NCBI GenBank assembly: GCA_964498135.1
Contig: CAZCGG010000008.1
Coordinates: 1-46,266 of the forward strand
Length of the DNA: 46,266 bases
Direction of reading: 5' to 3'
Origin: an uncultured Candidatus Moduliflexus sp.
GTDB lineage: Bacteria; Moduliflexota; Moduliflexia; Moduliflexales; Moduliflexaceae
The translations under genes and the position numbers were made by a program. Numbering within the stretch: position 1 is the first letter of the stretch; each line of letters starts with the position of its first letter. The notes below the pieces were generated by a model. That model saw only the letters and a list, made by a program, of their open reading frames with translations, did no database searches and had not been told where the DNA came from. This document shows, one piece after another, positions 1 through 46,266 of the stretch.

Positions 1-404
1 CTGAAAAAGAGGTCGCGCTCCAAATTCAGCCCTCTGCGTTTACGGTGAACATCATTCCCAGCGCGGGCTGCGCGGTCATCGCCGGGGACGGCGGCGTGGA
101 TGCGGTCGAACCGGACGGCATCGCCTGTTCCGGCGGCATGGCGGCGGATAATCCGCTCTGCACCGAGCAATTCAAGAACAGCGCGATTGCCAGCTTGAAA
201 GTTGTGCCAGAGCCGGGCTATGCGTTCACGGGCTGGACGGTGAATGGGGCGGAAATCTCGGTGGCGTCTTCGGATACGTTGTTCTTGACCACGATGCCAA
301 CTCTTGCGGGATTGGCGGATATCCTCCCCCCCGGAACAACTGAGGCGAATGTAGAGGGGGAATGCAAACATCAGATCGATATTTTGATGATGGCCCCCAT
401 GTAA
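1..404 (+). CDS. 3' end of a larger surface/secreted repeat protein (InlB-type B-repeat module); partial, continues upstream of the window
   Basis: Frame 3 is open from base 3 (EKEVALQIQPSAFTVNIIPSAGC...), so the listed 45..404 ORF is only the tail of a gene entering from upstream. It contains VVPEPGYAFTGWTVNG, the GYxFxGW signature of Listeria-Bacteroides / InlB B-repeat modules. It stops at TAA 402-404, just after the GC-rich to AT-rich switch. Confidence 0.6.
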   Translation, partial: EKEVALQIQPSAFTVNIIPSAGCAVIAGDGGVDAVEPDGIACSGGMAADNPLCTEQFKNSAIASLKVVPEPGYAFTGWTVNGAEISVASSDTLFLTTMPTLAGLADILPPGTTEANVEGECKHQIDILMMAPM

Positions 405-1093
405 GTTTAACAGGGAGAACGATGACAATTATCAACACCTTATTAAGCAGGCAACAAACCCTGAAAAAACCTGTTCACGTGACTTTTTTCGTGGAACATT
501 CTCGAATAACATCAGGATTGGGAAAAAAGATTCTCAAAGAATATATGTGTCAGTATCACCATGAGGTTGGACTACATGGGGCACATGAGACGGCCCACCA
601 CACGAAGCACCAGGATACAGAGGATCTTCAGACACGATTGACAACGATGAAAGCAGTTATTGCTTCAGAAGAGGCTGGTGGAATTACTCCAGCCCATGTG
701 AGACCGCCAGGTGGATGGGGGGGATGGACGGTGGGAACGATATATGCGAAGGATCAAGTTGTGCAAATTTATCAAAATGTATCTCTTGTAAGATATACCG
801 GTGAAGGTACAGATGGGGTTAATAGTTGGGGAAAACTCTATCCATCTCGCTGTGACCGGGATACCTCAGAATGTTGGCCAACTTCTGAAGATAGAATAGA
901 TTTTATAAATACTATAAAAACCAAAATAGACAATGCCAAAACTGCTACAACACCACCAAAACTTGTAATCCTCATGCATGATCTTCGTCTTCCTGATGTC
1001 AAAGATATAGGGAATATTATTGACGAAATTGAAACGTATGCGGAAACTCAGTCGGTAAGAATCAATTATAAAACTCTTGGGGAATTATATTAG
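362..1093 (+). CDS. NodB-family polysaccharide/peptidoglycan deacetylase domain protein; probably the C-terminal module of the upstream gene, separated from it by a 1-nt frame offset
   Basis: All NodB motifs are readable: YFDDGPH (TFDDG motif), HHEVGLHGAHETAHH (His-His metal motif), VRPPGGWGG (RPPxG motif), LVILMHDL (LxH motif). The ATG at 362 lies only 1 nt after a GAGGGGG run, which is poor SD spacing. The ORF overlaps the end of the previous ORF in another frame. AT-rich composition. Confidence 0.75.
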   Translation: MQTSDRYFDDGPHVSLTGRTMTIINTLLSRQQTLKKPVHVTFFVEHSRITSGLGKKILKEYMCQYHHEVGLHGAHETAHHTKHQDTEDLQTRLTTMKAVIASEEAGGITPAHVRPPGGWGGWTVGTIYAKDQVVQIYQNVSLVRYTGEGTDGVNSWGKLYPSRCDRDTSECWPTSEDRIDFINTIKTKIDNAKTATTPPKLVILMHDLRLPDVKDIGNIIDEIETYAETQSVRINYKTLGELY

Positions 1094-1105
1094 GAGGTCA
1101 ATCTA

Positions 1106-1966
1106 ATGAACACATCCGTAGAGTACTGTGGAATTTTCTTATGTATTTTGATACTGCTTGTTCCCTCAACTAGTATGCCAAGTGATTTAGCAATATCTCA
1201 GACATCAATGCCTGAAGAGGTTTCCCAGATTTTGAAGATGGCAAGGGAAACAGAAAATGAACAGGTATTGTCAACAGCCATGCATAAACTTGGTGAAATT
1301 GGTGATGAACAAGCAGCAATGGCGTTCATGGAGATTTTCAAGTCCAAGGTAGTTTCACTACGATTACGTCAGACTCAGTTTATTGCGATAGCATCACAAT
1401 TTCAATTAGAAAATAGCCGCGTGAAAGAAGAGTTGGTGTCGCTTTTACAAGAAATGCTCAAAAAAAATCCGGAACGATTGGATATAATTTTAATCACAGG
1501 CGCATTGGCAAAATATGGTGACAATCATTCAATGCAATATTTGCTGAATGAATACCAAAAATCGCAAACGATCTCTTCACAACAAGAAGAACATTTTCGA
1601 GATTATATTTTTGAAGAGTTATGTCAACTCAAGCAGATAGAAGCATCGCAATTTGTTCTGCAAGAAGTTCAAAAACGTCATGATGTTATGCTAACATTAT
1701 CTGCTATTAACCTGATGTCAGAAGCCAATAATCCCTATGCGCTGGAGATTGCCAGGAAATGTATTCACCTTGAAAGTGAGGAGTTTGATCTTATTGAAGC
1801 GCAACATTACTTGCGAGCGATTATTAAATTTGGAAATCTCAGCGATAAAGAGTATCTTGACCACCTCAGTAAAAAATCAGAAAAACTCTTTGGAATTGAG
1901 ACTGCAAAAGAGTTACATCCACTTCTTATGCAAGCATACGAAAGTATAAAAAATCGCAACCAATAG
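1106..1966 (+). CDS. Exported/membrane-anchored alpha-helical protein with PBS-lyase-type HEAT-like repeats; candidate immunity partner of the deacetylase module
   Basis: Strong SD (AGGAGG, then 7 nt, then ATG). Hydrophobic N-terminus (YCGIFLCILILLVPSTS). Repeated HEAT-like motifs (KLGEIGDEQAAMAF, ALAKYGDNHSMQYL). AT-rich and 12 nt downstream of the deacetylase stop. The ORF itself is solid; the immunity role is inference. Confidence 0.55.
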   Translation: MNTSVEYCGIFLCILILLVPSTSMPSDLAISQTSMPEEVSQILKMARETENEQVLSTAMHKLGEIGDEQAAMAFMEIFKSKVVSLRLRQTQFIAIASQFQLENSRVKEELVSLLQEMLKKNPERLDIILITGALAKYGDNHSMQYLLNEYQKSQTISSQQEEHFRDYIFEELCQLKQIEASQFVLQEVQKRHDVMLTLSAINLMSEANNPYALEIARKCIHLESEEFDLIEAQHYLRAIIKFGNLSDKEYLDHLSKKSEKLFGIETAKELHPLLMQAYESIKNRNQ

Positions 1967-2097
1967 TAGTTTCTCTATCAGCCATCCATCCATTTGGATA
2001 TTATTTCTTCTATATACGTGCCCAACCTCTTTCGCTGTCTTTTTTTCGGGACGCGCCGCCGCGTTTACCGTGAATATTCTGCCCTACTGGCTGCACC

Positions 2098-3483
2098 GTG
2101 ACCGCCGGGGATGGCGGCGTGGATGCCGTGGAAGCGGACGGCATCGCCTGCGCCGGCGGCATGGCGGCGGATAATCCGCTGTGTACGGAACAGTTCAAGA
2201 ACAGCGACGTTGCCGCGCTGAAGGTGGTGACGGATCCGGGCTATGAGTTTGCCTATTGGGAGATGAACGGGGGGATCATTCAGCAGGCAAGCGCCGAGCC
2301 GCTCTTTCTTTCGACGATGCCGCTCTTCGCTGGCCTTGCAGTCGTGCCAACGGACACGAAGACAGCGACGATACGCCCCTGTTGTCCATCGTTGTCCTTG
2401 CAATCGGTCACGTTTGCGGGGATGTCGGCGGAACTCCTTCAGGATGACGGGACGCCGTATCGCGCCACGCCGGACGCGCCGCACTGGCAGAAGACGGATG
2501 ATCCGTCCTATCGGCCGGCGCCGGTCGTGTTTGCGGCGGGCAGCCCGATCACCGTGACGGCGACATTCGCCGTCGAGCCAGCAGATTTTGCTGGGGACCT
2601 GTATATCACAGGCACGGGAACAGATGCTCAACATCCCTCGCATCTTGTGGCCTTGAATCCTCACAAGGCCACGCTGACGAACGGGATCGCGTCCGTGACC
2701 ATTTCCGCGGCAACGAAAAAACAAGTTGACATTTTTGACAAGATGCGCATTGACTGGGCATACGGGTTTGCGAAAAACGGCCAATTCAAACAGGTAACTG
2801 GTGTCAGCGAGCATCAGCTCTACATCACGCTTGCTGCCCCGTTGACGTCGCCAGTCTATCATACGCTGGCGCATCTTGGGTGTAAGAATGCCGCTGGCGA
2901 GATTGACGCATTGCCTTCGACCCTGCCGTCAGGCGAGGAGAAACGAGGCACCATTGCGGCGATTTGGGAAGAATTTCTGGATTTGAGGGTGGCGCGTGTC
3001 AGCACCAATACGCCCATGCAATATTGGGGGGCGTACTCCTCTCAAAACCTTAACCCGACTCCCCCTGATTTTTTTACCACAGCAGGCCTGCTTAAAAACG
3101 GAGATGGGCGTTGTTACGCCTGGGCCAATCTCTTTGTCGATATGCTGAACGCGCAGGGAATTGCGCAGGCTTCGGTAGAAATCATTCGAACCAAAGATTT
3201 CGTCTTTAACCAAAAATACTATCTGGGCGATAAATTTTGGGTCAACACCTTTCTTTCAGCTCAAGGCCCTAACAACGAACCTTATAACGGTCCATTCAAT
3301 CATGCGGTGGTTATGTTTGAAAATAGCTCGAACATATACGATCCCTCATACGGAAGATCGTATGCGAATCTGATGGCATGGGAGGATTTGACCGTGCTTG
3401 ATCTTGGGTATATTGATCAAAAGACAAATATCGGCTTTACAAATGCAAATACGATAGGAGATGAACAAACAGAAATACAATAA
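2098..3483 (+). CDS. Orphan cassette: B-repeat homology block + Ig-like middle + C-terminal transglutaminase/papain-fold Cys-His-Asp module
   Basis: The N-terminal ~130 aa are near-identical to the tail of the first gene (AGDGGVDAVEADGIACAGGMAADNPLCTEQFKNS...GYEFAYWEMNG). The C-terminus carries an ordered triad context: GDGRCYAWANLFVDMLNAQGI (Cys), FNHAVVMF (His), IYDPSYG (Asp). The ORF opens only at a GTG inside the homology block, with no signal peptide or SD of its own. Confidence 0.65.
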   Translation: MTAGDGGVDAVEADGIACAGGMAADNPLCTEQFKNSDVAALKVVTDPGYEFAYWEMNGGIIQQASAEPLFLSTMPLFAGLAVVPTDTKTATIRPCCPSLSLQSVTFAGMSAELLQDDGTPYRATPDAPHWQKTDDPSYRPAPVVFAAGSPITVTATFAVEPADFAGDLYITGTGTDAQHPSHLVALNPHKATLTNGIASVTISAATKKQVDIFDKMRIDWAYGFAKNGQFKQVTGVSEHQLYITLAAPLTSPVYHTLAHLGCKNAAGEIDALPSTLPSGEEKRGTIAAIWEEFLDLRVARVSTNTPMQYWGAYSSQNLNPTPPDFFTTAGLLKNGDGRCYAWANLFVDMLNAQGIAQASVEIIRTKDFVFNQKYYLGDKFWVNTFLSAQGPNNEPYNGPFNHAVVMFENSSNIYDPSYGRSYANLMAWEDLTVLDLGYIDQKTNIGFTNANTIGDEQTEIQ

Positions 3484-3528
3484 GAATGTGTTTCTGAACA
3501 CCTCTCTTATGCCTGAAAGGAGGATGCA

Positions 3529-4287
3529 ATGAAATCTTTGAGTCTTGTGATGTGTGCTGCTATGGTGTTAATAGGGGCTCTCGAGGGGGACGCCTGTAGG
3601 AAAGAGGAGACTAAAACGATTTTTTCAGAATCATTTCCGGAGTTATCTCTGGTAATGAGGTTGGCCGAACAGTGTGTTGAAAAGCCAGCACCCAAGAGGC
3701 TCGAGGGAAAGGGGGATGATGGTTGGGTGTCAGCGCTGTTGAAGAGAAACGCCCTGTCCGCCCAATTAGAAGAGGCGGACATCCCCATATGGACGACTTG
3801 GGCAATGGTGGATTTTCAGAGTTTTTTTTACAAACCGATGGATTCTATCTATATCTTAACGTTGATACGTGAGGGGAATGTAGAGACGGTTTGGACCAGA
3901 AGAATATTCGGTACTGATGCTCTCCCCAGTACCTGGCCGGTTCCTTTCTATGTCGGCGATGTCGTGCAGCAACAAAACACCGTGTGGGTCTTTTTTTGGA
4001 AGGAGCCGTATTATTATTTAGACAGACAAGAAAAACAGCATGGGGAATGGAACAAGACGGCCTCTCTGCGACTTGAGCGTCCATATGCGAATGAAACACA
4101 TGCGACAATTCTCGTTGATGGGGAACACGTTGGTGTCACGTTGATTCTGGAGAACGCCACCTATGAACCTCATTCCGCAACGCTCGCTGCTGGAGAACAG
4201 CCTGGCGTCAAATTGACATTGCAGGACGGAACGGAAGAATATTGGCGGCTTGAAGGCGAGCACTTGGTGAAAGAAGCGCAGAAGTAA
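3529..4287 (+). CDS. Secreted protein of unknown family; candidate immunity partner of the Cys-His-Asp module
   Basis: SD AGGAGG upstream of the ATG. N-terminal signal-like segment MKSLSLVMCAAMVLIGALEGDAC. Lies 45 nt downstream of the preceding gene and is followed by a clean terminator. I recognise no motifs. Confidence 0.55.
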   Translation: MKSLSLVMCAAMVLIGALEGDACRKEETKTIFSESFPELSLVMRLAEQCVEKPAPKRLEGKGDDGWVSALLKRNALSAQLEEADIPIWTTWAMVDFQSFFYKPMDSIYILTLIREGNVETVWTRRIFGTDALPSTWPVPFYVGDVVQQQNTVWVFFWKEPYYYLDRQEKQHGEWNKTASLRLERPYANETHATILVDGEHVGVTLILENATYEPHSATLAAGEQPGVKLTLQDGTEEYWRLEGEHLVKEAQK

Positions 4288-4313
4288 CCTAAAAACATCC
4301 ACATTTCATTGCA

Positions 4314-4338
4314 GGCGGGCCATTGGCCCGCCTTTTTT
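4314..4338 (+). terminator. Rho-independent terminator closing cassette 2
   Basis: GGCGGGCC / att / GGCCCGCC stem followed by a T6 run. Confidence 0.7.
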
Positions 4339-4363
4339 CGTGCCTGTTTTTTGACCTCATAAA

Positions 4364-4773
4364 GAACATCGTCCCCAGCGCGGGCTGCGCGGTCATCGCC
4401 GGGGATGTCGGCGTGGATGCCGTGGAAGCGGACGGCATTGCCTGCGCCGGCGGCATGGCGGCGGATAATCCGCTCTGCACCGAGCAATTCAAGAACAGCG
4501 ACGTTGCCGCGCTGAAAGTCGTGCCGGAGGCGGGCTATGAGTTTGTCTATTGGGAGATGAACGGGGGGATCATTCAGCAGGCGAGCGCCGAGCCGCTCTT
4601 TCTTTCAACCATGCCGCTCTTCGCGGGCCTTGTCGTCGTGCCGACCTCACGGGTCGCAACGATGACAGCGCGCTGCCTCTCCGTCACGCTGCAATCCGTC
4701 GCGTTTGCCGGCATGCCCGCCGACGTCGTGAAGGATGACGGGACGCCGTATCGCGCCATGCCGGACGCGCCGC
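4364..4773 (+). pseudogene. Third, truncated copy of the B-repeat homology block (orphan stub with no downstream toxin or partner module)
   Basis: About 410 nt track copy 2 (2098-2483) through ...DDGTPYRAMPDAP. The reading frame then runs into non-homologous low-complexity sequence. There is no credible start: the listed ORF 4323..5189 begins inside the preceding terminator. Confidence 0.6.
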
Positions 4774-5169
4774 TCTTAGGTGTCTCAATGCCAAAGGCAA
4801 AACCATGGAGGCCGAATGCGTCACGTCCTCATGTCTTTCCCTGTCCTGCGCCATCTTATTCCATTTTCCCGAAACAATTCTCTTGCCAATTTTTTTGCGC
4901 TGAAATAAGAGAACGTTGTCATTGTTGCGTTGTTGGAGAGTGGTCTTATGAACGAACTCGCATCTTCATGGTTCGACTCCACGCCATGACCGGTCATCCT
5001 AAGCCAAGTCGAGAGATGCGTTGGCCAATCAGTTTGATTTCTGCCACTCTCCCGTTTCGGAGAGCATTTTCCCCACATTTCAACCAATGCAGGTGTTCTG
5101 AGGTGAGTTGCGCCACCCTCGTTTCTTTTCGAAACGCAACATCATCTATGGAATTTCCTCGGTCGCCTT

Positions 5170-6612
5170 ATGAAAAACAGGGTTCTTGACGTTCTCAGGT
5201 GGCTCTTGTCGAGCATGATGCTGTTCTGCGCGATGCCCGCTTCTGCCGCCGACATGGCCGTCGAATGGTGGCAAAACGCTGCTGCGCCGTACAAAGGAAA
5301 CGTTATCCATGTTGTCAGCGAGGAAAGTCCGCCCTCAGTTTACATGCGCGACAAGTTAGCCCCGGCATTCGAAGCCTTGACCGGCATCAACGTCGCGTTC
5401 GAGACCGTCTCGTGGGCGGATGCTTTCGAACGAGGGATTCAAGATATGGCGACCGGATCGGGGCTGCTTGATGCGGTCTATGTCGAACAGGACATCGTGT
5501 ATGCCTATCTCGCGCAAAAATATCTTGCCAATATCAGCCAGCTTTTCCGCGATCACCCGGAATTGGCCTCGCCGGATTTTCATTTCGAAGATTTTACCTC
5601 GTTCCTGAATTATTACAAAGACCCAACCTCCGGCGACGTGTTCGGCATGCCGTTTGAGGCGTTCACGAAATTTTACGTGTATCGCAAGGATTTGTTTGCG
5701 GATGCCGATATTCAAAAGGCGTTTCAAGCCGAATACGGCGAGCCGCTCGCGCCCGCCGAAACGATTGACCAATACCGAAAGATCGCCGCATTTTTCACGA
5801 AATGGGGCAAAGATCATTCCCTCGAATTATGGGGCGCGACGGTGCAAGGAAAGCTTGAGCATGGCTCGGTTTGGAGTGAATTCACGGAGACGATCCTGCC
5901 GATTTTCGGCATCTACCAGTGGGGGCTCAATATGGAAACGAAAGGCGCGTCGGTCGCGAAGGGGGGCAGCCTGAACAGCGACACCGCCAAAGCCGCGCTG
6001 CAATTTTGGCTTGACATGCTGCAATATGCGCCGCCGGAAGCGCTCATGAGCACGTGGGATGAAGTCGCGTTCAGCCTTGCCGCCGGCCGCGCAGCGCAAG
6101 GGTTCATTTACGGCGATCAAATCCCAAAAGTAATGGATCCGGCCACATCGAAAGTAATCGGCAAGTTAGGCTATGCTCTGCCGCCGATGATGCCGGGCGT
6201 ATTAGACGACGCCAATGCCGGGAAAGGCTATATCGGTTATTATGACGGCGGCGCGTTAAGCATTCCGCATTGTTCGAAAAATAAAGAGGCCGCGCTCCTG
6301 TTTTTGCAATATATCGGGCAGCCGTCAGTTCAAGCGGATTGGGCGGTGGAAACCGGGCGCGTCGTGCATCAAGCCACCTTCGACGATCCGCAGATACTCT
6401 CCAAAGATCAGGAAGTGGGCGGATATTTCGCGCTCATGCGTGACAATGGGCATCTGTTTGCCGGAGCGCCGCCATTTCCCGAGCATGCGGAACTTCGGGA
6501 AACGGCTGTTCCCTTTATTTGGCAGGCATTGGCTGGACAGTTAAGCGCCGAACAAGCCCTTGATCAAGCGGCGGAAGCAGTTGATCAATTCTTTGCTAAA
6601 GAGGGCGAATAA
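5170..6612 (+). CDS. ABC transporter substrate-binding protein (family 1, sugar type)
   Basis: Signal peptide (LLSSMMLFCAMPASAAD). Overall family-1 SBP pattern and length (480 aa). No cognate permease or ATPase genes are adjacent. Confidence 0.8.
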   Translation: MKNRVLDVLRWLLSSMMLFCAMPASAADMAVEWWQNAAAPYKGNVIHVVSEESPPSVYMRDKLAPAFEALTGINVAFETVSWADAFERGIQDMATGSGLLDAVYVEQDIVYAYLAQKYLANISQLFRDHPELASPDFHFEDFTSFLNYYKDPTSGDVFGMPFEAFTKFYVYRKDLFADADIQKAFQAEYGEPLAPAETIDQYRKIAAFFTKWGKDHSLELWGATVQGKLEHGSVWSEFTETILPIFGIYQWGLNMETKGASVAKGGSLNSDTAKAALQFWLDMLQYAPPEALMSTWDEVAFSLAAGRAAQGFIYGDQIPKVMDPATSKVIGKLGYALPPMMPGVLDDANAGKGYIGYYDGGALSIPHCSKNKEAALLFLQYIGQPSVQADWAVETGRVVHQATFDDPQILSKDQEVGGYFALMRDNGHLFAGAPPFPEHAELRETAVPFIWQALAGQLSAEQALDQAAEAVDQFFAKEGE

Positions 6613-6707
6613 ACACGCGGTGTTGTCTCCCGCCAAGATGTGACGTCCGTATTCTCTCACCTTGCGTAGCTTTTTCAGGGTGAAATGGTGTTTATTGTTC
6701 CCAAAAA

Positions 6708-6740
6708 ATCGCCGCCGTGTTTTCGTCAGACGGCGGCGAT
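6708..6740 (+). terminator. Hairpin terminator after the SBP gene
   Basis: Perfect 11-bp stem ATCGCCGCCGT / ACGGCGGCGAT, followed by gcaatttt. It lies inside the 5' extension of the listed ORF 6685..9183, which argues for the downstream ATG at 6760. Confidence 0.5.
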
Positions 6741-6759
6741 GCAATTTTCGCGGCTCGAC

Positions 6760-9183
6760 ATGAACACATCTTCCCAACAATCGTGGAAACAGCGCATCCA
6801 TTCACTCGGATTCCGACTCCCCTTAATCATCGTGTCAGTTGTCTTGTTGACTGCCCTGGCGATTAGCGGCTCGTCTTCATGGGTCTCCTTGCGTGACGGT
6901 CAGCGTCAGGTGATGTATCGCATGGAATCCGTCATCGCCTTCAAAGAAACCCAATTGATTGATTGGTGTCATGGGCTTCAGGATGGATTGCAGGCCATTT
7001 TGGATGATCCGAAAAACGCCTGGCATTTCACGGTCGTGCTCCAACCTACAGACTCTATCAAATTGTTTCGCAAAACCTCTTATAATTACTTCCAACTGCT
7101 CTTTCAAAAACTCATCACGCAAACCCATTGGTTTGAAGAATTATTGTTGCTCGATGCGACGGGAACGGTCGTGCTTTCGACAATTCCGACCAATGAAGGC
7201 CATAGTTATGCGAGCATGGCCTTCGCGGAGAAGGCGATTTCTTCGCCGATCCGCATGTCCCCCGATTCGCCCTTCTCTGTGCTGTTTTTCTCGCCAGTGG
7301 CGGATCCAAGTGGAAAATTCGTGGGCAGCATCATCGGACGGGCGGGACTGGAGGTCATGAACGGAATCATGGAAACGCAATTAGGATTGGACGAAACCGG
7401 CGAGACGTTTCTCATCGAGACCAATGCCATGATTGTCACCGCGACGCGCACAGCCTTGAATCAAGCCATTCCCTATCACAACGATGGCGCGCGTCAGGCG
7501 ATGGCGCAACGCGCCACCGCGTTCGGGCGGTATGAAAATTATGCCGGGGACGCGGTCGTCGGAATGTATCGCTGGATTCCAGAGCTTCAGGTCATTATCG
7601 CCGCCGAGCAACTGGAAACAAAAGCATTTCAGGTGATGTATTCCGCGTTGCGCATCTCCTTGAGCATTGCGGGGATTGCCGTCCTGATTGCGATGCTCAT
7701 CGGTTTCAAGTTGACGCGCAAAATTACGCTTCCCTTGAACAGCCTGGCGCAGGCAGCGCGGCAAATCGCCGACGGCGAGGTGGTTCTCGGCCTGCCATAT
7801 GTGACCTCTCAGGATGAAATCGGCGTGTTTACGCAGGCATTCGAAACCATGCTCCATCGCCTGAACTCAATTTTGCGCGAATTGGATGAATTGATTCGCT
7901 CAATCCAAGAGGGGAAATTGAGCATTCGAGGCCATGCTGACGACTTTACCGGACGGTGGCGCGAGTTAGTCGTCGGCGTCAATCTGGTGATTGATGCGTT
8001 CGTCACGCGAATTGTGACGACAAGCTCGGCGCTGGATCGCCTGTCAAGAGGAGACGTTCCCGAGAAAGTCACGGCGGAGTATCATGGCGACTTCAACACC
8101 ATCAAAAATCATTTGAATCTGTTGATTGATGTCACACAGGAAACCACCCATATCGCCGAGGAAATCGCACACGGCAACTTGATGATGCACGCCCGCGAAC
8201 GCTCAGAACAAGATCGCATGATGCAGGCATTGAACCTGATGATTACGCGCCTGAATGACTTTCTGAATGAAATGGATGGTCTCGTGCATACAGTGAAGCA
8301 AGGCAAATTAGAGAGTCGGGGACGCACGGAAGGGTTTGAGGGCGGCTGGCGGGATTTGGTCTCAGGCGTCAACGATGTTTTGAATGCGTTTGCGGAGATG
8401 ACCATGCTCAGTGAACGACTCAAAGAAGAAAATCTGCGCATGAGCGCGGAAATCGCCGTGACGCGGCGGCTGCAAATGATGATTCTCCCTCCGCCAGAAG
8501 AATTACAGCAGATTGAGGAGTTGGAGATCGTCGGCTTTATGCAATCCGCCGATGAGGTCGGCGGTGATTATTATGATGTGCTGAAGGGACAGGGCGGCCT
8601 CATCAATATCGGCATCGGCGATGTGACCGGACATGGCCTGGAAAGCGGCGTGTTGATGTTGATGACCCAGACCGCGATCCGCACACTGATTGAGCATGGC
8701 GAAACCGATCCAGTGGCGCTTCTTGAGACCTTGAACCGCACGATTTACAAAAACATCCAGCGCATGAAAGTAGATCGAGCGTTGACACTTGCCTTTATTC
8801 ATTATCAGGGCGGGGTGGTGAAAATTGTCGGGCAGCATGAAGAGATGCTTATTGTCCGACAGGGCGGGCAGGTGGAGCGCGTGGATACCATCAACTTAGG
8901 CTTTCCGCTCGGCTTGGTAGAACACATTTCCCACTTGGTTTCGGAATATATGGTCACGTTGCATCCCGGCGAGAGCGTCGTTCTTTATACCGACGGGATC
9001 ACCGAAGCAGAAAACACCGAAAACGTCTTGTATGGCCTTGATCGGCTCTGTCAGGTTCTCAGCCGAAATTGGAACGGGTCGGCGGAAGCCATTAAACAAG
9101 CGATAGTGAACGATGTCATCGGATTCATTGGGCAGCAGGTCGTGTATGACGATTTAACGCTGGTGGTGTTGAAACAGAAATAA
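6760..9183 (+). CDS. Membrane sensor phosphatase: periplasmic Cache-like domain, TM, tandem HAMP-type modules, C-terminal PP2C/SpoIIE phosphatase
   Basis: Two TM segments flank a ~300-aa extracytoplasmic region. A coiled module is repeated (ELIRSIQEGKLSIRGHADDFTGRWRELVVGVNLVIDAF / GLVHTVKQGKLESRGRTEGFEGGWRDLVSGVNDVLNAF). SpoIIE signatures are present (GGDYYDV, IGDVTGHGLESG, LYTDGITEA). The start was moved to 6760 because of the upstream hairpin. Confidence 0.8.
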   Translation: MNTSSQQSWKQRIHSLGFRLPLIIVSVVLLTALAISGSSSWVSLRDGQRQVMYRMESVIAFKETQLIDWCHGLQDGLQAILDDPKNAWHFTVVLQPTDSIKLFRKTSYNYFQLLFQKLITQTHWFEELLLLDATGTVVLSTIPTNEGHSYASMAFAEKAISSPIRMSPDSPFSVLFFSPVADPSGKFVGSIIGRAGLEVMNGIMETQLGLDETGETFLIETNAMIVTATRTALNQAIPYHNDGARQAMAQRATAFGRYENYAGDAVVGMYRWIPELQVIIAAEQLETKAFQVMYSALRISLSIAGIAVLIAMLIGFKLTRKITLPLNSLAQAARQIADGEVVLGLPYVTSQDEIGVFTQAFETMLHRLNSILRELDELIRSIQEGKLSIRGHADDFTGRWRELVVGVNLVIDAFVTRIVTTSSALDRLSRGDVPEKVTAEYHGDFNTIKNHLNLLIDVTQETTHIAEEIAHGNLMMHARERSEQDRMMQALNLMITRLNDFLNEMDGLVHTVKQGKLESRGRTEGFEGGWRDLVSGVNDVLNAFAEMTMLSERLKEENLRMSAEIAVTRRLQMMILPPPEELQQIEELEIVGFMQSADEVGGDYYDVLKGQGGLINIGIGDVTGHGLESGVLMLMTQTAIRTLIEHGETDPVALLETLNRTIYKNIQRMKVDRALTLAFIHYQGGVVKIVGQHEEMLIVRQGGQVERVDTINLGFPLGLVEHISHLVSEYMVTLHPGESVVLYTDGITEAENTENVLYGLDRLCQVLSRNWNGSAEAIKQAIVNDVIGFIGQQVVYDDLTLVVLKQK

Positions 9184-9208
9184 ATGTTATCGTTCACATG
9201 AAAATTTC

Positions 9209-9236
9209 TTGACAGAAATCTTCCTTTGAATAAGAT
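9209..9236 (+). promoter_or_regulatory. Candidate sigma70-type promoter upstream of rhaA
   Basis: TTGACA (9209-9214), 16-nt spacer, TAAGAT (9231-9236). Confidence 0.3.
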
Positions 9237-9353
9237 GTTTTCATCGGGCAGTTCAATGCTGTCTGATAGCGATCTCATCCTTCACAACCACCCCCTCTTC
9301 TTACAGGTGTGCCGCTCCGCAAGTTGAACGCTTCTGGAACGGCAGAAGAACGT

Positions 9354-10625
9354 ATGAGCATGAATGTGCAGCAGATTGAACAGCGTTACGCGCTCGCAAA
9401 AGAGCAGTATGCCGCATTAGGCGTGGACGCTGACGCGGCCTTGAAGACGCTTGAAACACTCCCGGTTTCCCTGCATTGCTGGCAAGGCGACGATGTCGGC
9501 GGGTTCGAACATTCGGCGGCGGCCTTGAGCGGCGGCATTCAGGCGACCGGCAATTATCCCGGCAAAGCTCGCACCGCCGAGGAACTCCGCGCAGATCTCG
9601 ACGCCGCGCTGCGCCTGATTCCGGGAACGCACCGACTCAACTTGCACGCGATTTACGGCGATTTCGGCGGCAAATTCGTCGAACGCAACACCATTCTGCC
9701 CGAGCATTTCCGCGCGTGGACGGACTGGGCCAAATCGAAGCGCATGGGCATTGATTTCAATCCGACGTTCTTCTCCCATCCCAAAGCCGATTCAGGGATG
9801 ACGCTGAGCCACGCCGATCCCGCCATCCGCCAATTTTGGATTGAACACGCCATCGCCTGCCGCAAAATCGGCGAAGCGTTCGGCAAGGCGCTCGGCACGG
9901 CCTGCGTGACGAACATCTGGATTCCCGACGGCTCGAAAGACGTGCCGGTTGACCGCAAATCGCCGCGCGAACGCCTGATGGCGGCGCTGGACGCCATTCT
10001 CGCCGAGAAGGTGGATGCGCGCTATTTGCTGGACGCAGTGGAAAGCAAGCTCTTCGGCATCGGCTCGGAAAGTTACGTCGTCGGCTCGCATGAATTTTAC
10101 ATGGGCTATGCCGTCAGCCGGAAACTCCTGCTTTGCCTTGATGCCGGGCATTTTCACCCCACCGAAGTCATTTCCGATAAGCTGTCGTCCGTGCTGACGT
10201 TCGTGCCGGAAGTGCTGCTGCATGTCAGCCGGGGCGTCCGGTGGGACAGCGATCACGTCGTGATTTTGTCCGATGAATTGCAGGCGATTGCGCAGGAAAT
10301 TATTCGCGGCGGCTATCAGCAGCGTGTGCATATCGGCCTCGATTTCTTTGACGCCAGCATCAACCGCATTGCCGCGTGGGTAATTGGCACGCGCAACATG
10401 ATTAAAGCCCTGCTGTTCGCGCTGCTTGAGCCGATTGACCGCCTGCGCGCCGCCGAGCAGAGCGGCGATTTCACCTCGCGCTTGGCGCTGCTGGAAGAAG
10501 CGAGAACCCTGCCGTTCAGCGCGGTCTGGGATTGGCATTGCGCCCGCCAAAACGTGCCGGTCGGCGCGGCGTGGCTCGATGTCGTCAAACAATATGAACG
10601 CGACGTGCAGTTAAAGAGAAAATAA
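9354..10625 (+). CDS. rhaA: L-rhamnose isomerase
   Basis: Long colinear identity to enterobacterial RhaA as I remember it: [89 protein letters not shown]. The start was placed at [10 protein letters not shown]. Confidence 0.93.
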
Positions 10626-10753
10626 TTACATTGGAAAAATTCTTCTGCCAGATGTTGAAATATCTGCCTTTATTCCGCGGCCGCTTCGCGGCAATGTCTG
10701 CCCCGAAAGGGAAAAGGGTTTGAGGCAGGGGTTTCCGCTTCTGGAAAAATTCT

Positions 10754-11503
10754 ATGCAAAATCAACTTGCTGTCTTAACTGCCATGTCGAACACGCTCGG
10801 CTCAGACGCCTACGATTGCGCGATTTTAGGGGAAGGCAACACCTCCGCCAAAATAAGCGAGGACGCATTTTTCGTCAAAGCGTCCGGGACGCAACTGCGC
10901 ACGATTGACGCCAACGGCTTCGTCGCCGTCCGGTTCGCGCCGATTTTTGACGCGCTTTCACGCGATGCGCTGTCGGATGCGGACGTGAAAGACGCGCTGC
11001 TTCAGGCCACATTCGACAATCCCAACAAGAAAATGCCGTCCGTCGAAACGTTTCTGCACGCGATTTTGTTGTCGCTGCCGGGCGTGAATTTTGCGGGACA
11101 TACGCACCCCACCGCAATCAACAGCATTCTCTGCTCGAAAAAGGCGGAAGAGGCGTATAGCGGGAATCTGTTTCCCGATCAAATCGTCGTGCTTGGCACC
11201 GCGCCGTTGTTTATTCCGTACACGGATCCCGGCCTCGTGTTAGCGAAATTGCTGCAACAGAAATTGGCGGAATATCAGGCGCGGCACGGCCGGCCGCCGC
11301 GCGCGATTTACATGCAGAATCACGGCTTCATCGCCGTCGGCGCGACGGAGAAGGACGTGCTGAACATCACGCAGATGGCCGTGAAAACGGCGCGCGTGCT
11401 ATTAGGAACGTACATGCTCGGCGGGCCGAATTTCTTTTCCGGCGAGAATACGCAGCGCATCGAAACCCGACCGGATGAACATTATCGCCGGAGCGCGCTC
11501 TAA
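10754..11503 (+). CDS. Class II aldolase/adducin-family protein, probable rhamnulose-1-phosphate aldolase
   Basis: GEGNTSAK, VKASGTQL, PSVETFLHA and GHTHPTAI match the N-terminal aldolase half of bifunctional RhaEW-type enzymes. Located next to rhaA. Confidence 0.7.
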   Translation: MQNQLAVLTAMSNTLGSDAYDCAILGEGNTSAKISEDAFFVKASGTQLRTIDANGFVAVRFAPIFDALSRDALSDADVKDALLQATFDNPNKKMPSVETFLHAILLSLPGVNFAGHTHPTAINSILCSKKAEEAYSGNLFPDQIVVLGTAPLFIPYTDPGLVLAKLLQQKLAEYQARHGRPPRAIYMQNHGFIAVGATEKDVLNITQMAVKTARVLLGTYMLGGPNFFSGENTQRIETRPDEHYRRSAL

Positions 11504-11524
11504 TCTCGGCGGCGCAGCCTCAAA

Positions 11525-11556
11525 AGAGCCTGAGTTTTTGAAGAAACTCAGGCTCT
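11525..11556. terminator. Bidirectional hairpin between the convergent aldolase and psd genes
   Basis: 13-bp stem AGAGCCTGAGTTT / AAACTCAGGCTCT with a 6-nt loop; T/A-rich on both sides. Confidence 0.6.
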
Positions 11557-11562
11557 CGATGT

Positions 11563-12216
11563 TTACGGCAACGTGCCGATGACGGTCGTTCCGCCGCTGA
11601 CCGTCTCGCCGAGCTTGACGCGAAGCGCCGCGTCTTTCGGCAGCAGCAAATCCACCCGCGAGCCAAACCGGATCAGCCCGAAACGCTGTCCGCGTTCCAC
11701 ATTCATGCCCGGCTTCGCGGAGCAGACGATGCGGCGGGCAATCAGCCCGGCAATCTGCTTGACGAGAATTTTCGTCGTCTTCCCGTTCACGGTCTGCGAC
11801 AAAATCACAGAATTCTGCTCATTCAGCAGCGACGCCTTGTCTTCGAACGCCGCCATGAATTGGCCCGGGTTATAGATGACTTGCTCGACTTTGCCCGAAA
11901 TTGGGGCGCGGTTGATATGCACGTTGAAAACGGACATGAAAATGCTGACTTGCAGATACGTGTCCGGCCCCAACGCCGGGTAGGGCGTCTCTTCAATTTT
12001 GATGATTTTGCCGTCCGCCGGGCAGATAATCAGGCGGTCGCCCGGTGGAATCTCCCGCTCCGGGTCGCGGAAAAATCCGGCGACGCAGACCGCCAACACA
12101 ATGCAAAGCCACCACAACGCGCCGAAGCGCATCTGCGAAAAGAGCGTTAAAATCGCCAGCATGCAGAGCGGCACAGCCAAAAACGGTATCCCTTCTTTTG
12201 CCATCGGAAATCGCAT
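11563..12216 (-). CDS. psd: Phosphatidylserine decarboxylase proenzyme (short, membrane-anchored type)
   Basis: N-terminal TM helices, ICPADGKI, FMSVFNVHINRAP and the self-cleavage FGSRVD motif. SD GGGGAGAG lies 4-5 nt before the ATG at 12216. Confidence 0.85.
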   Translation of the reverse strand: MRFPMAKEGIPFLAVPLCMLAILTLFSQMRFGALWWLCIVLAVCVAGFFRDPEREIPPGDRLIICPADGKIIKIEETPYPALGPDTYLQVSIFMSVFNVHINRAPISGKVEQVIYNPGQFMAAFEDKASLLNEQNSVILSQTVNGKTTKILVKQIAGLIARRIVCSAKPGMNVERGQRFGLIRFGSRVDLLLPKDAALRVKLGETVSGGTTVIGTLP

Positions 12217-12412
12217 ATTCTCTCCCCTTTATAGCATTATTTATAAGCAATACGCATGAAAAGCTGTCAGGTTTTTTCTGCGCGACGGCGCGGCCGCCTG
12301 TCAAATGAAATTTTTCAAAAAACAGCAGAACCCGTTCGCCGTAGTTTTTTCCGAAAAATGCTTGACTTTTTGAACGGAATTTTCATGCGTTTGGGGAAAG
12401 GAGGGAGACACT

Positions 12413-13309
12413 ATGAAAAGAAGCATGTTCATGGCTCTTGCATTCGTGTTCTTGTGCGTGTGCGGCGCGTCGCCGCGCAGTTCGGCAACGGTGCGCGTCG
12501 TCGTCAGCATCGAACCGCAACTCTATTTTGTCAAACAACTCGGCGGCGAATTGGTGACGGCGACAAGCCTGCTGCCGTCTGGCTCATTTCACGGCGTCTA
12601 TGAGCCGAGCGCCGCGCAGATGAAGGAATTGAGCGAGGCGCAGATGTTCGTCCGCAGCCGCGTGGAATATGAAGACGCATGGTGGAGCAAAATTCAGGCC
12701 GCCAATCAGGAAATGCTTGTGGTTGACGCGACGGCGGGGATCGAATTTTTGAAAGGGCATCACCATCATGACGAGCAGGACGCCGAGGAGGACGAGACGA
12801 AAGAAGCGGGAGATGATCCGCATGTCTGGCTGTCGCCGCGCCTTGCGAAGATTCAAATCGAAAATATTTACGAGGGCTTAATCACGGTTGACCCGGAAAA
12901 TGAAGCGGCGTATGCCTCGAACAAACACGGCCTGCTGAAGGCGGTGGATGAGTTAGACCGGAAAATTCGCGCGCAATTGGCGGAGCTCGAAACGCGCACG
13001 TTTATGGTGTTTCATCCGGCGTGGTCGTATTTTGCGGCGGAGTATGATCTCAAGCAGATCGCCATCGAAGGTGAAGGCAAAGAGCCGAGCGCGGCGGAAC
13101 TGGCTGAATTTATCAAGATCGCGCAAGAAGAGCAGGTGAAAGTGATCTTCGTGCAACCGCAAACCAGCAGCCGCACCGCCAACATTATCGCCAAACAAAT
13201 CGGCGCGAAGGTGGAACTCCTCGATCCGATGTCGGCAGATTGGATGAAAAATCTGCGCCGCGTCGCGGAGAAGTTAGCGAAGGCGTTGCGCAAGAAAGAG
13301 AAGGAATGA
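12413..13309 (+). CDS. znuA: Zinc/metal ABC transporter substrate-binding protein
   Basis: Family-9 SBP layout with an acidic His-rich loop (GHHHHDEQDAEEDETKEAGDDPHVW) and the FHPAWSYF motif. Strong SD GGAGGGAG. Confidence 0.8.
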   Translation: MKRSMFMALAFVFLCVCGASPRSSATVRVVVSIEPQLYFVKQLGGELVTATSLLPSGSFHGVYEPSAAQMKELSEAQMFVRSRVEYEDAWWSKIQAANQEMLVVDATAGIEFLKGHHHHDEQDAEEDETKEAGDDPHVWLSPRLAKIQIENIYEGLITVDPENEAAYASNKHGLLKAVDELDRKIRAQLAELETRTFMVFHPAWSYFAAEYDLKQIAIEGEGKEPSAAELAEFIKIAQEEQVKVIFVQPQTSSRTANIIAKQIGAKVELLDPMSADWMKNLRRVAEKLAKALRKKEKE

Positions 13310-14133
13310 CGCGGCGGACGTTTCTCAAATGGCTTATCGGCGCGGGGAGTTCGGCATGTCTGGTCGGCGGCTATCCGGTCTTTATCGAGCGCTATCTCAC
13401 GCAATTCAACCGGTACCGCATTCCCGTGCCGAACCTTCCGGCGGCGTTTCAGGGCCTGCGCATCGCGCAGGTTTCCGACGTGCATTGCGGCAGGCTCATG
13501 CCGCGCTGGTTTGTCAACGATCTGCTTGAGCGGGTGAATCGCGCCGGAGCGGACGTGATTGTCTGCACTGGCGATTACATTTATGGACAGGGGGCGGCGC
13601 AGACTGAGGTCGTGTGGCCGATGCTGTGCGAGCTTCGCGCCCCGTTGGGCGTCTATTCCGTGCTTGGCAATCATGATCATTGGGGCAGCACGGAGCGGTC
13701 GCTGTATTGGCTGAAGCGAAGCGGCCAAAATTTGCGCGGCAAGGCGCTTGCGCTTGAAAAAGACGGGGAGCGGCTTTGGCTGGCCGGAATCGGCGATTTA
13801 TGGGAAGACCCGTTTCCTGTTGATTCCGTGCTGTCGCAGATTCCCGAACGCGAGTGCCGGATCGTCTTGGCGCATAATCCCGACAGCGCGGATACGCCGT
13901 TTAGCGGGCGAATTGACCTGATGCTCTCCGGCCATACGCATGGCGGGCAAGTGCGCATTCCGTTTGGCGGCGCGCCTGTGCTGCCCGTGAAAAACAAGAC
14001 GTATTCGTCCGGCCTGAAAATGTCAACCAAACAGCAGCGCGTGTTTATTTCACGCGGCATCGGCTGGGCAATTTATCCGGTGCGCTTCAATTGTTATCCA
14101 GAAATTCCGATATTGGAATTGATAAGAGGATAA
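13306..14133 (+). CDS. Tat-signal metallophosphoesterase (calcineurin-like)
   Basis: MTRRTFLKWLIGAG twin-arginine leader. Motifs QVSDVHCG, TGDY, GNHD and GHTHGG. The ATG overlaps the znuA stop (ATGA). Confidence 0.8.
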   Translation: MTRRTFLKWLIGAGSSACLVGGYPVFIERYLTQFNRYRIPVPNLPAAFQGLRIAQVSDVHCGRLMPRWFVNDLLERVNRAGADVIVCTGDYIYGQGAAQTEVVWPMLCELRAPLGVYSVLGNHDHWGSTERSLYWLKRSGQNLRGKALALEKDGERLWLAGIGDLWEDPFPVDSVLSQIPERECRIVLAHNPDSADTPFSGRIDLMLSGHTHGGQVRIPFGGAPVLPVKNKTYSSGLKMSTKQQRVFISRGIGWAIYPVRFNCYPEIPILELIRG

Positions 14134-14167
14134 ATTTTTTGTTTTTCATATATTTGGAGAATTTGTC

Positions 14168-15754
14168 ATGATGGAAGAAAAGGATTTGTTAACAATCAGT
14201 GAGGCAAGCAAATGGGCGACTGACTATATCAAAAAGAAAGTAACAACCTCAAATATTTCTTACCTTATTCAATATGGACGAGTGACTAAGTATGGCGATA
14301 ACGGAAATGCGAAAGTTTCCAAACAAGAATTAATGACTTATTACCATACATTTATAGGTAAACGTGAAATCAATTGGAAAGCCGAATTAGGTGAAGATAT
14401 TAATTGGGCATTATCTTTTGATTCTTTAAAAGAAGCCGATACGACAAAACATGTGCATAGACTTCATCCGTATAAAGGAAAATTTATTCCTCAACTTGTT
14501 CAATATTTTATAGATGACCATACCGACGAATTTAAAAAAGACATGTATTTCAAGACTGGAGATATACTGTTAGACCCATTCTGCGGAAGCGGGACGACCT
14601 TAGTTCAAGCAAATGAACAGGGAATGCATGCTCTTGGAATTGATATATCTGAGTTTAATGCTCTTATTAGTAATATTAAAATAGAGAAGCATCATCTTCT
14701 TGATATTCAAAAGGAAATTGTCGAGATTACATCTCACCTGAAACGCTTCATTAGTCAATCGAATATTGTCGAATTTGAAGCACATTTAACTGAAGAATTG
14801 AATAAATTCAATAGTTTATATTTTCCATCGCCTGAATTCAAATTCAAGGTCAGACGAGGACAAATTGATCAAAATCGCTATGGAAAGGAATACGAAGAAA
14901 AATTTCTTTTGCGCTATTTCCAGATAGTGAATCAATACAATATTATATTACGTCAAGACAAATTAGAAACATTTTTAGATAAATGGTATTTATCCAATGT
15001 CAGGAAAGAAATAGATTTTGTTCTTGAATGTATAAAAAAGATAGGCGCTCCAGAAATTAAACGAGTGATTCAAATTATTTTAAGCCGTACTATTCGATCT
15101 TGCCGAGCGACAACACACGCGGATTTAGCTACATTACTTGAACCGATAACAACAACATATTATTGCGCTAAACATGGCAAAATTTGCAGGCCATTATTTT
15201 CAATTCTTAGCTGGTGGGAACGATATAGTCAGGATACCCTGCAACGATTAGCCAATTTCGATAAATTAAGGACAAACACATTTCAATATTGCATAACAGG
15301 AGATTCTCGTAAAATTGATATTATCTCCATATTGGAGCAAGAATTTCCTGCCCTTGCTCAACTTGCGCAATCTCAAAAAATTCAAGGTATTTTTTCAAGC
15401 CCTCCGTATGTCGGATTGATTGATTATCATGAGCAGCATGCGTATGCGTATGAATTGTTTGGTTTTCAAAGACATGATGAATTTGAGATCGGGTCCATGC
15501 TGAAAGGACAAGGCAAAGATGCGCGAGAAGCGTATGCTCAAGGGATTGCGGATGTATTGAATAATTGCAAACAATTCTTAGCTCCAAACTATCATGTGTT
15601 TTTAGTGGCAAATGATAAATATAATCTCTATCCGACGATTGCCGAAAAAGCCGAAATGCAAATTGTGAATCAGTATAAGCGTCCGGTATTGAATCGCACC
15701 GAAAAAGATAAAGCGGCATATTCGGAAACGATTTTTCATTTAAACGCCAAATAA
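14168..15754 (+). CDS. DNA methyltransferase (N6-adenine or N4-cytosine type) with N-terminal HTH
   Basis: AdoMet motif LDPFCGSGTTLVQA near residue 135. Catalytic IFSSPPYVGL near residue 400, with a ~260-aa putative target-recognition region between them. N-terminal LLTISEASKWA...ISYLIQYGRV looks like a MerR/excisionase-type HTH. A sample line counted by hand is about 28% G+C. Confidence 0.8.
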   Translation: MMEEKDLLTISEASKWATDYIKKKVTTSNISYLIQYGRVTKYGDNGNAKVSKQELMTYYHTFIGKREINWKAELGEDINWALSFDSLKEADTTKHVHRLHPYKGKFIPQLVQYFIDDHTDEFKKDMYFKTGDILLDPFCGSGTTLVQANEQGMHALGIDISEFNALISNIKIEKHHLLDIQKEIVEITSHLKRFISQSNIVEFEAHLTEELNKFNSLYFPSPEFKFKVRRGQIDQNRYGKEYEEKFLLRYFQIVNQYNIILRQDKLETFLDKWYLSNVRKEIDFVLECIKKIGAPEIKRVIQIILSRTIRSCRATTHADLATLLEPITTTYYCAKHGKICRPLFSILSWWERYSQDTLQRLANFDKLRTNTFQYCITGDSRKIDIISILEQEFPALAQLAQSQKIQGIFSSPPYVGLIDYHEQHAYAYELFGFQRHDEFEIGSMLKGQGKDAREAYAQGIADVLNNCKQFLAPNYHVFLVANDKYNLYPTIAEKAEMQIVNQYKRPVLNRTEKDKAAYSETIFHLNAK

Positions 15755-15767
15755 AAAGGATGGAATC

Positions 15768-16547
15768 ATGGCATTATCCAGTACGCAAATTTTCTCTATA
15801 GAAAGAACAATTAAAGAAAGTTTAAGAAATAAATTTCAGCGTTATAAGCCAGAATCTCAAAACATGCCATTTCATTATCGGCTATTAGGGAAAGATCGAA
15901 TGGCTCTTTATTCGTTTCTCCAATCGTTAAATACCACGTTTGGAACATCTATTTTTGAGCCTGTCGCAGTAACATTAGCTCAAACACATTTCATCAATGC
16001 CAAAGCACAATATGTTGCTGGAAATGAAATTAGCGAACAGGCTCAAAAAGTTATTCAGGAAATTATCAATCAACTCACAACAGGCCAAGATAGCCATAAA
16101 AATGAAGAAATTGAACGTATTAGAGCAGTCTGTCAACAAGGTCGAATGAATAGATTGAAAACGGTAAAAATAGATTTATTGGTTGAAGATTCTGCGGGTG
16201 CTTTATTTTTATTCGATTTAAAAACTGCTAAACCCAATATGAGTGATTTTAAGATTTTAAAACGAAATTTATTAGAATGGTGCGCGATTATGTTAGCGAA
16301 AAATCCTACTATAGACATTCATTCTCTTATTGCAATTCCTTATAATCCTTATGAGCCAAAACCTTATGAACGTTGGACATTAAAGGGAATGCTTGATTTA
16401 AACGAAGAGTTGAAAGTTGCTCAAGAATTTTGGAATTTTCTTGGCGGAGATGGCGCGTATGAAGAGTTGCTTAATTGTTTTGAAAGAGTTGGCATTGAAT
16501 TACGCACAGAAATTGACCGATATTTTGAAAAATTTAAAACGGCGTAA
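15768..16547 (+). CDS. Type II restriction endonuclease, TdeIII-like (family assignment from memory)
   Basis: Sits 13 nt downstream of the methyltransferase, on the same strand and in the same AT-rich composition. PFHYRLLG...TTFGTSIFE and D-x-K-type FLFDLKTAKPN agree with what I recall of the RE_TdeIII family. SD AAGGA. Confidence 0.6.
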   Translation: MALSSTQIFSIERTIKESLRNKFQRYKPESQNMPFHYRLLGKDRMALYSFLQSLNTTFGTSIFEPVAVTLAQTHFINAKAQYVAGNEISEQAQKVIQEIINQLTTGQDSHKNEEIERIRAVCQQGRMNRLKTVKIDLLVEDSAGALFLFDLKTAKPNMSDFKILKRNLLEWCAIMLAKNPTIDIHSLIAIPYNPYEPKPYERWTLKGMLDLNEELKVAQEFWNFLGGDGAYEELLNCFERVGIELRTEIDRYFEKFKTA

Positions 16548-16570
16548 AAAATCATTCTGAAAATTTAAAA

Positions 16571-17350
16571 ATGCCAAAAGGAAACCATGCAATGCAATCA
16601 GACATCGCCACATTAACGCAAGTATGCGTCCAATACGGCGAAACTGTCGTGCTGGAAAATATCTCGTTTATCATCAAACCGCTCGATTTTATCAGCTTGA
16701 TTGGCCCGAACGGCGGCGGCAAAACGACGCTGCTGAAAGTGCTGCTCGGCCTAATCACGCCGACGAGCGGGACGGTCGAAATCCTCGGCGCGTCGCCGAA
16801 ATCGGCGCGGCAGCAGATCGGCTACGTGCCGCAGCAGGTCAACATTGACAAGCAATTTCCAATCAACGTCTGGGACGTGACGCTGATGGGGCGGATCGGC
16901 AAAAAGCTTTTGTTTCGCCACTATTCCGCCGAAGACCGGGAACACGCGGCGGACGCCTTGAACAAGGTCAAGCTGTACGATCTGCGCCACCGGCAGATCG
17001 GCAAGCTTTCCGGCGGGCAGCAGCAGCGCGTCCTGATCGCCCGCGCCCTTGTCGGCAATCCGACGCTGCTGCTCTTAGACGAGCCGACCGCCAGCGTGGA
17101 CAGCGAGATTAAGCGCGATATTTACGACCTGTTAGTCGAATTGAACAACAGCATCACCATCGTCATGGTGTCGCACGACATCGGCGTCGTGTCGAGTTAT
17201 ACCAAAACGATTGCCTGCTTGAACCGGACGTTGGCGTATCATAACGAAAAAGACATCACGCCGAAGATGCTTGCGGATGCGTATCAATGCCCGGTGGATT
17301 TGATTGCGCACGGCGTCCCGCATCGCGTCCTCCCGCCGCATCAGCATTGA
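16571..17350 (+). CDS. znuC: Zinc/metal ABC transporter ATP-binding protein
   Basis: Walker A GPNGGGKTT, signature LSGGQQQR, Walker B LLLLDEP. The alternative start at 16592 cannot be excluded. Confidence 0.85.
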   Translation: MPKGNHAMQSDIATLTQVCVQYGETVVLENISFIIKPLDFISLIGPNGGGKTTLLKVLLGLITPTSGTVEILGASPKSARQQIGYVPQQVNIDKQFPINVWDVTLMGRIGKKLLFRHYSAEDREHAADALNKVKLYDLRHRQIGKLSGGQQQRVLIARALVGNPTLLLLDEPTASVDSEIKRDIYDLLVELNNSITIVMVSHDIGVVSSYTKTIACLNRTLAYHNEKDITPKMLADAYQCPVDLIAHGVPHRVLPPHQH

Positions 17351-17404
17351 TTTTTGCTAAGAAAACACTGATACCGCTTTGTGTCAATAAGTGGGTGAAA
17401 TAAT

Positions 17405-18205
17405 ATGTTTGAAGCCTTGCAATTTGAATTTATGCGGAACGCTGTGTTCGCCGGTCTCTTGGTGAGCGTGGCCTGCGGAATTATCGGCTCGTATGTCGTC
17501 GTCAATCGTACCGTGTTTATTAGCGGCGGCATCGCTCACGCGGCGTATGGCGGCATCGGCCTTGGCTATTTTTTAGGCGTTGACCCGATGCTCATCGCCA
17601 TTCCGTTCAGTCTGTTCGCCGCGTTCGTGATGGGCGTGATTCAACGCCGCACCCGCCACAACGCCGACACGCTGATCGGCGTCTTGTGGGCAATCGGCAT
17701 GGCGATTGGGATTATTTTCATTGACCTGACGCCCGGCTATGCGGCGGATTTGATGAGCTATTTGTTCGGCAGCATTCTCGCCGTGCCGACTTCCAGCCTG
17801 ATTGCCATGCTCGTCATGAACATCGTGATTATCGTGACGATTGCGCTGTTTTATCAGGAATTTCTCGCCATCTCGTTCGATGAGGAATACAGCGAAGTCG
17901 CGTCGCTGCCGGTTGAGCGGCTCTATCTGCTGCAATTGGGGCTGACCGCCCTGACCGTCGTGCTGATTATGCGCGTCGTCGGCCTCATCATGGTCATCGC
18001 GCTCCTGACGATTCCGCCCGCCATCAGCCGCCGCTTCACGCACAAACTGCATCACATGATGATCGCATCGTCCATCTTGGGCATGGTGTTTACGCTCGTC
18101 GGCCTCTATCTGTCCTACGTCTTCAACCTGACTTCCGGCGCAACGATTATTTTAGTGGCCGGAGTCGGCTTTCTGCTCTCGATGATTCCGTCCGCCGTAA
18201 AATAA
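17405..18205 (+). CDS. znuB: Zinc/metal ABC transporter permease
   Basis: ABC-3 family polytopic membrane protein, 266 aa, immediately after znuC. Confidence 0.85.
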
Positions 18206-18220
18206 AATCCTCGCCCCGCA

Positions 18221-18251
18221 GTTGTCGGGCATCTTGAAGATGCCTGACAAC
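18221..18251 (+). terminator. Hairpin terminator after znuB
   Basis: 13-bp stem GTTGTCGGGCATC / GATGCCTGACAAC (one G-U pair), loop ttgaa. A T-rich tract follows further downstream. Confidence 0.5.
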
Positions 18252-18279
18252 GTTTCCTCATTATTTTTCAGCGAATCTC

Positions 18280-18307
18280 TTGACAAATTTTTGAAATGGC
18301 TTAAATT
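18280..18307 (+). promoter_or_regulatory. Candidate promoter for the ABC-2 exporter operon
   Basis: TTGACA (18280-18285), 16-nt spacer, TAAATT (18302-18307), within an AT-rich leader. Confidence 0.35.
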
Positions 18308-18441
18308 TTAACCAAATAGTTAGTTAAACTTACCGGTTATTTTATCTAAATAGTTATGTATTGTGATCAAGGAAAGCTGTCAGACACCTTCAAGGTGTCT
18401 AACAGCGATGACGCGACTTTCGAAGTCTGGGAGCGGAAACG

Positions 18442-19356
18442 ATGTTTGCGGTTGAAGTCAAGCAATTGCGCCGAACCTTCGGCGAATTCGTCGCGGTGGA
18501 CAATCTCAGCCTAAATGTGGCGAAAGGGACGATTTTCGGCTTTCTTGGGCCGAACGGATCCGGCAAATCCACGACGATCCGCATGCTGTGCGGCTTGCTC
18601 ATGCCAACGAGCGGCAGCGGCACGGTCGGCGGATTCGACATTCTCACGCAGCCGGAAGCGATCAAGCAGCGCATCGGCTACATGTCGCAAAAATTCTCGC
18701 TGTACAATGAATTGACGGTCGAGGAAAATATCAATTTTTTTGCCGGAATTTACGGCGTGCCGAAAAAAAAGCGGCGCGCGCGCAAAGAGTGGACGCTGGA
18801 AATGGCCGAATTGCAAGACCGGCGCACTTCCATCACCGCGACGCTGGCGGGCGGAGTGAAGCAGCGGCTCGCGCTCGGCTGCGCCATTCTGCATGAGCCG
18901 CCGATGATTTTTTTGGATGAGCCAACGTCCGGCGTTGACCCGATTTCGCGCCGCAATTTCTGGAATTTGATTTATGCGATGTCGCGCAGCGGCACGACGA
19001 TTTTCGTCACGACGCATTACATGGACGAAGCCGACTATTGCGACCGGCTCGGCCTGATTTATCGCGGCAAGCTGATTGCCGAAGGCACGCCGAACGACCT
19101 GAAACATACGCACATGCCGCACAACATCCTCGAAATCGAGGCGCAACCGTTAGTCGCGGCGATGACGCTGCTGGATCGGCGCGGCGTCGAGGCCGCGATT
19201 TTCGGCAGCGCGCTTCATGCGACGGTGGACGATGCGGCGCGGCGCATCCCGGAAATCCGCGCAATGCTCGCCAGCGAAGGCGTCACGGTCACGCGCCTCG
19301 AACAAATCGTGCCGTCGCTGGAAGATGTTTTCGTCACGATGATTGAGGTCGCGTAA
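18442..19356 (+). CDS. ABC-2 type exporter ATP-binding protein (YbhF/DrrA-like)
   Basis: Walker A GPNGSGKST, signature LAGGVKQRL, Walker B IFLDEPTSGVD. Confidence 0.9.
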   Translation: MFAVEVKQLRRTFGEFVAVDNLSLNVAKGTIFGFLGPNGSGKSTTIRMLCGLLMPTSGSGTVGGFDILTQPEAIKQRIGYMSQKFSLYNELTVEENINFFAGIYGVPKKKRRARKEWTLEMAELQDRRTSITATLAGGVKQRLALGCAILHEPPMIFLDEPTSGVDPISRRNFWNLIYAMSRSGTTIFVTTHYMDEADYCDRLGLIYRGKLIAEGTPNDLKHTHMPHNILEIEAQPLVAAMTLLDRRGVEAAIFGSALHATVDDAARRIPEIRAMLASEGVTVTRLEQIVPSLEDVFVTMIEVA

Positions 19357-19405
19357 ACATTGCGCGACGCCCCTGTTTCGGGGCGTTGCTGACATGCTGG
19401 TTTTT

Positions 19406-19464
19406 CCGTTCGCCCTGAGCCTGTCGAAGGGCATTGATGGGTTCGACAAGCTCACCGCGAACGG
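19406..19464. repeat. Core-only copy of the CCGTTCGCCCTGAGC.TGTCGAAGGG hairpin repeat
   Basis: CCGTTCGCCCTGAGCCTGTCGAAGGGC, then 8 nt, then GTTCGACAAGCTCACCGCGAACGG. It shares its core with the MITE-like elements but lacks their termini. Confidence 0.7.
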
Positions 19465-19486
19465 AGATTGAATGCTTCGCTGAATT

Positions 19487-20599
19487 ATGAATCTGATACG
19501 CATCAAGGCGATTTGCAAAAAGGAATTTATTCAAATCCGGCGCGACGCGGTGAGCCTCGCCATCGTGATTTTGATGCCGGTCGTACAATTGATTATTTAC
19601 GGCTACGCGCTGACGTTCGACGTGAACAACCTGACGACGGTGGTGCATGATCAGGACAAAAGCCGCCTGAGCCGCGAGCTTGTGGCGGAATTCGAGCGTT
19701 CCGGCTATTTCACGGTGACGGCGTATGTCGAAAGCGGCGACGCGCTCGACTATGCCATTGATTCCGGCCAAGCGCGAATCGGCGTCACGATTCCCGCGAA
19801 TTTTGCGCGCGACATCGAACGCCGCCGCGCCGCGCAAGTCGGCATCGTCATTGACGGCAGCAACTCGAACACCGCCTCAATTGCGTCCGGCTACATTTCC
19901 GCGATCAGCCAATTATTCCCGCAGCGGCTCGCCGGAATGCGGCTGACGCCGTTAATTGACGCGCGCCCGCGTGTCTGGTACAACACGGACTTGCGCTCGA
20001 AAAACTTCCTGATTCCCGGTCTGATTGCGATTATCATGGCGACCGTTCTCGCGCTGCTTACGTCCATGACCATCGCGCGGGAATGGGAGCGCGGCACGAT
20101 GGAACAGTTGATTTCCACGCCGGTCAAGCCGGTTGAGGTCATTATCGGCAAAATTATCCCGTATTTCATCATCGGTCTGTTCGATATGATTTTGTCCGTC
20201 GCGATGGGCTTGTTCCTGTTCGACGTGCCGATGAAAGGGAGTTTCGGCCTGCTGTTCGGCCTGTCGTGCATCTTTCTGTTTGGCGGCGTCTGTCAGGGCA
20301 TTGTGATTTCCATCAACGCGAAAGGCTCGCAGGCGACGGCCAGCCAGATTTCCCTGCTGATTACGTTTTTGCCGTCCATGCTGCTGTCCGGTTTCATCTT
20401 TGCGATTGCCAACATGCCGCGCCCGTTGCAGATTGCGACGTACATTCTTCCGGCGCGGTACGTGGTTTCGATTTTGAAAGGCATTTTCATGAAAGGCAGC
20501 ACGCTCGGCCTGCTGTGGCATGAAACCGCGCTGTTAAGCGTGTTCGGCGTCGTCATGTTTCTGATGGCTGTCCGGCGATTTCAACGGCGCGTGGAGTAA
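19487..20599 (+). CDS. ABC-2 family permease (YbhS/YbhR-like)
   Basis: N-terminal TM, a large extracytoplasmic loop, then 5 C-terminal TMs. Paralogous to the next gene. Confidence 0.85.
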   Translation: MNLIRIKAICKKEFIQIRRDAVSLAIVILMPVVQLIIYGYALTFDVNNLTTVVHDQDKSRLSRELVAEFERSGYFTVTAYVESGDALDYAIDSGQARIGVTIPANFARDIERRRAAQVGIVIDGSNSNTASIASGYISAISQLFPQRLAGMRLTPLIDARPRVWYNTDLRSKNFLIPGLIAIIMATVLALLTSMTIAREWERGTMEQLISTPVKPVEVIIGKIIPYFIIGLFDMILSVAMGLFLFDVPMKGSFGLLFGLSCIFLFGGVCQGIVISINAKGSQATASQISLLITFLPSMLLSGFIFAIANMPRPLQIATYILPARYVVSILKGIFMKGSTLGLLWHETALLSVFGVVMFLMAVRRFQRRVE

Positions 20600-20605
20600 A
20601 CCTTT

Positions 20606-20690
20606 AACGCAAGCGCCGCAGGGGACGCAAAAGGCGCAAACGTTTCGGGTTGCGAATAGCGTCTTTCGCGCCCCTTGCGGCGTTTGCGTT
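20606..20690. repeat. Palindromic intergenic repeat, AACGCAA...TTGCGTT family
   Basis: AACGCAAGCGCCGCAGGGGACGCAAAAGGCGCAAACG ... GCGTCTTTCGCGCCCCTTGCGGCGTTTGCGTT. Related copies occur at 33771 and 35776. Confidence 0.65.
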
Positions 20691-20697
20691 TCAAAAT

Positions 20698-21810
20698 ATG
20701 TTCGAACGCATCAAACAAATTTTATTGAAAGAATTTATTTTGTCGTTCCGCGATCCGAAAAACCGCTTTCTGCTCTTCGGTCCGCCGTTGATTCAACTAT
20801 TTTTATTCGGCTACGTGGCGACCACCGATGTCAATTCGGTCACGACCGCGCTTTACGATCTCGACCATTCACAGGAAAGCCGCGAACTCGTCCGGCGGCT
20901 CGAAGCGTCGGGCTATTTCACGCTGACTTACGCGCCCGAATCTCCGGCGGAAATTCAGGAATTGATGGACAAAGGCCGCGTGATGTGCGTATTGCAAATC
21001 AACGAGGGCTTCAGCCGCGATCTGCGCGCCAACACGCCGACCGCGATTCAACTCCTGTTCGACGGCACGGACTCGAACACGGCGACGATTGCGATGAATT
21101 ACGCCACGCAGATTGTCAACCGTTACGCGCAGGATCTTGCGCCGCGCGCCGCCGCGCTGTCGCTGGCGAACATCGAATTTCGCCCGCGCATCTGGTACAA
21201 CCCTGAATTGAAAAGCCGGAATTACTACGTGCCGGGCGTGATTGCGTTCATCATCCTGCTGACCTGCCTGATGCTGACTTCGATTGCGATTGTGCGCGAG
21301 CGCGAAACCGGCACGATGGAGCAATTGATGGTGACGCCGCTGCGCCCGTTGGAACTGATTCTCGGCAAAACGCTGCCGTTCGGCTTGATGTCGTTCGCGC
21401 AGATGGCGTTCATTACGACGGTCGGCGCGCTCTGGTTCAAGATTCCGATTCGCGGCTCGCTCTGGCTGCTGTTTCTTGGCGCGTTGGTCTATGTCTGGTC
21501 AACGCTCGGCATCGGCCTGTTCATCTCGACCATCACGAAAAATCATCAGCAGGCGGTCATGGTGACGATGCTCTTCAACATGCCCGCGCTCATGCTGTCT
21601 GGCTTTATTTTCCCGATTGAAAACATGCCGCTCGCGTTCCAATATTTCACATACATCAACCCGCTGCGCTATTTTCTGGTGATTATTCGCGGCATTTTCC
21701 TGAAAGGGAACGGCTTCGCCATTCTCTGGCCGCAGATTGCCGCGTTGGCCGCGCTCGGCCTGATTATTATGACCATCAGCGCGCTGCGTTTCAGCAAGCG
21801 GCTGAATTAG
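20698..21810 (+). CDS. ABC-2 family permease (second subunit)
   Basis: Colinear with the 19487 gene (MFERIKQILLKEF vs LIRIKAICKKEF). The start was moved to ATG 20698 because the listed 5' extension is translated from the palindromic repeat. Confidence 0.85.
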   Translation: MFERIKQILLKEFILSFRDPKNRFLLFGPPLIQLFLFGYVATTDVNSVTTALYDLDHSQESRELVRRLEASGYFTLTYAPESPAEIQELMDKGRVMCVLQINEGFSRDLRANTPTAIQLLFDGTDSNTATIAMNYATQIVNRYAQDLAPRAAALSLANIEFRPRIWYNPELKSRNYYVPGVIAFIILLTCLMLTSIAIVRERETGTMEQLMVTPLRPLELILGKTLPFGLMSFAQMAFITTVGALWFKIPIRGSLWLLFLGALVYVWSTLGIGLFISTITKNHQQAVMVTMLFNMPALMLSGFIFPIENMPLAFQYFTYINPLRYFLVIIRGIFLKGNGFAILWPQIAALAALGLIIMTISALRFSKRLN

Positions 21811-21956
21811 ACCTTTTGCAGAAGTCGTTTATCTGCGACTTCCGTTCGCCCTGAGCATGTCGAAGGGCGCGATGTGGGCGTGGTGCGAATTGCGTTCTTC
21901 GAAAAAACACCCTTCGACATGCTCAGGGCGAACGGGGGGATTTTGCAAGAGGTCTA
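21808..21956. mobile_element. MITE-like non-autonomous element, copy A (149 bp)
   Basis: TA-GACCTTTTGCAGAAG ... TTTTGCAAGAGGTC-TA termini enclose the long hairpin core CCGTTCGCCCTGAGCATGTCGAAGGG / CCCTTCGACATGCTCAGGGCGAACGG. Its first three bases are the permease stop codon. Confidence 0.7.
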
Positions 21957-22107
21957 TTGAAAGAATGCGCGCGGCCGCGTTTCTTATTGACAAAAACGCC
22001 CGCCTGCGGATGCGTTGAAATGATTGGGAACGTCTGTTTCAAAGAATCGCCGTGTCTTCAAGGCGCGGCGATTCTCAACGTTTTGAGATTTTGGAGAATA
22101 AAAAATT

Positions 22108-23355
22108 ATGTGGAAAGCCTATCCAAGACATAGCGTCAATCTTTCGGCTGGCTGCTATACGGCGTTATTAGGAACCGTCCTGCGAGGAGAAGTGCTGCAA
22201 GGAACGGAAGTGGAACGCTTCGAAGCCGCGTTTGCCAAATATATCGGCGTGCCGCGCGCCATCGGCGTCTCGTCGGGGCGGGCGGCGTTATATCTCGCGC
22301 TCAAGGCGCTGGGCTTGAAAGCAGGGGATGAAGTCCTCATGCCCGCCTACACCTTTCACATCGTGCCGCTCGTCATTCACGCCTGCGGCCTGAAGCCGGT
22401 CTTCGTGGACGTTGACCCGGACACCTACAACCTCAATATCGCGCTCATCGAAAAATTTTTGACGCCGAACACGAAGGCGATTTTGGCGACGCATATTTAC
22501 GGCCAGCCGTGCGACATGGAACCGATTTTGCAAATCGCCCGCGCCCGCAAGCTGATTGTGCTGGAAGATTGCGCACATTCCTGCGGCGCGGAATATCAGG
22601 GGCAGAAAGTCGGCTCGTTCGGCGATCTCGGCCTGTTCACCTTTGCGATGGCAAAAAATATGCCCTGCTTCGGCGGCGGCATGATTACGCTGAAAGACGA
22701 GACGGTCTATCGCCGCCTGATGGCGCAAATCAAGCTGCCGGACGCGAACCGGCGCAAAGGGCTGTGGAAAGAAGTCCTCAGCACGACGATCAACTTTACC
22801 ATGACGCTGCCGCCGCTCTTTTCGTTCGTCACGTTTCCGCTGATGCTGGCGGCCAAAGCCCTGAAACCGCAGGCGTTCGAGAGCGAATCGGGGCAGGAAA
22901 CCGTGTCGAGCGCGCAAGCGCAATCCACGTTCCCGACGCGCCTGACGAATCTGCAAGCGGCCGTCGGGCTGCATCAATTGACGCGGCTGGACGCGATTAA
23001 CGCGGCCGTCAGCCGCAATGCGCGGCGCTATAATCAAGAATTAGGCGGGCTGCCGGGCGTCAAAGTTCCCGCCGTGTCCGCCGGACGGACGCACACATTT
23101 TTGTATTACCGGCTGGAAGTGGACGCGCTCGACCGCCTAAAATCGGCGGTATTCCCGCACGGCGTGGACACGCGGCCGGATGACATGTCCGATTGCACGA
23201 CGCTCGCGCCGTTCCGAGATCAGGCCGTCAATGTGCCGGTCGCGCAGAAATTACCGGCGCGCATCCTCGAAATTCCGAATAATCCGCGCATGACGGAAGA
23301 CGATGTGCGCCGTGTCGCCCAGCGCATCCGGCAAGCCGCGCAAAGCTTGGCGTGA
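22108..23355 (+). CDS. DegT/DnrJ/EryC1/StrS-family PLP-dependent sugar aminotransferase
   Basis: PAYTFHIVP, FVDVDPDTYN and LEDCAHSCGA, plus the PLP-lysine context FTFAMAKNMPCFGGG. Contains a hydrophobic insertion (TLPPLFSFVTFPLMLAA). Confidence 0.85.
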   Translation: MWKAYPRHSVNLSAGCYTALLGTVLRGEVLQGTEVERFEAAFAKYIGVPRAIGVSSGRAALYLALKALGLKAGDEVLMPAYTFHIVPLVIHACGLKPVFVDVDPDTYNLNIALIEKFLTPNTKAILATHIYGQPCDMEPILQIARARKLIVLEDCAHSCGAEYQGQKVGSFGDLGLFTFAMAKNMPCFGGGMITLKDETVYRRLMAQIKLPDANRRKGLWKEVLSTTINFTMTLPPLFSFVTFPLMLAAKALKPQAFESESGQETVSSAQAQSTFPTRLTNLQAAVGLHQLTRLDAINAAVSRNARRYNQELGGLPGVKVPAVSAGRTHTFLYYRLEVDALDRLKSAVFPHGVDTRPDDMSDCTTLAPFRDQAVNVPVAQKLPARILEIPNNPRMTEDDVRRVAQRIRQAAQSLA

Positions 23356-23367
23356 GCGTCCAAAATA

Positions 23368-23401
23368 AAAACTCCGTTTCTTTGGGAAACGGAGTTTTTT
23401 T
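23368..23401 (+). terminator. Rho-independent terminator after the aminotransferase gene
   Basis: 12-bp stem AAAACTCCGTTT / AAACGGAGTTTT running into a T7 tail. Confidence 0.75.
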
Positions 23402-23410
23402 AGGCATGCG

Positions 23411-23585
23411 ACAGTTTTTTAACCCCGAAGGGGTGGAATGATTATAGCAAAAGACATCACATCCAGCCCATCGAACGCCGAAGGCGTGACACGAAAATAT
23501 GCCACGCCTTCGGCGTTCATTCTTTATATCGGCGTCTCTTTTCTATAAATATCTCACCCCTTCGGGGTTAAAAACGGCCGACTGT
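23411..23585. repeat. Nested-palindrome intergenic element (single copy in this window)
   Basis: Outer arms ACAGTTTTTTAACCCCGAAGGGGTG / CACCCCTTCGGGGTTAAAAA..ACTGT. Inner arms GAACGCCGAAGGCGTG / CACGCCTTCGGCGTTC. Each arm itself contains a small GC palindrome. Confidence 0.6.
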
Positions 23586-23595
23586 GTCACGTCAT

Positions 23596-26500
23596 TTACC
23601 GAATATCGGCGTGATACGCTTGCAGGCTCTTCACCTGCCCATGCCCTTCCCGATACGCGGCGATCCCTTTCGCGGAGGCCACCGCCGCCGCATTTGTCGT
23701 GATATACGGCACTTTATGTTTAATCGCGGCTTTCCGAATAAACGAATCGTCCGCCGCGCTCAGCTTTCCGGCGGGCGTATTGAACACAAGCTGAATTTCG
23801 CGGTTGCGGATCGCGTCTTCGATATTCGGGCGGCCTTCGTGCCGCTTGAGAATCAGCGTCGCCGTGACGCCGTGTTCAGCGAGATACTCCAGTGTGCCTT
23901 CCGTCGCTAAAATTTTGAAGCCGAGTGACGCAAACAGCCGCGCCGCCTCGATAGTGCTGTGATTGCGATCCCGTTCGCTGACGGAAATCAGCACGGCGCC
24001 GCCGGACGGCAGCGTTTGCTTCGCGGCGTCTTGCGCCTTGTAGAAGGCCAAGCCGGGACGATCCGCGAGGCCAAGCACTTCGCCGGTTGACCGCATTTCC
24101 GGCCCCAACACCGGATCAACTTCCGGCATCATGTTAAACGGGAACACCGCCTCTTTGACGCCAAAATGCGGAATCGTTTTCCGCGTCAAGTTCAGGTCTT
24201 GCAGCGTTTTGCCAAGCATGATCTGCGTCGCTAACCGCGCCATCGGAATATTGCAGACTTTGCTGACTAACGGCACGGTGCGGCTGGCGCGGGGGTTCGC
24301 CTCCAACACATATACCACGTCGTTCGCAATCGCGTATTGCACGTTAATCAAGCCCACGACCTGAAACGCAATCGCAATCCGGCGCGTAAAATCTTCGATG
24401 GTGGCGATGTGGCGCGGCGGAATGTTGACCGGCGGCAGAATGCAGGCCGAATCGCCCGAATGGACGCCCGCGAGTTCGATATGCTCCATGACCGCTGGAA
24501 CAAAGGCGTTCGTGCCGTCCGCAATCGCGTCGGCTTCGGCTTCAATGGCGTCTTGCAAATATCGCTCAATCAAAATCGGGCGTTCCGGCGAAAATTCGAC
24601 GGCGACGCTGACATATTCTCGCAGCATTTCCTCGTCATAGACGATTTCCATCGCCCGCCCGCCGAGGACGTAAGACGGCCGCACGATGAGCGGATAGCCG
24701 ATCTGCTGCGCCACCGCAAACGCCTCGTCCACCGTGCCAGCCATGCCCGATTCCGGCTGCGGAATCCCCATGTCGCGCATCATTTGGCGGAACAGGTCGC
24801 GGTCTTCGGCCAAATCAATCTTTTCGGGGCTGGTGCCGAGAATTTTGACGCCTGCGGCCGCTAATTCGGCGGCGATGTTGAGCGGCGTCTGCCCTCCGAA
24901 CTGGACAATCACGCCTTCGGGCTGCTCGTGCTGATAAATCGCCAGCACGTCCTCCACCGTGATCGGCTCGAAATACAGGCGATTCGAGGTGTCGTAATCA
25001 GTCGAAACCGTCTCAGGGTTGCAGTTGACCATGATGGACTCCATGCCCAAATCGCGCAGCGCGAACGCCGCATGCACGCAGCAGTAATCGAACTCGATGC
25101 CCTGCCCGATGCGGTTAGGGCCGCCGCCCAAGACCATCACTTTGCGGCCGCGACTGACCGGCAGCGCGGCGGCGCTGTTGTACGTGGAATAGTAATAGGC
25201 CGCGTTTTCGACGCCACTGACCGGCACGGCTTCCCACGCCTCCACGACGCCGAGCGCAGTCCGCTTTTCCCGAATCTCGCGCTCCGGCACGGCCAAAATT
25301 TTCGCCAGATATTTATCCGCAAACCCGTCCTTCTTCGCCGCAATCAGCAGGTCATCCGGCGGCAGCGTCCCGCGATAATTCAGCAGCGCGTTCTCGCGTT
25401 CCACAAGCTCTTTCATCTGCTGAATGAACCACGCCTTGATGTGCGTCCGCGCGTGTAGCGTCTGAATGTCCGCGCCTTTGCGCAGAGCCTCATACATGAT
25501 GAATTGCCGCTCGCTCGACGGCTCGGCCAACATCGCCATCAATTCGTCTAACGATTTCTGCTGAAAATTTTTGGCAAACCCCAAGCCGTACCGCCCGTTT
25601 TCTAACGAACGAATCGCCTTCAAAAACGCCTCTTTGTAGGTTTTGCCGATGCTCATCACCTCGCCGACCGCCCGCATCTGCGTGCCGAGTTTATCCTCGA
25701 CGCCGCGAAATTTTTCGAACGCCCACCGCGCAAATTTCACGACCACGTAGTCGCCGGACGGCGTGTATTTTTCCAGCGTACCGTCGCGCCAGTAGGGGAT
25801 TTCGTCCATCGTCAGGCCGCCCGCTAACATTGACGACACCATCGCAATCGGAAAGCCGGTCGCTTTCGAGGCCAGCGCGGACGAGCGCGAGGTGCGCGGA
25901 TTGATTTCAATCACGACGACGCGCCCGGTTTTGGGGTCATGCGCGAACTGCACATTCGTGCCGCCGATGACTTCAATCGCTTCGACAATTTTGTAGGAAT
26001 ATTCTTGCAATTTGCGCTGTAATTCGGGCGCAATCGTCAACATCGGCGCGGTGCAATACGAGTCGCCGGTATGGACGCCCATCGCGTCCACGTTTTCGAT
26101 GAAGCAGACCGTGATTTTATGATTTTTGGCGTCGCGCACGACCTCCAATTCCAACTCTTCCCAGCCGCGCACGGATTCTTCAATCAGCACTTGGCCGACG
26201 AGACTCGCCGAGAGGCCGCGATTGACAATTACCCGCAATTCGTCGAGATTATAGGCAAACCCGCCGCCCGTGCCGCCCATCGTATAGGCCGGACGAATCA
26301 CGACCGGAAAGCCGATCTGTTCGACGATTTTTTCCGCTTCTTCAAGGCTGTACGCAATCTGACTTTGCGGCATGTCAATGCCCAAGCGCGTCATCGTGTC
26401 TTTAAACGCCTGCCGGTCTTCGCCGCGTTTAATCGCGTCAATGTTGACGCCAATGACCTTGACGCCATATCGCTCAAGGACGCCTGCTTCCGCAAGCGCA

Positions 26501-26799
26501 GACGATAGATTCAAGCCCGTCTGCCCGCCGAGATTCGGCAGCAGCGCGTCCGGGCGTTCTTTCTTGATAATCTCGGTCAGGGCTTCGACGGTGAGCGGCT
26601 CGATGTACGTGGCGTCCGCCATCCCTGGATCAGTCATGATGGTGGCCGGATTGGAGTTGACTAAGACAATTTTGTAGCCTAATTTTCGCAACGCTTTGCA
26701 GGCTTGCGTTCCCGAATAATCGAACTCGCACGCCTGACCGATAATAATCGGGCCGGAGCCGATGATTAAGACTTTCCGCATTCCTTGAATTCTTGGCAT
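23596..26799 (-). CDS. carB: Carbamoyl-phosphate synthase large subunit
   Basis: The canonical N-terminus KVLIIGSGPIIIGQACEFDYSGTQA is duplicated internally (KVMVLGGGPNRIGQGIEFDYCCVHA), and the MGS-like C-terminus is present. The start was set at MPRIQG (ATG 26799, SD GGAGGA), giving about 1067 aa. No carA is adjacent. Confidence 0.95.
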   Translation of the reverse strand: MPRIQGMRKVLIIGSGPIIIGQACEFDYSGTQACKALRKLGYKIVLVNSNPATIMTDPGMADATYIEPLTVEALTEIIKKERPDALLPNLGGQTGLNLSSALAEAGVLERYGVKVIGVNIDAIKRGEDRQAFKDTMTRLGIDMPQSQIAYSLEEAEKIVEQIGFPVVIRPAYTMGGTGGGFAYNLDELRVIVNRGLSASLVGQVLIEESVRGWEELELEVVRDAKNHKITVCFIENVDAMGVHTGDSYCTAPMLTIAPELQRKLQEYSYKIVEAIEVIGGTNVQFAHDPKTGRVVVIEINPRTSRSSALASKATGFPIAMVSSMLAGGLTMDEIPYWRDGTLEKYTPSGDYVVVKFARWAFEKFRGVEDKLGTQMRAVGEVMSIGKTYKEAFLKAIRSLENGRYGLGFAKNFQQKSLDELMAMLAEPSSERQFIMYEALRKGADIQTLHARTHIKAWFIQQMKELVERENALLNYRGTLPPDDLLIAAKKDGFADKYLAKILAVPEREIREKRTALGVVEAWEAVPVSGVENAAYYYSTYNSAAALPVSRGRKVMVLGGGPNRIGQGIEFDYCCVHAAFALRDLGMESIMVNCNPETVSTDYDTSNRLYFEPITVEDVLAIYQHEQPEGVIVQFGGQTPLNIAAELAAAGVKILGTSPEKIDLAEDRDLFRQMMRDMGIPQPESGMAGTVDEAFAVAQQIGYPLIVRPSYVLGGRAMEIVYDEEMLREYVSVAVEFSPERPILIERYLQDAIEAEADAIADGTNAFVPAVMEHIELAGVHSGDSACILPPVNIPPRHIATIEDFTRRIAIAFQVVGLINVQYAIANDVVYVLEANPRASRTVPLVSKVCNIPMARLATQIMLGKTLQDLNLTRKTIPHFGVKEAVFPFNMMPEVDPVLGPEMRSTGEVLGLADRPGLAFYKAQDAAKQTLPSGGAVLISVSERDRNHSTIEAARLFASLGFKILATEGTLEYLAEHGVTATLILKRHEGRPNIEDAIRNREIQLVFNTPAGKLSAADDSFIRKAAIKHKVPYITTNAAAVASAKGIAAYREGHGQVKSLQAYHADIR

Positions 26800-27140
26800 A
26801 CATCCTCCGTCAAACAATGGTTGGTGAACCGCCGACATGCGCGGGCTGCAAAACGGGTTGACGATATGCAGGGCGGAGATTCTGTCAAGGAATTTCGGCG
26901 CGGCAGGCGAATTGCGGCGGTGCAAGCGGCTTTCCGGCGATCTCATACGCCGCGCAAAAAATTTTTTTTGGTAGATGTAAAACTTCTTGACATGAGCAGT
27001 GAAAGATTTGATGATGGATCATGATTTTGAGACAGGTGGGTCTGTCAAACAAAGCCGTTCGGGCAGCGGCGTGGAAGCTTATTCCACGCCAAGTTAGGTT
27101 TAATTAAAAACGGGACATCATCATAAAAAAAGTAACATTT

Positions 27141-27367
27141 ATGAAAACATATCAAAGTAAAAAATTAATTATTGGGTTTATCTTAGGCAGTTTTTTGTAC
27201 TTTGTTTCGTCATTGGATGTGCAACTACGGATGAAAAACAAAAAATAACCGTATCTCAAACGGGCATCTTAATAGGCGTTATTGGTACATTTATCCTTTT
27301 TACATGGGCAAATCTGGCCACGAGCGATATTAAAAAAGAAGGTATTATTAAAGTATTATTTAGGTAG
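27141..27367 (+). pseudogene. Small lipoprotein-like gene interrupted at a T6 tract
   Basis: ATG 27141 opens MKTYQSKKLIIGFILGS and stops at 27246-27248. One extra T in T6 (27191-27196) would give ...GSFFVLCFVIGC|ATTDEKQ... (lipobox VIGC) plus a C-terminal TM (GILIGVIGTFILFTW), ending at TAG 27365-27367. No SD is visible. Confidence 0.35.
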
Positions 27368-27535
27368 TCTTTTTGCAGGATATGGTTTATCATAAAAATA
27401 AATCAAGCTGCTCAAAATCTATCGGCGTGGGTTGAATTACGAAGAAAGGGATGAATCTCAAAAATAGAATACTTACTTGAAGAAGCTCGCAACCTCAACA
27501 AAGTTGTTAAACATATTCATGCGCATGTGGCGCGG

Positions 27536-27571
27536 AAACAGGGAAGAAATGATTGTTTCTTCCCTGTTTTT
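27536..27571 (+). terminator. Strong plus-strand hairpin terminator in the non-coding AT-rich islet
   Basis: 14-bp perfect stem AAACAGGGAAGAAA / TTTCTTCCCTGTTT, 6-nt loop, T tail. Confidence 0.6.
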
Positions 27572-27574
27572 GTC

Positions 27575-27603
27575 TTGACGGAAGATAGGGGAGAATGATA
27601 AAT
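27575..27603 (+). promoter_or_regulatory. Candidate promoter of the PIN operon
   Basis: TTGACG (27575-27580), 17-nt spacer ending in TG, ATAAAT (27598-27603). A strong SD GAGGAGGG lies 7 nt before ATG 27666. Confidence 0.3.
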
Positions 27604-27665
27604 GATAGTAGTCTGAAAACAACGAGGTAAGTTGAATCATCGCCACGTTCGAGGAGGGTTCAGGA

Positions 27666-28139
27666 ATGTTTCAAATCTATCTTGACACATCAGTGATCTC
27701 GGCATATTTTGATTTTCATAAACCGATCCGACAATTGATCACGCAAAAATGGTTTGAATATAATGCCCAAGAGTATCAGTTATTTGCATCAAGCGTGGTG
27801 TTAGAGGAAATCCATAAGAATACCGATCAAATCTTGTTAGTCAAGATGTTACAACTTCTTGATGAATATGTGGTATCAATTCTTGAAGTCAATGAGGAGA
27901 TTACTCGACTTGCAGAACAATATCGTTCCCAAATCCTACCACAGGAAATAAACGATACGCTTCATCTCGCGATTGCGTCATACGCTCAACTTGATGCGAT
28001 TGTTTCGTGGAATTTTCGGCATATCGTGAATTTAAAAACTATGAAAATCATTCAAGAAATCAATAGACAACAAAACTATCCCGAAATTCAAATTCTCACG
28101 CTTGAACAGATCGGAGGGGCACAATATGGCAGTCTATAA
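27666..28139 (+). CDS. PIN-domain ribonuclease-like protein (VapC-like toxin candidate)
   Basis: Acidic residues sit at PIN positions: IYLDTSV (Asp7), VVLEEIH, EINDTLHLAIA, VSWNFRHI. 157 aa, AT-rich. Confidence 0.75.
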   Translation: MFQIYLDTSVISAYFDFHKPIRQLITQKWFEYNAQEYQLFASSVVLEEIHKNTDQILLVKMLQLLDEYVVSILEVNEEITRLAEQYRSQILPQEINDTLHLAIASYAQLDAIVSWNFRHIVNLKTMKIIQEINRQQNYPEIQILTLEQIGGAQYGSL

Positions 28140-28365
28140 AAATGACTATATCAAAGAAGAAGATCGAATGCTCTGGGAATTACATAACATTCGCCATGAA
28201 TTGGCAGAACAACATCAAACTCCAGAACAAATCAATACTATTGGTCGCCAGATTATTGCACAATATCATTTGAAGAATCTCAAAATTGTTCAACCGAGCA
28301 GGGTTCAGTATAAAAAAATGCCTAACGATCTGCTTGCACCGGAGCGCAAACAGCAACGAACATGA
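28126..28365 (+). CDS. Small helical protein, candidate cognate antitoxin/partner (79 aa)
   Basis: ATG 28126 is preceded by GGAGGGG at 7 nt and overlaps the PIN stop by 14 nt. Charged helical sequence (KEEDRMLWELHNIRHELAEQHQTPEQINTIGRQII). Confidence 0.5.
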   Translation: MAVYKNDYIKEEDRMLWELHNIRHELAEQHQTPEQINTIGRQIIAQYHLKNLKIVQPSRVQYKKMPNDLLAPERKQQRT

Positions 28366-28570
28366 TATATCGTCACCTTGCAAGGATTCTGAAGGCGATT
28401 GGGTTTCAGGAAAAAAAGATCAAAGCCGCCTATATTGTTTTTGCACATCCGAAAAGCAATGCGTTGATTCTTCTCCCATATTATCCGTCGAAAAGAAGGA
28501 TCATCCTTCCTCATCTTTCAATGATTACGCGGATAATTTGCTGGCAGTCTTTGAATTGCAGGACGCCTGA
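28362..28570 (+). CDS. Possible third small gene of the operon (HicA/YcfA-like N-terminus?); end uncertain, possibly frameshifted
   Basis: Its ATG overlaps the previous stop (ATGA). LARILKAIGFQEKKIKAAYIVFAHPKSNALILLPYYPSK loosely resembles HicA-type toxins. This frame never stops before 29096, running antisense through the thioredoxin-fold gene. A different frame ends at TGA 28568-28570, inside the terminator hairpin. Confidence 0.25.
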
Positions 28571-28596
28571 AAGGTGTTCGAAAACCTGTCAGGCGT
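28563..28596. terminator. Bidirectional hairpin between the PIN operon and the convergent thioredoxin-fold gene
   Basis: ACGCCTGAAAGGT / ACCTGTCAGGCGT (12 of 13 positions pair), 8-nt loop. Confidence 0.5.
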
Positions 28597-28607
28597 GTTC
28601 TCATCGT

Positions 28608-29123
28608 TTATTTCTGCTCATCTTTTTTCGCTGTCGCCGCCGGGAAATATTCCCAATCTTCCGGCGCGTTCTTCGCGGCTTCGGCGCGGATTTTTTCGAC
28701 AATCACCTGCGGGCCGAGGCTGTCAAGCACGTCTTTGCAGCCGTTTTTCAGGCAGGCATCCACCTGATCCAGAATTTGCGCCCCGGTGGTTTCCGGCGTT
28801 TGAAAGCCCACCATGTTCCAATCGCCGATCAACGTAATCGGCACGCTCGTGGCTTTGATATTGTGTGCCTTGGCGAGCGCATCCGCCAATTTCGCAAATT
28901 CAGGGTGATTCCAAATTTCGAACCAGCGCATTTCAAGGTCGGGATACTCCTTGCGAATCTTTTGCAAAAATTCCCGCTCATCTTCGCAATGCGGGCAGCC
29001 TTCGCCCCAGAACAAGTACAGAATCACCGGCGGCTTCGGCTGCTCTTCAGCCATAACCACTTCGCCTTGAATCCCAAAAAAGATGGAGCAGCATAACATC
29101 ACGAACATCAATAGCATCCTCAT
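28608..29123 (-). CDS. Secreted thioredoxin/glutaredoxin-fold protein (CPHC active site)
   Basis: Signal peptide MRMLLMFVMLCCSIFFG, then LFWGEGCPHCEDE. The start was placed at ATG 29123 (SD GGAGGG at 7 nt). Confidence 0.75.
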   Translation of the reverse strand: MRMLLMFVMLCCSIFFGIQGEVVMAEEQPKPPVILYLFWGEGCPHCEDEREFLQKIRKEYPDLEMRWFEIWNHPEFAKLADALAKAHNIKATSVPITLIGDWNMVGFQTPETTGAQILDQVDACLKNGCKDVLDSLGPQVIVEKIRAEAAKNAPEDWEYFPAATAKKDEQK

Positions 29124-29186
29124 CGCATTACCCTCCATAAAGTGAATCAATTTATCTCACAAATCCCCATTCAGTCACGCATTTAT

Positions 29187-29330
29187 TAGACCTCTTGCAA
29201 AAGTCCCTCCCGTTCGCCCTGAGCCTGTCGAAGGGCGCGCTTGACTGGTGTTTCTCCCTGAGAATCCGCTCTTCGACAGGCTCAGAGCGAACGGGGTGTC
29301 GAGGAAACAATGACTTATGCAAGAGGTCTA
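29187..29330. mobile_element. MITE-like non-autonomous element, copy B (144 bp)
   Basis: TA-GACCTCTTGCAAAAG ... TTATGCAAGAGGTC-TA termini; core CCGTTCGCCCTGAGCCTGTCGAAGGG / CTCTTCGACAGGCTCAGAGCGAACGG. Confidence 0.7.
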
Positions 29331-29331
29331 A

Positions 29332-30072
29332 TCATGCTGATTCACGCTCCGCCGCCGCTTGCCGCTCGATCTGAACGGTCAGCGCGTTGAGCGCGTCGGC
29401 CACGCGGCGTTGATAGGCCGCAATCGTCTCCTTATCCGCGTCATGCGGCACGAAGATCGGCGCGCCGCACTTGACGGAAACCGTCGAAAAGGGCAGGGAA
29501 ACAATCGTGCGATCCCAGCTTTTCAGGCGCAGGGAGCGGCTCGAACATCCCGCCAGCGGAATAATCGGCATGCCTGAATGCTTCGCTAACAGCACCGGCC
29601 CGGCCTTGCACTCACGCAGTGGCCCTTTTGGGCCATCCACGCCAATCACCACGTCATGCCCGCCGCGCAGCGCGTCCGTCAATTGCAAAAATCCGCGCAC
29701 GCCGCCCCGCGTCGAAGAGCCGCGCACCGAATAAAACCCCAACAGCCGGTTCAAGCGGGCCAAATATTCCCCGTCGCGGCTTTGGCTGACGAGAATCGCA
29801 ATCTGCCTTCCGCGCAGCACCCACGCATTCGTCAGCACATGCTCATGCCAGCCGACGTAAATCATATTCGGATAGTTCGCCCGCAGCGCATTGATTTCGG
29901 CTTCCCCGAACAGCCGGACGCGCAAGGTTGCGCCAAGCCCGTAAAAAAACAGGAACCCCGCCGTCGGCACAAGCGCTTTTAAAACATGGTGACTGACAGA
30001 ACGTTGGATTTGCTTGAATGTCATGGTTTCATCGCGCCAAAGCGACAAGACGCCAAGCCTATTTTCAGGCAT
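29332..30072 (-). CDS. DUF374-type lysophospholipid acyltransferase-like protein
   Basis: WHEH..., SQSRDGE, RGSSTRGG and DGPKGP motifs match my memory of the DUF374 family that is commonly linked to lipid A / Kdo genes. ATG 30072 overlaps the lpxB stop (ATGCCTGA); ATG 30024 is an alternative start. Confidence 0.7.
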   Translation of the reverse strand: MPENRLGVLSLWRDETMTFKQIQRSVSHHVLKALVPTAGFLFFYGLGATLRVRLFGEAEINALRANYPNMIYVGWHEHVLTNAWVLRGRQIAILVSQSRDGEYLARLNRLLGFYSVRGSSTRGGVRGFLQLTDALRGGHDVVIGVDGPKGPLRECKAGPVLLAKHSGMPIIPLAGCSSRSLRLKSWDRTIVSLPFSTVSVKCGAPIFVPHDADKETIAAYQRRVADALNALTVQIERQAAAERESA

Positions 30073-31264
30073 TTTTGGCGGCTTGGCGGCTTGGCGCAAG
30101 AAATTCGTCGGAAATGCGGCCTTGTAGCACGTGTTCAATCACGGCGGCGGCGCGGTCAGTTGCGCCCGGTTCGCCTAATTTTTGACGCGCGACGCGCAAT
30201 TCTTGGCGAATGTCCGCGAGGGCGGCCGGATTGTTCAACAAGCGTAGCGCCTCCTGCGCGATGGCGTCGGGCGTGGCGGCCTGCTGAATAAACTCTTTCG
30301 CCACCTCTTTCCCTGCAATCAGGTTGACCATGCCGATAAAGCGCACGTTGATGAATTTCGAGCCGATCCAATACGTCAACGGCGCGACGATATACGCAAT
30401 CATCATCGGCGTTTCAAGAATCGCCGTTTCGACCGTCACCGTGCCGGAGGCCGTGATGACGAGATCGGCGGCGCGAATCGCCTCGTATGTCTGCTGGCGA
30501 ACGGGAATCACCCACGACGGCAAATCGGCAAACAAGGCAGATTGCTCTAACGGCGGCGCGACCGGCAAAATAAATTGCGTCTCCGGCTGCCGCTGGCGAA
30601 TGCGCTGCGCGGCGGCCAGCATGACCGGCAGCAGGCGTTCGACTTCGCTGTCGCGGCTGCCCGGCAGCAATCCGAGAATTGGGCGTTCCGGCGCGAGGCC
30701 ATGCCGCTCGCAGAATTGCGCTTTCGTCAGCGACGAGCGGACGCTTTCGACAAGCGGATGCCCAATCCATTCGACATCCACGCCGCGCCGCCGGTAAAAT
30801 TCCTGCTCAAACGGGAAAATCACGATCATTTTCGTGACGACGCGCTGAATCAATTTCACCCGCGACGACCGCCACGCCCAGACTTGCGGGCTAATGTAAT
30901 ACACCACCGGAATGCCGAGTTTATGGGCGACTCGCGCCAAACGCAGGTTAAAATCCGGGTAGTCAACCAACATCACGAGATCGGGGCGTTCTTCCTTGAG
31001 AAAGCGCGTCAGCTTGCGGAAGACGCTCCAGACGACGCCCAATTTTTTCAGCACTTCCACCACGCCGACGACCGCTAATTCATCGCTGCTGCTGAGCAGC
31101 GCGACGCCTTCGGCCTTGAGATGCGCTCCGCCGACGCCGGAAATCTGCGCGTCCGGCCGCCGCCGCTTGATGGCGCGAACTAAGTGCGCGCCGTGCAGGT
31201 CGCCGGAGGCTTCGCCCGTGACAATAAGCATTCGAGGAGAATGCGCCGTTTGTCGTGTTTGCAT
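30065..31264 (-). CDS. lpxB: Lipid-A-disaccharide synthase
   Basis: LIVTGEASGDLHGAHL, ELAVVGVVEVL, VDYPDFNLRLA, YYISPQVWAWR, LLPGSR. The start was placed at MQTRQT (SD AAGGA). Confidence 0.9.
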   Translation of the reverse strand: MQTRQTAHSPRMLIVTGEASGDLHGAHLVRAIKRRRPDAQISGVGGAHLKAEGVALLSSSDELAVVGVVEVLKKLGVVWSVFRKLTRFLKEERPDLVMLVDYPDFNLRLARVAHKLGIPVVYYISPQVWAWRSSRVKLIQRVVTKMIVIFPFEQEFYRRRGVDVEWIGHPLVESVRSSLTKAQFCERHGLAPERPILGLLPGSRDSEVERLLPVMLAAAQRIRQRQPETQFILPVAPPLEQSALFADLPSWVIPVRQQTYEAIRAADLVITASGTVTVETAILETPMMIAYIVAPLTYWIGSKFINVRFIGMVNLIAGKEVAKEFIQQAATPDAIAQEALRLLNNPAALADIRQELRVARQKLGEPGATDRAAAVIEHVLQGRISDEFLAPSRQAAKNA

Positions 31265-31392
31265 GCTCAATCCTTTCCGCAAAACGCAAGACATTTGTCA
31301 AGAACTGAATTGCGGCGATTTTCAGATTTCCCGCATAATATCTGTTGACAAGAAAGAAGGTGAAAACCAGAGTAACAACAGAGGTGAATACC

Positions 31393-31656
31393 ATGAATAC
31401 GGTCACATATACTCAAGTTCAGACATTAGTACGGCAAATTCCCGCGACAAAACTGCCTCTTGCTTACCGATTCCTCGCTGATTTGGTTGCGGGTGAGACA
31501 AATGAATTATTGCCGCAGCAAGCGTTTCTCCGCCTCCCGCTTTCCGAACGGCGGCGCAGAATGGCTGAACAAGCGCATGCCTTGACGGCTCACTATGCCG
31601 AGCAGTCCGCAAATCGCCAAGACTGGCAGGCAGGGGATTTTCATGATGATTATTAA
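31393..31656 (+). CDS. Putative antitoxin (DUF2281-like N-terminus) of the adjacent MazF/PemK remnant
   Basis: SD GAGGTGA lies 5 nt before the ATG. VQTLVRQIPATKLPLAYRFLADLV resembles DUF2281-type antitoxins. Its stop overlaps the toxin ATG. Confidence 0.55.
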   Translation: MNTVTYTQVQTLVRQIPATKLPLAYRFLADLVAGETNELLPQQAFLRLPLSERRRRMAEQAHALTAHYAEQSANRQDWQAGDFHDDY

Positions 31657-31910
31657 GCGCGGAGAAGTCTGGCTCGTCAATCTTGATCCGACGATAGGCT
31701 CGGAAATTCGGAAAACTCGTCCGGTTATGGCATGTCAAAATAGAGCCGGATTCTTCGAATAAATTGACAAAAATATCAGCCGTTGACACATTACAGCTAC
31801 GCGGCGTTGATAATCAGCGATTTGTTCAAAAATTAGGTGTGGTTTCTGCTGAAATCATGAAATCCATAGTAAACGCCATCGTTGCAGTTATTGAATATGA
31901 ACCAGAATAA
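31643..31910 (+). pseudogene. mazF: mazF/pemK-family toxin gene with an internal out-of-frame deletion
   Basis: The N-terminal frame gives MMIIKRGEVWLVNLDPTIGSEIRKTRPV, then nonsense and TAA at 31760-31762. A second frame gives ...[59 protein letters not shown], ending at 31908-31910. The central segment expected in MazF/PemK proteins is missing. Confidence 0.75.
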
Positions 31911-31933
31911 AGGACTTTTTAAAAATAACACGT

Positions 31934-33733
31934 ATGAAGATTGAACACATTCGAAATTTTTCGATTATTGCCCATATTGATCACGGCAAATCCACGCTGG
32001 CCGACCGGCTGCTTGAAACGACAAAAACAGTTGCCAAACGAGACATGATGGCGCAAGTGCTGGATAATATGGATTTGGAGCGCGAACGCGGCATTACCAT
32101 CAAATCGCATCCGGTGCGCCTCAGCTATACGGCCAAAAACGGCGAAGAGTATGAACTCAATTTGATTGACACGCCGGGACACGTGGATTTTTCTTATGAA
32201 GTGTCGCGCAGCCTCGCGGCCTGCGACGGCGCGCTGCTGCTCGTGGACGCGACGCAGGGCGTCGAGGCGCAAACCCTCGCCAACGTCTATTTGGCGATGG
32301 AGCATAATTTGGCGATTATCCCGATTATCAATAAAATTGACCTGCCGAGCGCGGACATTGAGCATACCCGCGAGCAAATCGAAGAGGTGTTGGGGATTGA
32401 CGCGACGGACGCGATTCCGGTCAGCGCGAAGCAGGGCATCGGCATTGACGACGTGCTGGAGGCGATTGTCGAGCGCATTCCCGCGCCGAAAGGCGATCCC
32501 GCCGCGCCGTTGAAAGCCCTGATTTTCGATTCGTGGTTTAATGAATATTTGGGAACGGTTGTCTATGTGCGCGTCGTGGACGGCGCGATTACGAAAGGGA
32601 GGCAGATTCGCATGATGGCGACCGGCAAAGAATTCGACGTGACGGACGTGGGCTTGCTGCGGCTCGGCCTCGTGCCGACCGGCGAACTCACGACCGGCTC
32701 TGTCGGCTATTTTGTCGGCAGCATCAAAGAAGTGCGCGACACGAAAATCGGCGACACCGTGACCGGTGCGGAACATCCCGCGAATGAGCCGCTTTCCGGC
32801 TTCAGAGATGTCAAGCCGATGGTGTTCAGCGGCCTGTTCCCGTCGGTTGGCGCGGAATATGAGCATCTGCGCGAGAGCCTCGAAAAATTGGCGTTGAACG
32901 ATTCCGCGTTTCTGTTCGAGCCGGAAATGTCCGAAGCGCTCGGACCCGGCTTTCGCTGCGGCTTTCTCGGCTTGCTGCACATGGAAATCGTGCAGGAGCG
33001 GCTGGAGCGTGAGTTCGATCTCGCGCTGCTGACGACCGCGCCGAGCGTCGTCTATCGCATCGTGCGTCTCGACGGCTCGGAAGAATATATTTCCAATCCG
33101 GCGCATTTCCCCGAAAAGAACGAACGCGAGCGCGTTGAAGAACCGATTATCCGCGCCACGATCTTTCTTCCGGCGGATTATCTCGGCAACATCCTGAAAT
33201 TGGCGCAAGACCGGCGCGGCATCCAGAAAGGCATGGAATACATCGCCAACAATAAAGTCGTGCTGCGCTATGAATTTCCGCTTAATGAGACGGTGCTGGA
33301 TTTTTACGATAAGCTGAAAAGCTTGACAAAAGGCTACGCATCGTTCGATTATGAGCATATCGGCTACCGCGAATCGGATATTGTGAAGCTCGATATTCTG
33401 CTGAACGGCGACCCGATTGACGCGCTTTCGATTATCGTTCACCGCGATAAAGCCTACGCGCGCGGCAAGGAATTAGTCGAAAAAATGCGGAAGCTGATTC
33501 CGCGCCAAATGTTTGAAGTGGCGATTCAGGCCGCGCTCGGCAACAAAGTCATTGCCCGCGAAACCGTCTCCGCCATGCGGAAAAACGTGCTGGCGAAATG
33601 CTATGGCGGCGACATCACGCGGAAACGCAAGCTGTTGGAAAAGCAGAAAGAAGGCAAAAAACGCATGCGGCAGGTCGGCAAAGTCGAAGTGCCGCAAGAG
33701 GCGTTCATGGCGATTTTGCAGGTTGAAAACTAA
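31934..33733 (+). CDS. lepA: Translation elongation factor 4
   Basis: [36 protein letters not shown] and the LepA-specific C-terminus ([21 protein letters not shown]). Confidence 0.97.
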
Positions 33734-33770
33734 CGAATCACGATGAGAAATAGAACGCTGATTTTATTGT

Positions 33771-33842
33771 AACGCAAAAGACGCGAACGACATAACAGCC
33801 GCAAACGTTAGCGTCTCTTGCGCCTGTCGCGTCTTTTGCGTT
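33771..33842. repeat. Palindromic intergenic repeat, AACGCAA...TTGCGTT family
   Basis: AACGCAAAAGACGCGAACG ... GCGTCTCTTGCGCCTGTCGCGTCTTTTGCGTT, directly after lepA. Confidence 0.6.
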
Positions 33843-33877
33843 CAGTTTTTTATTTCTCGCATCAAGGAGAATTTGCT

Positions 33878-34270
33878 ATGGCAGACGAAACGAAACAAGA
33901 GCAATCCAACCAAGAACAGGACAAAGCGAACGAGAAAAAGGATCGGACGGAGTTTGAGAATTTCTTTCACCAGATGTTTCTTTTCGGGCTGGGCGTGCAG
34001 CGCGACATCGAAGACACGGTGAAAAATCTCATCGAACGCGGCGAAAAACGGGCGGAAGACCAGCAGAAAGTCGTGGATGATTTCATGAACAAGGCCAAAG
34101 AAAACACCGGCAAAGTCGAAGAAAAAATTAACGACATGATTAATAAGACGCTGGAGCGCATGAACCTCGTGCCGAAAGAAAAATTCGACGCCTTAGAACG
34201 GCGGGTTCAGATTCTCGAAAGCAAGGTTTTGGAATTGGAACAGCGGATGAAAGAACAACAGTCCGCGTAA
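33878..34270 (+). CDS. Phasin / coiled-coil family protein (COG3937-like)
   Basis: SD AGGAGA. Charged coiled-coil protein ending in LVPKEKFDALERRVQILESKVLELE. The family assignment is tentative. Confidence 0.5.
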   Translation: MADETKQEQSNQEQDKANEKKDRTEFENFFHQMFLFGLGVQRDIEDTVKNLIERGEKRAEDQQKVVDDFMNKAKENTGKVEEKINDMINKTLERMNLVPKEKFDALERRVQILESKVLELEQRMKEQQSA

Positions 34271-34275
34271 CGCTT

Positions 34276-35712
34276 ATGAGGCCGAATCCGGGAATGCGAT
34301 GCCTCTGTCTTTTTCTGGTATTCGCGCTCATGTTTTCTTTTTCGGCCTGCCGCGCGCCGGAGCAGCAGGCCGAAAAGGCGTATCAAAAAGGGCTGGCATT
34401 CAAGGAACTTCAGCAAGTTCAACTGGCGGAAGAGCAATTCCGCGCCGCGCTGACCCTCTCGCCCCATCATCTCGCCGCGCGCCTCGAATTAGGCAAACTC
34501 CTCTGCGACAGGCGCGAATTTCGCCAAGGGTTGAAAGAATTCCTCACGGCGGCAGAATATGCCGACACGCCGCAGCTTTCCTCGCTGATCGGCTACGCGC
34601 ATGAGCAACTCGGCCATGCCGCGCTCGCGGAAACGTGGTATCGCCGCGCCATCGCGCAAGCGCCGCGCTTGACCGACGCGCGGCTGCGGCTCGCGGATTT
34701 GCTGGAAACGCAAGGCCGACGCCGGGAAGCGGCGGATATGATGCAAGAAGCCTTGCGCATGAGTCCGTATGGCGACGAAGCGGATCGGATTGAAACCCGC
34801 TCTGAATTGCTGCGGCAGACCGACGACCCGGACGCGCATTACGCGCTGGCGGATATTTATATCCGCGAAGGCCGCATTTTACAGGGGATTCAGGAATATC
34901 AGGCCGCGATGCCGTCGGCGCCGAACGATCCGTATGCCGCCGTCAATTTGGCGATTTTCTGCCTTGATCGCAAGCAATACGCCGCCGCGCTGACATATTT
35001 TCAGCAAGCCCGCGACGCCGGATTAGACGCCAAACTTGAGGTGCATGCGGGCTTAGCGGTCGCGCATGAGCAGCTTGGGCAATTTGGCGAGGCCGCGCAG
35101 GAATATCGGCTGGCCTTGCAGATCGACCATGAATGGCACGAACTGCGTCTGAAAGTGGCGGAAATGCTCAAAAAATCCGGCCAAAAGGCGGCGGCGGCGG
35201 ACGAATTGGAGCAGATATTTTACTTGTCGCGGCATCATCCGTCGCTGCGTTTGGGCGCGGGCTATCTTCCGGCGGTCAATCTGCTTTGGGAGGAAATTCT
35301 GCGGCTGCGCGGCGAAGCGTCGCGCAAAACCGTCGTGGAAATGACCGCCTTTGACCAATATTCCGCCGTCGTGCCGGGGCTGATCAATGAGCGTGCCACC
35401 GCCGCGCTGCTTATCGAGGAGCAGGCGGAATACGTGATTCTTTCTCAACCGTTTGCCGCCGCGCTTGGCCTCGAAATCACGCCGGACACGAGCGAAGTCC
35501 TGTTCGATCTCAACGGCTATCCGGCGTCCGCGCCGCTTGTCAATCTGCCGTCGCTGAAAATCGGCGCGCTGGAAGTCCGCAACCTCCCGGCGGTCATCTG
35601 GAATCTGTCCGATTATCCCGGGATTGACGGCATTCTCGGCAAGAGCTTCCTCAAGCATTTCCGCGTCGAAATCCGCTACAATGAACGCCTGTTTATTTTG
35701 ACAAAATTATAA
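34276..35712 (+). CDS. TPR-repeat lipoprotein with C-terminal retropepsin-like domain (catalytic motif substituted)
   Basis: Lipobox LMFSFSAC. Multiple TPR units. The C-terminal ~110 aa have the bacterial retropepsin-like layout (GILGKSFLKHFRVEIRY), but LLIEEQAEYVILS occupies the place of xxDTGAS. Confidence 0.7.
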   Translation: MRPNPGMRCLCLFLVFALMFSFSACRAPEQQAEKAYQKGLAFKELQQVQLAEEQFRAALTLSPHHLAARLELGKLLCDRREFRQGLKEFLTAAEYADTPQLSSLIGYAHEQLGHAALAETWYRRAIAQAPRLTDARLRLADLLETQGRRREAADMMQEALRMSPYGDEADRIETRSELLRQTDDPDAHYALADIYIREGRILQGIQEYQAAMPSAPNDPYAAVNLAIFCLDRKQYAAALTYFQQARDAGLDAKLEVHAGLAVAHEQLGQFGEAAQEYRLALQIDHEWHELRLKVAEMLKKSGQKAAAADELEQIFYLSRHHPSLRLGAGYLPAVNLLWEEILRLRGEASRKTVVEMTAFDQYSAVVPGLINERATAALLIEEQAEYVILSQPFAAALGLEITPDTSEVLFDLNGYPASAPLVNLPSLKIGALEVRNLPAVIWNLSDYPGIDGILGKSFLKHFRVEIRYNERLFILTKL

Positions 35713-35775
35713 ACCGTTTATGCGGAATAACACACTGATGAGACTGATTTTTCCGCGTGTATTAAGATCAATTTT

Positions 35776-35838
35776 AACGCAAAGGCCGCAAAAGGCGCAA
35801 GAGACGCAAACGATTGCGTTGTTCGCGTCCCTTGCGTT
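35776..35838. repeat. Palindromic intergenic repeat, AACGCAA...TTGCGTT family
   Basis: AACGCAAAGGCCGCAAAAGGCGCAAGAGACGCAAACG ATTGCGTTGTTCGCGTCCCTTGCGTT. Confidence 0.6.
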
Positions 35839-35885
35839 TTTTATTTACGTTAATCAGTTCAATCAGTAGGCTATTTCGCGCAATT

Positions 35886-37196
35886 ATGCAACTGAATCAT
35901 AAAAAAGCGATTTTTGGCTGGTGCATGTACGATTGGGCGAATTCCGCCTTTGCCACGACGATTATGGCGGGATTTTTCCCGATCTTTTTCAAAGAATTTT
36001 GGAATGCCGGGATTGATCCGACCATCAGCACGGCGCGGCTCGGTCTCGCCAATTCGCTGGCCGGGGTATTTGTCGCCGTATTAGCCCCGATTCTCGGCGC
36101 CATTGCGGACAAAGGCACGGCGCGAAAAAAATTCATGCTCTTTTTCGCCTATTTAGGCGTGTTGATGAGCGTCAGCCTGTACATGGTCTCGCAGGGAAAC
36201 TGGCTGCTGGCAATCTTGCTGTATGCCGTCGGCACAATTGGCTTTTCAGGCAGCCTGATTTTTTATGACGCGCTGCTGCCGAACGTGGCGTCCGCAGAAA
36301 AAATGGACGTGGTTTCCGGGTTGGGCTACGCCTACGGCTATTTAGGCGGCGGCATGCTCTTCGCCGTCAACGTTTGGATGACGTTGAAACCGGCGACGTT
36401 TGGCTTGGCGGACGCGGCACAGGCCGTGCGATTTTCATTTTTTACCGTCGGCGTCTGGTGGGCGGTGTTTTCGCTGCCGATTATCTTGCTCGTCAACGAG
36501 CCGAAAAAAAGGCAGACCGAATCAAGCGTAAAAATCGTTGCCGCCGGAATGCGTCAATTGGTGAAGACGTTTCAGGAAGTGCGCCACCTGAACATGATTT
36601 TCCTCTTTTTGGCCGCGTACTGGCTTTATATTGACGGCGTGGACACAGTGATCCGCATGGCGGTGGATTACGGCCTGTCATTGGGTTTCAAATCGAGCGA
36701 TTTGATTGTCGCGCTGCTGATTACGCAGTTCGTCGGCTTTCCGGCGGCGATTGGCTTTGGCTTTCTCGGCAAGAAAATCGGCGCGAAACAGGGGATTTTT
36801 CTGGCGATTTCCGTCTATCTGTTCACGTCCATCTGGGCGTCGTTCATGCGCGAAAGATACGAATTTTACCTGCTCGCCGTGACAATCGGCCTCGTGCAGG
36901 GCGGCGTGCAATCGCTCAGCCGCTCGTATTACGCCCGCATTATTCCGGCGGAGAAAGCGGCGGAATTTTTCGGATTTTATAACATGCTCGGCAAGTTCGC
37001 CACCGTCATCGGCCCGGCGCTGATGGGCGGCGTCGGCCTGTTGGCGCGGTCGTGGGGGTGCAGCAGCGATGTCGCGTCGCGGATCAGTTTGTCGTCGCTC
37101 TCGCTGCTTTTTTTGGTCGGCGGGACACTGTTGTATTTTGTTGATGAAAACAAGGCCACGCAGCAAATGCGCCGTCTTGCGGAGCATGGCGCGTGA
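35886..37196 (+). CDS. MFS transporter, UMF1/Atg22-like family
   Basis: GWCMYDWANSAFATTI N-terminal signature and about 12 TM segments. The start was moved to ATG 35886, past the repeat-derived extension. Confidence 0.8.
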   Translation: MQLNHKKAIFGWCMYDWANSAFATTIMAGFFPIFFKEFWNAGIDPTISTARLGLANSLAGVFVAVLAPILGAIADKGTARKKFMLFFAYLGVLMSVSLYMVSQGNWLLAILLYAVGTIGFSGSLIFYDALLPNVASAEKMDVVSGLGYAYGYLGGGMLFAVNVWMTLKPATFGLADAAQAVRFSFFTVGVWWAVFSLPIILLVNEPKKRQTESSVKIVAAGMRQLVKTFQEVRHLNMIFLFLAAYWLYIDGVDTVIRMAVDYGLSLGFKSSDLIVALLITQFVGFPAAIGFGFLGKKIGAKQGIFLAISVYLFTSIWASFMRERYEFYLLAVTIGLVQGGVQSLSRSYYARIIPAEKAAEFFGFYNMLGKFATVIGPALMGGVGLLARSWGCSSDVASRISLSSLSLLFLVGGTLLYFVDENKATQQMRRLAEHGA

Positions 37197-37220
37197 CGCC
37201 GCCCAGCGGAGGTGAAAATC

Positions 37221-37430
37221 ATGTCGTTGCTTGATGAATTTGCGGAAGAGGTCGCCAAACGAAGCCCGCTTGAACGAAAACGCGCGCAAATCAAGGCGCT
37301 GCGCCAACATGCCAAAGAAGCATTTGACGCGCAATTCTTGTTGGGCGGCGCGGCGAATCAAGAGATGCTCGCCCGCTTGCAGGGGCGGCTTGAGGCGTAT
37401 GACGATTGCCTGCGCGTGTTGGCTGAATAG
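37221..37430 (+). CDS. Small hypothetical helical protein (69 aa)
   Basis: SD GGAGGTG lies 6 nt before ATG 37221 and a terminator follows. No recognisable motif. Confidence 0.4.
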   Translation: MSLLDEFAEEVAKRSPLERKRAQIKALRQHAKEAFDAQFLLGGAANQEMLARLQGRLEAYDDCLRVLAE

Positions 37431-37447
37431 CGATATTAAAAATCAAG

Positions 37448-37475
37448 CGTCAGGCGCTTCTCGAAGCGCCTGACG
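37448..37475. terminator. Bidirectional hairpin between convergent genes
   Basis: CGTCAGGCGCTTC / GAAGCGCCTGACG, a near-perfect 13-bp palindrome. Confidence 0.6.
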
Positions 37476-37486
37476 TGTTTGCGAAA

Positions 37487-38674
37487 CTATTCCGCGTGGC
37501 GCACAATTTTTTTGACCGTGCCGTCACGATTCAAATAGTAGGCGATGCCGCGCCAGCGCATGACATTCGTGAAGAGCGTCAGCAGGCTCGCCCACGCCAT
37601 CAGCACGATATAGACCGGCGAAAGCAGCCACCACGATACGCCGCTGTGGTGATCGTCGGTCGAGCGTTTCAGCAAGCGGCAGCAAAGCATCAGCAGCAGC
37701 GCGAACGCGGCTTTCATTCCGACGAACAGCGCGACTTTTTTGCCGGGAACGAGCAGCGCGAACGTCGCCAGAATTGGCAGCGCAAGAAGATTCGCCGCCG
37801 CATACGCAAACAGCGCGAGCAGCGCGAGCCACGACGGGCGCAGATAATATTTGACATAGAGCATTTGGCGCGTGAACCAGACCAGCGCGCCGCGCACCGT
37901 ATCAATCGCATGCGGCGTCTCTTTCACGCACGTCGGCACGAAGACCGCGCGGCGCCGTTGCTGCTGAATCATGCGTTGCAGCGTCATGTCATCCACCACC
38001 GTCTTCGCCCAGTATTCGCGCACGCCCATCTTCTCGAAATCTTCGCGCCGAATCGCCGTCGCGCCGCCCCAGACCGCGCTCACGAAGATGCAATTCATCG
38101 CCGAATATTGCATGCCGATCATGAACGCATGAAGGCGTTCGCCGAGCGTCTTTTTCCGCAAAATATTCCAGCGAAAGCCGACGGCGGCGGTAATTTTCGG
38201 ATGCGAGAGCGGGCGGATCAGATCGCAGAATTGCTGCGTCGAAAGCGTGGTCAGCGCGTCTAAAAAGAGGTACACGTCCGCCCGCTCTTCCGACGCTTTG
38301 ATGCCTTGCAGCAGATTGTGATTTTTTTGGCCGCAGGTTTTCGCCAAACCTGCCACCACGAGATGCGCGTTCTCGGCGTCTTTCAGATATTGCCGCAGCA
38401 TCGGATACGCGGCGTCGCGCTGATTTTCCACGATGAAAAAGAGCCGCGCTTTCGGATAATGGTTGCGCAAAAACGCGCGCAGATTGCCTTCAAATTGTTC
38501 GTCAACGCCCTTGCACGGGATGAAAATTGACACGCGCGGCGCGTAATCATGCCGGAAATGCCGCGCGTATTTTCGATGATACAAGCGGGGATACAGGCGC
38601 AAAGAAATCACAAACACATACGCGACGAACAAGCCAATCACATCAAAGACGCTCAGAACGTAAAATTGCTCCAT
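37487..38674 (-). CDS. Membrane glycosyltransferase, GT2/GT21 (ceramide glucosyltransferase-like)
   Basis: N-terminal TM, VSIFIPCKG, an acidic DAL motif (YLFLDALT), GGATAIRREDF, VVDDMTL, and C-terminal TM helices. Confidence 0.8.
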   Translation of the reverse strand: MEQFYVLSVFDVIGLFVAYVFVISLRLYPRLYHRKYARHFRHDYAPRVSIFIPCKGVDEQFEGNLRAFLRNHYPKARLFFIVENQRDAAYPMLRQYLKDAENAHLVVAGLAKTCGQKNHNLLQGIKASEERADVYLFLDALTTLSTQQFCDLIRPLSHPKITAAVGFRWNILRKKTLGERLHAFMIGMQYSAMNCIFVSAVWGGATAIRREDFEKMGVREYWAKTVVDDMTLQRMIQQQRRRAVFVPTCVKETPHAIDTVRGALVWFTRQMLYVKYYLRPSWLALLALFAYAAANLLALPILATFALLVPGKKVALFVGMKAAFALLLMLCCRLLKRSTDDHHSGVSWWLLSPVYIVLMAWASLLTLFTNVMRWRGIAYYLNRDGTVKKIVRHAE

Positions 38675-38690
38675 GCGGCGCTCCTCAAAA

Positions 38691-38834
38691 TAGACCTCTT
38701 GCAGAAGTTATTGTTTCTCTGGCAACCCGTTCGCGCTGAGCCTGTCGAAGCGCGTCTTTTTCGGGAGAAACGACCGTCACGCGCGCCCTTCGACAGGCTC
38801 AGGGCGAGCGGAAGAGACGTTTGCAAGAGGTCTA
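38691..38834. mobile_element. MITE-like non-autonomous element, copy C (144 bp)
   Basis: TA-GACCTCTTGCAGAAG ... GTTTGCAAGAGGTC-TA termini; core CCGTTCGCGCTGAGCCTGTCGAAGCG / CCCTTCGACAGGCTCAGGGCGAGCGG. Confidence 0.7.
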
Positions 38835-38869
38835 ATAAACAATCGCGGCAGGCATTGCGCCGCAATCGC

Positions 38870-40459
38870 CTACATTCCCCAAACCGTCACGGTTGTTTCG
38901 TGATAATTTTCCTGACGGCAAAAGATTTTCTCCGCCCAACTGACATGTTTCCGCCGGTCGAAAATGACAAGATGCCCTTCGTTTGCGCCGCAGCGATCCA
39001 TATATTGCCACGTCTGCGCCACGCCACTGCGAATCGTTTCGTCTAAATCGCCGTACCGGATTTTCAACTCGATGACGACATGCTGAACGCCGCTACGATG
39101 CGGCCAAATCGCCAATAAATCCGTGCGTTTCATGCCCAAGCCGTACTCGCGCTCAATGCGCCCGCCGCCGTTGATAATCCGCGAGAGAAACGCCTGCATC
39201 AGCAATTGCGGCCCGGCTTCTTTGTATTGAAACCGCTCGCCCCAGCTTTCCGAATGCTTGCGGAAAAATTCTTGAAACGCCGCCATCAATTTCGGCATAT
39301 CGAGTTGGCCGTCATTCGGGCGAATGTACCATTGCGGCTGCTCGCTGATCGTCAATTGCGTCACATACGTCAACTCGCGGGGAATCACTTCCTGATAGAG
39401 CCGGTTGGCGATGCGCACCTGCCCTTCGGTTTTGATTAAGCCCAAATCGCGGACATAGCTGAGATCGTCGGGCGGATAATCTTCCGGCGCGTCAATGCCG
39501 CTCAAAATCGGCTCGATGACGCGGCGGACGCGCTCTTCCTGCAATTTATCCGCTAACTGGTCAAGATGAGTTTCGCGGCGGGCGATAATCCGCTCTTTCG
39601 CCGCGTGAACCATCTCGGCGGTAATCGAGTTCGCGCGGTTGCGCCCTTCCGGCATTTCGAAACAGACTTCATATCCGAGCGCGTTTACCAGCCAGGGCTG
39701 TCCTTCGCTGAACGCCCACACGCAATCAAGGGCTTTCGAATCAAACGTCTGCCCGGTTTCGGCGGTATGACAGCGATATAATTCCGTGATTTCTTCCCGG
39801 ACGAAATCGCCTAATCGCAGCGATTTCGCTTTGATGTTGAACGCGCTGCCGCCCGTAATCACCGTTTTTTCTTGGCTGGAATGAATCCGATAATCCCGCA
39901 CGTCGCGCACGCCGCAGAGAATCACGCTTTGCGGAAACAGCGCGGGGCGTCCGGCATAGCCGCTGCGCAATTGGCGAAGCAGCGAAATCAGCGTGTCGCC
40001 GATGAGCGCGTCCACTTCGTCAATCAACAACACAAACGGCTTCGGCGACGCCTTTGCCCATTCGCTCAACGTTTTTTGAAAGGCGTTGAATTCCCCGTCA
40101 TGTTCAAGAATCTCCTTCCAATGTTCGCGGACGAAGTGATCATGCAGATAGTTTTCGGCTTTATCCGCCAATTCCGACAACACCGAGCGGATGCCGGCCT
40201 TGACGTTTTCGCGGGCAGCCTGCGCGTTTTCGATGTTCATGTACAAACAGGCGTAAGTTCCCTGCTGATTCAAATAGTCCATCAACGCCAGCAGGCAGGA
40301 CGTTTTGCCGGTTTGACGCGGCGCGTGCAGAACAAAATATTTTTTCTGCGCGATCAAATCCAGCATTTCCGAGAGGTTGATGCGCTGTAATGGCGGCAAA
40401 CAGTAATGATCCTTGCAGTTCACCGGCCCTGCGGTATTAAAAAAGCGTTCGTGCGTCAT
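38870..40459 (-). CDS. ORC/AAA-ATPase-like domain fused to a C-terminal PD-(D/E)XK nuclease-like domain (paralog 1)
   Basis: FFNTAGPVNCKDHYCLPPL lead-in, Walker A HAPRQTGKTS, Walker B FVLLIDEVDAL, and C-terminal KRTDLLAIW...VVIELKIRYG (D...ExK). The start was set at MTHERFF (40459) because the listed extension is repeat-derived. Confidence 0.75.
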   Translation of the reverse strand: MTHERFFNTAGPVNCKDHYCLPPLQRINLSEMLDLIAQKKYFVLHAPRQTGKTSCLLALMDYLNQQGTYACLYMNIENAQAARENVKAGIRSVLSELADKAENYLHDHFVREHWKEILEHDGEFNAFQKTLSEWAKASPKPFVLLIDEVDALIGDTLISLLRQLRSGYAGRPALFPQSVILCGVRDVRDYRIHSSQEKTVITGGSAFNIKAKSLRLGDFVREEITELYRCHTAETGQTFDSKALDCVWAFSEGQPWLVNALGYEVCFEMPEGRNRANSITAEMVHAAKERIIARRETHLDQLADKLQEERVRRVIEPILSGIDAPEDYPPDDLSYVRDLGLIKTEGQVRIANRLYQEVIPRELTYVTQLTISEQPQWYIRPNDGQLDMPKLMAAFQEFFRKHSESWGERFQYKEAGPQLLMQAFLSRIINGGGRIEREYGLGMKRTDLLAIWPHRSGVQHVVIELKIRYGDLDETIRSGVAQTWQYMDRCGANEGHLVIFDRRKHVSWAEKIFCRQENYHETTVTVWGM

Positions 40460-40468
40460 AAGTGGTTT

Positions 40469-40528
40469 CCGTTCGCCCTGAGCGTGTCGAAGGGCAGTTT
40501 TGTGGTTCGACACGCTCACCACGAACGG
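40469..40528. repeat. Core-only copy of the CCGTTCGCCCTGAGC.TGTCGAAGGG hairpin repeat
   Basis: CCGTTCGCCCTGAGCGTGTCGAAGGGC, then 9 nt, then GTTCGACACGCTCACCACGAACGG. Its right arm supplies the last codons and the stop of the STAND gene. Confidence 0.65.
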
Positions 40529-43497
40529 CGCGCGGTTAGATGGCTTTCGATCCGTTCAATCACAGGCATCTGCGGGCTGCCGTCACCGGGTTCGCGCTCG
40601 CGGGCGAGACGTTCGGCCTCAAGCAACGGGATGTTTTCAGGAATCGGGGAAATGGTATCCGGGCGCGGCTGACCGACATCATTCGCGCCGGTTTGCCAGA
40701 AGGCTTTGAGCCGGCGCAGCGTATTTCGCCCGTCCTCGCCGCGCTGCAAGCAGAACGGAATCAACGGCTGATACGGCGTCGGAATGTTGTCGCCGAACAG
40801 GATTTCGTCTAAGCAGAAACGATTGTAGCGAAGCGCATAGATCAATGCCTGCTGATAAAAATCGAAGGCGGCGTCCGGCTCTTCCTGCCAGAGCAGATGG
40901 CCTTGCAGCAGGTGGAGCGCGGCAATATGCTCGTTGTATTCGTATTGCTGCGCTAAGGCTTCGGCCTCGGCGATGAAGGCGGGAATGTCGGACAGCTTGC
41001 CTTGCGCATATTTGACCCGCGCCATGCCGACGAGGGCTTCACATTCAAAATTTCGTCGAGATGTCCAACGATATTCCTCTAATACTTCGCAGTAATACTG
41101 TTCCGCTTTATCGTAATTATGGCGGATTTCTTCTAATTCTCCCAACCAAATTAAAATTTCAGGAATACCGCAACCATGTTGATTTTCTTGCTTGATCTTT
41201 AAGCTTTTTGTGAGAAACTCATCAGCATCATTAAGAAGGTTTTGGTTGATCCGAATTTTTCCTTGAAATCCTAAAAACTGAGCTATGTCACTCAATACTG
41301 CTCTATGTGTTTCGCAAAACTGTTGCCATACTAAAAAAGCTGCTGTTGATTGTGAATATTTTTTTTGAAATCCAGCAATAAGACCTAATCCTCCCGAAAT
41401 TTGAGCGACATTATTATCATCCCCAATCTGATGTATATATTCTAGAGCCTCTCTACTTGATAATTCTGCTTCTCTATATCTTCCGCTCCAAATAAGCGCC
41501 CATAATGAACCTCCTTTGAAGCGAAGTCCCAAAAGTTTATTATCTGACGCAGACTGAAGCTTTTCAAGTCCTTGATTATAATAATATATAGATTCTTTCC
41601 AGTAACCAAAAATACCATAAAAAGATTTTAAATGTCTATAGGTAATAAGAAGACTATAGTTATCATCTCGCTTCTCTGCCCATTCCTGTAACAGTTGAGT
41701 ATATAATATCCTTTTTTCTACATTCTGCTTGCCAACATAATATATCCATGAAAGGAACGGTAAAATAGACCCTACTTTAATGTCATTCGGGGGAAGTAAT
41801 TTATAACTTTCTTCTAACATTTGGATTGCTTTATCTACTTCATTCGTTTGATACCCTTTTAAATCTAACCAAAATTCTCCAAGATCACATAACGAATATG
41901 CTCGTAAAGAGATTTCTGCCTGCTGGTTCTGGATAATCTTTTCATAACTCATAGCAGCAATTTCTAAATTTGATTCTATCCGAGCTATCTTTCCTTGATA
42001 ATACTCCCGCCATAAGCGGCTATTTTCCTGTTCCAATGGATACGTGCTGACATCGCTCAACAACGTTTTGAGCCGATTGACCATACAGTAGCGAGTCAAC
42101 TCTTCGGCGGTCGCTTGAAACAACTGGATGCCGGTTTCTTCGTTTGCCCGAACGCGATGATATAGCCGTTCCAAGCCGAACAACTCCTGTTCCGTCAGGC
42201 TCGCTTGCGGCATGGCCTGTTCGAAATAGGCGGCGGCGCGTTCGTGCCACTGTTTATGCCGCGCCGGATCGTGAATTTTCAGGTTTTCGTCCAGCACGTC
42301 TCGCACCACGTCATGCAGCGCCAATTTCCCTTCGCGCACCGGGCGCGTGAACGGAAACTGCCGCAATTCCTTGAAATCCGCCGCCGGAATCTCCGTTTCC
42401 AACACCGCCCGCAACACGGACAGATCGAACCAGCGCAGCGCCGCCGCCGCTTCAACGAGGCGTTCAATCGTTTTCGGCACGGATTCCAGCAGGCGATCCA
42501 CCAAATCCGCCGCGACTTGCGCTTTGATGGTCTGGAAATCGGTGTGATCGTATGCCGCCCACAGCCGCGCCGCCGTCGTCGCCACGAGCGGCAAGCCCCG
42601 CGAAAATTTCACGACCGCCTCCACTTGCGCCGGGTCCGGTGTCGCGCCGCGCATGGCCTGATAATAGCGGCTGATCACGTCGCGCAGATGTTCATCTTCC
42701 ATCGGGCGCAATTCCTCGAACCGCGCCTGCATGAGGCAGCCCGGCCAATCGCGCTCCCACGCTTCGCCGCGAAAGCTGCGCGTGGCGATGACGAACAAGA
42801 TATTCCCATGCGCCGCCCGCGCCAATTCGCGCACCCAATCATCTAACGTTCCGATTTGCTCGTAGGTGTCGAACATCAGCGTCACGCGCTTTTTGGCGGC
42901 GGTTTTGGCGAGGTCGGTCACAAACTGCTGCGTCAGGAGTTTGAGCGGATTGAGATAAAAATCCACGTCCGGCTTATTCAAAAAGCCGAACAGCCAATCG
43001 GTCAACGCTTCCGCGCTCATGCCGCCCACGACGCTGCCCAATGGGCCTAAGACGGCGCTCGCGGCGGTTTCCAGCGCGGCCTTCGCGCTCGCTTTGCCCG
43101 CGTTCGCAAGCTTGCTCTGCCCCGCCCGCAGCTTTTCCTCAACTTTGGCCTGAATCGCCTGATAACGCTGGAACGCCACGCTGAATTCCGGCAGTTTGAC
43201 GCCGCTTTTGCCTAATTCATCGGACAAGCCGGTCAGCATTTCGACGCCGGTTTTGGCTTCGTCCACGCTGACGAATCCGACCGGAATCGCCTGCTTTTTG
43301 CAAAACAAACGGAACATTTTCAGCAGCGTGGATTTGCCGCCGCCACCGACGCCGTGAATAATCAGCAGGCGTTTCGGCAGATTTGGCGCGGTCACAAATT
43401 CTTCGAACAATTGCCGCAAATGCTCGGTGTTGGTGAATAAGGCTTCTAAGGCCGTTTCTTCGGCAGTCAATTGATATGCGCGCTTGCCAAACAACAT
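40516..43497 (-). CDS. STAND-class P-loop NTPase with long C-terminal TPR array (993 aa); no recognisable N-terminal effector domain
   Basis: Walker A IIHGVGGGGKSTLL about 50 aa from the proposed start MLFGKRAY. Walker B VTLMFDTYEQ. Then a helical/winged-helix region followed by more than 450 aa of TPR-like repeats. The listed N-terminal 25 aa (MNRRDAEVAEKNIFLRSPRL...) are translated from a palindromic repeat. Confidence 0.8.
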   Translation of the reverse strand: MLFGKRAYQLTAEETALEALFTNTEHLRQLFEEFVTAPNLPKRLLIIHGVGGGGKSTLLKMFRLFCKKQAIPVGFVSVDEAKTGVEMLTGLSDELGKSGVKLPEFSVAFQRYQAIQAKVEEKLRAGQSKLANAGKASAKAALETAASAVLGPLGSVVGGMSAEALTDWLFGFLNKPDVDFYLNPLKLLTQQFVTDLAKTAAKKRVTLMFDTYEQIGTLDDWVRELARAAHGNILFVIATRSFRGEAWERDWPGCLMQARFEELRPMEDEHLRDVISRYYQAMRGATPDPAQVEAVVKFSRGLPLVATTAARLWAAYDHTDFQTIKAQVAADLVDRLLESVPKTIERLVEAAAALRWFDLSVLRAVLETEIPAADFKELRQFPFTRPVREGKLALHDVVRDVLDENLKIHDPARHKQWHERAAAYFEQAMPQASLTEQELFGLERLYHRVRANEETGIQLFQATAEELTRYCMVNRLKTLLSDVSTYPLEQENSRLWREYYQGKIARIESNLEIAAMSYEKIIQNQQAEISLRAYSLCDLGEFWLDLKGYQTNEVDKAIQMLEESYKLLPPNDIKVGSILPFLSWIYYVGKQNVEKRILYTQLLQEWAEKRDDNYSLLITYRHLKSFYGIFGYWKESIYYYNQGLEKLQSASDNKLLGLRFKGGSLWALIWSGRYREAELSSREALEYIHQIGDDNNVAQISGGLGLIAGFQKKYSQSTAAFLVWQQFCETHRAVLSDIAQFLGFQGKIRINQNLLNDADEFLTKSLKIKQENQHGCGIPEILIWLGELEEIRHNYDKAEQYYCEVLEEYRWTSRRNFECEALVGMARVKYAQGKLSDIPAFIAEAEALAQQYEYNEHIAALHLLQGHLLWQEEPDAAFDFYQQALIYALRYNRFCLDEILFGDNIPTPYQPLIPFCLQRGEDGRNTLRRLKAFWQTGANDVGQPRPDTISPIPENIPLLEAERLAREREPGDGSPQMPVIERIESHLTARRSW

Positions 43498-43507
43498 AAT
43501 TTTTACA

Positions 43508-43567
43508 CCGCAGAGACGCGGAGAACGCAGAAAAATGTTTTTCTCCGCGACCTCCGCGTCTCGGCGG
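43508..43567. repeat. Palindromic intergenic repeat (GAGACGCGGAG type)
   Basis: CCGCAGAGACGCGGAG ... CTCCGCGTCTCGGCGG with an inner stem GCGGAGAA / TTCTCCGC. Confidence 0.55.
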
Positions 43568-43656
43568 TTCAATTACAGATGACAAAAACCATCGCACCTA
43601 CCTGAATGAACAACGCATTGACAGCGAGGGAAAAATTTTTCAAGGGAAATCGCATT

Positions 43657-44478
43657 TCAGCGATATTTTTCAGCGAGTTGCCGGTACGCCGCCGCGTCTG
43701 CCGGTTTATCGCGTTTGGCGCAGCCTTGCGCCATGATGTCGCATTTGCGCCGCAGTTCATCCGCCGCCTGCTGACGCTGTTCTGCCGTCAAGCCGCCCGC
43801 TTGCAGGAGCTTTTCGAGCGACTGAATCCGAAAGCGATCCAGCCCCCAATGCGTCCGCGAGAGTTGATCATCATGCCCGCCGCGCTTGATAATCAGGGGC
43901 GTTTCGATGAAATGCACCGGGTGGGTTTTGGTGATGCGCAGCCACAAATCATAATCTTCGCAGGCGGGCAGGGCTTCATCGAAATAGCCGACTTCATCGA
44001 ATATCGCGCGGCGAATCAGCGCGGACGACGGGCTGATGACGCAGAACGGCAGGCAATGCGGGAAAATATAGCCGCCGTGCTTCTGGTGCTTTTTCATCTG
44101 ATTGACGCGGACGCCGCGCCGAATCCAGATTTCTTCGGTATGGCAGAGCGGAATGTGCGGCTGCGCCTCCATGACGGCGATTTGCGCGGCAAGCTTTTTC
44201 GGCAGCCAGAGATCATCGGAATCGAGCAGCGCGATATAGCGGCCTTGCGCGGCGCGGATGCCCGCGTTCCGCGCGCTGCTGACGCCGCAATTTGCCTGAA
44301 AAATCGGGCGGAGGCGCGCGCCGTAGCCGTCCAGCACATCGCGGGTGCGATCCGTCGAGCCATCGTCAATCACGAGAAGCTCAACATCACGAAAGGTTTG
44401 CGCGAGGACGGACTCAATCGCCTCTTTGAGAAAATCGGCGCGGTTATAGGTCGGAATGATCACGCTGACGGTCGGCAA
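43657..44478 (-). CDS. Glycosyltransferase family 2
   Basis: VSVIIPTYNRADFL, LLVIDDGSTD, LDSDDLW, CEDYDLWLR. TTG start with SD AGGGGTG at 8 nt. Only 5 nt downstream of the preceding ATPase-nuclease gene. Confidence 0.85.
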   Translation of the reverse strand: MPTVSVIIPTYNRADFLKEAIESVLAQTFRDVELLVIDDGSTDRTRDVLDGYGARLRPIFQANCGVSSARNAGIRAAQGRYIALLDSDDLWLPKKLAAQIAVMEAQPHIPLCHTEEIWIRRGVRVNQMKKHQKHGGYIFPHCLPFCVISPSSALIRRAIFDEVGYFDEALPACEDYDLWLRITKTHPVHFIETPLIIKRGGHDDQLSRTHWGLDRFRIQSLEKLLQAGGLTAEQRQQAADELRRKCDIMAQGCAKRDKPADAAAYRQLAEKYR

Positions 44479-44483
44479 TTTGA

Positions 44484-46073
44484 TTACACCCCTGTTGCCA
44501 CAAAGACCGGCATGACGGTCACGCCCGTCTCATCGTCGAGAACCGGCGTCTCGAATTTATGACGATGTTCGTCGCTGATCGCCTCAATGAAAAACAGCAG
44601 CGTGATCTCTTGCAAGCGCAGTTGTTTGCCATACTGCGCGGCCTGTTTCACGGCATTCCGATATTCCGCCACGTCCGCGAACGTTTTCAGTTCAATGCCG
44701 TACATCTGCCCGCGATAGGTGATAATCAGGTCTATTTTGCCGTTGCCCGTCGGAAATTCCGGCCAGACGTTCGCGCCTTTGCCGCGCAAAAATTGATGTA
44801 AGTATAGGTAAAGATTGAAGTGATACACCGCCTCATAAATCCGCAAATCGGCGCGGCGCGGCGCATCCTGAAACAGCCAGCGGCTATTCTGCGTCAAATA
44901 TGCCTGATACCGCGCTAATAACGGCAGCAGACATAATGCATTTTCCGTAAAAATATCGGAGAGATCATCGAACGGATCGCTCATCCGTCCGATGTCATGA
45001 AACAATTCATCTGCAAAATAATTGAACAGCCGTTTTTGCACGAACGGGCAGAAAAATTTGACGTAACTCTGGGTCGGACTGACTTTATCGAGATCGATCA
45101 CACCGTTGAAATAAAGATAGTTTGTCGGCGGAAAATCGTATGCAAACGACGTTTTCCGATCAGTATCGAACAGACGCAGCACGAAATCTCGATACGGTCG
45201 CTGCTTGGCCTTGCTCAAAATATTCAAAATTGTGTTGTTGGGAAGCACGTTAATGGCTTCGGCATACACTTCATCGAATTTCGCCCGTGTAATCGGTTCG
45301 GGAAAGTTCTGGTTATACGTTTCAGTCAACAATTCGCCGAGCCAACCAATCAACCCCGGATGCCCATTCGTTTCGACAAACAGCCGCATAATCACGTCCG
45401 GCGCGATGGTTTGACCGCTTTCGCGCTGATACCAGTCGAACATGCCCTTCACTTCGTCAAAGGTAAGATTGGGAATGCGGACGCTGCGCTGAACGTTGAA
45501 CGGCGAGCCGGTCGTATTTTCGATGCCCAGCACGCTGCGGATGCCGATCAACGCGAGGCCGTGCAGCAGATACGTTTTTTCGGAGGATGGTTTCGCCTCG
45601 CTTTTTCGAGAAAGATAGAGATTCCGGCATTCGCTCGCAAATTTGCTGATGAATGATTCCTCTAAGGCGTCAAATTCATCAATAATCAAAATAAGCGGTT
45701 TTGACAAATACGTTCGAGTGAACAATTTGGGGAAATCATCCCACGTAATTCGTTCAGGGAAATTTCGATCCGAAAAATAGCGCAGTTCCCGCAGAAGAAT
45801 GTAAAGAATGGTTTCATGATTTTGCTCATATTTTGCGCTTTCGGCAGAAATCATGATGACATCGAATTCCGCGCTCTGCCGCAGACGTTTCACGACCTCC
45901 AGCATTGTCCACGTCTTTCCGGTTTGGCGCGGCGCCCAAATTGTCATGTAATGCCCGCCCTCATCAACCGGATCGCCGAGCAACTGCCGCATGGCGAAAT
46001 CAACCAGCGCCTCGCGCGGCGCGTAATATTCGGAGGCAGTCGAAACCGGGCCATACGAAGAAAATTTGCGCAT
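44484..46073 (-). CDS. ORC/AAA-ATPase-like domain fused to a C-terminal PD-(D/E)XK nuclease-like domain (paralog 2)
   Basis: Walker A WAPRQTGKTW, Walker B LILIIDEFDAL, and C-terminal GNGKIDLIITYRGQMYGIELKTF (D...ExK). The start was set at MRKFSSYGPV (46073). Confidence 0.75.
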   Translation of the reverse strand: MRKFSSYGPVSTASEYYAPREALVDFAMRQLLGDPVDEGGHYMTIWAPRQTGKTWTMLEVVKRLRQSAEFDVIMISAESAKYEQNHETILYILLRELRYFSDRNFPERITWDDFPKLFTRTYLSKPLILIIDEFDALEESFISKFASECRNLYLSRKSEAKPSSEKTYLLHGLALIGIRSVLGIENTTGSPFNVQRSVRIPNLTFDEVKGMFDWYQRESGQTIAPDVIMRLFVETNGHPGLIGWLGELLTETYNQNFPEPITRAKFDEVYAEAINVLPNNTILNILSKAKQRPYRDFVLRLFDTDRKTSFAYDFPPTNYLYFNGVIDLDKVSPTQSYVKFFCPFVQKRLFNYFADELFHDIGRMSDPFDDLSDIFTENALCLLPLLARYQAYLTQNSRWLFQDAPRRADLRIYEAVYHFNLYLYLHQFLRGKGANVWPEFPTGNGKIDLIITYRGQMYGIELKTFADVAEYRNAVKQAAQYGKQLRLQEITLLFFIEAISDEHRHKFETPVLDDETGVTVMPVFVATGV

Positions 46074-46120
46074 ATTGAATCGCCGCCGCCAAACACGCCG
46101 AACGTGTCTGGCGCGGCGCA

Positions 46121-46266
46121 TTATTGCATCAACTTTTTGACGCGAGCGATGATTTCCTTCATTTCCGCGCCGCTCACGGAATTGGCAATGCCAAACGCCG
46201 CGCCGTTCGCCGCGTCCATGATGCCCGCCGACACGACGCGGAGAATCGAATCCGCGTATTGATTAT
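46121..46266 (-). CDS. 3' end of an unidentified gene continuing beyond the window
   Basis: The reverse strand reads ...NQYADSILRVVSAGIMDAANGAAFGIANSVSGAEMKEIIARVKKLMQ*, with the stop at 46121-46123. Too short to assign a family. Confidence 0.3.
   Translation of the reverse strand, partial: NQYADSILRVVSAGIMDAANGAAFGIANSVSGAEMKEIIARVKKLMQ

Follow-up and report, generated by a model that had tools for sequence, protein, structure and literature searches.

A probable polymorphic toxin/immunity island with B-repeat trunks in a Moduliflexus-like filamentous bacterium

Within a 46,266-nt stretch of DNA from an uncultured Candidatus Moduliflexus sp. (hereafter the window), the same GC-rich block occurs three times close to the 5′ end, at about 36-340, 2061-2485 and 4364-4776, each time followed by different sequence. 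What kind of locus sets one block in front of such different continuations? The original prediction had read the layout of conserved trunk, variable tip, small partner and displaced orphan as a polymorphic toxin locus, and we examined it by comparison with five related loci. Positions 1-4776 are probably the right-hand end of a chromosomal polymorphic toxin/immunity island whose tips are predicted to be murein-active and which is decaying here. The host is an uncultured diderm filamentous wastewater bacterium related to Candidatus Moduliflexus, with the diderm markers LpxB in the window and LptF/G in L014; bacteria of this kind are filamentous and gliding (PMC4312070). The window genes and blocks described below (1-4776) lie on the plus strand.

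The three B-repeat copies and their cassettes

A repeat search of the window delimited a 263-nt block at 66-328, 2089-2351 and 4383-4645, in which copies 1 and 3 are 70 and 91% identical to copy 2, respectively, and an extra 87-nt block common to copies 2 and 3 only (2399-2485 and 4690-4776; 84% identical). This threefold similarity is far above chance. In the alignment, the homology begins at the FTVNI codons (about 36, 2061 and 4364), and the amino acid identity of copies 2 and 3 to copy 1 is 70-88%. The block encodes a divergent InlB B-repeat (Flg_new_2, PF18998), scoring 26.3 bits in copy 1, above the Pfam gathering threshold of 23.6 bits, and 17.8 and 18.7 bits in copies 2 and 3, below it. 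The predicted threefold occurrence of the block was thus confirmed. As had also been predicted, copies 2 and 3 have no signal peptide of their own; the PKD part is absent from them as well, and a signal peptide and PKD domain are present on one of the three B-repeat blocks of L001 (window included).

Copy 1 belongs to the 3′ end of the resident head gene (1-404; Flg_new_2 at 24-26 bits). Its N-terminus, which the original prediction had left to be identified, was found in the upstream extension L001, which differs from the window at 5 of 11,966 positions. There, the complete gene (L001 8535-9299) encodes 254 aa with a Sec-type signal peptide, judged by hydrophobicity, an Ig-like domain and the B-repeat; it is not an ordinary large enzyme or adhesin, the outcome that had been named as counting against a toxin locus. 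DNA alignment with L007 showed that 10 nt (TTGCCTTCAC) are missing at 382..383. This deletion parts the trunk from the deacetylase tip and takes 'AFT' out of the AFTFDDGP motif; the head gene stops prematurely at 402-404, and the deacetylase sits in another frame. The fusion of trunk and deacetylase is in frame in L007 (P0017, junction CKHQIDIAFTFDDGPHV), and the split form was found in the window and in the further metagenome contigs L001, L002 and L017.

The tip itself (362-1093) is a NodB-type polysaccharide/peptidoglycan deacetylase (class NodB-1) that matches Polysacc_deac_1 (PF01522) with 24.0 bits at a cut-off of 23.1 bits. It contains the stretches FDDGP, HGAHE, RPPGG and LMHDL, which we take to be the NodB motifs, and its homologues P0019-P0021 carry PF01522, one of them having been named a peptidoglycan/xylan/chitin deacetylase by JGI. 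In the window, this tip is detached and has no signal peptide, and gene callers start it at 422. The gene that follows encodes a 286-aa HEAT-like partner (1106-1966) with a hydrophobic, signal-peptide-like N-terminus and weak HEAT_2 and NblB-like matches, the HEAT match of 23.8 bits being below the cut-off of 27.7 bits. In L007, this tip is again followed by this partner, and in L021 a homologue (E 3.5e-11) comes after the NodB-1 tip on an unrelated trunk; we regard the protein as a candidate immunity protein of the deacetylase tip. Both genes into which copy 1 had been predicted to lead are present, but copy 1 does not continue in frame into the deacetylase.

Orphan cassette 2 begins with copy 2 and the linker that it has in common with copy 3 (2061-2485). 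Degradation affects roughly the first 35 nt (2064-2097), and the predicted shortening by 2 nt was seen in the alignment as a gap just after FTVNI. The orphan ORF (2098-3483, 461 aa) combines the B-repeat and Ig-like domains with a transglutaminase/papain-like Cys-His-Asp tip and lacks a signal peptide and PKD domain. Its catalytic codons lie at 3112-3114 (C), 3301-3303 (H) and 3340-3342 (D), and these three residues are invariant in 8 homologues at 27-76% identity. The Transglut_core score of the ORF is weak (16.9 bits at a cut-off of 23), the structure model of the tip is poor (pLDDT <50), and no PDB sequence match was found. A 252-aa partner with a signal-peptide-like N-terminus (3529-4287), which matched no Pfam family and is likewise a candidate immunity protein, comes next, and a strong intrinsic-terminator-like hairpin of 9 bp (8/9 G-C) with a T run (4313-4333) closes the cassette. 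This order matches the predicted succession of Ig-like region, Cys-His-Asp module, small secreted protein and terminator. Window positions 2089-4519, which cover the orphan tip, the partner and the start of the next block, are 98.4% DNA-identical to L009 1087-3517; there, a complete head gene of 607 aa includes the tip. The L009 partner that follows this tip is 99% identical to that of the window; in L006, the tip is 72% identical to that of the window and the partner after it just 40%.

Copy 3 with its linker (4364-4776) is left over from a P0002-type transglutaminase toxin gene that has lost both ends, and is 95.7% identical to the L006 head gene. Nothing coding lies behind it, as predicted: the stretch from the remnant to the sugar-binding-protein gene (4777-5169) is non-coding, is 98-100% identical in strains A, B and C and forms the fixed right-hand border of the island, behind which the same genes (SBP, HAMP/SpoIIE and RhaA) follow in all three. 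This fixed-site comparison covers strains A, B and C, the contigs of strain D stopping short of the border. A 288-aa ORF at 4323-5189 was rejected as a gene, being a mechanical read-through.

Because the head gene comprises 254 aa and is cut from the deacetylase by the 10-nt deletion, no intact exportable toxin exists among the window copies. Because both head genes of the window's strain are trunk-only, the system may be inactive there. With its head cut off, cassette 2 a silent orphan and copy 3 a stump, the system is apparently decaying in this strain; both partner genes in the window are intact.

Related loci and recombination at the block

In full-length relatives, a Sec signal peptide is followed by a PKD-like Ig domain, a B-repeat and a variable tip, the signal peptides being judged by a hydrophobicity heuristic only. 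Behind this one conserved N-terminal trunk stand at least seven unrelated tip classes, in trunk-bearing proteins of 254-900 aa. The tips comprise NodB deacetylases, Cys-His-Asp transglutaminase-like and lytic-transglycosylase-like domains, HExxH peptidases and an M15 peptidase, with weak Pfam support (16.9-36 bits). Directly downstream of each tip lies a tip-specific partner with a signal-peptide-like N-terminus, and across loci, six tip classes are matched by six partner classes. The N-terminus is hydrophobic in all partners and heads but not in the orphans, which start at or just after FTVNI, inside the shared block.

Arrays have a single complete head gene with as many as seven orphans. In L008/L009, the first of the eight B-repeat blocks is the one with a signal peptide and PKD domain, and the single head gene of L009 is accompanied by seven intact startless orphans. 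L016 has several complete units with their own signal peptides instead of orphans. The objection that relatives might carry each copy as a full gene with its own start and signal peptide, raised along with the original prediction, applies to L016 but not to L009. The host's assignment to its taxon is based on the one named MAG, L010, which has the family in common with the others but not the locus. Unrelated trunks of other organisms carry the transglutaminase tip in P0010, P0015 and P0016, behind Calx-beta and PKD N-termini, and the NodB-1 tip in P0019-P0022; the linkage of the latter tip to a HEAT-like partner homologue survives on a foreign trunk. The neighbourhood of P0015 contains SprB and T9SS-tail genes.

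Comparison of related genomes for alternative tips, which the original prediction had proposed, revealed different tips at one chromosomal site. In L007, the deacetylase cassette is intact, the transglutaminase cassette is absent, and the block is chimeric, being of copy-2 type up to about 2226 and mostly of copy-3 type from about 2340. The L006 head gene is also a mosaic of copy-2-type and copy-3-type sequence. The crossover points map within the B-repeat block, and cassette content at the one chromosomal site is strain-dependent. These alignments show the B-repeat block to be the site where recombination sets a new tip behind the exported trunk or deletes cassettes. The GC content is 0.62-0.65 in the blocks, 0.41 in the deacetylase, 0.37 in the HEAT-like partner, 0.45 in the transglutaminase catalytic part and 0.525 in the whole window; the variable parts and partners are thus more AT-rich than the shared block (0.37-0.45 versus 0.62-0.65), as had been judged by eye, and the GC3 of the cassettes is atypical (0.32 versus 0.63).

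Every head gene is preceded by an Ig-rich accessory gene, the product of which is predicted to be exported, consists of a Flg_new_2/fn3/He_PIG string with a conserved C-terminal domain of ~147 aa and looks adhesin-like. A PEP-CTERM gene precedes the accessory gene in the two relatives with complete, intact sequence upstream of it, a Peptidase_S74 (tail-fibre chaperone) gene or remnant adjoins it (L016 6965-8428; L001 6638-7045), and an M15 endolysin-like ORF lies upstream. The scans run yielded no PAAR, VENN, LXG, Rhs, DUF1020 or T9SS markers. Pfam scans and neighbourhood gene tables contained no TPS domain, filamentous-haemagglutinin repeats or CdiB, the trunk-tip junctions showed no VENN motif when the alignment was read by eye, the scanned proteins had no Pfam match to YD/RHS repeats, RHS core or PAAR, and the head-protein Pfam scans no match to DUF1020 (MafB-N). 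The Por_Secre_tail sorting domain was absent from all scanned head and orphan proteins and occurred only on the neighbour of the distant homologue P0015. T6SS genes, PAAR, VgrG and Hcp were found neither among the larger ORFs of the 46-kb window nor, in precomputed Pfam calls, in the 13 kb upstream of it. The lack of known trafficking markers in the Pfam scans and the conserved accessory gene before every head are consistent with the undescribed delivery context that had been considered.

Polymorphic toxins and competing readings

Polymorphic toxins, as defined by Zhang et al. 2012 and Jamet & Nassif 2015, are recognised by a set of features, and all that are testable at the sequence level were found here: one conserved export-related N-terminal region with alternative unrelated C-terminal domains, the occurrence of a given tip also on unrelated N-terminal regions, a small gene directly downstream, in the immunity position, that co-varies with the tip, orphan modules that lack the trafficking part and carry the homology block of the full-length gene, and recombination at that block with strain-dependent cassette content. 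PKD, deacetylase and lytic transglycosylase are nowhere mentioned by Zhang et al. 2012.

A unit would comprise the Ig-rich accessory gene, the head gene (trunk and tip) and the tip-specific exported partner. The tips match families active on peptidoglycan, or at least resemble them (deacetylase, Cys-His-Asp peptidase/amidase-like, lytic-transglycosylase-like, Zn peptidases and M15), and would therefore target murein, either in the periplasm or at exposed cell walls. The exported partners may shield the producer's own wall during toxin passage, and against sister cells. We consider it rather unlikely, if conceivable, that the small PEP-CTERM protein, the accessory protein and a self-cleaving fibre protein of S74 type form a new surface-fibre device onto which Sec-exported toxins dock via matching B-repeats. 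Such a device would show murein-degrading tips to neighbours and represent a new route of contact-dependent antagonism among filamentous diderms that needs neither outer-membrane exchange nor type V, VI, VII or IX secretion.

The same genes could encode paralogous exported enzymes that remodel the bacterium's own cell wall or sheath (autolysins and exopolysaccharide deacetylases for filament growth, septation and gliding) on a common Ig/B-repeat anchoring stalk and with dedicated periplasmic inhibitors, the orphans then being pseudogenes of duplication and decay, not weapons. That every identifiable tip matches or resembles a murein- or polysaccharide-active family would suit such enzymes, as would the lack of a dedicated secretion machine nearby and head genes that are broken in the window's strain, seemingly without consequence. 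PEP-CTERM genes are linked to exopolysaccharide and floc biology, and the host is filamentous and gliding (PMC4312070). However, one would not expect housekeeping enzymes of different kinds at a single locus in near-identical strains; strict tip-partner co-variation with joint moves onto unrelated trunks, foreign base composition (GC3 of 0.32 versus 0.63) and arrays of seven intact startless cassettes are likewise unexpected, and we judge this explanation improbable.

Less credible still is a prophage or tailocin remnant, in which the B-repeat proteins would serve for receptor binding or as tail fibres and bear depolymerase or lysin tips that can be exchanged, with the small neighbours as fibre-assembly chaperones. 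Phage fibre loci also combine a conserved stalk, variable tip and small partner, and the Peptidase_S74 gene or remnant beside the accessory gene and the M15 endolysin-like ORF fit this picture, but the 10 kb upstream contain no capsid, terminase, tail-tube, baseplate or integrase gene, and neither the four cassette proteins of the window nor the 254-aa head protein matched a PHROG. Signal peptides are normally missing from virion proteins and fibre chaperones, whereas heads and partners here have signal-peptide-like N-termini, and the island occupies a fixed chromosomal site between housekeeping genes in three strains. We assign an equally slight chance to silent-cassette surface variation like that of pilE/pilS, in which gene conversion would change the exposed C-terminus of the expressed Ig/B-repeat surface protein to evade phages, predators or kin recognition, enzyme activity being secondary. 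One expression site with promoterless partial copies that have a common block, crossovers within this block and an adhesin-like accessory protein would agree with it; yet the cassettes encode entire enzymes that have unrelated folds and conserved catalytic residues, and each brings an exported partner gene, which antigenic variation does not need.

Comparison with known systems

On the preferred reading as a polymorphic toxin island, the locus resembles CdiB-CdiA-CdiI and Rhs/WapA in having one full-length gene, displaced orphans with a recombination homology block, tip-specific immunity (candidate here) and possibly an upstream gene with an export role. It differs from them in that no TPS, filamentous-haemagglutinin repeats, VENN or (Q/E)LYN, CdiB, YD/RHS or PAAR were found, in its junction, which is a folded B-repeat domain and not a short pre-toxin motif, and in its tip-bearing proteins of 480-900 aa. 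The T6SS pairs Tae/Tai and Tge/Tgi combine murein-degrading effectors with periplasmic, signal-peptide-bearing immunity proteins, and predicted murein-degrading effectors are similarly paired with signal-peptide partners here; unlike T6SS effectors, those described here have predicted Sec signal peptides of their own and a shared modular trunk.

The SitA lipoprotein toxins of myxobacteria are delivered by outer-membrane exchange (PMC5562445, PMC8546572). Common to both systems are Sec-exported modular polymorphic toxins in a gliding social diderm, an N-terminal escort region that is conserved, and an immunity gene (candidate here) downstream; sequence inspection of the heads here revealed cleavage sites of A-x-A type and no canonical lipobox, and no TraA/B was seen. 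SitA toxins act in the cytoplasm, unlike the murein targets proposed here.

MafA-MafB-MafI islands of pathogenic Neisseria represent the Sec-dependent 'T2SS' class of polymorphic toxins (PMC4436062, PMC4287609, PMC3482391). As in MafB, a signal peptide and a lineage-restricted conserved N-terminal domain precede a variable C-terminal tip. As in Maf islands, an adhesin-like gene directly precedes the toxin gene in the operon and an immunity gene (candidate here) directly follows it, orphan C-terminal/immunity modules come next, and the chromosomal sites are fixed with strain-dependent content. The trunk here consists of a PKD-like Ig domain and a divergent InlB B-repeat and not of DUF1020, and the accessory protein appears to differ from MafA in stringing together Ig, fn3 and He_PIG modules ahead of a new C-terminal domain. 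Among MafB tips, PMC4436062 names a predicted RNase (toxin 64) and MafB19, whereas the tips here are predicted to be peptidoglycan-directed, their partners have predicted export signals, and the host is a Moduliflexus-like filamentous anaerobe. Overall, the sequence features support the assignment of the locus to the Sec-dependent (MafB-like) class of polymorphic toxins, as a variant with its own trunk.

The repeated block and the resident gene

A repeat search of the window recovered a 263-nt block three times (66-328, 2089-2351 and 4383-4645), with copies 1 and 3 being 70% and 91% identical to copy 2, respectively, and a second block of 87 nt that is common to copies 2 and 3 only (2399-2485 versus 4690-4776, 84%). 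In a multiple alignment of the three copies, the left edge of the homology coincides with the FTVNI codons near 36, 2061 and 4364. Both analyses bear out the original prediction that the same block occurs three times in the window, and the alignment confirmed the 2-nt gap that copy 2 was said to have directly after FTVNI. The proposed terminator 3′ of the second partner gene was located at 4313-4333, and the view that copy 3 leads into nothing coding agrees with a lack of coding similarity past 4776 to any sequence compared. The block encodes a divergent InlB B-repeat (Pfam Flg_new_2). With 26.3 bits, copy 1 exceeds the cut-off of 23.6, and copies 2 and 3 fall short of it; amino-acid identity among the three copies is 70-88%. 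No Rfam match was found anywhere in the window.

The impression gained by eye that the tips and partner genes are AT-rich compared to the block reflects a real contrast in computed GC and GC3. The window has a GC content of 0.525, and its GC3 is represented here by two neighbouring housekeeping genes (0.62-0.63). The GC content is 0.41 for the deacetylase (362-1093; GC3 about 0.32), 0.37 for its HEAT-like partner (1106-1966; GC3 about 0.33), 0.45 for the catalytic part of the transglutaminase-like orphan (2098-3483) and 0.49 for the 252-aa partner (3529-4287; GC3 0.52), compared to 0.62-0.65 for the B-repeat blocks. The GC3 of the blocks (0.74-0.77; 36-340, 2061-2485 and 4364-4776) lies well over the housekeeping value and that of the cassettes far under it; GC-biased gene conversion among the copies is one possibility that could raise the GC3 of the block.

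The upstream extension proposed for identifying the N-terminus of the resident gene was carried out with a metagenome scaffold (L001) that has 5 mismatches to the window over 11,966 positions and reaches 8,895 nt further upstream. The resident gene encodes only 254 aa, in which a Sec-type signal peptide (MNNCLTRWVHAGIAGISLMGGVCGLAADA) is followed by an Ig-like domain and the B-repeat. Among the markers suggested for this N-terminus, the signal peptide is thus present and PAAR, VENN, LXG and T9SS domains are absent, as are TPS, RHS and DUF1020 domains.

The expectation that the gene of copy 1 runs on into the NodB deacetylase was contradicted, as the frame is broken: the resident gene ends at a stop codon at 402-404, and the deacetylase ORF lies in a different frame. 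In a related strain (L007, strain C), trunk and deacetylase are fused in frame in one protein (P0017, junction CKHQIDIAFTFDDGPHV), and DNA alignment with this locus showed that TTGCCTTCAC is missing from the window between 382 and 383. A frameshift in a run of five G near 352 was considered as the cause of the split and is ruled out by this 10-nt deletion. The split form is real because it is seen in the window and in the metagenome contigs L001, L002 and L017. Because of the deletion and the stop codon, the resident toxin of the window's strain is no longer attached to its export trunk. An intact exportable toxin is encoded by none of the three copies in the window, and the system is partly decayed here; both partner genes of the window are intact.

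A second unit lies ~11-13 kb upstream of window position 1 (L017 1-1429). In this unit, a 490-aa paralog of the Ig-rich accessory protein, whose C-terminal domain is of the same type, precedes a 222-aa head of signal peptide, Ig domain and divergent B-repeat that ends without a tip. Because this head is also tipless, both head genes of the window's strain are trunk-only.

Tip classes, partner genes and host

Homolog searches identified complete proteins in which a signal peptide, a PKD-like Ig domain and the B-repeat are followed by a short Cys-containing linker and a variable tip. The tips fall into three classes of NodB deacetylases, a Cys-His-Asp transglutaminase-like module, two lytic-transglycosylase-like classes recognized by E-S...G-(F/L)-(L/S/M)-Q motifs read in the sequences (some with a weak PG_binding_1 match of 16.2 bits, under the cut-off of 23), HExxH metallopeptidases and several of unassigned type. 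Every assignable class matches or resembles a peptidoglycan-active enzyme family. Many database proteins begin within the B-repeat (for example, MVTAGDGGVD...) and are orphans. The family is small: among 1.84 billion representative proteins, a profile search hit just 26 at E < 1e-30.

The tips and their downstream genes sorted into matching classes across loci in an all-against-all BLASTP comparison. The transglutaminase-like tip is followed by partners of 252 and 232 aa, with tips that are 72% and partners that are 40% identical; the NodB-1 tip by the 286-aa HEAT-like partner; the NodB-2 tip by partners of 340, 323 and 328 aa; the lytic-transglycosylase-like A tip by partners of 240 and 229 aa; the HExxH peptidase tip by partners of 294, 311 and 312 aa; and the lytic-transglycosylase-like B tip by partners of 294 and 132 aa. 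All partners and all heads, and no orphan, have a hydrophobic N-terminus according to a hydrophobicity heuristic, which is not SignalP.

Some tips also occur on unrelated trunks elsewhere. The transglutaminase tip, the Cys, His and Asp of which are invariant in 8 of 8 homologs, is found elsewhere behind Calx-beta or PKD N-termini, and the NodB-1 tip is found behind a different N-terminus in P0019-P0021. In the related locus L021, a NodB-1 tip on a different N-terminus is followed by a 288-aa homolog of the window's HEAT-like partner (E 3.5e-11) that likewise has a hydrophobic N-terminus. A PDB sequence search gave no hits for the transglutaminase tip and one for the deacetylase (E = 0.12), and NCBIfam gave no useful match. 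In the structure model of the full-length homolog P0002 (mean pLDDT 54), the PKD domain alone is confident, and a PDB fold search with this model returned generic Ig and FN3 arrays only; because the tip has a pLDDT < 50 and the fold matches are generic, the model is silent on the tip.

The distant transglutaminase-tip homolog P0015 (L011 4671-7976 and L012) has a hydrophobic N-terminus, and an SprB protein encoded in its neighbourhood weakly matches the T9SS tail (Por_Secre_tail). Directly 5′ of P0015 are three small genes (137, 155 and 137 aa), and 3′ of it lies a 172-aa protein with a hydrophobic N-terminus and no BLASTP similarity to the other partner proteins compared, including the 252-aa one.

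A scan of genome contigs placed the family in at least one named genome, a MAG labelled uncultured Candidatus Moduliflexus sp. (locus L010). The members of the Moduliflexus candidate phylum are filamentous, Gram-negative anaerobes that move by gliding and are a cause of bulking in wastewater reactors (PMC4312070). The presence of LpxB in the window and of LptF/G in a related locus fits a diderm envelope.

Cassette exchange between related strains

In the related loci L008/L009, an accessory gene comes first, then a head gene of 607 aa and seven further B-repeat-led blocks, none of which has a signal peptide or PKD part and most of which are followed by their own small gene. Orphan cassette 2 and its partner, together with the beginning of copy 3 (window 2089-4519), match L009 1087-3517 at 98.4% identity, and in L009 the tip of this orphan sits in the head gene. 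Conservation (97%) between the window's strain and L009 covers the upstream accessory gene and reaches 24 nt into the head gene; from there to the B-repeat the sequence is unrelated, a pattern that would be produced by replacement via two flanking homology regions.

In strain C (L007), the deacetylase cassette is intact as an orphan and the transglutaminase cassette is absent. At diagnostic sites, its block is of the copy-2 type to ~2226 and mostly of the copy-3 type from ~2340, and this switch indicates a crossover inside the B-repeat. P0002, the head gene of strain B (L006), is a mosaic of copy-2 and copy-3 types, and copy 3 is best interpreted as what is left of a P0002-type gene. The island border is the same in strains A, B and C, the contigs of strain D stopping short of it, with SBP, HAMP/SpoIIE and RhaA genes behind. 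Because the stretch past 4776 is 98-100% identical in three strains, it marks an old fixed border.

Two further joints were observed in related loci. At L009 19283-19654, a B-repeat fragment runs straight into the final ~60 residues of a Peptidase_S74 (tail-fibre chaperone) domain, behind which another accessory gene starts; the S74 end is the same as a remnant 5′ of the accessory gene in the window's strain, and the joint looks like a recombination scar linking successive units. At L013 13843-14085, downstream of head, partner and FG-GAP genes, an 80-aa ORF containing 'DLRCAEQFKNS' retains a very short piece of the B-repeat, suggesting that an orphan has decayed there as well.

Elsewhere in the window, genes for a TdeIII-type restriction endonuclease and a DNA methylase (N6_N4_Mtase) interrupt a ZnuA/ABC-3 zinc-uptake operon (14168-16547) and resemble a restriction-modification module that has been inserted there. 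The minus strand at 38870-46121 carries a row of three large ATPase or TPR genes, encoding an AAA_35/STAND-like protein (550 aa), a MalT-like TPR protein (1018 aa) and another AAA_35 protein (545 aa).

Accessory module, proposed mechanism and known systems

Every head gene is directly preceded by a gene for a predicted exported accessory protein that contains the B-repeat, in some cases along with fn3 and He_PIG domains, and a conserved C-terminal domain of ~147 aa (TVAFLEGVNL...TFAYADVTP) that matches no Pfam family. Its model (mean pLDDT 73) is an adhesin-like string of Ig-like domains, and a fold search returned Ig, cadherin and adhesin strings only. In the accessory protein P0165, conservation peaks at residues 338-384 (L001 about 8074-8214, TFTLMTVAFLEGVNLRDGATEQD...LPN), a stretch that has a pLDDT of ~40 and sits between well-modelled Ig-like domains; it may fold only upon binding of a partner. 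A gene for a small PEP-CTERM protein lies 5′ of the accessory gene in L013-L015 and L016, the last of which also encodes a 487-aa Peptidase_S74 fibre-type protein. In the window's strain, the S74 gene survives as a remnant only (L001 6638-7045).

The second upstream unit holds more enzyme/partner pairs, including an M15 peptidase, a DUF6973 protein and a lytic-transglycosylase-like tip homologous to the B-repeat-fused tip of P0040. Upstream cassettes (L001 73-1029 and 6313-6573; L017 1467-2234) carry another short trunk, a signal peptide followed by 'TPPEAEPITITVEIVAAD...'. One complete gene joins this trunk to a Cys-rich tip and another gene joins it to a DUF6973 tip (36 bits), and its N-terminus recurs in a stump of 86 aa. 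The island may hold a second family of polymorphic trunks.

We considered other origins and export routes. The larger ORFs of the 46-kb window and the gene tables of the 13 kb upstream contain no T5SS, T6SS or T7SS genes. SitA-like lipoprotein sorting was rejected, as the inspected N-termini have no canonical lipobox. A phage origin was rejected because the four cassette proteins of the window and the 254-aa head have no PHROG match; the only PHROGs matches came from the M15 ORF and the S74 remnant, plus a weak one (E 2.5e-5) between the fn3-like part of the accessory protein and a major-tail-protein family.

At the sequence level, modular architecture, orphans, B-repeat recombination, tip/partner linkage and strain variability are documented. 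We propose that Sec would export the head protein, that its tip would attack peptidoglycan and that the exported partner would inhibit the cognate tip in the producer's periplasm. Orphans would serve as silent reserves, activated when B-repeat recombination puts them behind an exported trunk, and accessory genes may assist toxin display or release.

A literature search found no polymorphic toxin built on the B-repeat or Listeria-Bacteroides repeat, and a search for polymorphic toxins with PEP-CTERM found only an unrelated SitA paper. The catalogue text of Zhang et al. 2012 (PMC3482391) never mentions PKD, deacetylase (NodB deacetylases included) or lytic transglycosylase. What is new is a trunk (PKD-like domain and divergent InlB B-repeat) and an accessory module for the Sec-dependent polymorphic toxins, a class (MafB included) whose export is poorly understood. 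The recombination handle is a folded domain, and in the related strains it can be traced to the nucleotide how cassettes were displaced, deleted or turned into mosaics. The specialist interest lies in this trunk and accessory module, the predicted peptidoglycan-directed tips and a natural record of cassette exchange in an uncultured phylum; of the named relatives, a Candidatus Moduliflexus MAG is the closest, and kin discrimination or antagonism in this candidate phylum, whose filaments bulk in anaerobic wastewater reactors, could affect floc and filament ecology.

The locus is not categorically new. It has all definitional features of polymorphic toxins that are testable on sequence (PMC4436062) and belongs to the class that Zhang et al. 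2012 describe as Sec-dependent ('T2SS'). It belongs neither to CDI nor to Rhs nor, by the DUF1020 test, to MafB. Within the Sec-dependent class, the nearest example is MafA-MafB-MafI of Neisseria, in which MafA is paralleled by the accessory protein described here, with its adhesin-like model of an Ig-like string.

Follow-up and report, generated by a model that had tools for sequence, protein, structure and literature searches.

Five minus-strand genes of a Moduliflexus-like (KSB3) bacterium, in which a STAND NTPase gene lies among two ATPase-nuclease genes and two glycosyltransferase genes, raise the question of whether they form one defence system or whether envelope genes were invaded by unrelated genes and repeats. 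The five genes are real, yet they are not one defence system. The locus probably consists of two conserved envelope glycosyltransferase genes with three single genes inserted around them, two ATPase-nucleases and the STAND gene, which are unrelated and were gained and lost independently of one another.

Gene layout and repeats

The window, which is the whole 46,266-nt stretch of DNA that was analysed, was searched for open reading frames. The listing confirmed the five minus-strand genes in the predicted order: AN2 (ATPase-nuclease 2), GT2, the STAND-TPR gene, AN1 and a GT21-like gene. The features of the locus are as follows.

44484..46073, minus strand: AN2, a solo ORC/Cdc6-like AAA+ ATPase (AAA_35) with a predicted C-terminal PD-(D/E)XK-type domain, 529 aa (ORF, Pfam)
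43657..44478, minus strand: GT2, a family-2 glycosyltransferase, 273 aa (Pfam Glycos_transf_2, E 2e-35)
43507..43568, no strand: palindromic repeat between GT2 and the STAND gene (inverted repeat I3)
40516..43497, minus strand: MalT/MNS-like STAND NTPase with a C-terminal TPR array, 993 aa, an accessory solo gene (motifs, Foldseek)
41000..42050, minus strand: AT-rich hypervariable TPR cassette in the STAND gene, about aa 482-816 (GC, allele comparison)
40469..40528, no strand: hairpin-only copy of a dispersed repeat (inverted repeat I6; core TTCGACAGGCTCAGGGCGA; aligned with other copies)
38870..40459, minus strand: AN1, a solo ORC/Cdc6-like AAA+ ATPase with a helical/winged-helix region and a predicted PD-(D/E)XK-type domain, 529 aa (Pfam, Foldseek)
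38691..38834, no strand: full-length MITE-like element of about 145 nt with an inner hairpin (terminal inverted repeat TAGACCTCTTGCAGAAGT; I15, I2)
37487..38674, minus strand: membrane GT2/GT21-like glycosyltransferase, 395 aa (Glyco_transf_21 and Glyco_tranf_2_3 above the Pfam cut-off)
37448..37475, minus strand: intrinsic-terminator-like hairpin, a 12-bp stem followed by a T run, which closes the minus-strand gene string

The reading frames of three genes are longer than the genes themselves. The AN2 frame spans 44484-46121, and its start is probably M17 (46073) because all homologues begin there. The AN1 frame spans 38870-40522; its true start is M22 (40459), because the first 21 codons come from the I6 hairpin, which also overlaps the STAND stop codon. 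The STAND frame (40516-43572) runs through the I3 palindrome, and the real start lies downstream at M26 (43497), as in the ENA gene call and the homologues. I3 has 29-nt arms that are 83% complementary and a 4-nt loop, and occurs once in the window.

The predicted palindrome, hairpin and MITE were all found as inverted repeats. The hairpin/MITE family is not peculiar to the cluster, having members scattered over the entire window; three full MITE copies are present (21808-21956, 29187-29330 and 38691-38834), and members at 19410, 21808 and 29187 adjoin housekeeping genes. The related genome L086 has a related MITE copy at a different place.

The backbone of the locus runs from a TPR/SLH protein through GT2 and the GT21-like membrane glycosyltransferase to an Atg22-type MFS transporter. 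The GT21-like protein matched Glyco_transf_21 with 36.5 bits (cut-off 21.7) and Glyco_tranf_2_3 with 45.8 bits (cut-off 27), and its HpnI match was weak and far under the cut-off.

Distribution of the genes in relatives and elsewhere

Five haplotypes of the locus, a small sample, were compared among Moduliflexus-like genomes: the window (L001), L169/L170, L086, L002 (Ca. Moduliflexus flocculans) and L171/L172, all but L002 being metagenome assemblies. The TPR/SLH gene, GT2 and the GT21-like gene were kept in 5/5 haplotypes whatever the cargo, and the two glycosyltransferase genes are core backbone genes. AN2, STAND and AN1 assort independently. All three are present in the window and L169/L170. 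L086 carries STAND and a PDDEXK_3 gene without either AN gene, and L002 has no STAND gene and carries AN2, PIN/66-aa, AN1 and caspase-PDZ genes with UPF0175, DUF4160 and DUF2442. L171/L172 contain AN2 and DUF2442 only.

The divergence of these genes is mosaic. Compared with L169, the core genes show dS values of 0.07-0.09 (GT2, 0.07), whereas AN2 shows 0.32 and AN1 0.26. Compared with L002, the core genes reach 1.1-2.0 and AN1 0.51. The genealogies of the AN genes therefore differ from those of their flanks.

Outside the lineage, two censuses were performed. The AN1 census covered 80 genome loci from many bacterial phyla and from Methanothrix, Methanospirillaceae and Methanomicrobiales, and found GT2 and GT21 in 0/80 each and STAND in 1/80, a weak match of 27% identity at an Amarolinea locus. 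The AN2 census covered 80 metagenome loci, with STAND and GT21 in 0/80 each and GT2 in 2/80, both generic matches of 27% identity. Joint occurrence of the partners is practically absent from these 160 unrelated loci. When all flanking ORFs were clustered, neither family showed a recurrent neighbour, and the immediate neighbours of AN1 relatives (n = 105) were mostly one-off housekeeping genes. STAND homologues elsewhere are solo genes in unrelated contexts with wholly different neighbours. Ca. Vecturithrix has relatives of both AN1 and AN2, one of each, in a 9-kb stretch that also encodes two large TPR proteins, including a TPR-CHAT protein. Given this cluster and the Amarolinea match, a loose relationship in trans is therefore formally conceivable.

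The original prediction had joined a STAND sensor, AN effectors and the glycosyltransferases into one defence-type cluster. This reading is unsupported, because STAND and the AN genes show no conserved co-occurrence, the very observation that the prediction had named as refuting it. The alternative it had offered, an invasion of envelope genes by mobile single genes and a MITE, is the better reading since the one-system reading fails on co-occurrence. By synteny that alternative is essentially correct, with STAND as a further invader.

Among the rival explanations, the one that survives best treats AN1 and AN2 as selfish genes, similar in type to homing endonucleases or one-gene transposons, which use their own nuclease to copy themselves into intergenic sites without host benefit. 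The indel of AN2 is precise and gene-sized (1648 bp in the window and 54 bp in L086, with flanks 96% and 92% identical), in a locus that is otherwise 91-96% identical between the two. AN genes are found in several copies on one genome or contig, sometimes in tandem, and several Pseudanabaena plasmids carry one each. Bacterial and archaeal copies are about 60% identical, insertion sites lie between housekeeping genes, and inverted copies of local repeats flank the gene in some genomes. However, the family has no conserved terminal sequences or target-site duplications, its flank similarity is confined to genome-specific repeats or close relatives, and the hairpin flanking the gene in the window belongs to the MITE family spread across the window. 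Orthologous copies hold the same site across lineages with dS above 1, strong purifying selection acts over the full length (dN/dS 0.09-0.3), and a search of phage and viral collections gave no copies. Purely selfish AN genes are thus unlikely.

In a second rival, AN2 functions within the TPR/SLH-GT2 envelope operon of this lineage, e.g., as a regulator or DNA-linked checkpoint. AN2 lies exactly between the TPR/SLH gene and GT2, beginning at or right after the TPR/SLH stop; in the window 5 nt separate its stop from the GT2 start, and in L171 the two genes overlap by 4 nt. Across deep divergence, 4/5 haplotypes retain AN2 here. The tight packing and the retention therefore leave some room for a tie to the operon. 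However, L086 has the same operon with GT2 intact and AN2 absent, GT2 is missing near 78/80 unrelated AN2 loci, the Vecturithrix AN2 has a PIN gene on one side and a sigma-factor gene on the other, and the dS of AN2 against L169 is four times that of its neighbours. Such a role is very improbable.

It is just as improbable that an effector-less STAND-TPR protein senses an invader and activates the flanking ATPase-nucleases, with the glycosyltransferases perhaps modifying the target: the five genes all point the same way, are separated by short gaps and end in a single strong terminator, their full arrangement recurs in L169 and L170, the STAND protein has no known effector domain, and glycosyltransferase domains have been proposed as STAND conflict-system effectors (PMC8195603), but independent assortment (L086 versus L002 and L171), the censuses, the different neighbours of STAND relatives, the presence of the glycosyltransferase genes in every haplotype irrespective of cargo, synonymous divergences that differ among the five genes and the absence of any matching PADLOC system all count against it.

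In the preferred reading, a conserved envelope-related backbone would host three accessory modules of one gene each, together with copies of a MITE that occurs genome-wide. The znu operon of the same genome has a type II R-M pair inserted in it; therefore, modules habitually insert into operons here. The slot between GT2 and GT21 behaves as a variable hotspot. Variable hotspots and defence islets between conserved core genes are known from the pan-genomes of E. coli and Pseudomonas. The likeness lies in the fixed GT2/GT21 flanks and strain-alternative cargo, which includes STAND, AN1, a PDDEXK_3 nuclease, a PIN toxin pair, a caspase-PDZ protein and small TA-like genes. The locus differs in that no integrase, tRNA or attachment site is visible, the cargo holds no validated defence system and the comparison covers five haplotypes only.

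The ATPase-nuclease families

The domain calls of the original prediction (ORC-like P-loop, D...ELK nuclease motif, STAND-TPR, GT2/GT21) were correct, and the motifs PRQTGKT, IDE.DAL and D...ELK are readable in both flanking proteins. AN2 contains APRQTGKT, LIIDEFDAL and GKIDLII...GIELK, and AN1 contains APRQTGKT, LLIDEVDAL and RTDLL...VIELK. Pfam AAA_35 (PF14516) exceeded its cut-off of 27 in both (AN2, 33.1 bits; AN1, 39.5 bits), and the best Foldseek matches of AN1 were ORC/Cdc6, RuvB, RFC and PABY2304. The PD-(D/E)XK-type assignment is based on the motif, a predicted alpha-beta-beta-beta-alpha-beta topology at the AN1 C-terminus and sub-threshold matches. D447, E464 and K466 of AN1 are invariant, and some members of the AN2 family (P0270, P0360) match PDDEXK_9.

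The two proteins were held to be only distantly related, and this was borne out: they are about 23-24% identical (BLASTP E 8e-17) and homologous across the whole length (hhalign probability 99.7%, E 2e-26), with the D...ExK motifs in register. The stereotyped protein, about 529 aa long, comes in two sister families, AN1 and AN2, that have diverged deeply. AN1 has more than 8000 close relatives and AN2 at least 2925 matches; clustering gave 1001 clusters (50% identity, E<=1e-30), nearly all of 510-550 aa.

Several known families resemble the AN proteins. PF14516 ('AAA-like domain') proteins likewise measure about 530 aa and occur solo, and NCBI labels them 'AAA-like domain-containing protein' or 'ATP-binding protein', as it does the AN homologues; the model spans the ATPase and helical part only, and the putative nuclease domain lies outside it. 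The 'DUF1703' proteins, AAA-ATPase_like (PF09820) with PDDEXK_9 (PF08011), have the same N-terminal ORC-like P-loop ATPase, C-terminal PD-(D/E)XK domain and similar length (about 520-600 aa). They are known from Bacteroidota, methanogens, Cardinium and Rickettsia; they have expanded in individual lineages, have been transferred horizontally and lack a conserved gene context (PMC3424549; PMC6387759). However, AN1 scored 18.9 bits on PF09820 (cut-off 26.1) and did not match PF08011, AN2 matched neither, and only a few AN relatives have precomputed matches to the two models. Judged by these profiles, the AN proteins are a sister family of the DUF1703 proteins and not members. DUF1703-family genes made up 4/105 immediate neighbours of AN1 relatives.

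The AAA_14 and DUF4143 ATPases (COG1373) are also solo ORC-like ATPases fused to a PD-(D/E)XK-type domain, and their genes are also found near AN relatives. The PADLOC 'phage defence candidate' PDC-S01 models were confirmed to be such proteins. They are about 400 aa long, and the match of AN1 to candidate PDC-S01 is confined to the P-loop (E 0.003), with no match for AN2. The resemblance to type IV McrBC is an analogy from domain content, in which an AAA+ NTPase assembling on DNA would gate a PD-(D/E)XK nuclease; McrBC consists of two proteins, with a GTP-specific McrB-clade AAA+ motor and a modified-base reader domain, none of which was detected in AN.

Each AN protein would act, if active, as an autonomous one-protein unit, with an ORC-like module that would assemble on DNA with ATP and license cleavage by the nuclease domain. 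It may serve in genome conflict as an ATP-gated, restriction-like enzyme, with the logic of McrBC in a single chain. Neither AN protein matched a PADLOC model. The mostly housekeeping neighbours, the few PADLOC matches among them, and a conservation far above that of typical immune genes speak against a defence role.

The STAND gene and its cassette

The STAND protein contains the P-loop GVGGGGKS and the Walker B motif MFDTYEQ, with TPR_MalT and nSTAND_NTPase5 below the Pfam cut-off. Its AlphaFold model (pLDDT 82.5) gave the STAND-TPR structure 6mfv as the best Foldseek match (E 3e-10), along with MalT 8bob. The claim that it has no effector domain stands in that no known enzymatic domain was found, but it overlooks two features: the NTPase carries a conserved insert rich in Gly/Ala between Walker A and B, and the C-terminal region, about 150 aa long, is very conserved and has no Pfam match. 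PADLOC matched only a generic TPR model, and none of its Avs models.

An NTPase, a helical arm and a TPR sensor are common to this protein, MalT and PH0952 (PDB 6mfv, 8bob), and Avs/AVAST proteins share the TPR-repeat sensor and the horizontal mobility of the family. It lacks the LuxR DNA-binding domain of MalT and the N-terminal effector of Avs. The insert, the conserved C-terminus and an AT-rich swappable cassette are particular to its clade.

The cassette has a GC content of 30-37%, compared to 55-65% over the remaining gene, and relatives show the same dip. Among five alleles, the N-terminus is 96-98% identical and the cassette 45-55%. The cassette shows dS values of about 1-3 and dN values of 0.4-0.5, compared to 0.15-0.2 and 0.01, respectively, outside it.

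Two points of this locus deserve attention. The AN families are very large, unusually conserved and present in both Bacteria and Archaea. The STAND protein would be a separate MalT-like switch without a dedicated partner in the locus, and its AT-rich TPR cassette, about 50% different between strains that are otherwise 96-98% identical, is exchangeable and most likely binds a strain-specific ligand.

Gene content and arrangement of the locus

Five minus-strand ORFs were found between 37487 and 46121, in the order given by the original prediction. The GT2 gene started 5 nt past the AN2 stop, as had been claimed, and all of the motifs quoted for these genes were found in the ORF translations. Start codons were trimmed for three ORFs. 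AN2 was started at M17 because every homologue begins there. In the STAND and AN1 ORFs, the surplus codons at the N-terminus came from intergenic palindromes; for AN1, a translated hairpin repeat produced the spurious N-terminus of the long ORF.

Genes of the locus in transcription order (window positions)
44484-46073, minus: AN2, predicted ATPase-nuclease, 529 aa from M17 (46073)
43657-44478, minus: GT2, family-2 glycosyltransferase
40516-43497, minus: STAND, predicted MalT-like STAND-TPR NTPase, 993 aa from M26 (43497)
38870-40459, minus: AN1, predicted ATPase-nuclease, 529 aa from M22 (40459)
37487-38674, minus: GT21, membrane GT2/GT21-like glycosyltransferase

In Pfam scans of the five proteins, AAA_35, Glycos_transf_2 and Glyco_transf_21 scored above threshold, and the STAND models matched only below it. 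GT2 matched Glycos_transf_2 (E 2e-35), and GT21 matched both Glyco_transf_21 and Glyco_tranf_2_3. GT21 was rejected as an HpnI enzyme of hopanoid glycosylation (58 bits, with the cut-off at 310), and its context was also unsupportive. An NCBIfam scan of the five proteins returned nothing diagnostic. The genes around the cluster were housekeeping genes (carB, lpxB, lepA and an Atg22-type MFS transporter gene). Rfam and tRNA scans of the window gave no matches, so there was no tRNA-linked island signature.

The arrangement was compared among related loci, including that of Candidatus Moduliflexus flocculans, starting from the TPR or TPR/SLH gene upstream of AN2.

Gene arrangements in the compared loci (L numbers denote loci or scaffolds)
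Window (L001) and L169/L170: TPR/SLH, AN2, GT2, STAND, AN1, GT21, MFS
L086: TPR/SLH, GT2, STAND, 124-aa PDDEXK_3 nuclease, GT21, PIN pair; without AN1 and AN2
L002 (M. flocculans): TPR, AN2, GT2, PIN protein and 66-aa ORF, AN1, caspase-PDZ protein, UPF0175, DUF4160, DUF2442, GT21; without STAND
L171/L172: TPR, AN2, GT2, 45-aa ORF, DUF2442, GT21; without STAND and AN1

The TPR gene, GT2 and GT21 were constant in five locus versions. Across these versions, AN2, STAND and AN1 occurred as all three, as STAND alone, as AN2 with AN1, and as AN2 alone. The slot between GT2 and GT21 is a variable hotspot, with fixed flanks and with cargo that was different in all four distinct arrangements. This cargo was conflict-flavoured (PIN, caspase-PDZ, PDDEXK_3 and toxin-antitoxin-like genes, and STAND), and it included no validated defence system. 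The L086 flanks shared 91-96% DNA identity with the window. Between these two loci, AN2 was a clean, gene-sized indel (1648 bp versus 54 bp), bounded by a small hairpin kept in both and by the GT2 start codon.

Against L169, dS was 0.07-0.09 for core genes, 0.32 for AN2 and 0.26 for AN1. Against M. flocculans, core genes reached 1.1-2.0 and AN1 only 0.51. The accessory genes therefore have histories of their own, as their dS differs from that of the core genes. The dN/dS values of the compared locus genes were 0.09-0.32, which indicates purifying selection. The locus comparison thus supported the second option of the original prediction, in which envelope glycosyltransferase genes were invaded by ATPase-nuclease genes and repeats.

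The repeat between AN1 and GT21 was confirmed as a MITE; it is about 145 nt long, carries an 18-nt terminal inverted repeat and encloses a hairpin. The family sequences were TAGACCTCTTGCAGAAGT for the terminal inverted repeat and CCGTTCGCCCTGAGCCTGTCGAAGGGC for the inner core. Three full and two hairpin-only copies were present in the window, against 0.02-0.05 matches expected by chance.

MITE family copies in the window
19410-19460: hairpin only
21808-21956: full copy
29187-29330: full copy
38691-38834: full copy
40469-40528: hairpin only

The copies were intergenic across the window, some of them beside housekeeping genes. A composite AN1 transposon, bracketed by an inverted repeat (I1), was dropped because the two AN1-flanking repeats are members of this dispersed MITE/hairpin family.

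Other accessory or AT-rich genes were observed elsewhere in the window. A type II R-M pair lay in an AT-rich island at 14168-16547 (34-37% GC) and combined a 528-aa N6_N4 DNA methyltransferase with a 259-aa endonuclease of the TdeIII family. It interrupted a zinc-uptake operon, with znuA and a metallophosphoesterase gene on one side and znuC/znuB on the other. The 528-aa ORF (14168-15754), considered by its length as a third AN paralog, was rejected as such since it is this methyltransferase. A PIN-domain gene of toxin-antitoxin type was located at 27666-28139, in an AT-rich patch (37% GC at 27001-28000). Gene calls on L001, the metagenome scaffold of the MUNK22 series that the window matches, placed a PemK-type toxin gene between lpxB and lepA (about 31150-31910), preceded by a small ORF. 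A further AT-rich patch (1001-2000, 36.5% GC) contained a 286-aa ORF (1106-1966) with only a weak HEAT-repeat match, which may be another compositionally foreign repeat protein.

The predicted ATPase-nuclease families

Both AN proteins exceeded the gathering threshold of AAA_35 (PF14516; 27 bits), with 39.5 bits for AN1 and 33.1 bits for AN2. In the AlphaFold model of AN1 (pLDDT 73), an AAA+ core and a helical region were followed by a C-terminal alpha-beta-beta-beta-alpha-beta unit. Foldseek with this model returned ORC/Cdc6 structures first (Drosophila ORC/Cdc6 7jgr, Cdc6 1fnn and Orc1 2qby, probability 1.0), followed by RuvB, RFC and the archaeal PABY2304 ATPase. The TM-scores of these matches were low (0.2-0.3) because the global pTM of the 529-aa model was only 0.40. 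Walker A (PRQTGKT) and Walker B (LLIDEVD) were invariant in the alignment. From the fold, these motifs and the nearest structures, the AN proteins are predicted to be ORC/Cdc6-clade AAA+ ATPases.

In the C-terminal region of AN1, D447, E464 and K466 were invariant in alignments of 27 and of 23 relatives. The predicted order of helices (H) and strands (E) in AN1 was H416-429, E434-440, E445-454, E457-468, H472-490 and E494-501. The three residues sit on the expected strands and form a PD-(D/E)XK signature. Matches to nuclease families were all sub-threshold (NucS_C, E 0.2; NERD, 0.074; MTES_1575, 0.085), and a profile of the AN1 C-terminus found no match among PDB sequences. PDDEXK_9 appeared among precomputed matches of a few AN2 relatives. 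Phmmer searches of PDB sequences with AN1 and with STAND gave no usable matches. The predicted nuclease identity is therefore well founded but not proven, since the family matches were sub-threshold and PDB sequences gave no match.

The original prediction described AN1 and AN2 as only distantly related and not recently duplicated, and the alignments agreed. BLASTP gave 24% identity across the N-terminal 300 residues. Hhalign of the two profiles detected full-length homology (probability 99.7%, E 2e-26), with the catalytic motifs lined up. These comparisons point to old paralogs with one stereotyped architecture. One AN1-family representative (P0361, 993 aa) contained two matched stretches, apparently because the ATPase-nuclease unit was fused in tandem or duplicated.

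The AN proteins differed from the ATPase-nuclease types already named. DUF1703 combines AAA-ATPase_like (PF09820) with PDDEXK_9 (PF08011); AN1 reached only 18.9 of the 26.1 bits required for PF09820, and neither AN1 nor AN2 matched PF08011. A true DUF1703 member, L036, scored 224 and 68 bits on the two models. The PADLOC candidate PDC-S01 was verified as AAA_14 plus DUF4143, models that AN1 matches only at the P-loop. DUF1703, ATPase_2 with DUF234, and AAA_14 with DUF4143 have been described as uncharacterised families that are expanded, transferred horizontally and not tied to a conserved context (PMC3424549; PMC6387759). No functional study of AAA_35/PF14516 was found in the literature, where only the DUF1703 and PD-(D/E)XK surveys were informative.

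The families were large. AN1 had at least 8000 homologue matches, the best 120 of which all had 64-98% identity and a length of about 526 aa, and AN2 had at least 2925. An exhaustive phmmer search of 1.84 billion cluster representatives gave 5371 clusters at E<=1e-3 and 1001 at E<=1e-30, and nearly all full-length members were 510-550 aa. In the nearest named genome, Ca. Moduliflexus flocculans (candidate phylum KSB3), AN1 was 88% identical to that of the window. Some genomes carried several AN copies per contig, and one Pseudanabaena strain had copies of about 40% identity on multiple megaplasmids. Phage (INPHARED) and IMG/VR searches found no relatives of AN1.

For the AN1 census, 80 genome loci with AN1 relatives (54-67% identity) and flanks of up to 10 kb were used. 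They came from bacteria (Desulfobacterales, Chloroflexota, Acidobacteriota, Latescibacterota, Spirochaetia, Gammaproteobacteria and Clostridia) and archaea (Methanothrix, Methanospirillaceae and Methanomicrobiales). The headline of the original prediction, a single multi-gene defence system, failed here, as its components neither co-occurred nor stayed linked across genomes. By tblastn, GT2 and GT21 were each found at 0 of the 80 AN1 loci and a STAND-like segment at one (27% identity, 249 aa). On the AN2 side, 80 metagenome loci with AN2 relatives were used, and STAND and GT21 were each found at 0 of them. A generic GT2 (27% identity) was found at 2 of the 80, which look like the same organism. 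The original prediction also knew of no named defence system of this composition, and PADLOC-DB had no significant match for AN1, AN2, GT2 or GT21; STAND matched a generic TPR model only.

All-against-all clustering of flanking ORFs in the census loci found no recurrent neighbour for either family. The sole repeats were more AN copies and two other ATPase-nuclease architectures. The 105 immediate neighbours of AN1 relatives were mostly one-off metabolic or transport genes, and few of them matched PADLOC models. AAA-ATPase_like with PDDEXK_9 was the only recurrent Pfam pair among them (four times). In one genome, an AN1 relative stood alone between ribF/crp-like and adenosine-kinase genes, and in another it followed a fatty-acid oxidation cluster.

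In Ca. Vecturithrix granuli (L003, 6689-18792), an AN1 relative lay between a 983-aa TPR-CHAT protein and a 1130-aa TPR protein of NPHP3 type. A PIN gene and an AN2 relative came next, within 9 kb, and a BrxL-like gene was upstream. The region, from another filamentous bacterium of KSB3, is dense in conflict genes.

The 300-nt flanks of 67 AN1-type loci were compared all-against-all, and neither conserved ends nor target-site duplications were found family-wide; similarity was limited to genome-specific repeats or orthologous flanks. The AN genes are therefore unlike transposons with defined ends, and these 67 loci gave no support to the AN gene as the enzyme of an autonomous transposon or homing element.

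The STAND gene and its variable cassette

Foldseek with the AlphaFold model of STAND (pLDDT 82.5) matched the PH0952 STAND-TPR crystal structure (6mfv, E 3e-10) and MalT (8bob, E 7.8e-7). The Pfam scores were sub-threshold (TPR_MalT, 38.7 against 45; nSTAND_NTPase5, 19-22.5 against 34). By its model, the centre gene is predicted to encode a MalT/MNS-like STAND NTPase with a P-loop, a helical arm and a C-terminal repeat sensor.

The original prediction that STAND lacks a known effector domain held in Pfam scans. In Avs/AVAST proteins the effector is fused to the NTPase; STAND has only about 45 residues before the P-loop, no effector domain in Pfam and no match to the Avs models in PADLOC. MalT carries a C-terminal LuxR-type HTH, whereas STAND had no GerE/LuxR match and so differs from a MalT-type activator.

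Parts of the STAND gene (minus strand, window positions)
42985-43125, minus: Gly/Ala-rich insert, aa about 125-170, between Walker A and B
41000-42050, minus: TPR cassette, aa about 482-816, about 1 kb, 30-37% GC within a 55-65% GC gene
40519-41007, minus: C-terminal 163 aa, YNRFLLDEVL...RPDTISPIPEGIPLLEAERIAREREPGDGSPQ

The C-terminal 163 aa are among the most conserved parts of the family across phyla and helical in the model; they had no Pfam match at E<=10. The Gly/Ala-rich insert is conserved in the STAND family, glycine-zipper-like and disordered in the model, with a weak C19orf12-like match (E 0.017). It is possibly an output or membrane-active element.

Five STAND alleles were compared, from strains with core genes 96-98% identical. 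The NTPase half was 96-98% identical and the C-terminal 150 aa were 83-98% identical, and the TPR cassette was only 45-55% identical in every pairwise comparison. Cassette dS was about 1-3 and dN 0.4-0.5, against dS of 0.15-0.2 and dN of 0.01 in the rest of STAND. The same GC dip was present in the L086 and L169 STAND genes and was milder in distant homologues. Because both dS and dN are raised inside the cassette, these values indicate an exchange of anciently diverged cassettes by recombination, rather than simple positive selection, as the probable source of the variation. DGR-type mutagenesis was rejected, as the tract is about 1 kb, dS and dN are both raised and there is no template repeat. 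Searches by tblastn and blastn found no silent donor cassettes elsewhere in the window.

STAND relatives (212 matches of about 1000 aa and 41-48% identity) were solo genes. In 2 of 4 unrelated contexts they had defence-type neighbours, namely a Type ISP restriction enzyme in one and, in the other, a DISARM-like island that also contained TumE toxins. For STAND itself, a role in conflict or recognition is plausible because the sensor is hypervariable and these two contexts were defence islands. A defence role is not to be assumed, since only 198 of 589 STAND clades were classed as defence-associated in a survey (PMC12803255).

Among other relatives, one adjoined an IS110 fragment and HEPN/NTase pairs. 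A homologue of 44% identity (L088, 8001-11009) separated the two ATPase genes within an opp operon, which encodes an oligopeptide ABC transporter; here too, one accessory gene had entered a housekeeping operon.

Reading of the locus

The composite-system reading is not supported. The locus is best described as a conserved string of envelope genes in which a variable slot has gathered independent single-gene modules. It adds an example of kinds already known (uncharacterised Pfam families, a STAND-TPR gene, a MITE and a hotspot) and is not a new system. With this negative outcome, catalogues that rely on adjacency in single genomes are spared a false composite system.

For the single modules, a mechanism can be proposed. 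In the AN proteins, ORC-like, ATP-dependent assembly on DNA would gate the PD-(D/E)XK nuclease. In STAND, the exchangeable TPR cassette would capture a ligand, and this would drive NTP-dependent oligomerisation towards an output.

A joint reading goes further: AN1 and AN2 would be unrecognised, extremely widespread one-protein ATP-gated conflict nucleases of Bacteria and Archaea, and STAND a strain-specific immune or allorecognition receptor. We consider this combination unlikely. Under it, STAND specificity could be reset by swapping the AT-rich TPR cassette, and its output could pass through the conserved Gly-zipper-like insert, through the likewise conserved C-terminal module or through partners with genes elsewhere. 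If it were true, the genes would share the hotspot as a 'conflict islet', not as one machine.

The STAND cassette clearly illustrates, in natural strains, the modular exchange of a sensor in an NLR-like bacterial protein. It is compositionally foreign (about 33% GC in a 60% GC gene) and different in all five near-identical strains.

For the AN genes themselves, a part in genome conflict is the likeliest of the possible roles, with about an even chance. The alternatives are a purely selfish element and some cellular role. The two sister families consist of solo, predicted ORC-like ATPase-nucleases. They have thousands of members, and the archaeal proteins share about 60% identity with those of distant bacterial phyla. 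Purifying selection on them is strong, yet close strains gain and lose them, a combination that is unusual for immune genes and junk elements alike.

Follow-up and report, generated by a model that had tools for sequence, protein, structure and literature searches.

Residues 500–820 of a 993-residue protein encoded in the window, by which we mean the whole stretch of DNA that was analyzed (46,266 nucleotides), most probably form a TPR cassette, hypervariable and subject to recombination, in an uncharacterized NLR-like STAND family, where the cassette would serve as the sensor. We put the probability of this reading at about 75%. The gene, its parts and the two repeats next to it are as follows:

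40469..40528, no strand assigned: hairpin repeat of high copy number (GAGCGTGTCGAA...TTCGACACGCTC) that reaches into the 3' end of the gene
40516..43497, minus strand: STAND NTPase–TPR gene, 993 codons plus stop, with the ORF open upstream to 43572
40519..41037, minus strand: conserved C-terminal TPRs and tail (residues 821–993), starting with ALVGMARVKYAQ; putative C-side recombination anchor
41038..42000, minus strand: hypervariable AT-rich TPR cassette (residues 500–820); presumed ligand-sensing surface
42001..42318, minus strand: conserved first part of the TPR solenoid (residues ~394–499), with the terminal motif NSRLWREYY; putative N-side recombination anchor
42319..43497, minus strand: residues 1 to ~393, comprising the NTPase core and the helical arm; conserved
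43507..43572, no strand assigned: another hairpin repeat (GAGACGCGGAG...CTCCGCGTCTC), shortly before the start codon

The start codon of the minus-strand ORF (40516–43572) is likely the methionine at 43497, which yields a protein of 993 amino acids; the upstream extension of the frame to 43572 covers a hairpin repeat. The protein contains a Walker A motif (GVGGGGKS, residues 49–56) and a Walker B motif (VTLMFD, residues 205–210), and residues G49, G52, G54, K55, and D210 are invariant across 30 family members. No curated STAND or AAA profile matched it above the cutoff (nSTAND_NTPase5, 19.1 bits with a cutoff of 34; AAA_22, 17.5 bits with a cutoff of 27), and the Pfam TPR_MalT match reached 39 bits, under the 45-bit cutoff, while precomputed matches to PF25199, PF13191 or PF05729 were present in some relatives. 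In the AF2 model (pLDDT 83.7 for the whole protein, mostly about 90 [74–98] for the cassette), helical hairpins begin at residue 393, and the overall fold indicated by this model and by Foldseek, an NTPase followed by a helical arm and C-terminal repeats, is that of a STAND protein. The best Foldseek matches in the PDB were 6mfv_A, annotated as 'STAND protein with TPR' (E 1.4e-8), and MalT (8bob_C, E 1e-5), both with low TM-scores (0.2–0.4) because the solenoid is flexible. The conserved residues E818 and C819 close the cassette, just before ALVGMARVKYAQ, and the C-terminal module that follows (residues 821–993) has many columns that are invariant in the family; a PDB sequence search with these 173 amino acids gave no match. 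Pfam matches to GerE or HTH domains and recognizable effector domains were absent from the protein.

The original prediction had described an AT-rich stretch at about 41040–42010 within a single ORF, corresponding to residues 496–819 and followed by about 175 GC-rich codons, and both the location and the numbering proved correct, the latter with the start at 43497. The block (41038–42000) has a G+C content of 34.7%, compared with a mean of 52.5% for the 46-kb window. Sliding-window and codon-position checks agreed with this: in 200-nt windows, G+C was 0.305–0.37 over 41100–41999 and 0.51–0.65 on either side, and the GC1/GC2/GC3 values were 46/32/25 in the block, 62/41/72 in the N-terminal part (residues 1–495) and 67/42/71 in the C-terminal part. 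Windows of 971 nt with an equally low G+C amounted to 1.9%, and apart from the block itself they all lay in whole AT-rich accessory genes. The gene frame contains no stops in the block, compared with 14–30 in each of the other five frames, and since 323 open codons would be expected by chance at this composition with a probability of ~1e-12, the block must be coding and under selection. The exact GC3 of the block, 24.6, equals that of the AT-rich accessory genes of the window (restriction–modification pair, 24–29; PIN, 36; HEAT, 33), which would fit a single horizontal insertion, that is, the replacement of the sensor region by foreign DNA from a donor of low G+C. Neither tandem nor internal nucleotide repeats were found in the block, and a blastn search of the block against the 46-kb window retrieved only the block itself, with no silent copy or template repeat.

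The gene was 100% identical at the nucleotide level in five independent assemblies, made from different samples and with different assemblers, and four runs contained 99–100% of the sampled words, from flank and block alike, which rules out an assembly chimera. In four other wastewater metagenomes, both flanks were covered, and the contig depth was zero or near-zero over 41100–41900, while wastewater libraries labelled RNA yielded flank fragments of related alleles and not the focal block, data too sparse to indicate expression. The hairpin repeat at 40469–40528 had a depth of 119–379 compared with about 3–9 for the gene (four metagenomes), many loose contig ends were located at 40468/40528, and in run X6 one contig joined 40495 to 43507 and skipped the gene, the short side of this junction being only 27 nt long.

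The window gene and its four syntenic orthologs, five full alleles in all, make up the focal set, and the genes that flank the four orthologs are 94–97% identical at the nucleotide level. An AT-rich block is present at the same codons in all four (GC3 of 14–34 vs about 70–80 elsewhere). Between orthologs, amino acid identity was 92–100% over residues 1–450 and 28–59% in the block, so that, as had been anticipated, the block is hypervariable while the NTPase and the C terminus are conserved. The five blocks are 52–75% identical to each other at the nucleotide level and 43–53% at the amino acid level, and at most 37% identical to any other block of the family. According to the NG86 method, dS in the block was 0.98–1.85 and dN 0.36–0.50 (dN/dS 0.2–0.45), compared with a dS of 0.15–0.27 and a dN/dS of about 0.1 in the flank (residues 1–490), which places synonymous divergence in the block at 5–10 times that of the flanks, at saturation. 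The dN/dS ratio of the block was below 1, though with saturated dS, and positive selection is not demonstrated. Breakpoints of identity and of GC3 coincide within 10 codons, at residues ~497–507 and 820/821: on the N-side, the mean pairwise nucleotide identity was 75–89% up to residue 496 and then 61% and 52%, while on the C-side, GC3 rose from 14 to 82 and nucleotide identity from 74 to 93% between bins 811–820 and 821–830. All focal alleles are collinear homologous TPR arrays of equal length and fixed repeat number, in which the structural TPR residues are invariant and other positions vary. Within its sharp boundaries, the cassette is thus hypervariable at saturated divergence, and it exists as stable discrete alleles, another allele showing 0 nucleotide differences among 3 assemblies.

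One could imagine that such a block arose in place by rapid evolution without recombination, with the TPR surface under positive selection or relaxed constraint and AT-rich codons following from a composition rich in Lys, Asn, Ile, Tyr, and Phe. The drop of GC1 and GC2 along with GC3 (46/32 vs 62/41) and the pattern of invariant structural residues among variable ones are compatible with this, yet selection on the protein could not produce a saturated synonymous divergence of 5–10 times the flanks, and GC3 is down by 47 points. Furthermore, the C-terminal ~40 residues of the block, in which the amino acid sequence is conserved, still have a GC3 of 14–34, and identical blocks are found in the family on backbones only 77–85% identical in the N-terminal region. 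We therefore regard evolution in situ as very unlikely. Targeted hypermutation, in which a DGR or another mutator (e.g., a deaminase) rewrites the block, appears extremely improbable. An AT-biased mutator would account for the composition, and DGRs do diversify putative conflict-system sensors in multicellular bacteria, among them Chloroflexi (PMC10907252, PMC7159879). However, the genes called up to 10 kb to either side included no reverse transcriptase, and the window holds neither a copy of a template repeat nor tandem repeats. At about 960 nt, the variable tract exceeds the variable regions of DGRs by far. Since each allele is 100% identical at the nucleotide level across independent samples, there is also no ongoing mutagenesis.

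The family comprised 322 clusters at 50% identity (E up to 1e-30), and the host of the window gene is assigned to Chloroflexota solely on the basis of relatives. The AT trough occurs family-wide with the same boundaries: in 10 GC-rich Chloroflexota homologs, mean GC3 was 54–83 outside and 34–46 inside residues 501–820, and at the border bins amino acid conservation went from 73 to 33% on entering the block and from 23 to 84% on leaving it. Among the GC-rich members, L020 had only a small dip and L026 none, and in a subfamily with a slower-evolving block (L067/L068), whose hosts have only about 50% G+C, the dip was shallow (6–10 points). Exchange goes both ways, with one backbone carrying different cassettes and one cassette sitting on different backbones. 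In a set of 120 family proteins, 86 of the 97 pairs with an N-terminal identity of at least 90% fell below 50% identity in the block; conversely, in 8 pairs the block was at least 10 points more identical than the N-terminal region. At the nucleotide level, the blocks of P0044 and P0067 were 97–100% identical and their N-terminal sequences 49–98%, while P0013 and P0023 were 98–100% identical in the block and 39–97% in the flanks, with breakpoints at residues ~480–500 and ~817–837. These near-identical blocks came from different samples and sit on backbones whose N-terminal regions are just 77–85% identical; this sharing of one cassette by several backbones was seen in other lineages of the family and not in the focal one.

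These data argue strongly against a single insertion, which we consider highly improbable. At the codons concerned, each of the four orthologs has a different AT-rich block, unrelated GC-rich Chloroflexota show a trough with the same boundaries, the focal alleles are nearer to each other than to any other block in the database, and AT-rich blocks move between two GC-rich backbones. A protein search with the block only yielded no donor and just 4 weak or partial matches, its sensitivity being doubtful as it missed the query protein itself. A scan of genome contigs with the single protein gave no match, whereas an alignment-based scan did recover relatives; on metagenome contigs, a scan with a second alignment found distant relatives only (26–30% identity) and no further close alleles. 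The proposal that the sensor had been replaced by recombination therefore holds insofar as a module is swapped, as seen from the same block on diverged backbones in other members, with the sensor role presumed, while the notion of a foreign composition in the sense of imported DNA does not agree with collinear homologous TPR arrays and with a trough shared by unrelated GC-rich Chloroflexota. As a case that would speak against it, the original prediction had named the same AT-rich block in unrelated GC-rich genomes together with a congruent phylogeny across the whole gene; such a block was found there, whereas the phylogeny along the gene was not congruent.

Could the pattern instead reflect exchange between paralogs within a genome, where ectopic gene conversion homogenizes the N- and C-terminal parts and each copy keeps its own sensor? 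Tandem paralogs do occur in two MAGs (L016 and L022, two copies each), the copies of L016 being 76% identical in the N-terminal part, 25% in the block, and 89% in the C-terminal part, and two further MAGs have an additional partial match on another contig. However, the five focal alleles occupy one syntenic locus in different strains, no second copy of the gene was found in the 46-kb window or in the examined stretches of related contigs, and the diverged backbones that share near-identical blocks derive from separate samples. This explanation is thus unlikely, although exchange between paralogs may take place elsewhere in the family, which is compatible with a recombining cassette.

We propose that many very old, mutually diverged versions of the cassette persist in the population and that whole cassettes would be swapped between strains and lineages by homologous recombination, with endpoints in the conserved sequence on both sides (...NSRLWREYY / cassette / ALVGMARVKY...). 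Judging from MalT, Avs, and other STAND-TPR proteins, the cassette is presumably a ligand-binding sensor, and binding of the ligand would trigger NTP-dependent oligomerization. Variable targets may maintain its diversity through frequency-dependent or diversifying selection; candidate targets are proteins of phages or other invaders, and non-self recognition in filaments is another possibility. Low G+C would then be the mark of a separate evolutionary regime that the cassette shares with the AT-rich accessory genes of the genome, and in which forces that raise G+C (GC-biased heteroduplex repair, weak selection) would most likely be inactive in alleles too diverged to pair. Whether the trough is such a steady state, with no heteroduplex inside the cassette, gBGC and weak selection switched off, and the DNA near an AT-rich mutational equilibrium (GC3 of about 25–45% whatever the host, with host GC3 up to about 80%), seems to us possible but rather doubtful; alternatively, the cassette may be subject to a dedicated process of AT-biased diversification. 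Polarization of singletons in the flanks gave an equilibrium GC3 of about 0.54. The singleton excess in the block (W>S, 17:1) was discarded as an equilibrium estimate because saturation and AT-rich composition alone yield it. If the cassette borders were gBGC hot spots, GC3 should spike there; no clear spike was visible in the focal alleles or in the 10 GC-rich members.

With regard to known systems, PADLOC returned only a generic 'TPR' match (27 bits) and no defence family, no NCBIfam match came near its cutoff, and, tandem paralogs aside, a comparison of 23 family loci revealed no conserved partner gene; some relatives carry an effector-type fusion at the N terminus, namely a CHAT, PRTase-CE, alpha/beta-hydrolase or extra NACHT domain. 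The STAND-TPR ATPases of the MalT and PH0952 type provided the best structural matches (6mfv_A and 8bob_C) and the sub-cutoff TPR_MalT match, but the window protein lacks their LuxR/GerE DNA-binding domain. These regulators are not known to have a hypervariable sensor. Mosaic genes, such as the central domain of fliC, the target-recognition domains of type I restriction–modification HsdS and the O-antigen loci, have a hypervariable centre, often of lower G+C. They share with the family conserved homology arms, old discrete alleles exchanged whole, and a G+C below that of the host core, and here too conserved flanks enclose a diverged centre with high dS, and the cassette is found on different backbones with breakpoints at its borders; unlike them, the window protein is a cytoplasmic NTPase–TPR receptor, of another protein class and function, and the trough boundaries are constant across a phylum-wide family. 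Avs/NLR-like and 'novel STAND' NTPases (Kaur et al. 2020, PMC7159879) likewise have a long TPR array, with a variable repeat region, behind a P-loop STAND NTPase, and relatives of the window protein are fused to CHAT, PRTase-CE, and hydrolase domains. In contrast to them, the window protein has no defence match in PADLOC or NCBIfam, no effector domain, and no known anti-phage activity, and its cassette is internal and sharply bounded, with a GC3 drop of about 45 points and a conserved C-terminal module after it. Fungal and plant NLRs, such as the Podospora HIC proteins (PMC13449251), also combine a STAND core with a repeat sensor and show balancing-selection or trans-species signatures, and Podospora NLR genes have a lower G+C than random genes and AT-biased (RIP-like) mutations (PMC13449251); however, HIC sensors shuffle near-identical repeats, whereas here there is no nucleotide repeat and alleles differ blockwide. 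Finally, DGRs diversify presumed antigen sensors of conflict-type NTPase systems in multicellular bacteria (PMC10907252), and in these, too, a diversified presumed sensor is attached to an NTPase, but the tract described here is 1 kb long, its alleles are stable, its fold is TPR and not C-type lectin, and a reverse transcriptase (±10 kb) and a template (window) were not found.

Taken as a recombining cassette, the block defines a medium-sized NLR-like STAND family of Chloroflexota outside the defence databases, a bacterial counterpart to the hypervariable NLR sensors of plants and fungi, and, as the boundaries of the swappable cassette are known, its specificity is testable. The within-gene GC3 contrast of about 45 points follows the boundaries of recombination and is seen again in unrelated hosts, and it offers an unusually controlled setting for asking why hypervariable and accessory DNA is AT-rich and what keeps the core GC-rich. 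If the steady-state reading is true, the family would be a replicated natural experiment on the maintenance of G+C across hosts, because cassette and flanks share transcript, strand, expression level, and replication context.

The STAND NTPase-TPR gene was found in a minus-strand open reading frame at 40516-43572, with a likely start at 43497 that yields a 993-residue protein and agrees with the residue numbers of the original prediction, in which an AT-rich foreign block had replaced the sensor module of this gene. Analysis in 200-nt windows confirmed the sharp drop in composition: G+C was 0.305-0.37 over 41100-41999 and 0.51-0.65 on both sides, and 41040-42010 contained 34.7% G+C vs. 52.5% across the window. 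Equally low values occurred in only 1.9% of block-sized windows, the remaining ones lying inside whole AT-rich genes. The G+C content at third codon positions (GC3) was 24.6 in the block, compared with 72.1 in the part of the gene that precedes it and 71.1 in the part that follows, and GC1 and GC2 were likewise lower in the block. The block did lie within one reading frame, since it contained no stop codon in the gene frame and 14-30 in each of the other five; at its composition, a stop-free gene frame has a chance of about 1e-12. Region 40300-43700 had 14 sigma-70-like promoter matches, of which 11, distributed over both strands, lay within 41100-42000; dinucleotide-preserving shuffles of the whole region gave a mean of 3.4. 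This excess is probably a by-product of composition; judged by their sequence, the matches could also drive intragenic or antisense transcription. An assembly chimera was ruled out, as the 2982-nt gene was identical in five independent assemblies and four wastewater runs contained 99-100% of the sampled words, flank and block alike.

Four syntenic orthologues (about 79% overall identity) occupied this locus in further wastewater assemblies, and the genes flanking the locus were 94-97% identical to these relatives at the nucleotide level. In all four, the same codons formed an AT-rich block whose content differed, which contradicts a one-off insertion of foreign DNA. As the original prediction had anticipated, the block was variable (28-59% amino acid identity), whereas residues 1-450 were 92-100% identical and those past 820 mostly 70-100%; the alignment was collinear, with indels of 1 residue only and the TPR core residues kept. 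The five focal alleles (the gene studied and its four orthologues) were 43-53% identical mutually and at most 37% identical to any other block, which again speaks against a single insertion and indicates that they make up a pool specific to this lineage and were not imported from distant relatives. By the Nei-Gojobori method, flank dS among these alleles was 0.15-0.27 (dN/dS about 0.1), while block dS was saturated at 0.98-1.85 (dN 0.36-0.50). The block alleles are therefore far older than the surrounding genes, and faster protein evolution alone cannot account for their divergence, contrary to the view that selection diversified the block in situ. The borders contradict that view as well, because identity and GC3 shifted together, at residues ~497-507 on the N-side and in one 10-codon step at 820/821 on the C-side (GC3 from 14 to 82, nucleotide identity from 74 to 93%). 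Furthermore, the final ~40 block residues were fairly conserved in protein and still AT-rich in DNA, so composition tracks the DNA segment and not amino acid variability. Each allele is stable: no nucleotide difference was found among five assemblies of the focal allele or among three of another. With no reverse transcriptase among the genes called within 10 kb, no tandem repeat in the block, and no further copy of it in the window either, a DGR or other hypermutator rewriting the block finds no support. Contig coverage (identity of at least 85%) in four further wastewater metagenomes extended over both flanks but was zero or near zero in depth over 41100-41900; one contig, from a library labelled RNA, began to diverge from the focal sequence at 41046.

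Pairwise comparison of N-terminal and block identity in 120 family proteins revealed that, of the 97 pairs at or above 90% identity in the N-terminal part, 86 had block identity below 50%, P0009/P0037 being 98% identical in the N-terminal part, 25% in the block, and 96% in the C-terminal part. Conversely, block identity exceeded N-terminal identity by at least 10 points in eight pairs, two of which were checked at the DNA level. P0044 and P0067, from different samples, were 97-100% identical over residues ~440-810, with a mosaic N-terminal part (49-98%), whereas P0013 and P0023 shared a 98-100% identical block between flanks of 39-97%, with breakpoints at ~480-500 and ~817-837. Near-identical blocks on differing backbones are not expected from in situ divergence, and both pairs reflect a recent transfer of the cassette from one GC-rich backbone to another; it was AT-rich in both partners. 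Ten GC-rich members displayed a mean GC3 of 34-46 in residues 501-820 and of 54-83 elsewhere, a trough that a one-off insertion does not explain, and their amino acid conservation dropped and returned at the same bins. Hosts of low G+C showed no GC3 dip in the block; among GC-rich members, the dip was small in L020 and absent from L026. Two MAGs contained tandem paralogues differing chiefly in the block (L016, 1887-4895 and 4980-7991; L022, 1909-4977 and 5019-8033), the L016 copies being 76, 25, and 89% identical in the N-terminal part, block, and C-terminal part. Conversion between such paralogues may contribute to the family mosaic, though the focal alleles are syntenic orthologues. The block is hence a recombining, hypervariable cassette between conserved homology arms. 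The predicted module swap was right in substance, with the sensor role proposed by analogy, but the term "foreign" is not supported, because the cassette is homologous throughout the family, old, and permanently built into its architecture.

AT-rich DNA marks accessory genes in this genome, and these are listed below together with the neighbors of the STAND gene.

Accessory and neighboring features in the window
1106-1966: HEAT-repeat protein, whole gene AT-rich, GC3 33
14168-16547: AT-rich island, N6/N4 DNA methyltransferase and TdeIII-type restriction endonuclease (R-M pair), G+C 34-35%, GC3 24-29
27666-28139: PIN-domain protein, whole gene AT-rich, GC3 36
40469-40528: hairpin repeat downstream of the STAND gene
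43507-43572: hairpin repeat upstream of the STAND gene
44484-46121, minus strand: AAA_35-type NTPase, 545 aa, with an internal hypervariable block

The GC3 of the cassette equals that of the R-M pair, PIN, and HEAT genes and is roughly independent of the host across the family. A GC-rich ABC ATPase gene directly follows the R-M island. As synonymous divergence is saturated in a GC-rich lineage, amelioration would be expected. Its absence suggests that the cassette is subject to a substitution regime of its own. Candidate causes are (i) alleles too diverged to pair, hence no heteroduplex and no GC-biased conversion, (ii) less effective selection for GC, (iii) residence in an AT-rich mobile pool, and (iv) selection for AT. 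Two AAA_35 NTPase genes (38870-40459 and 44484-46121) flank the STAND gene here and in the syntenic locus L002; L001, L003, and L004 lack both and have a PDDEXK_3 gene downstream in their place, so gene content differs among strains. The hypervariable block of the second AAA_35 gene (residues ~240-407, chiefly 44900-45400) was 54-75% identical in nucleotides to its L002 orthologue, compared with 95-99% for the rest, with a milder G+C dip (41-50% in the window); its mosaic pattern is the one found in the STAND gene. The downstream hairpin had a depth of 119-379 in metagenomes where the gene had ~3-9 and is thus a high-copy intergenic repeat, while the upstream one explains why some gene calls, such as P0004 (1053 aa), carry a spurious extension at the N-terminus. 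In one short contig, 40495 was joined to 43507, an arrangement from which the STAND gene would be missing.

Pfam gave no above-threshold match for the STAND protein, only sub-threshold ones (TPR_MalT, TPR_12, nSTAND_NTPase5, AAA_22), and no PADLOC or NCBIfam model covered it. The sequence carries Walker A at residues 49-56 (GVGGGGKS) and Walker B at 205-210 (VTLMFD), each invariant across the family. A confident AlphaFold2 model from 30 homologues (pLDDT 83.7) predicted an alpha/beta NTPase, a helical arm, and an unbroken helical-hairpin array (~393-904) with the well-modelled block in its middle; the top PDB fold matches were 6mfv_A (a STAND-TPR protein) and 8bob_C (MalT). At E up to 1e-30, the family comprised 322 representatives (50% clusters), and named or placed relatives were all Chloroflexota MAGs except for a few bins with other labels. 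The commonest form has ~1000 aa and no effector domain. In some longer members (P0175, P0162, P0149, P0219, P0152), a CHAT protease, PRTase-CE, alpha/beta-hydrolase (DUF676-like), or second NACHT/NPHP3_N NTPase precedes the same NTPase-TPR body, a repertoire matching that described for the NLR-like conflict systems of multicellular bacteria (PMC7159879). Adjacent genes across 23 family loci included no conserved partner. The C-terminal tail (40519-40790, residues ~905-993), among the most conserved family parts, includes a near-invariant stretch, PRPDTISPIPE..IPLLEAERxAREREPGDG. The tail has no Pfam or PDB sequence match and may serve these effector-less proteins as a module for output or docking. 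Since TPR sensors serve the sensing role in MalT and Avs proteins and relatives bear effector-type fusions, we infer that the cassette forms a ligand-sensing surface whose diversity would be kept by selection from variable targets. By this analogy, the feature would be the hypervariable sensor of an NLR-like STAND protein, notable for its cassette-like borders, documented exchange, and family-wide GC trough.
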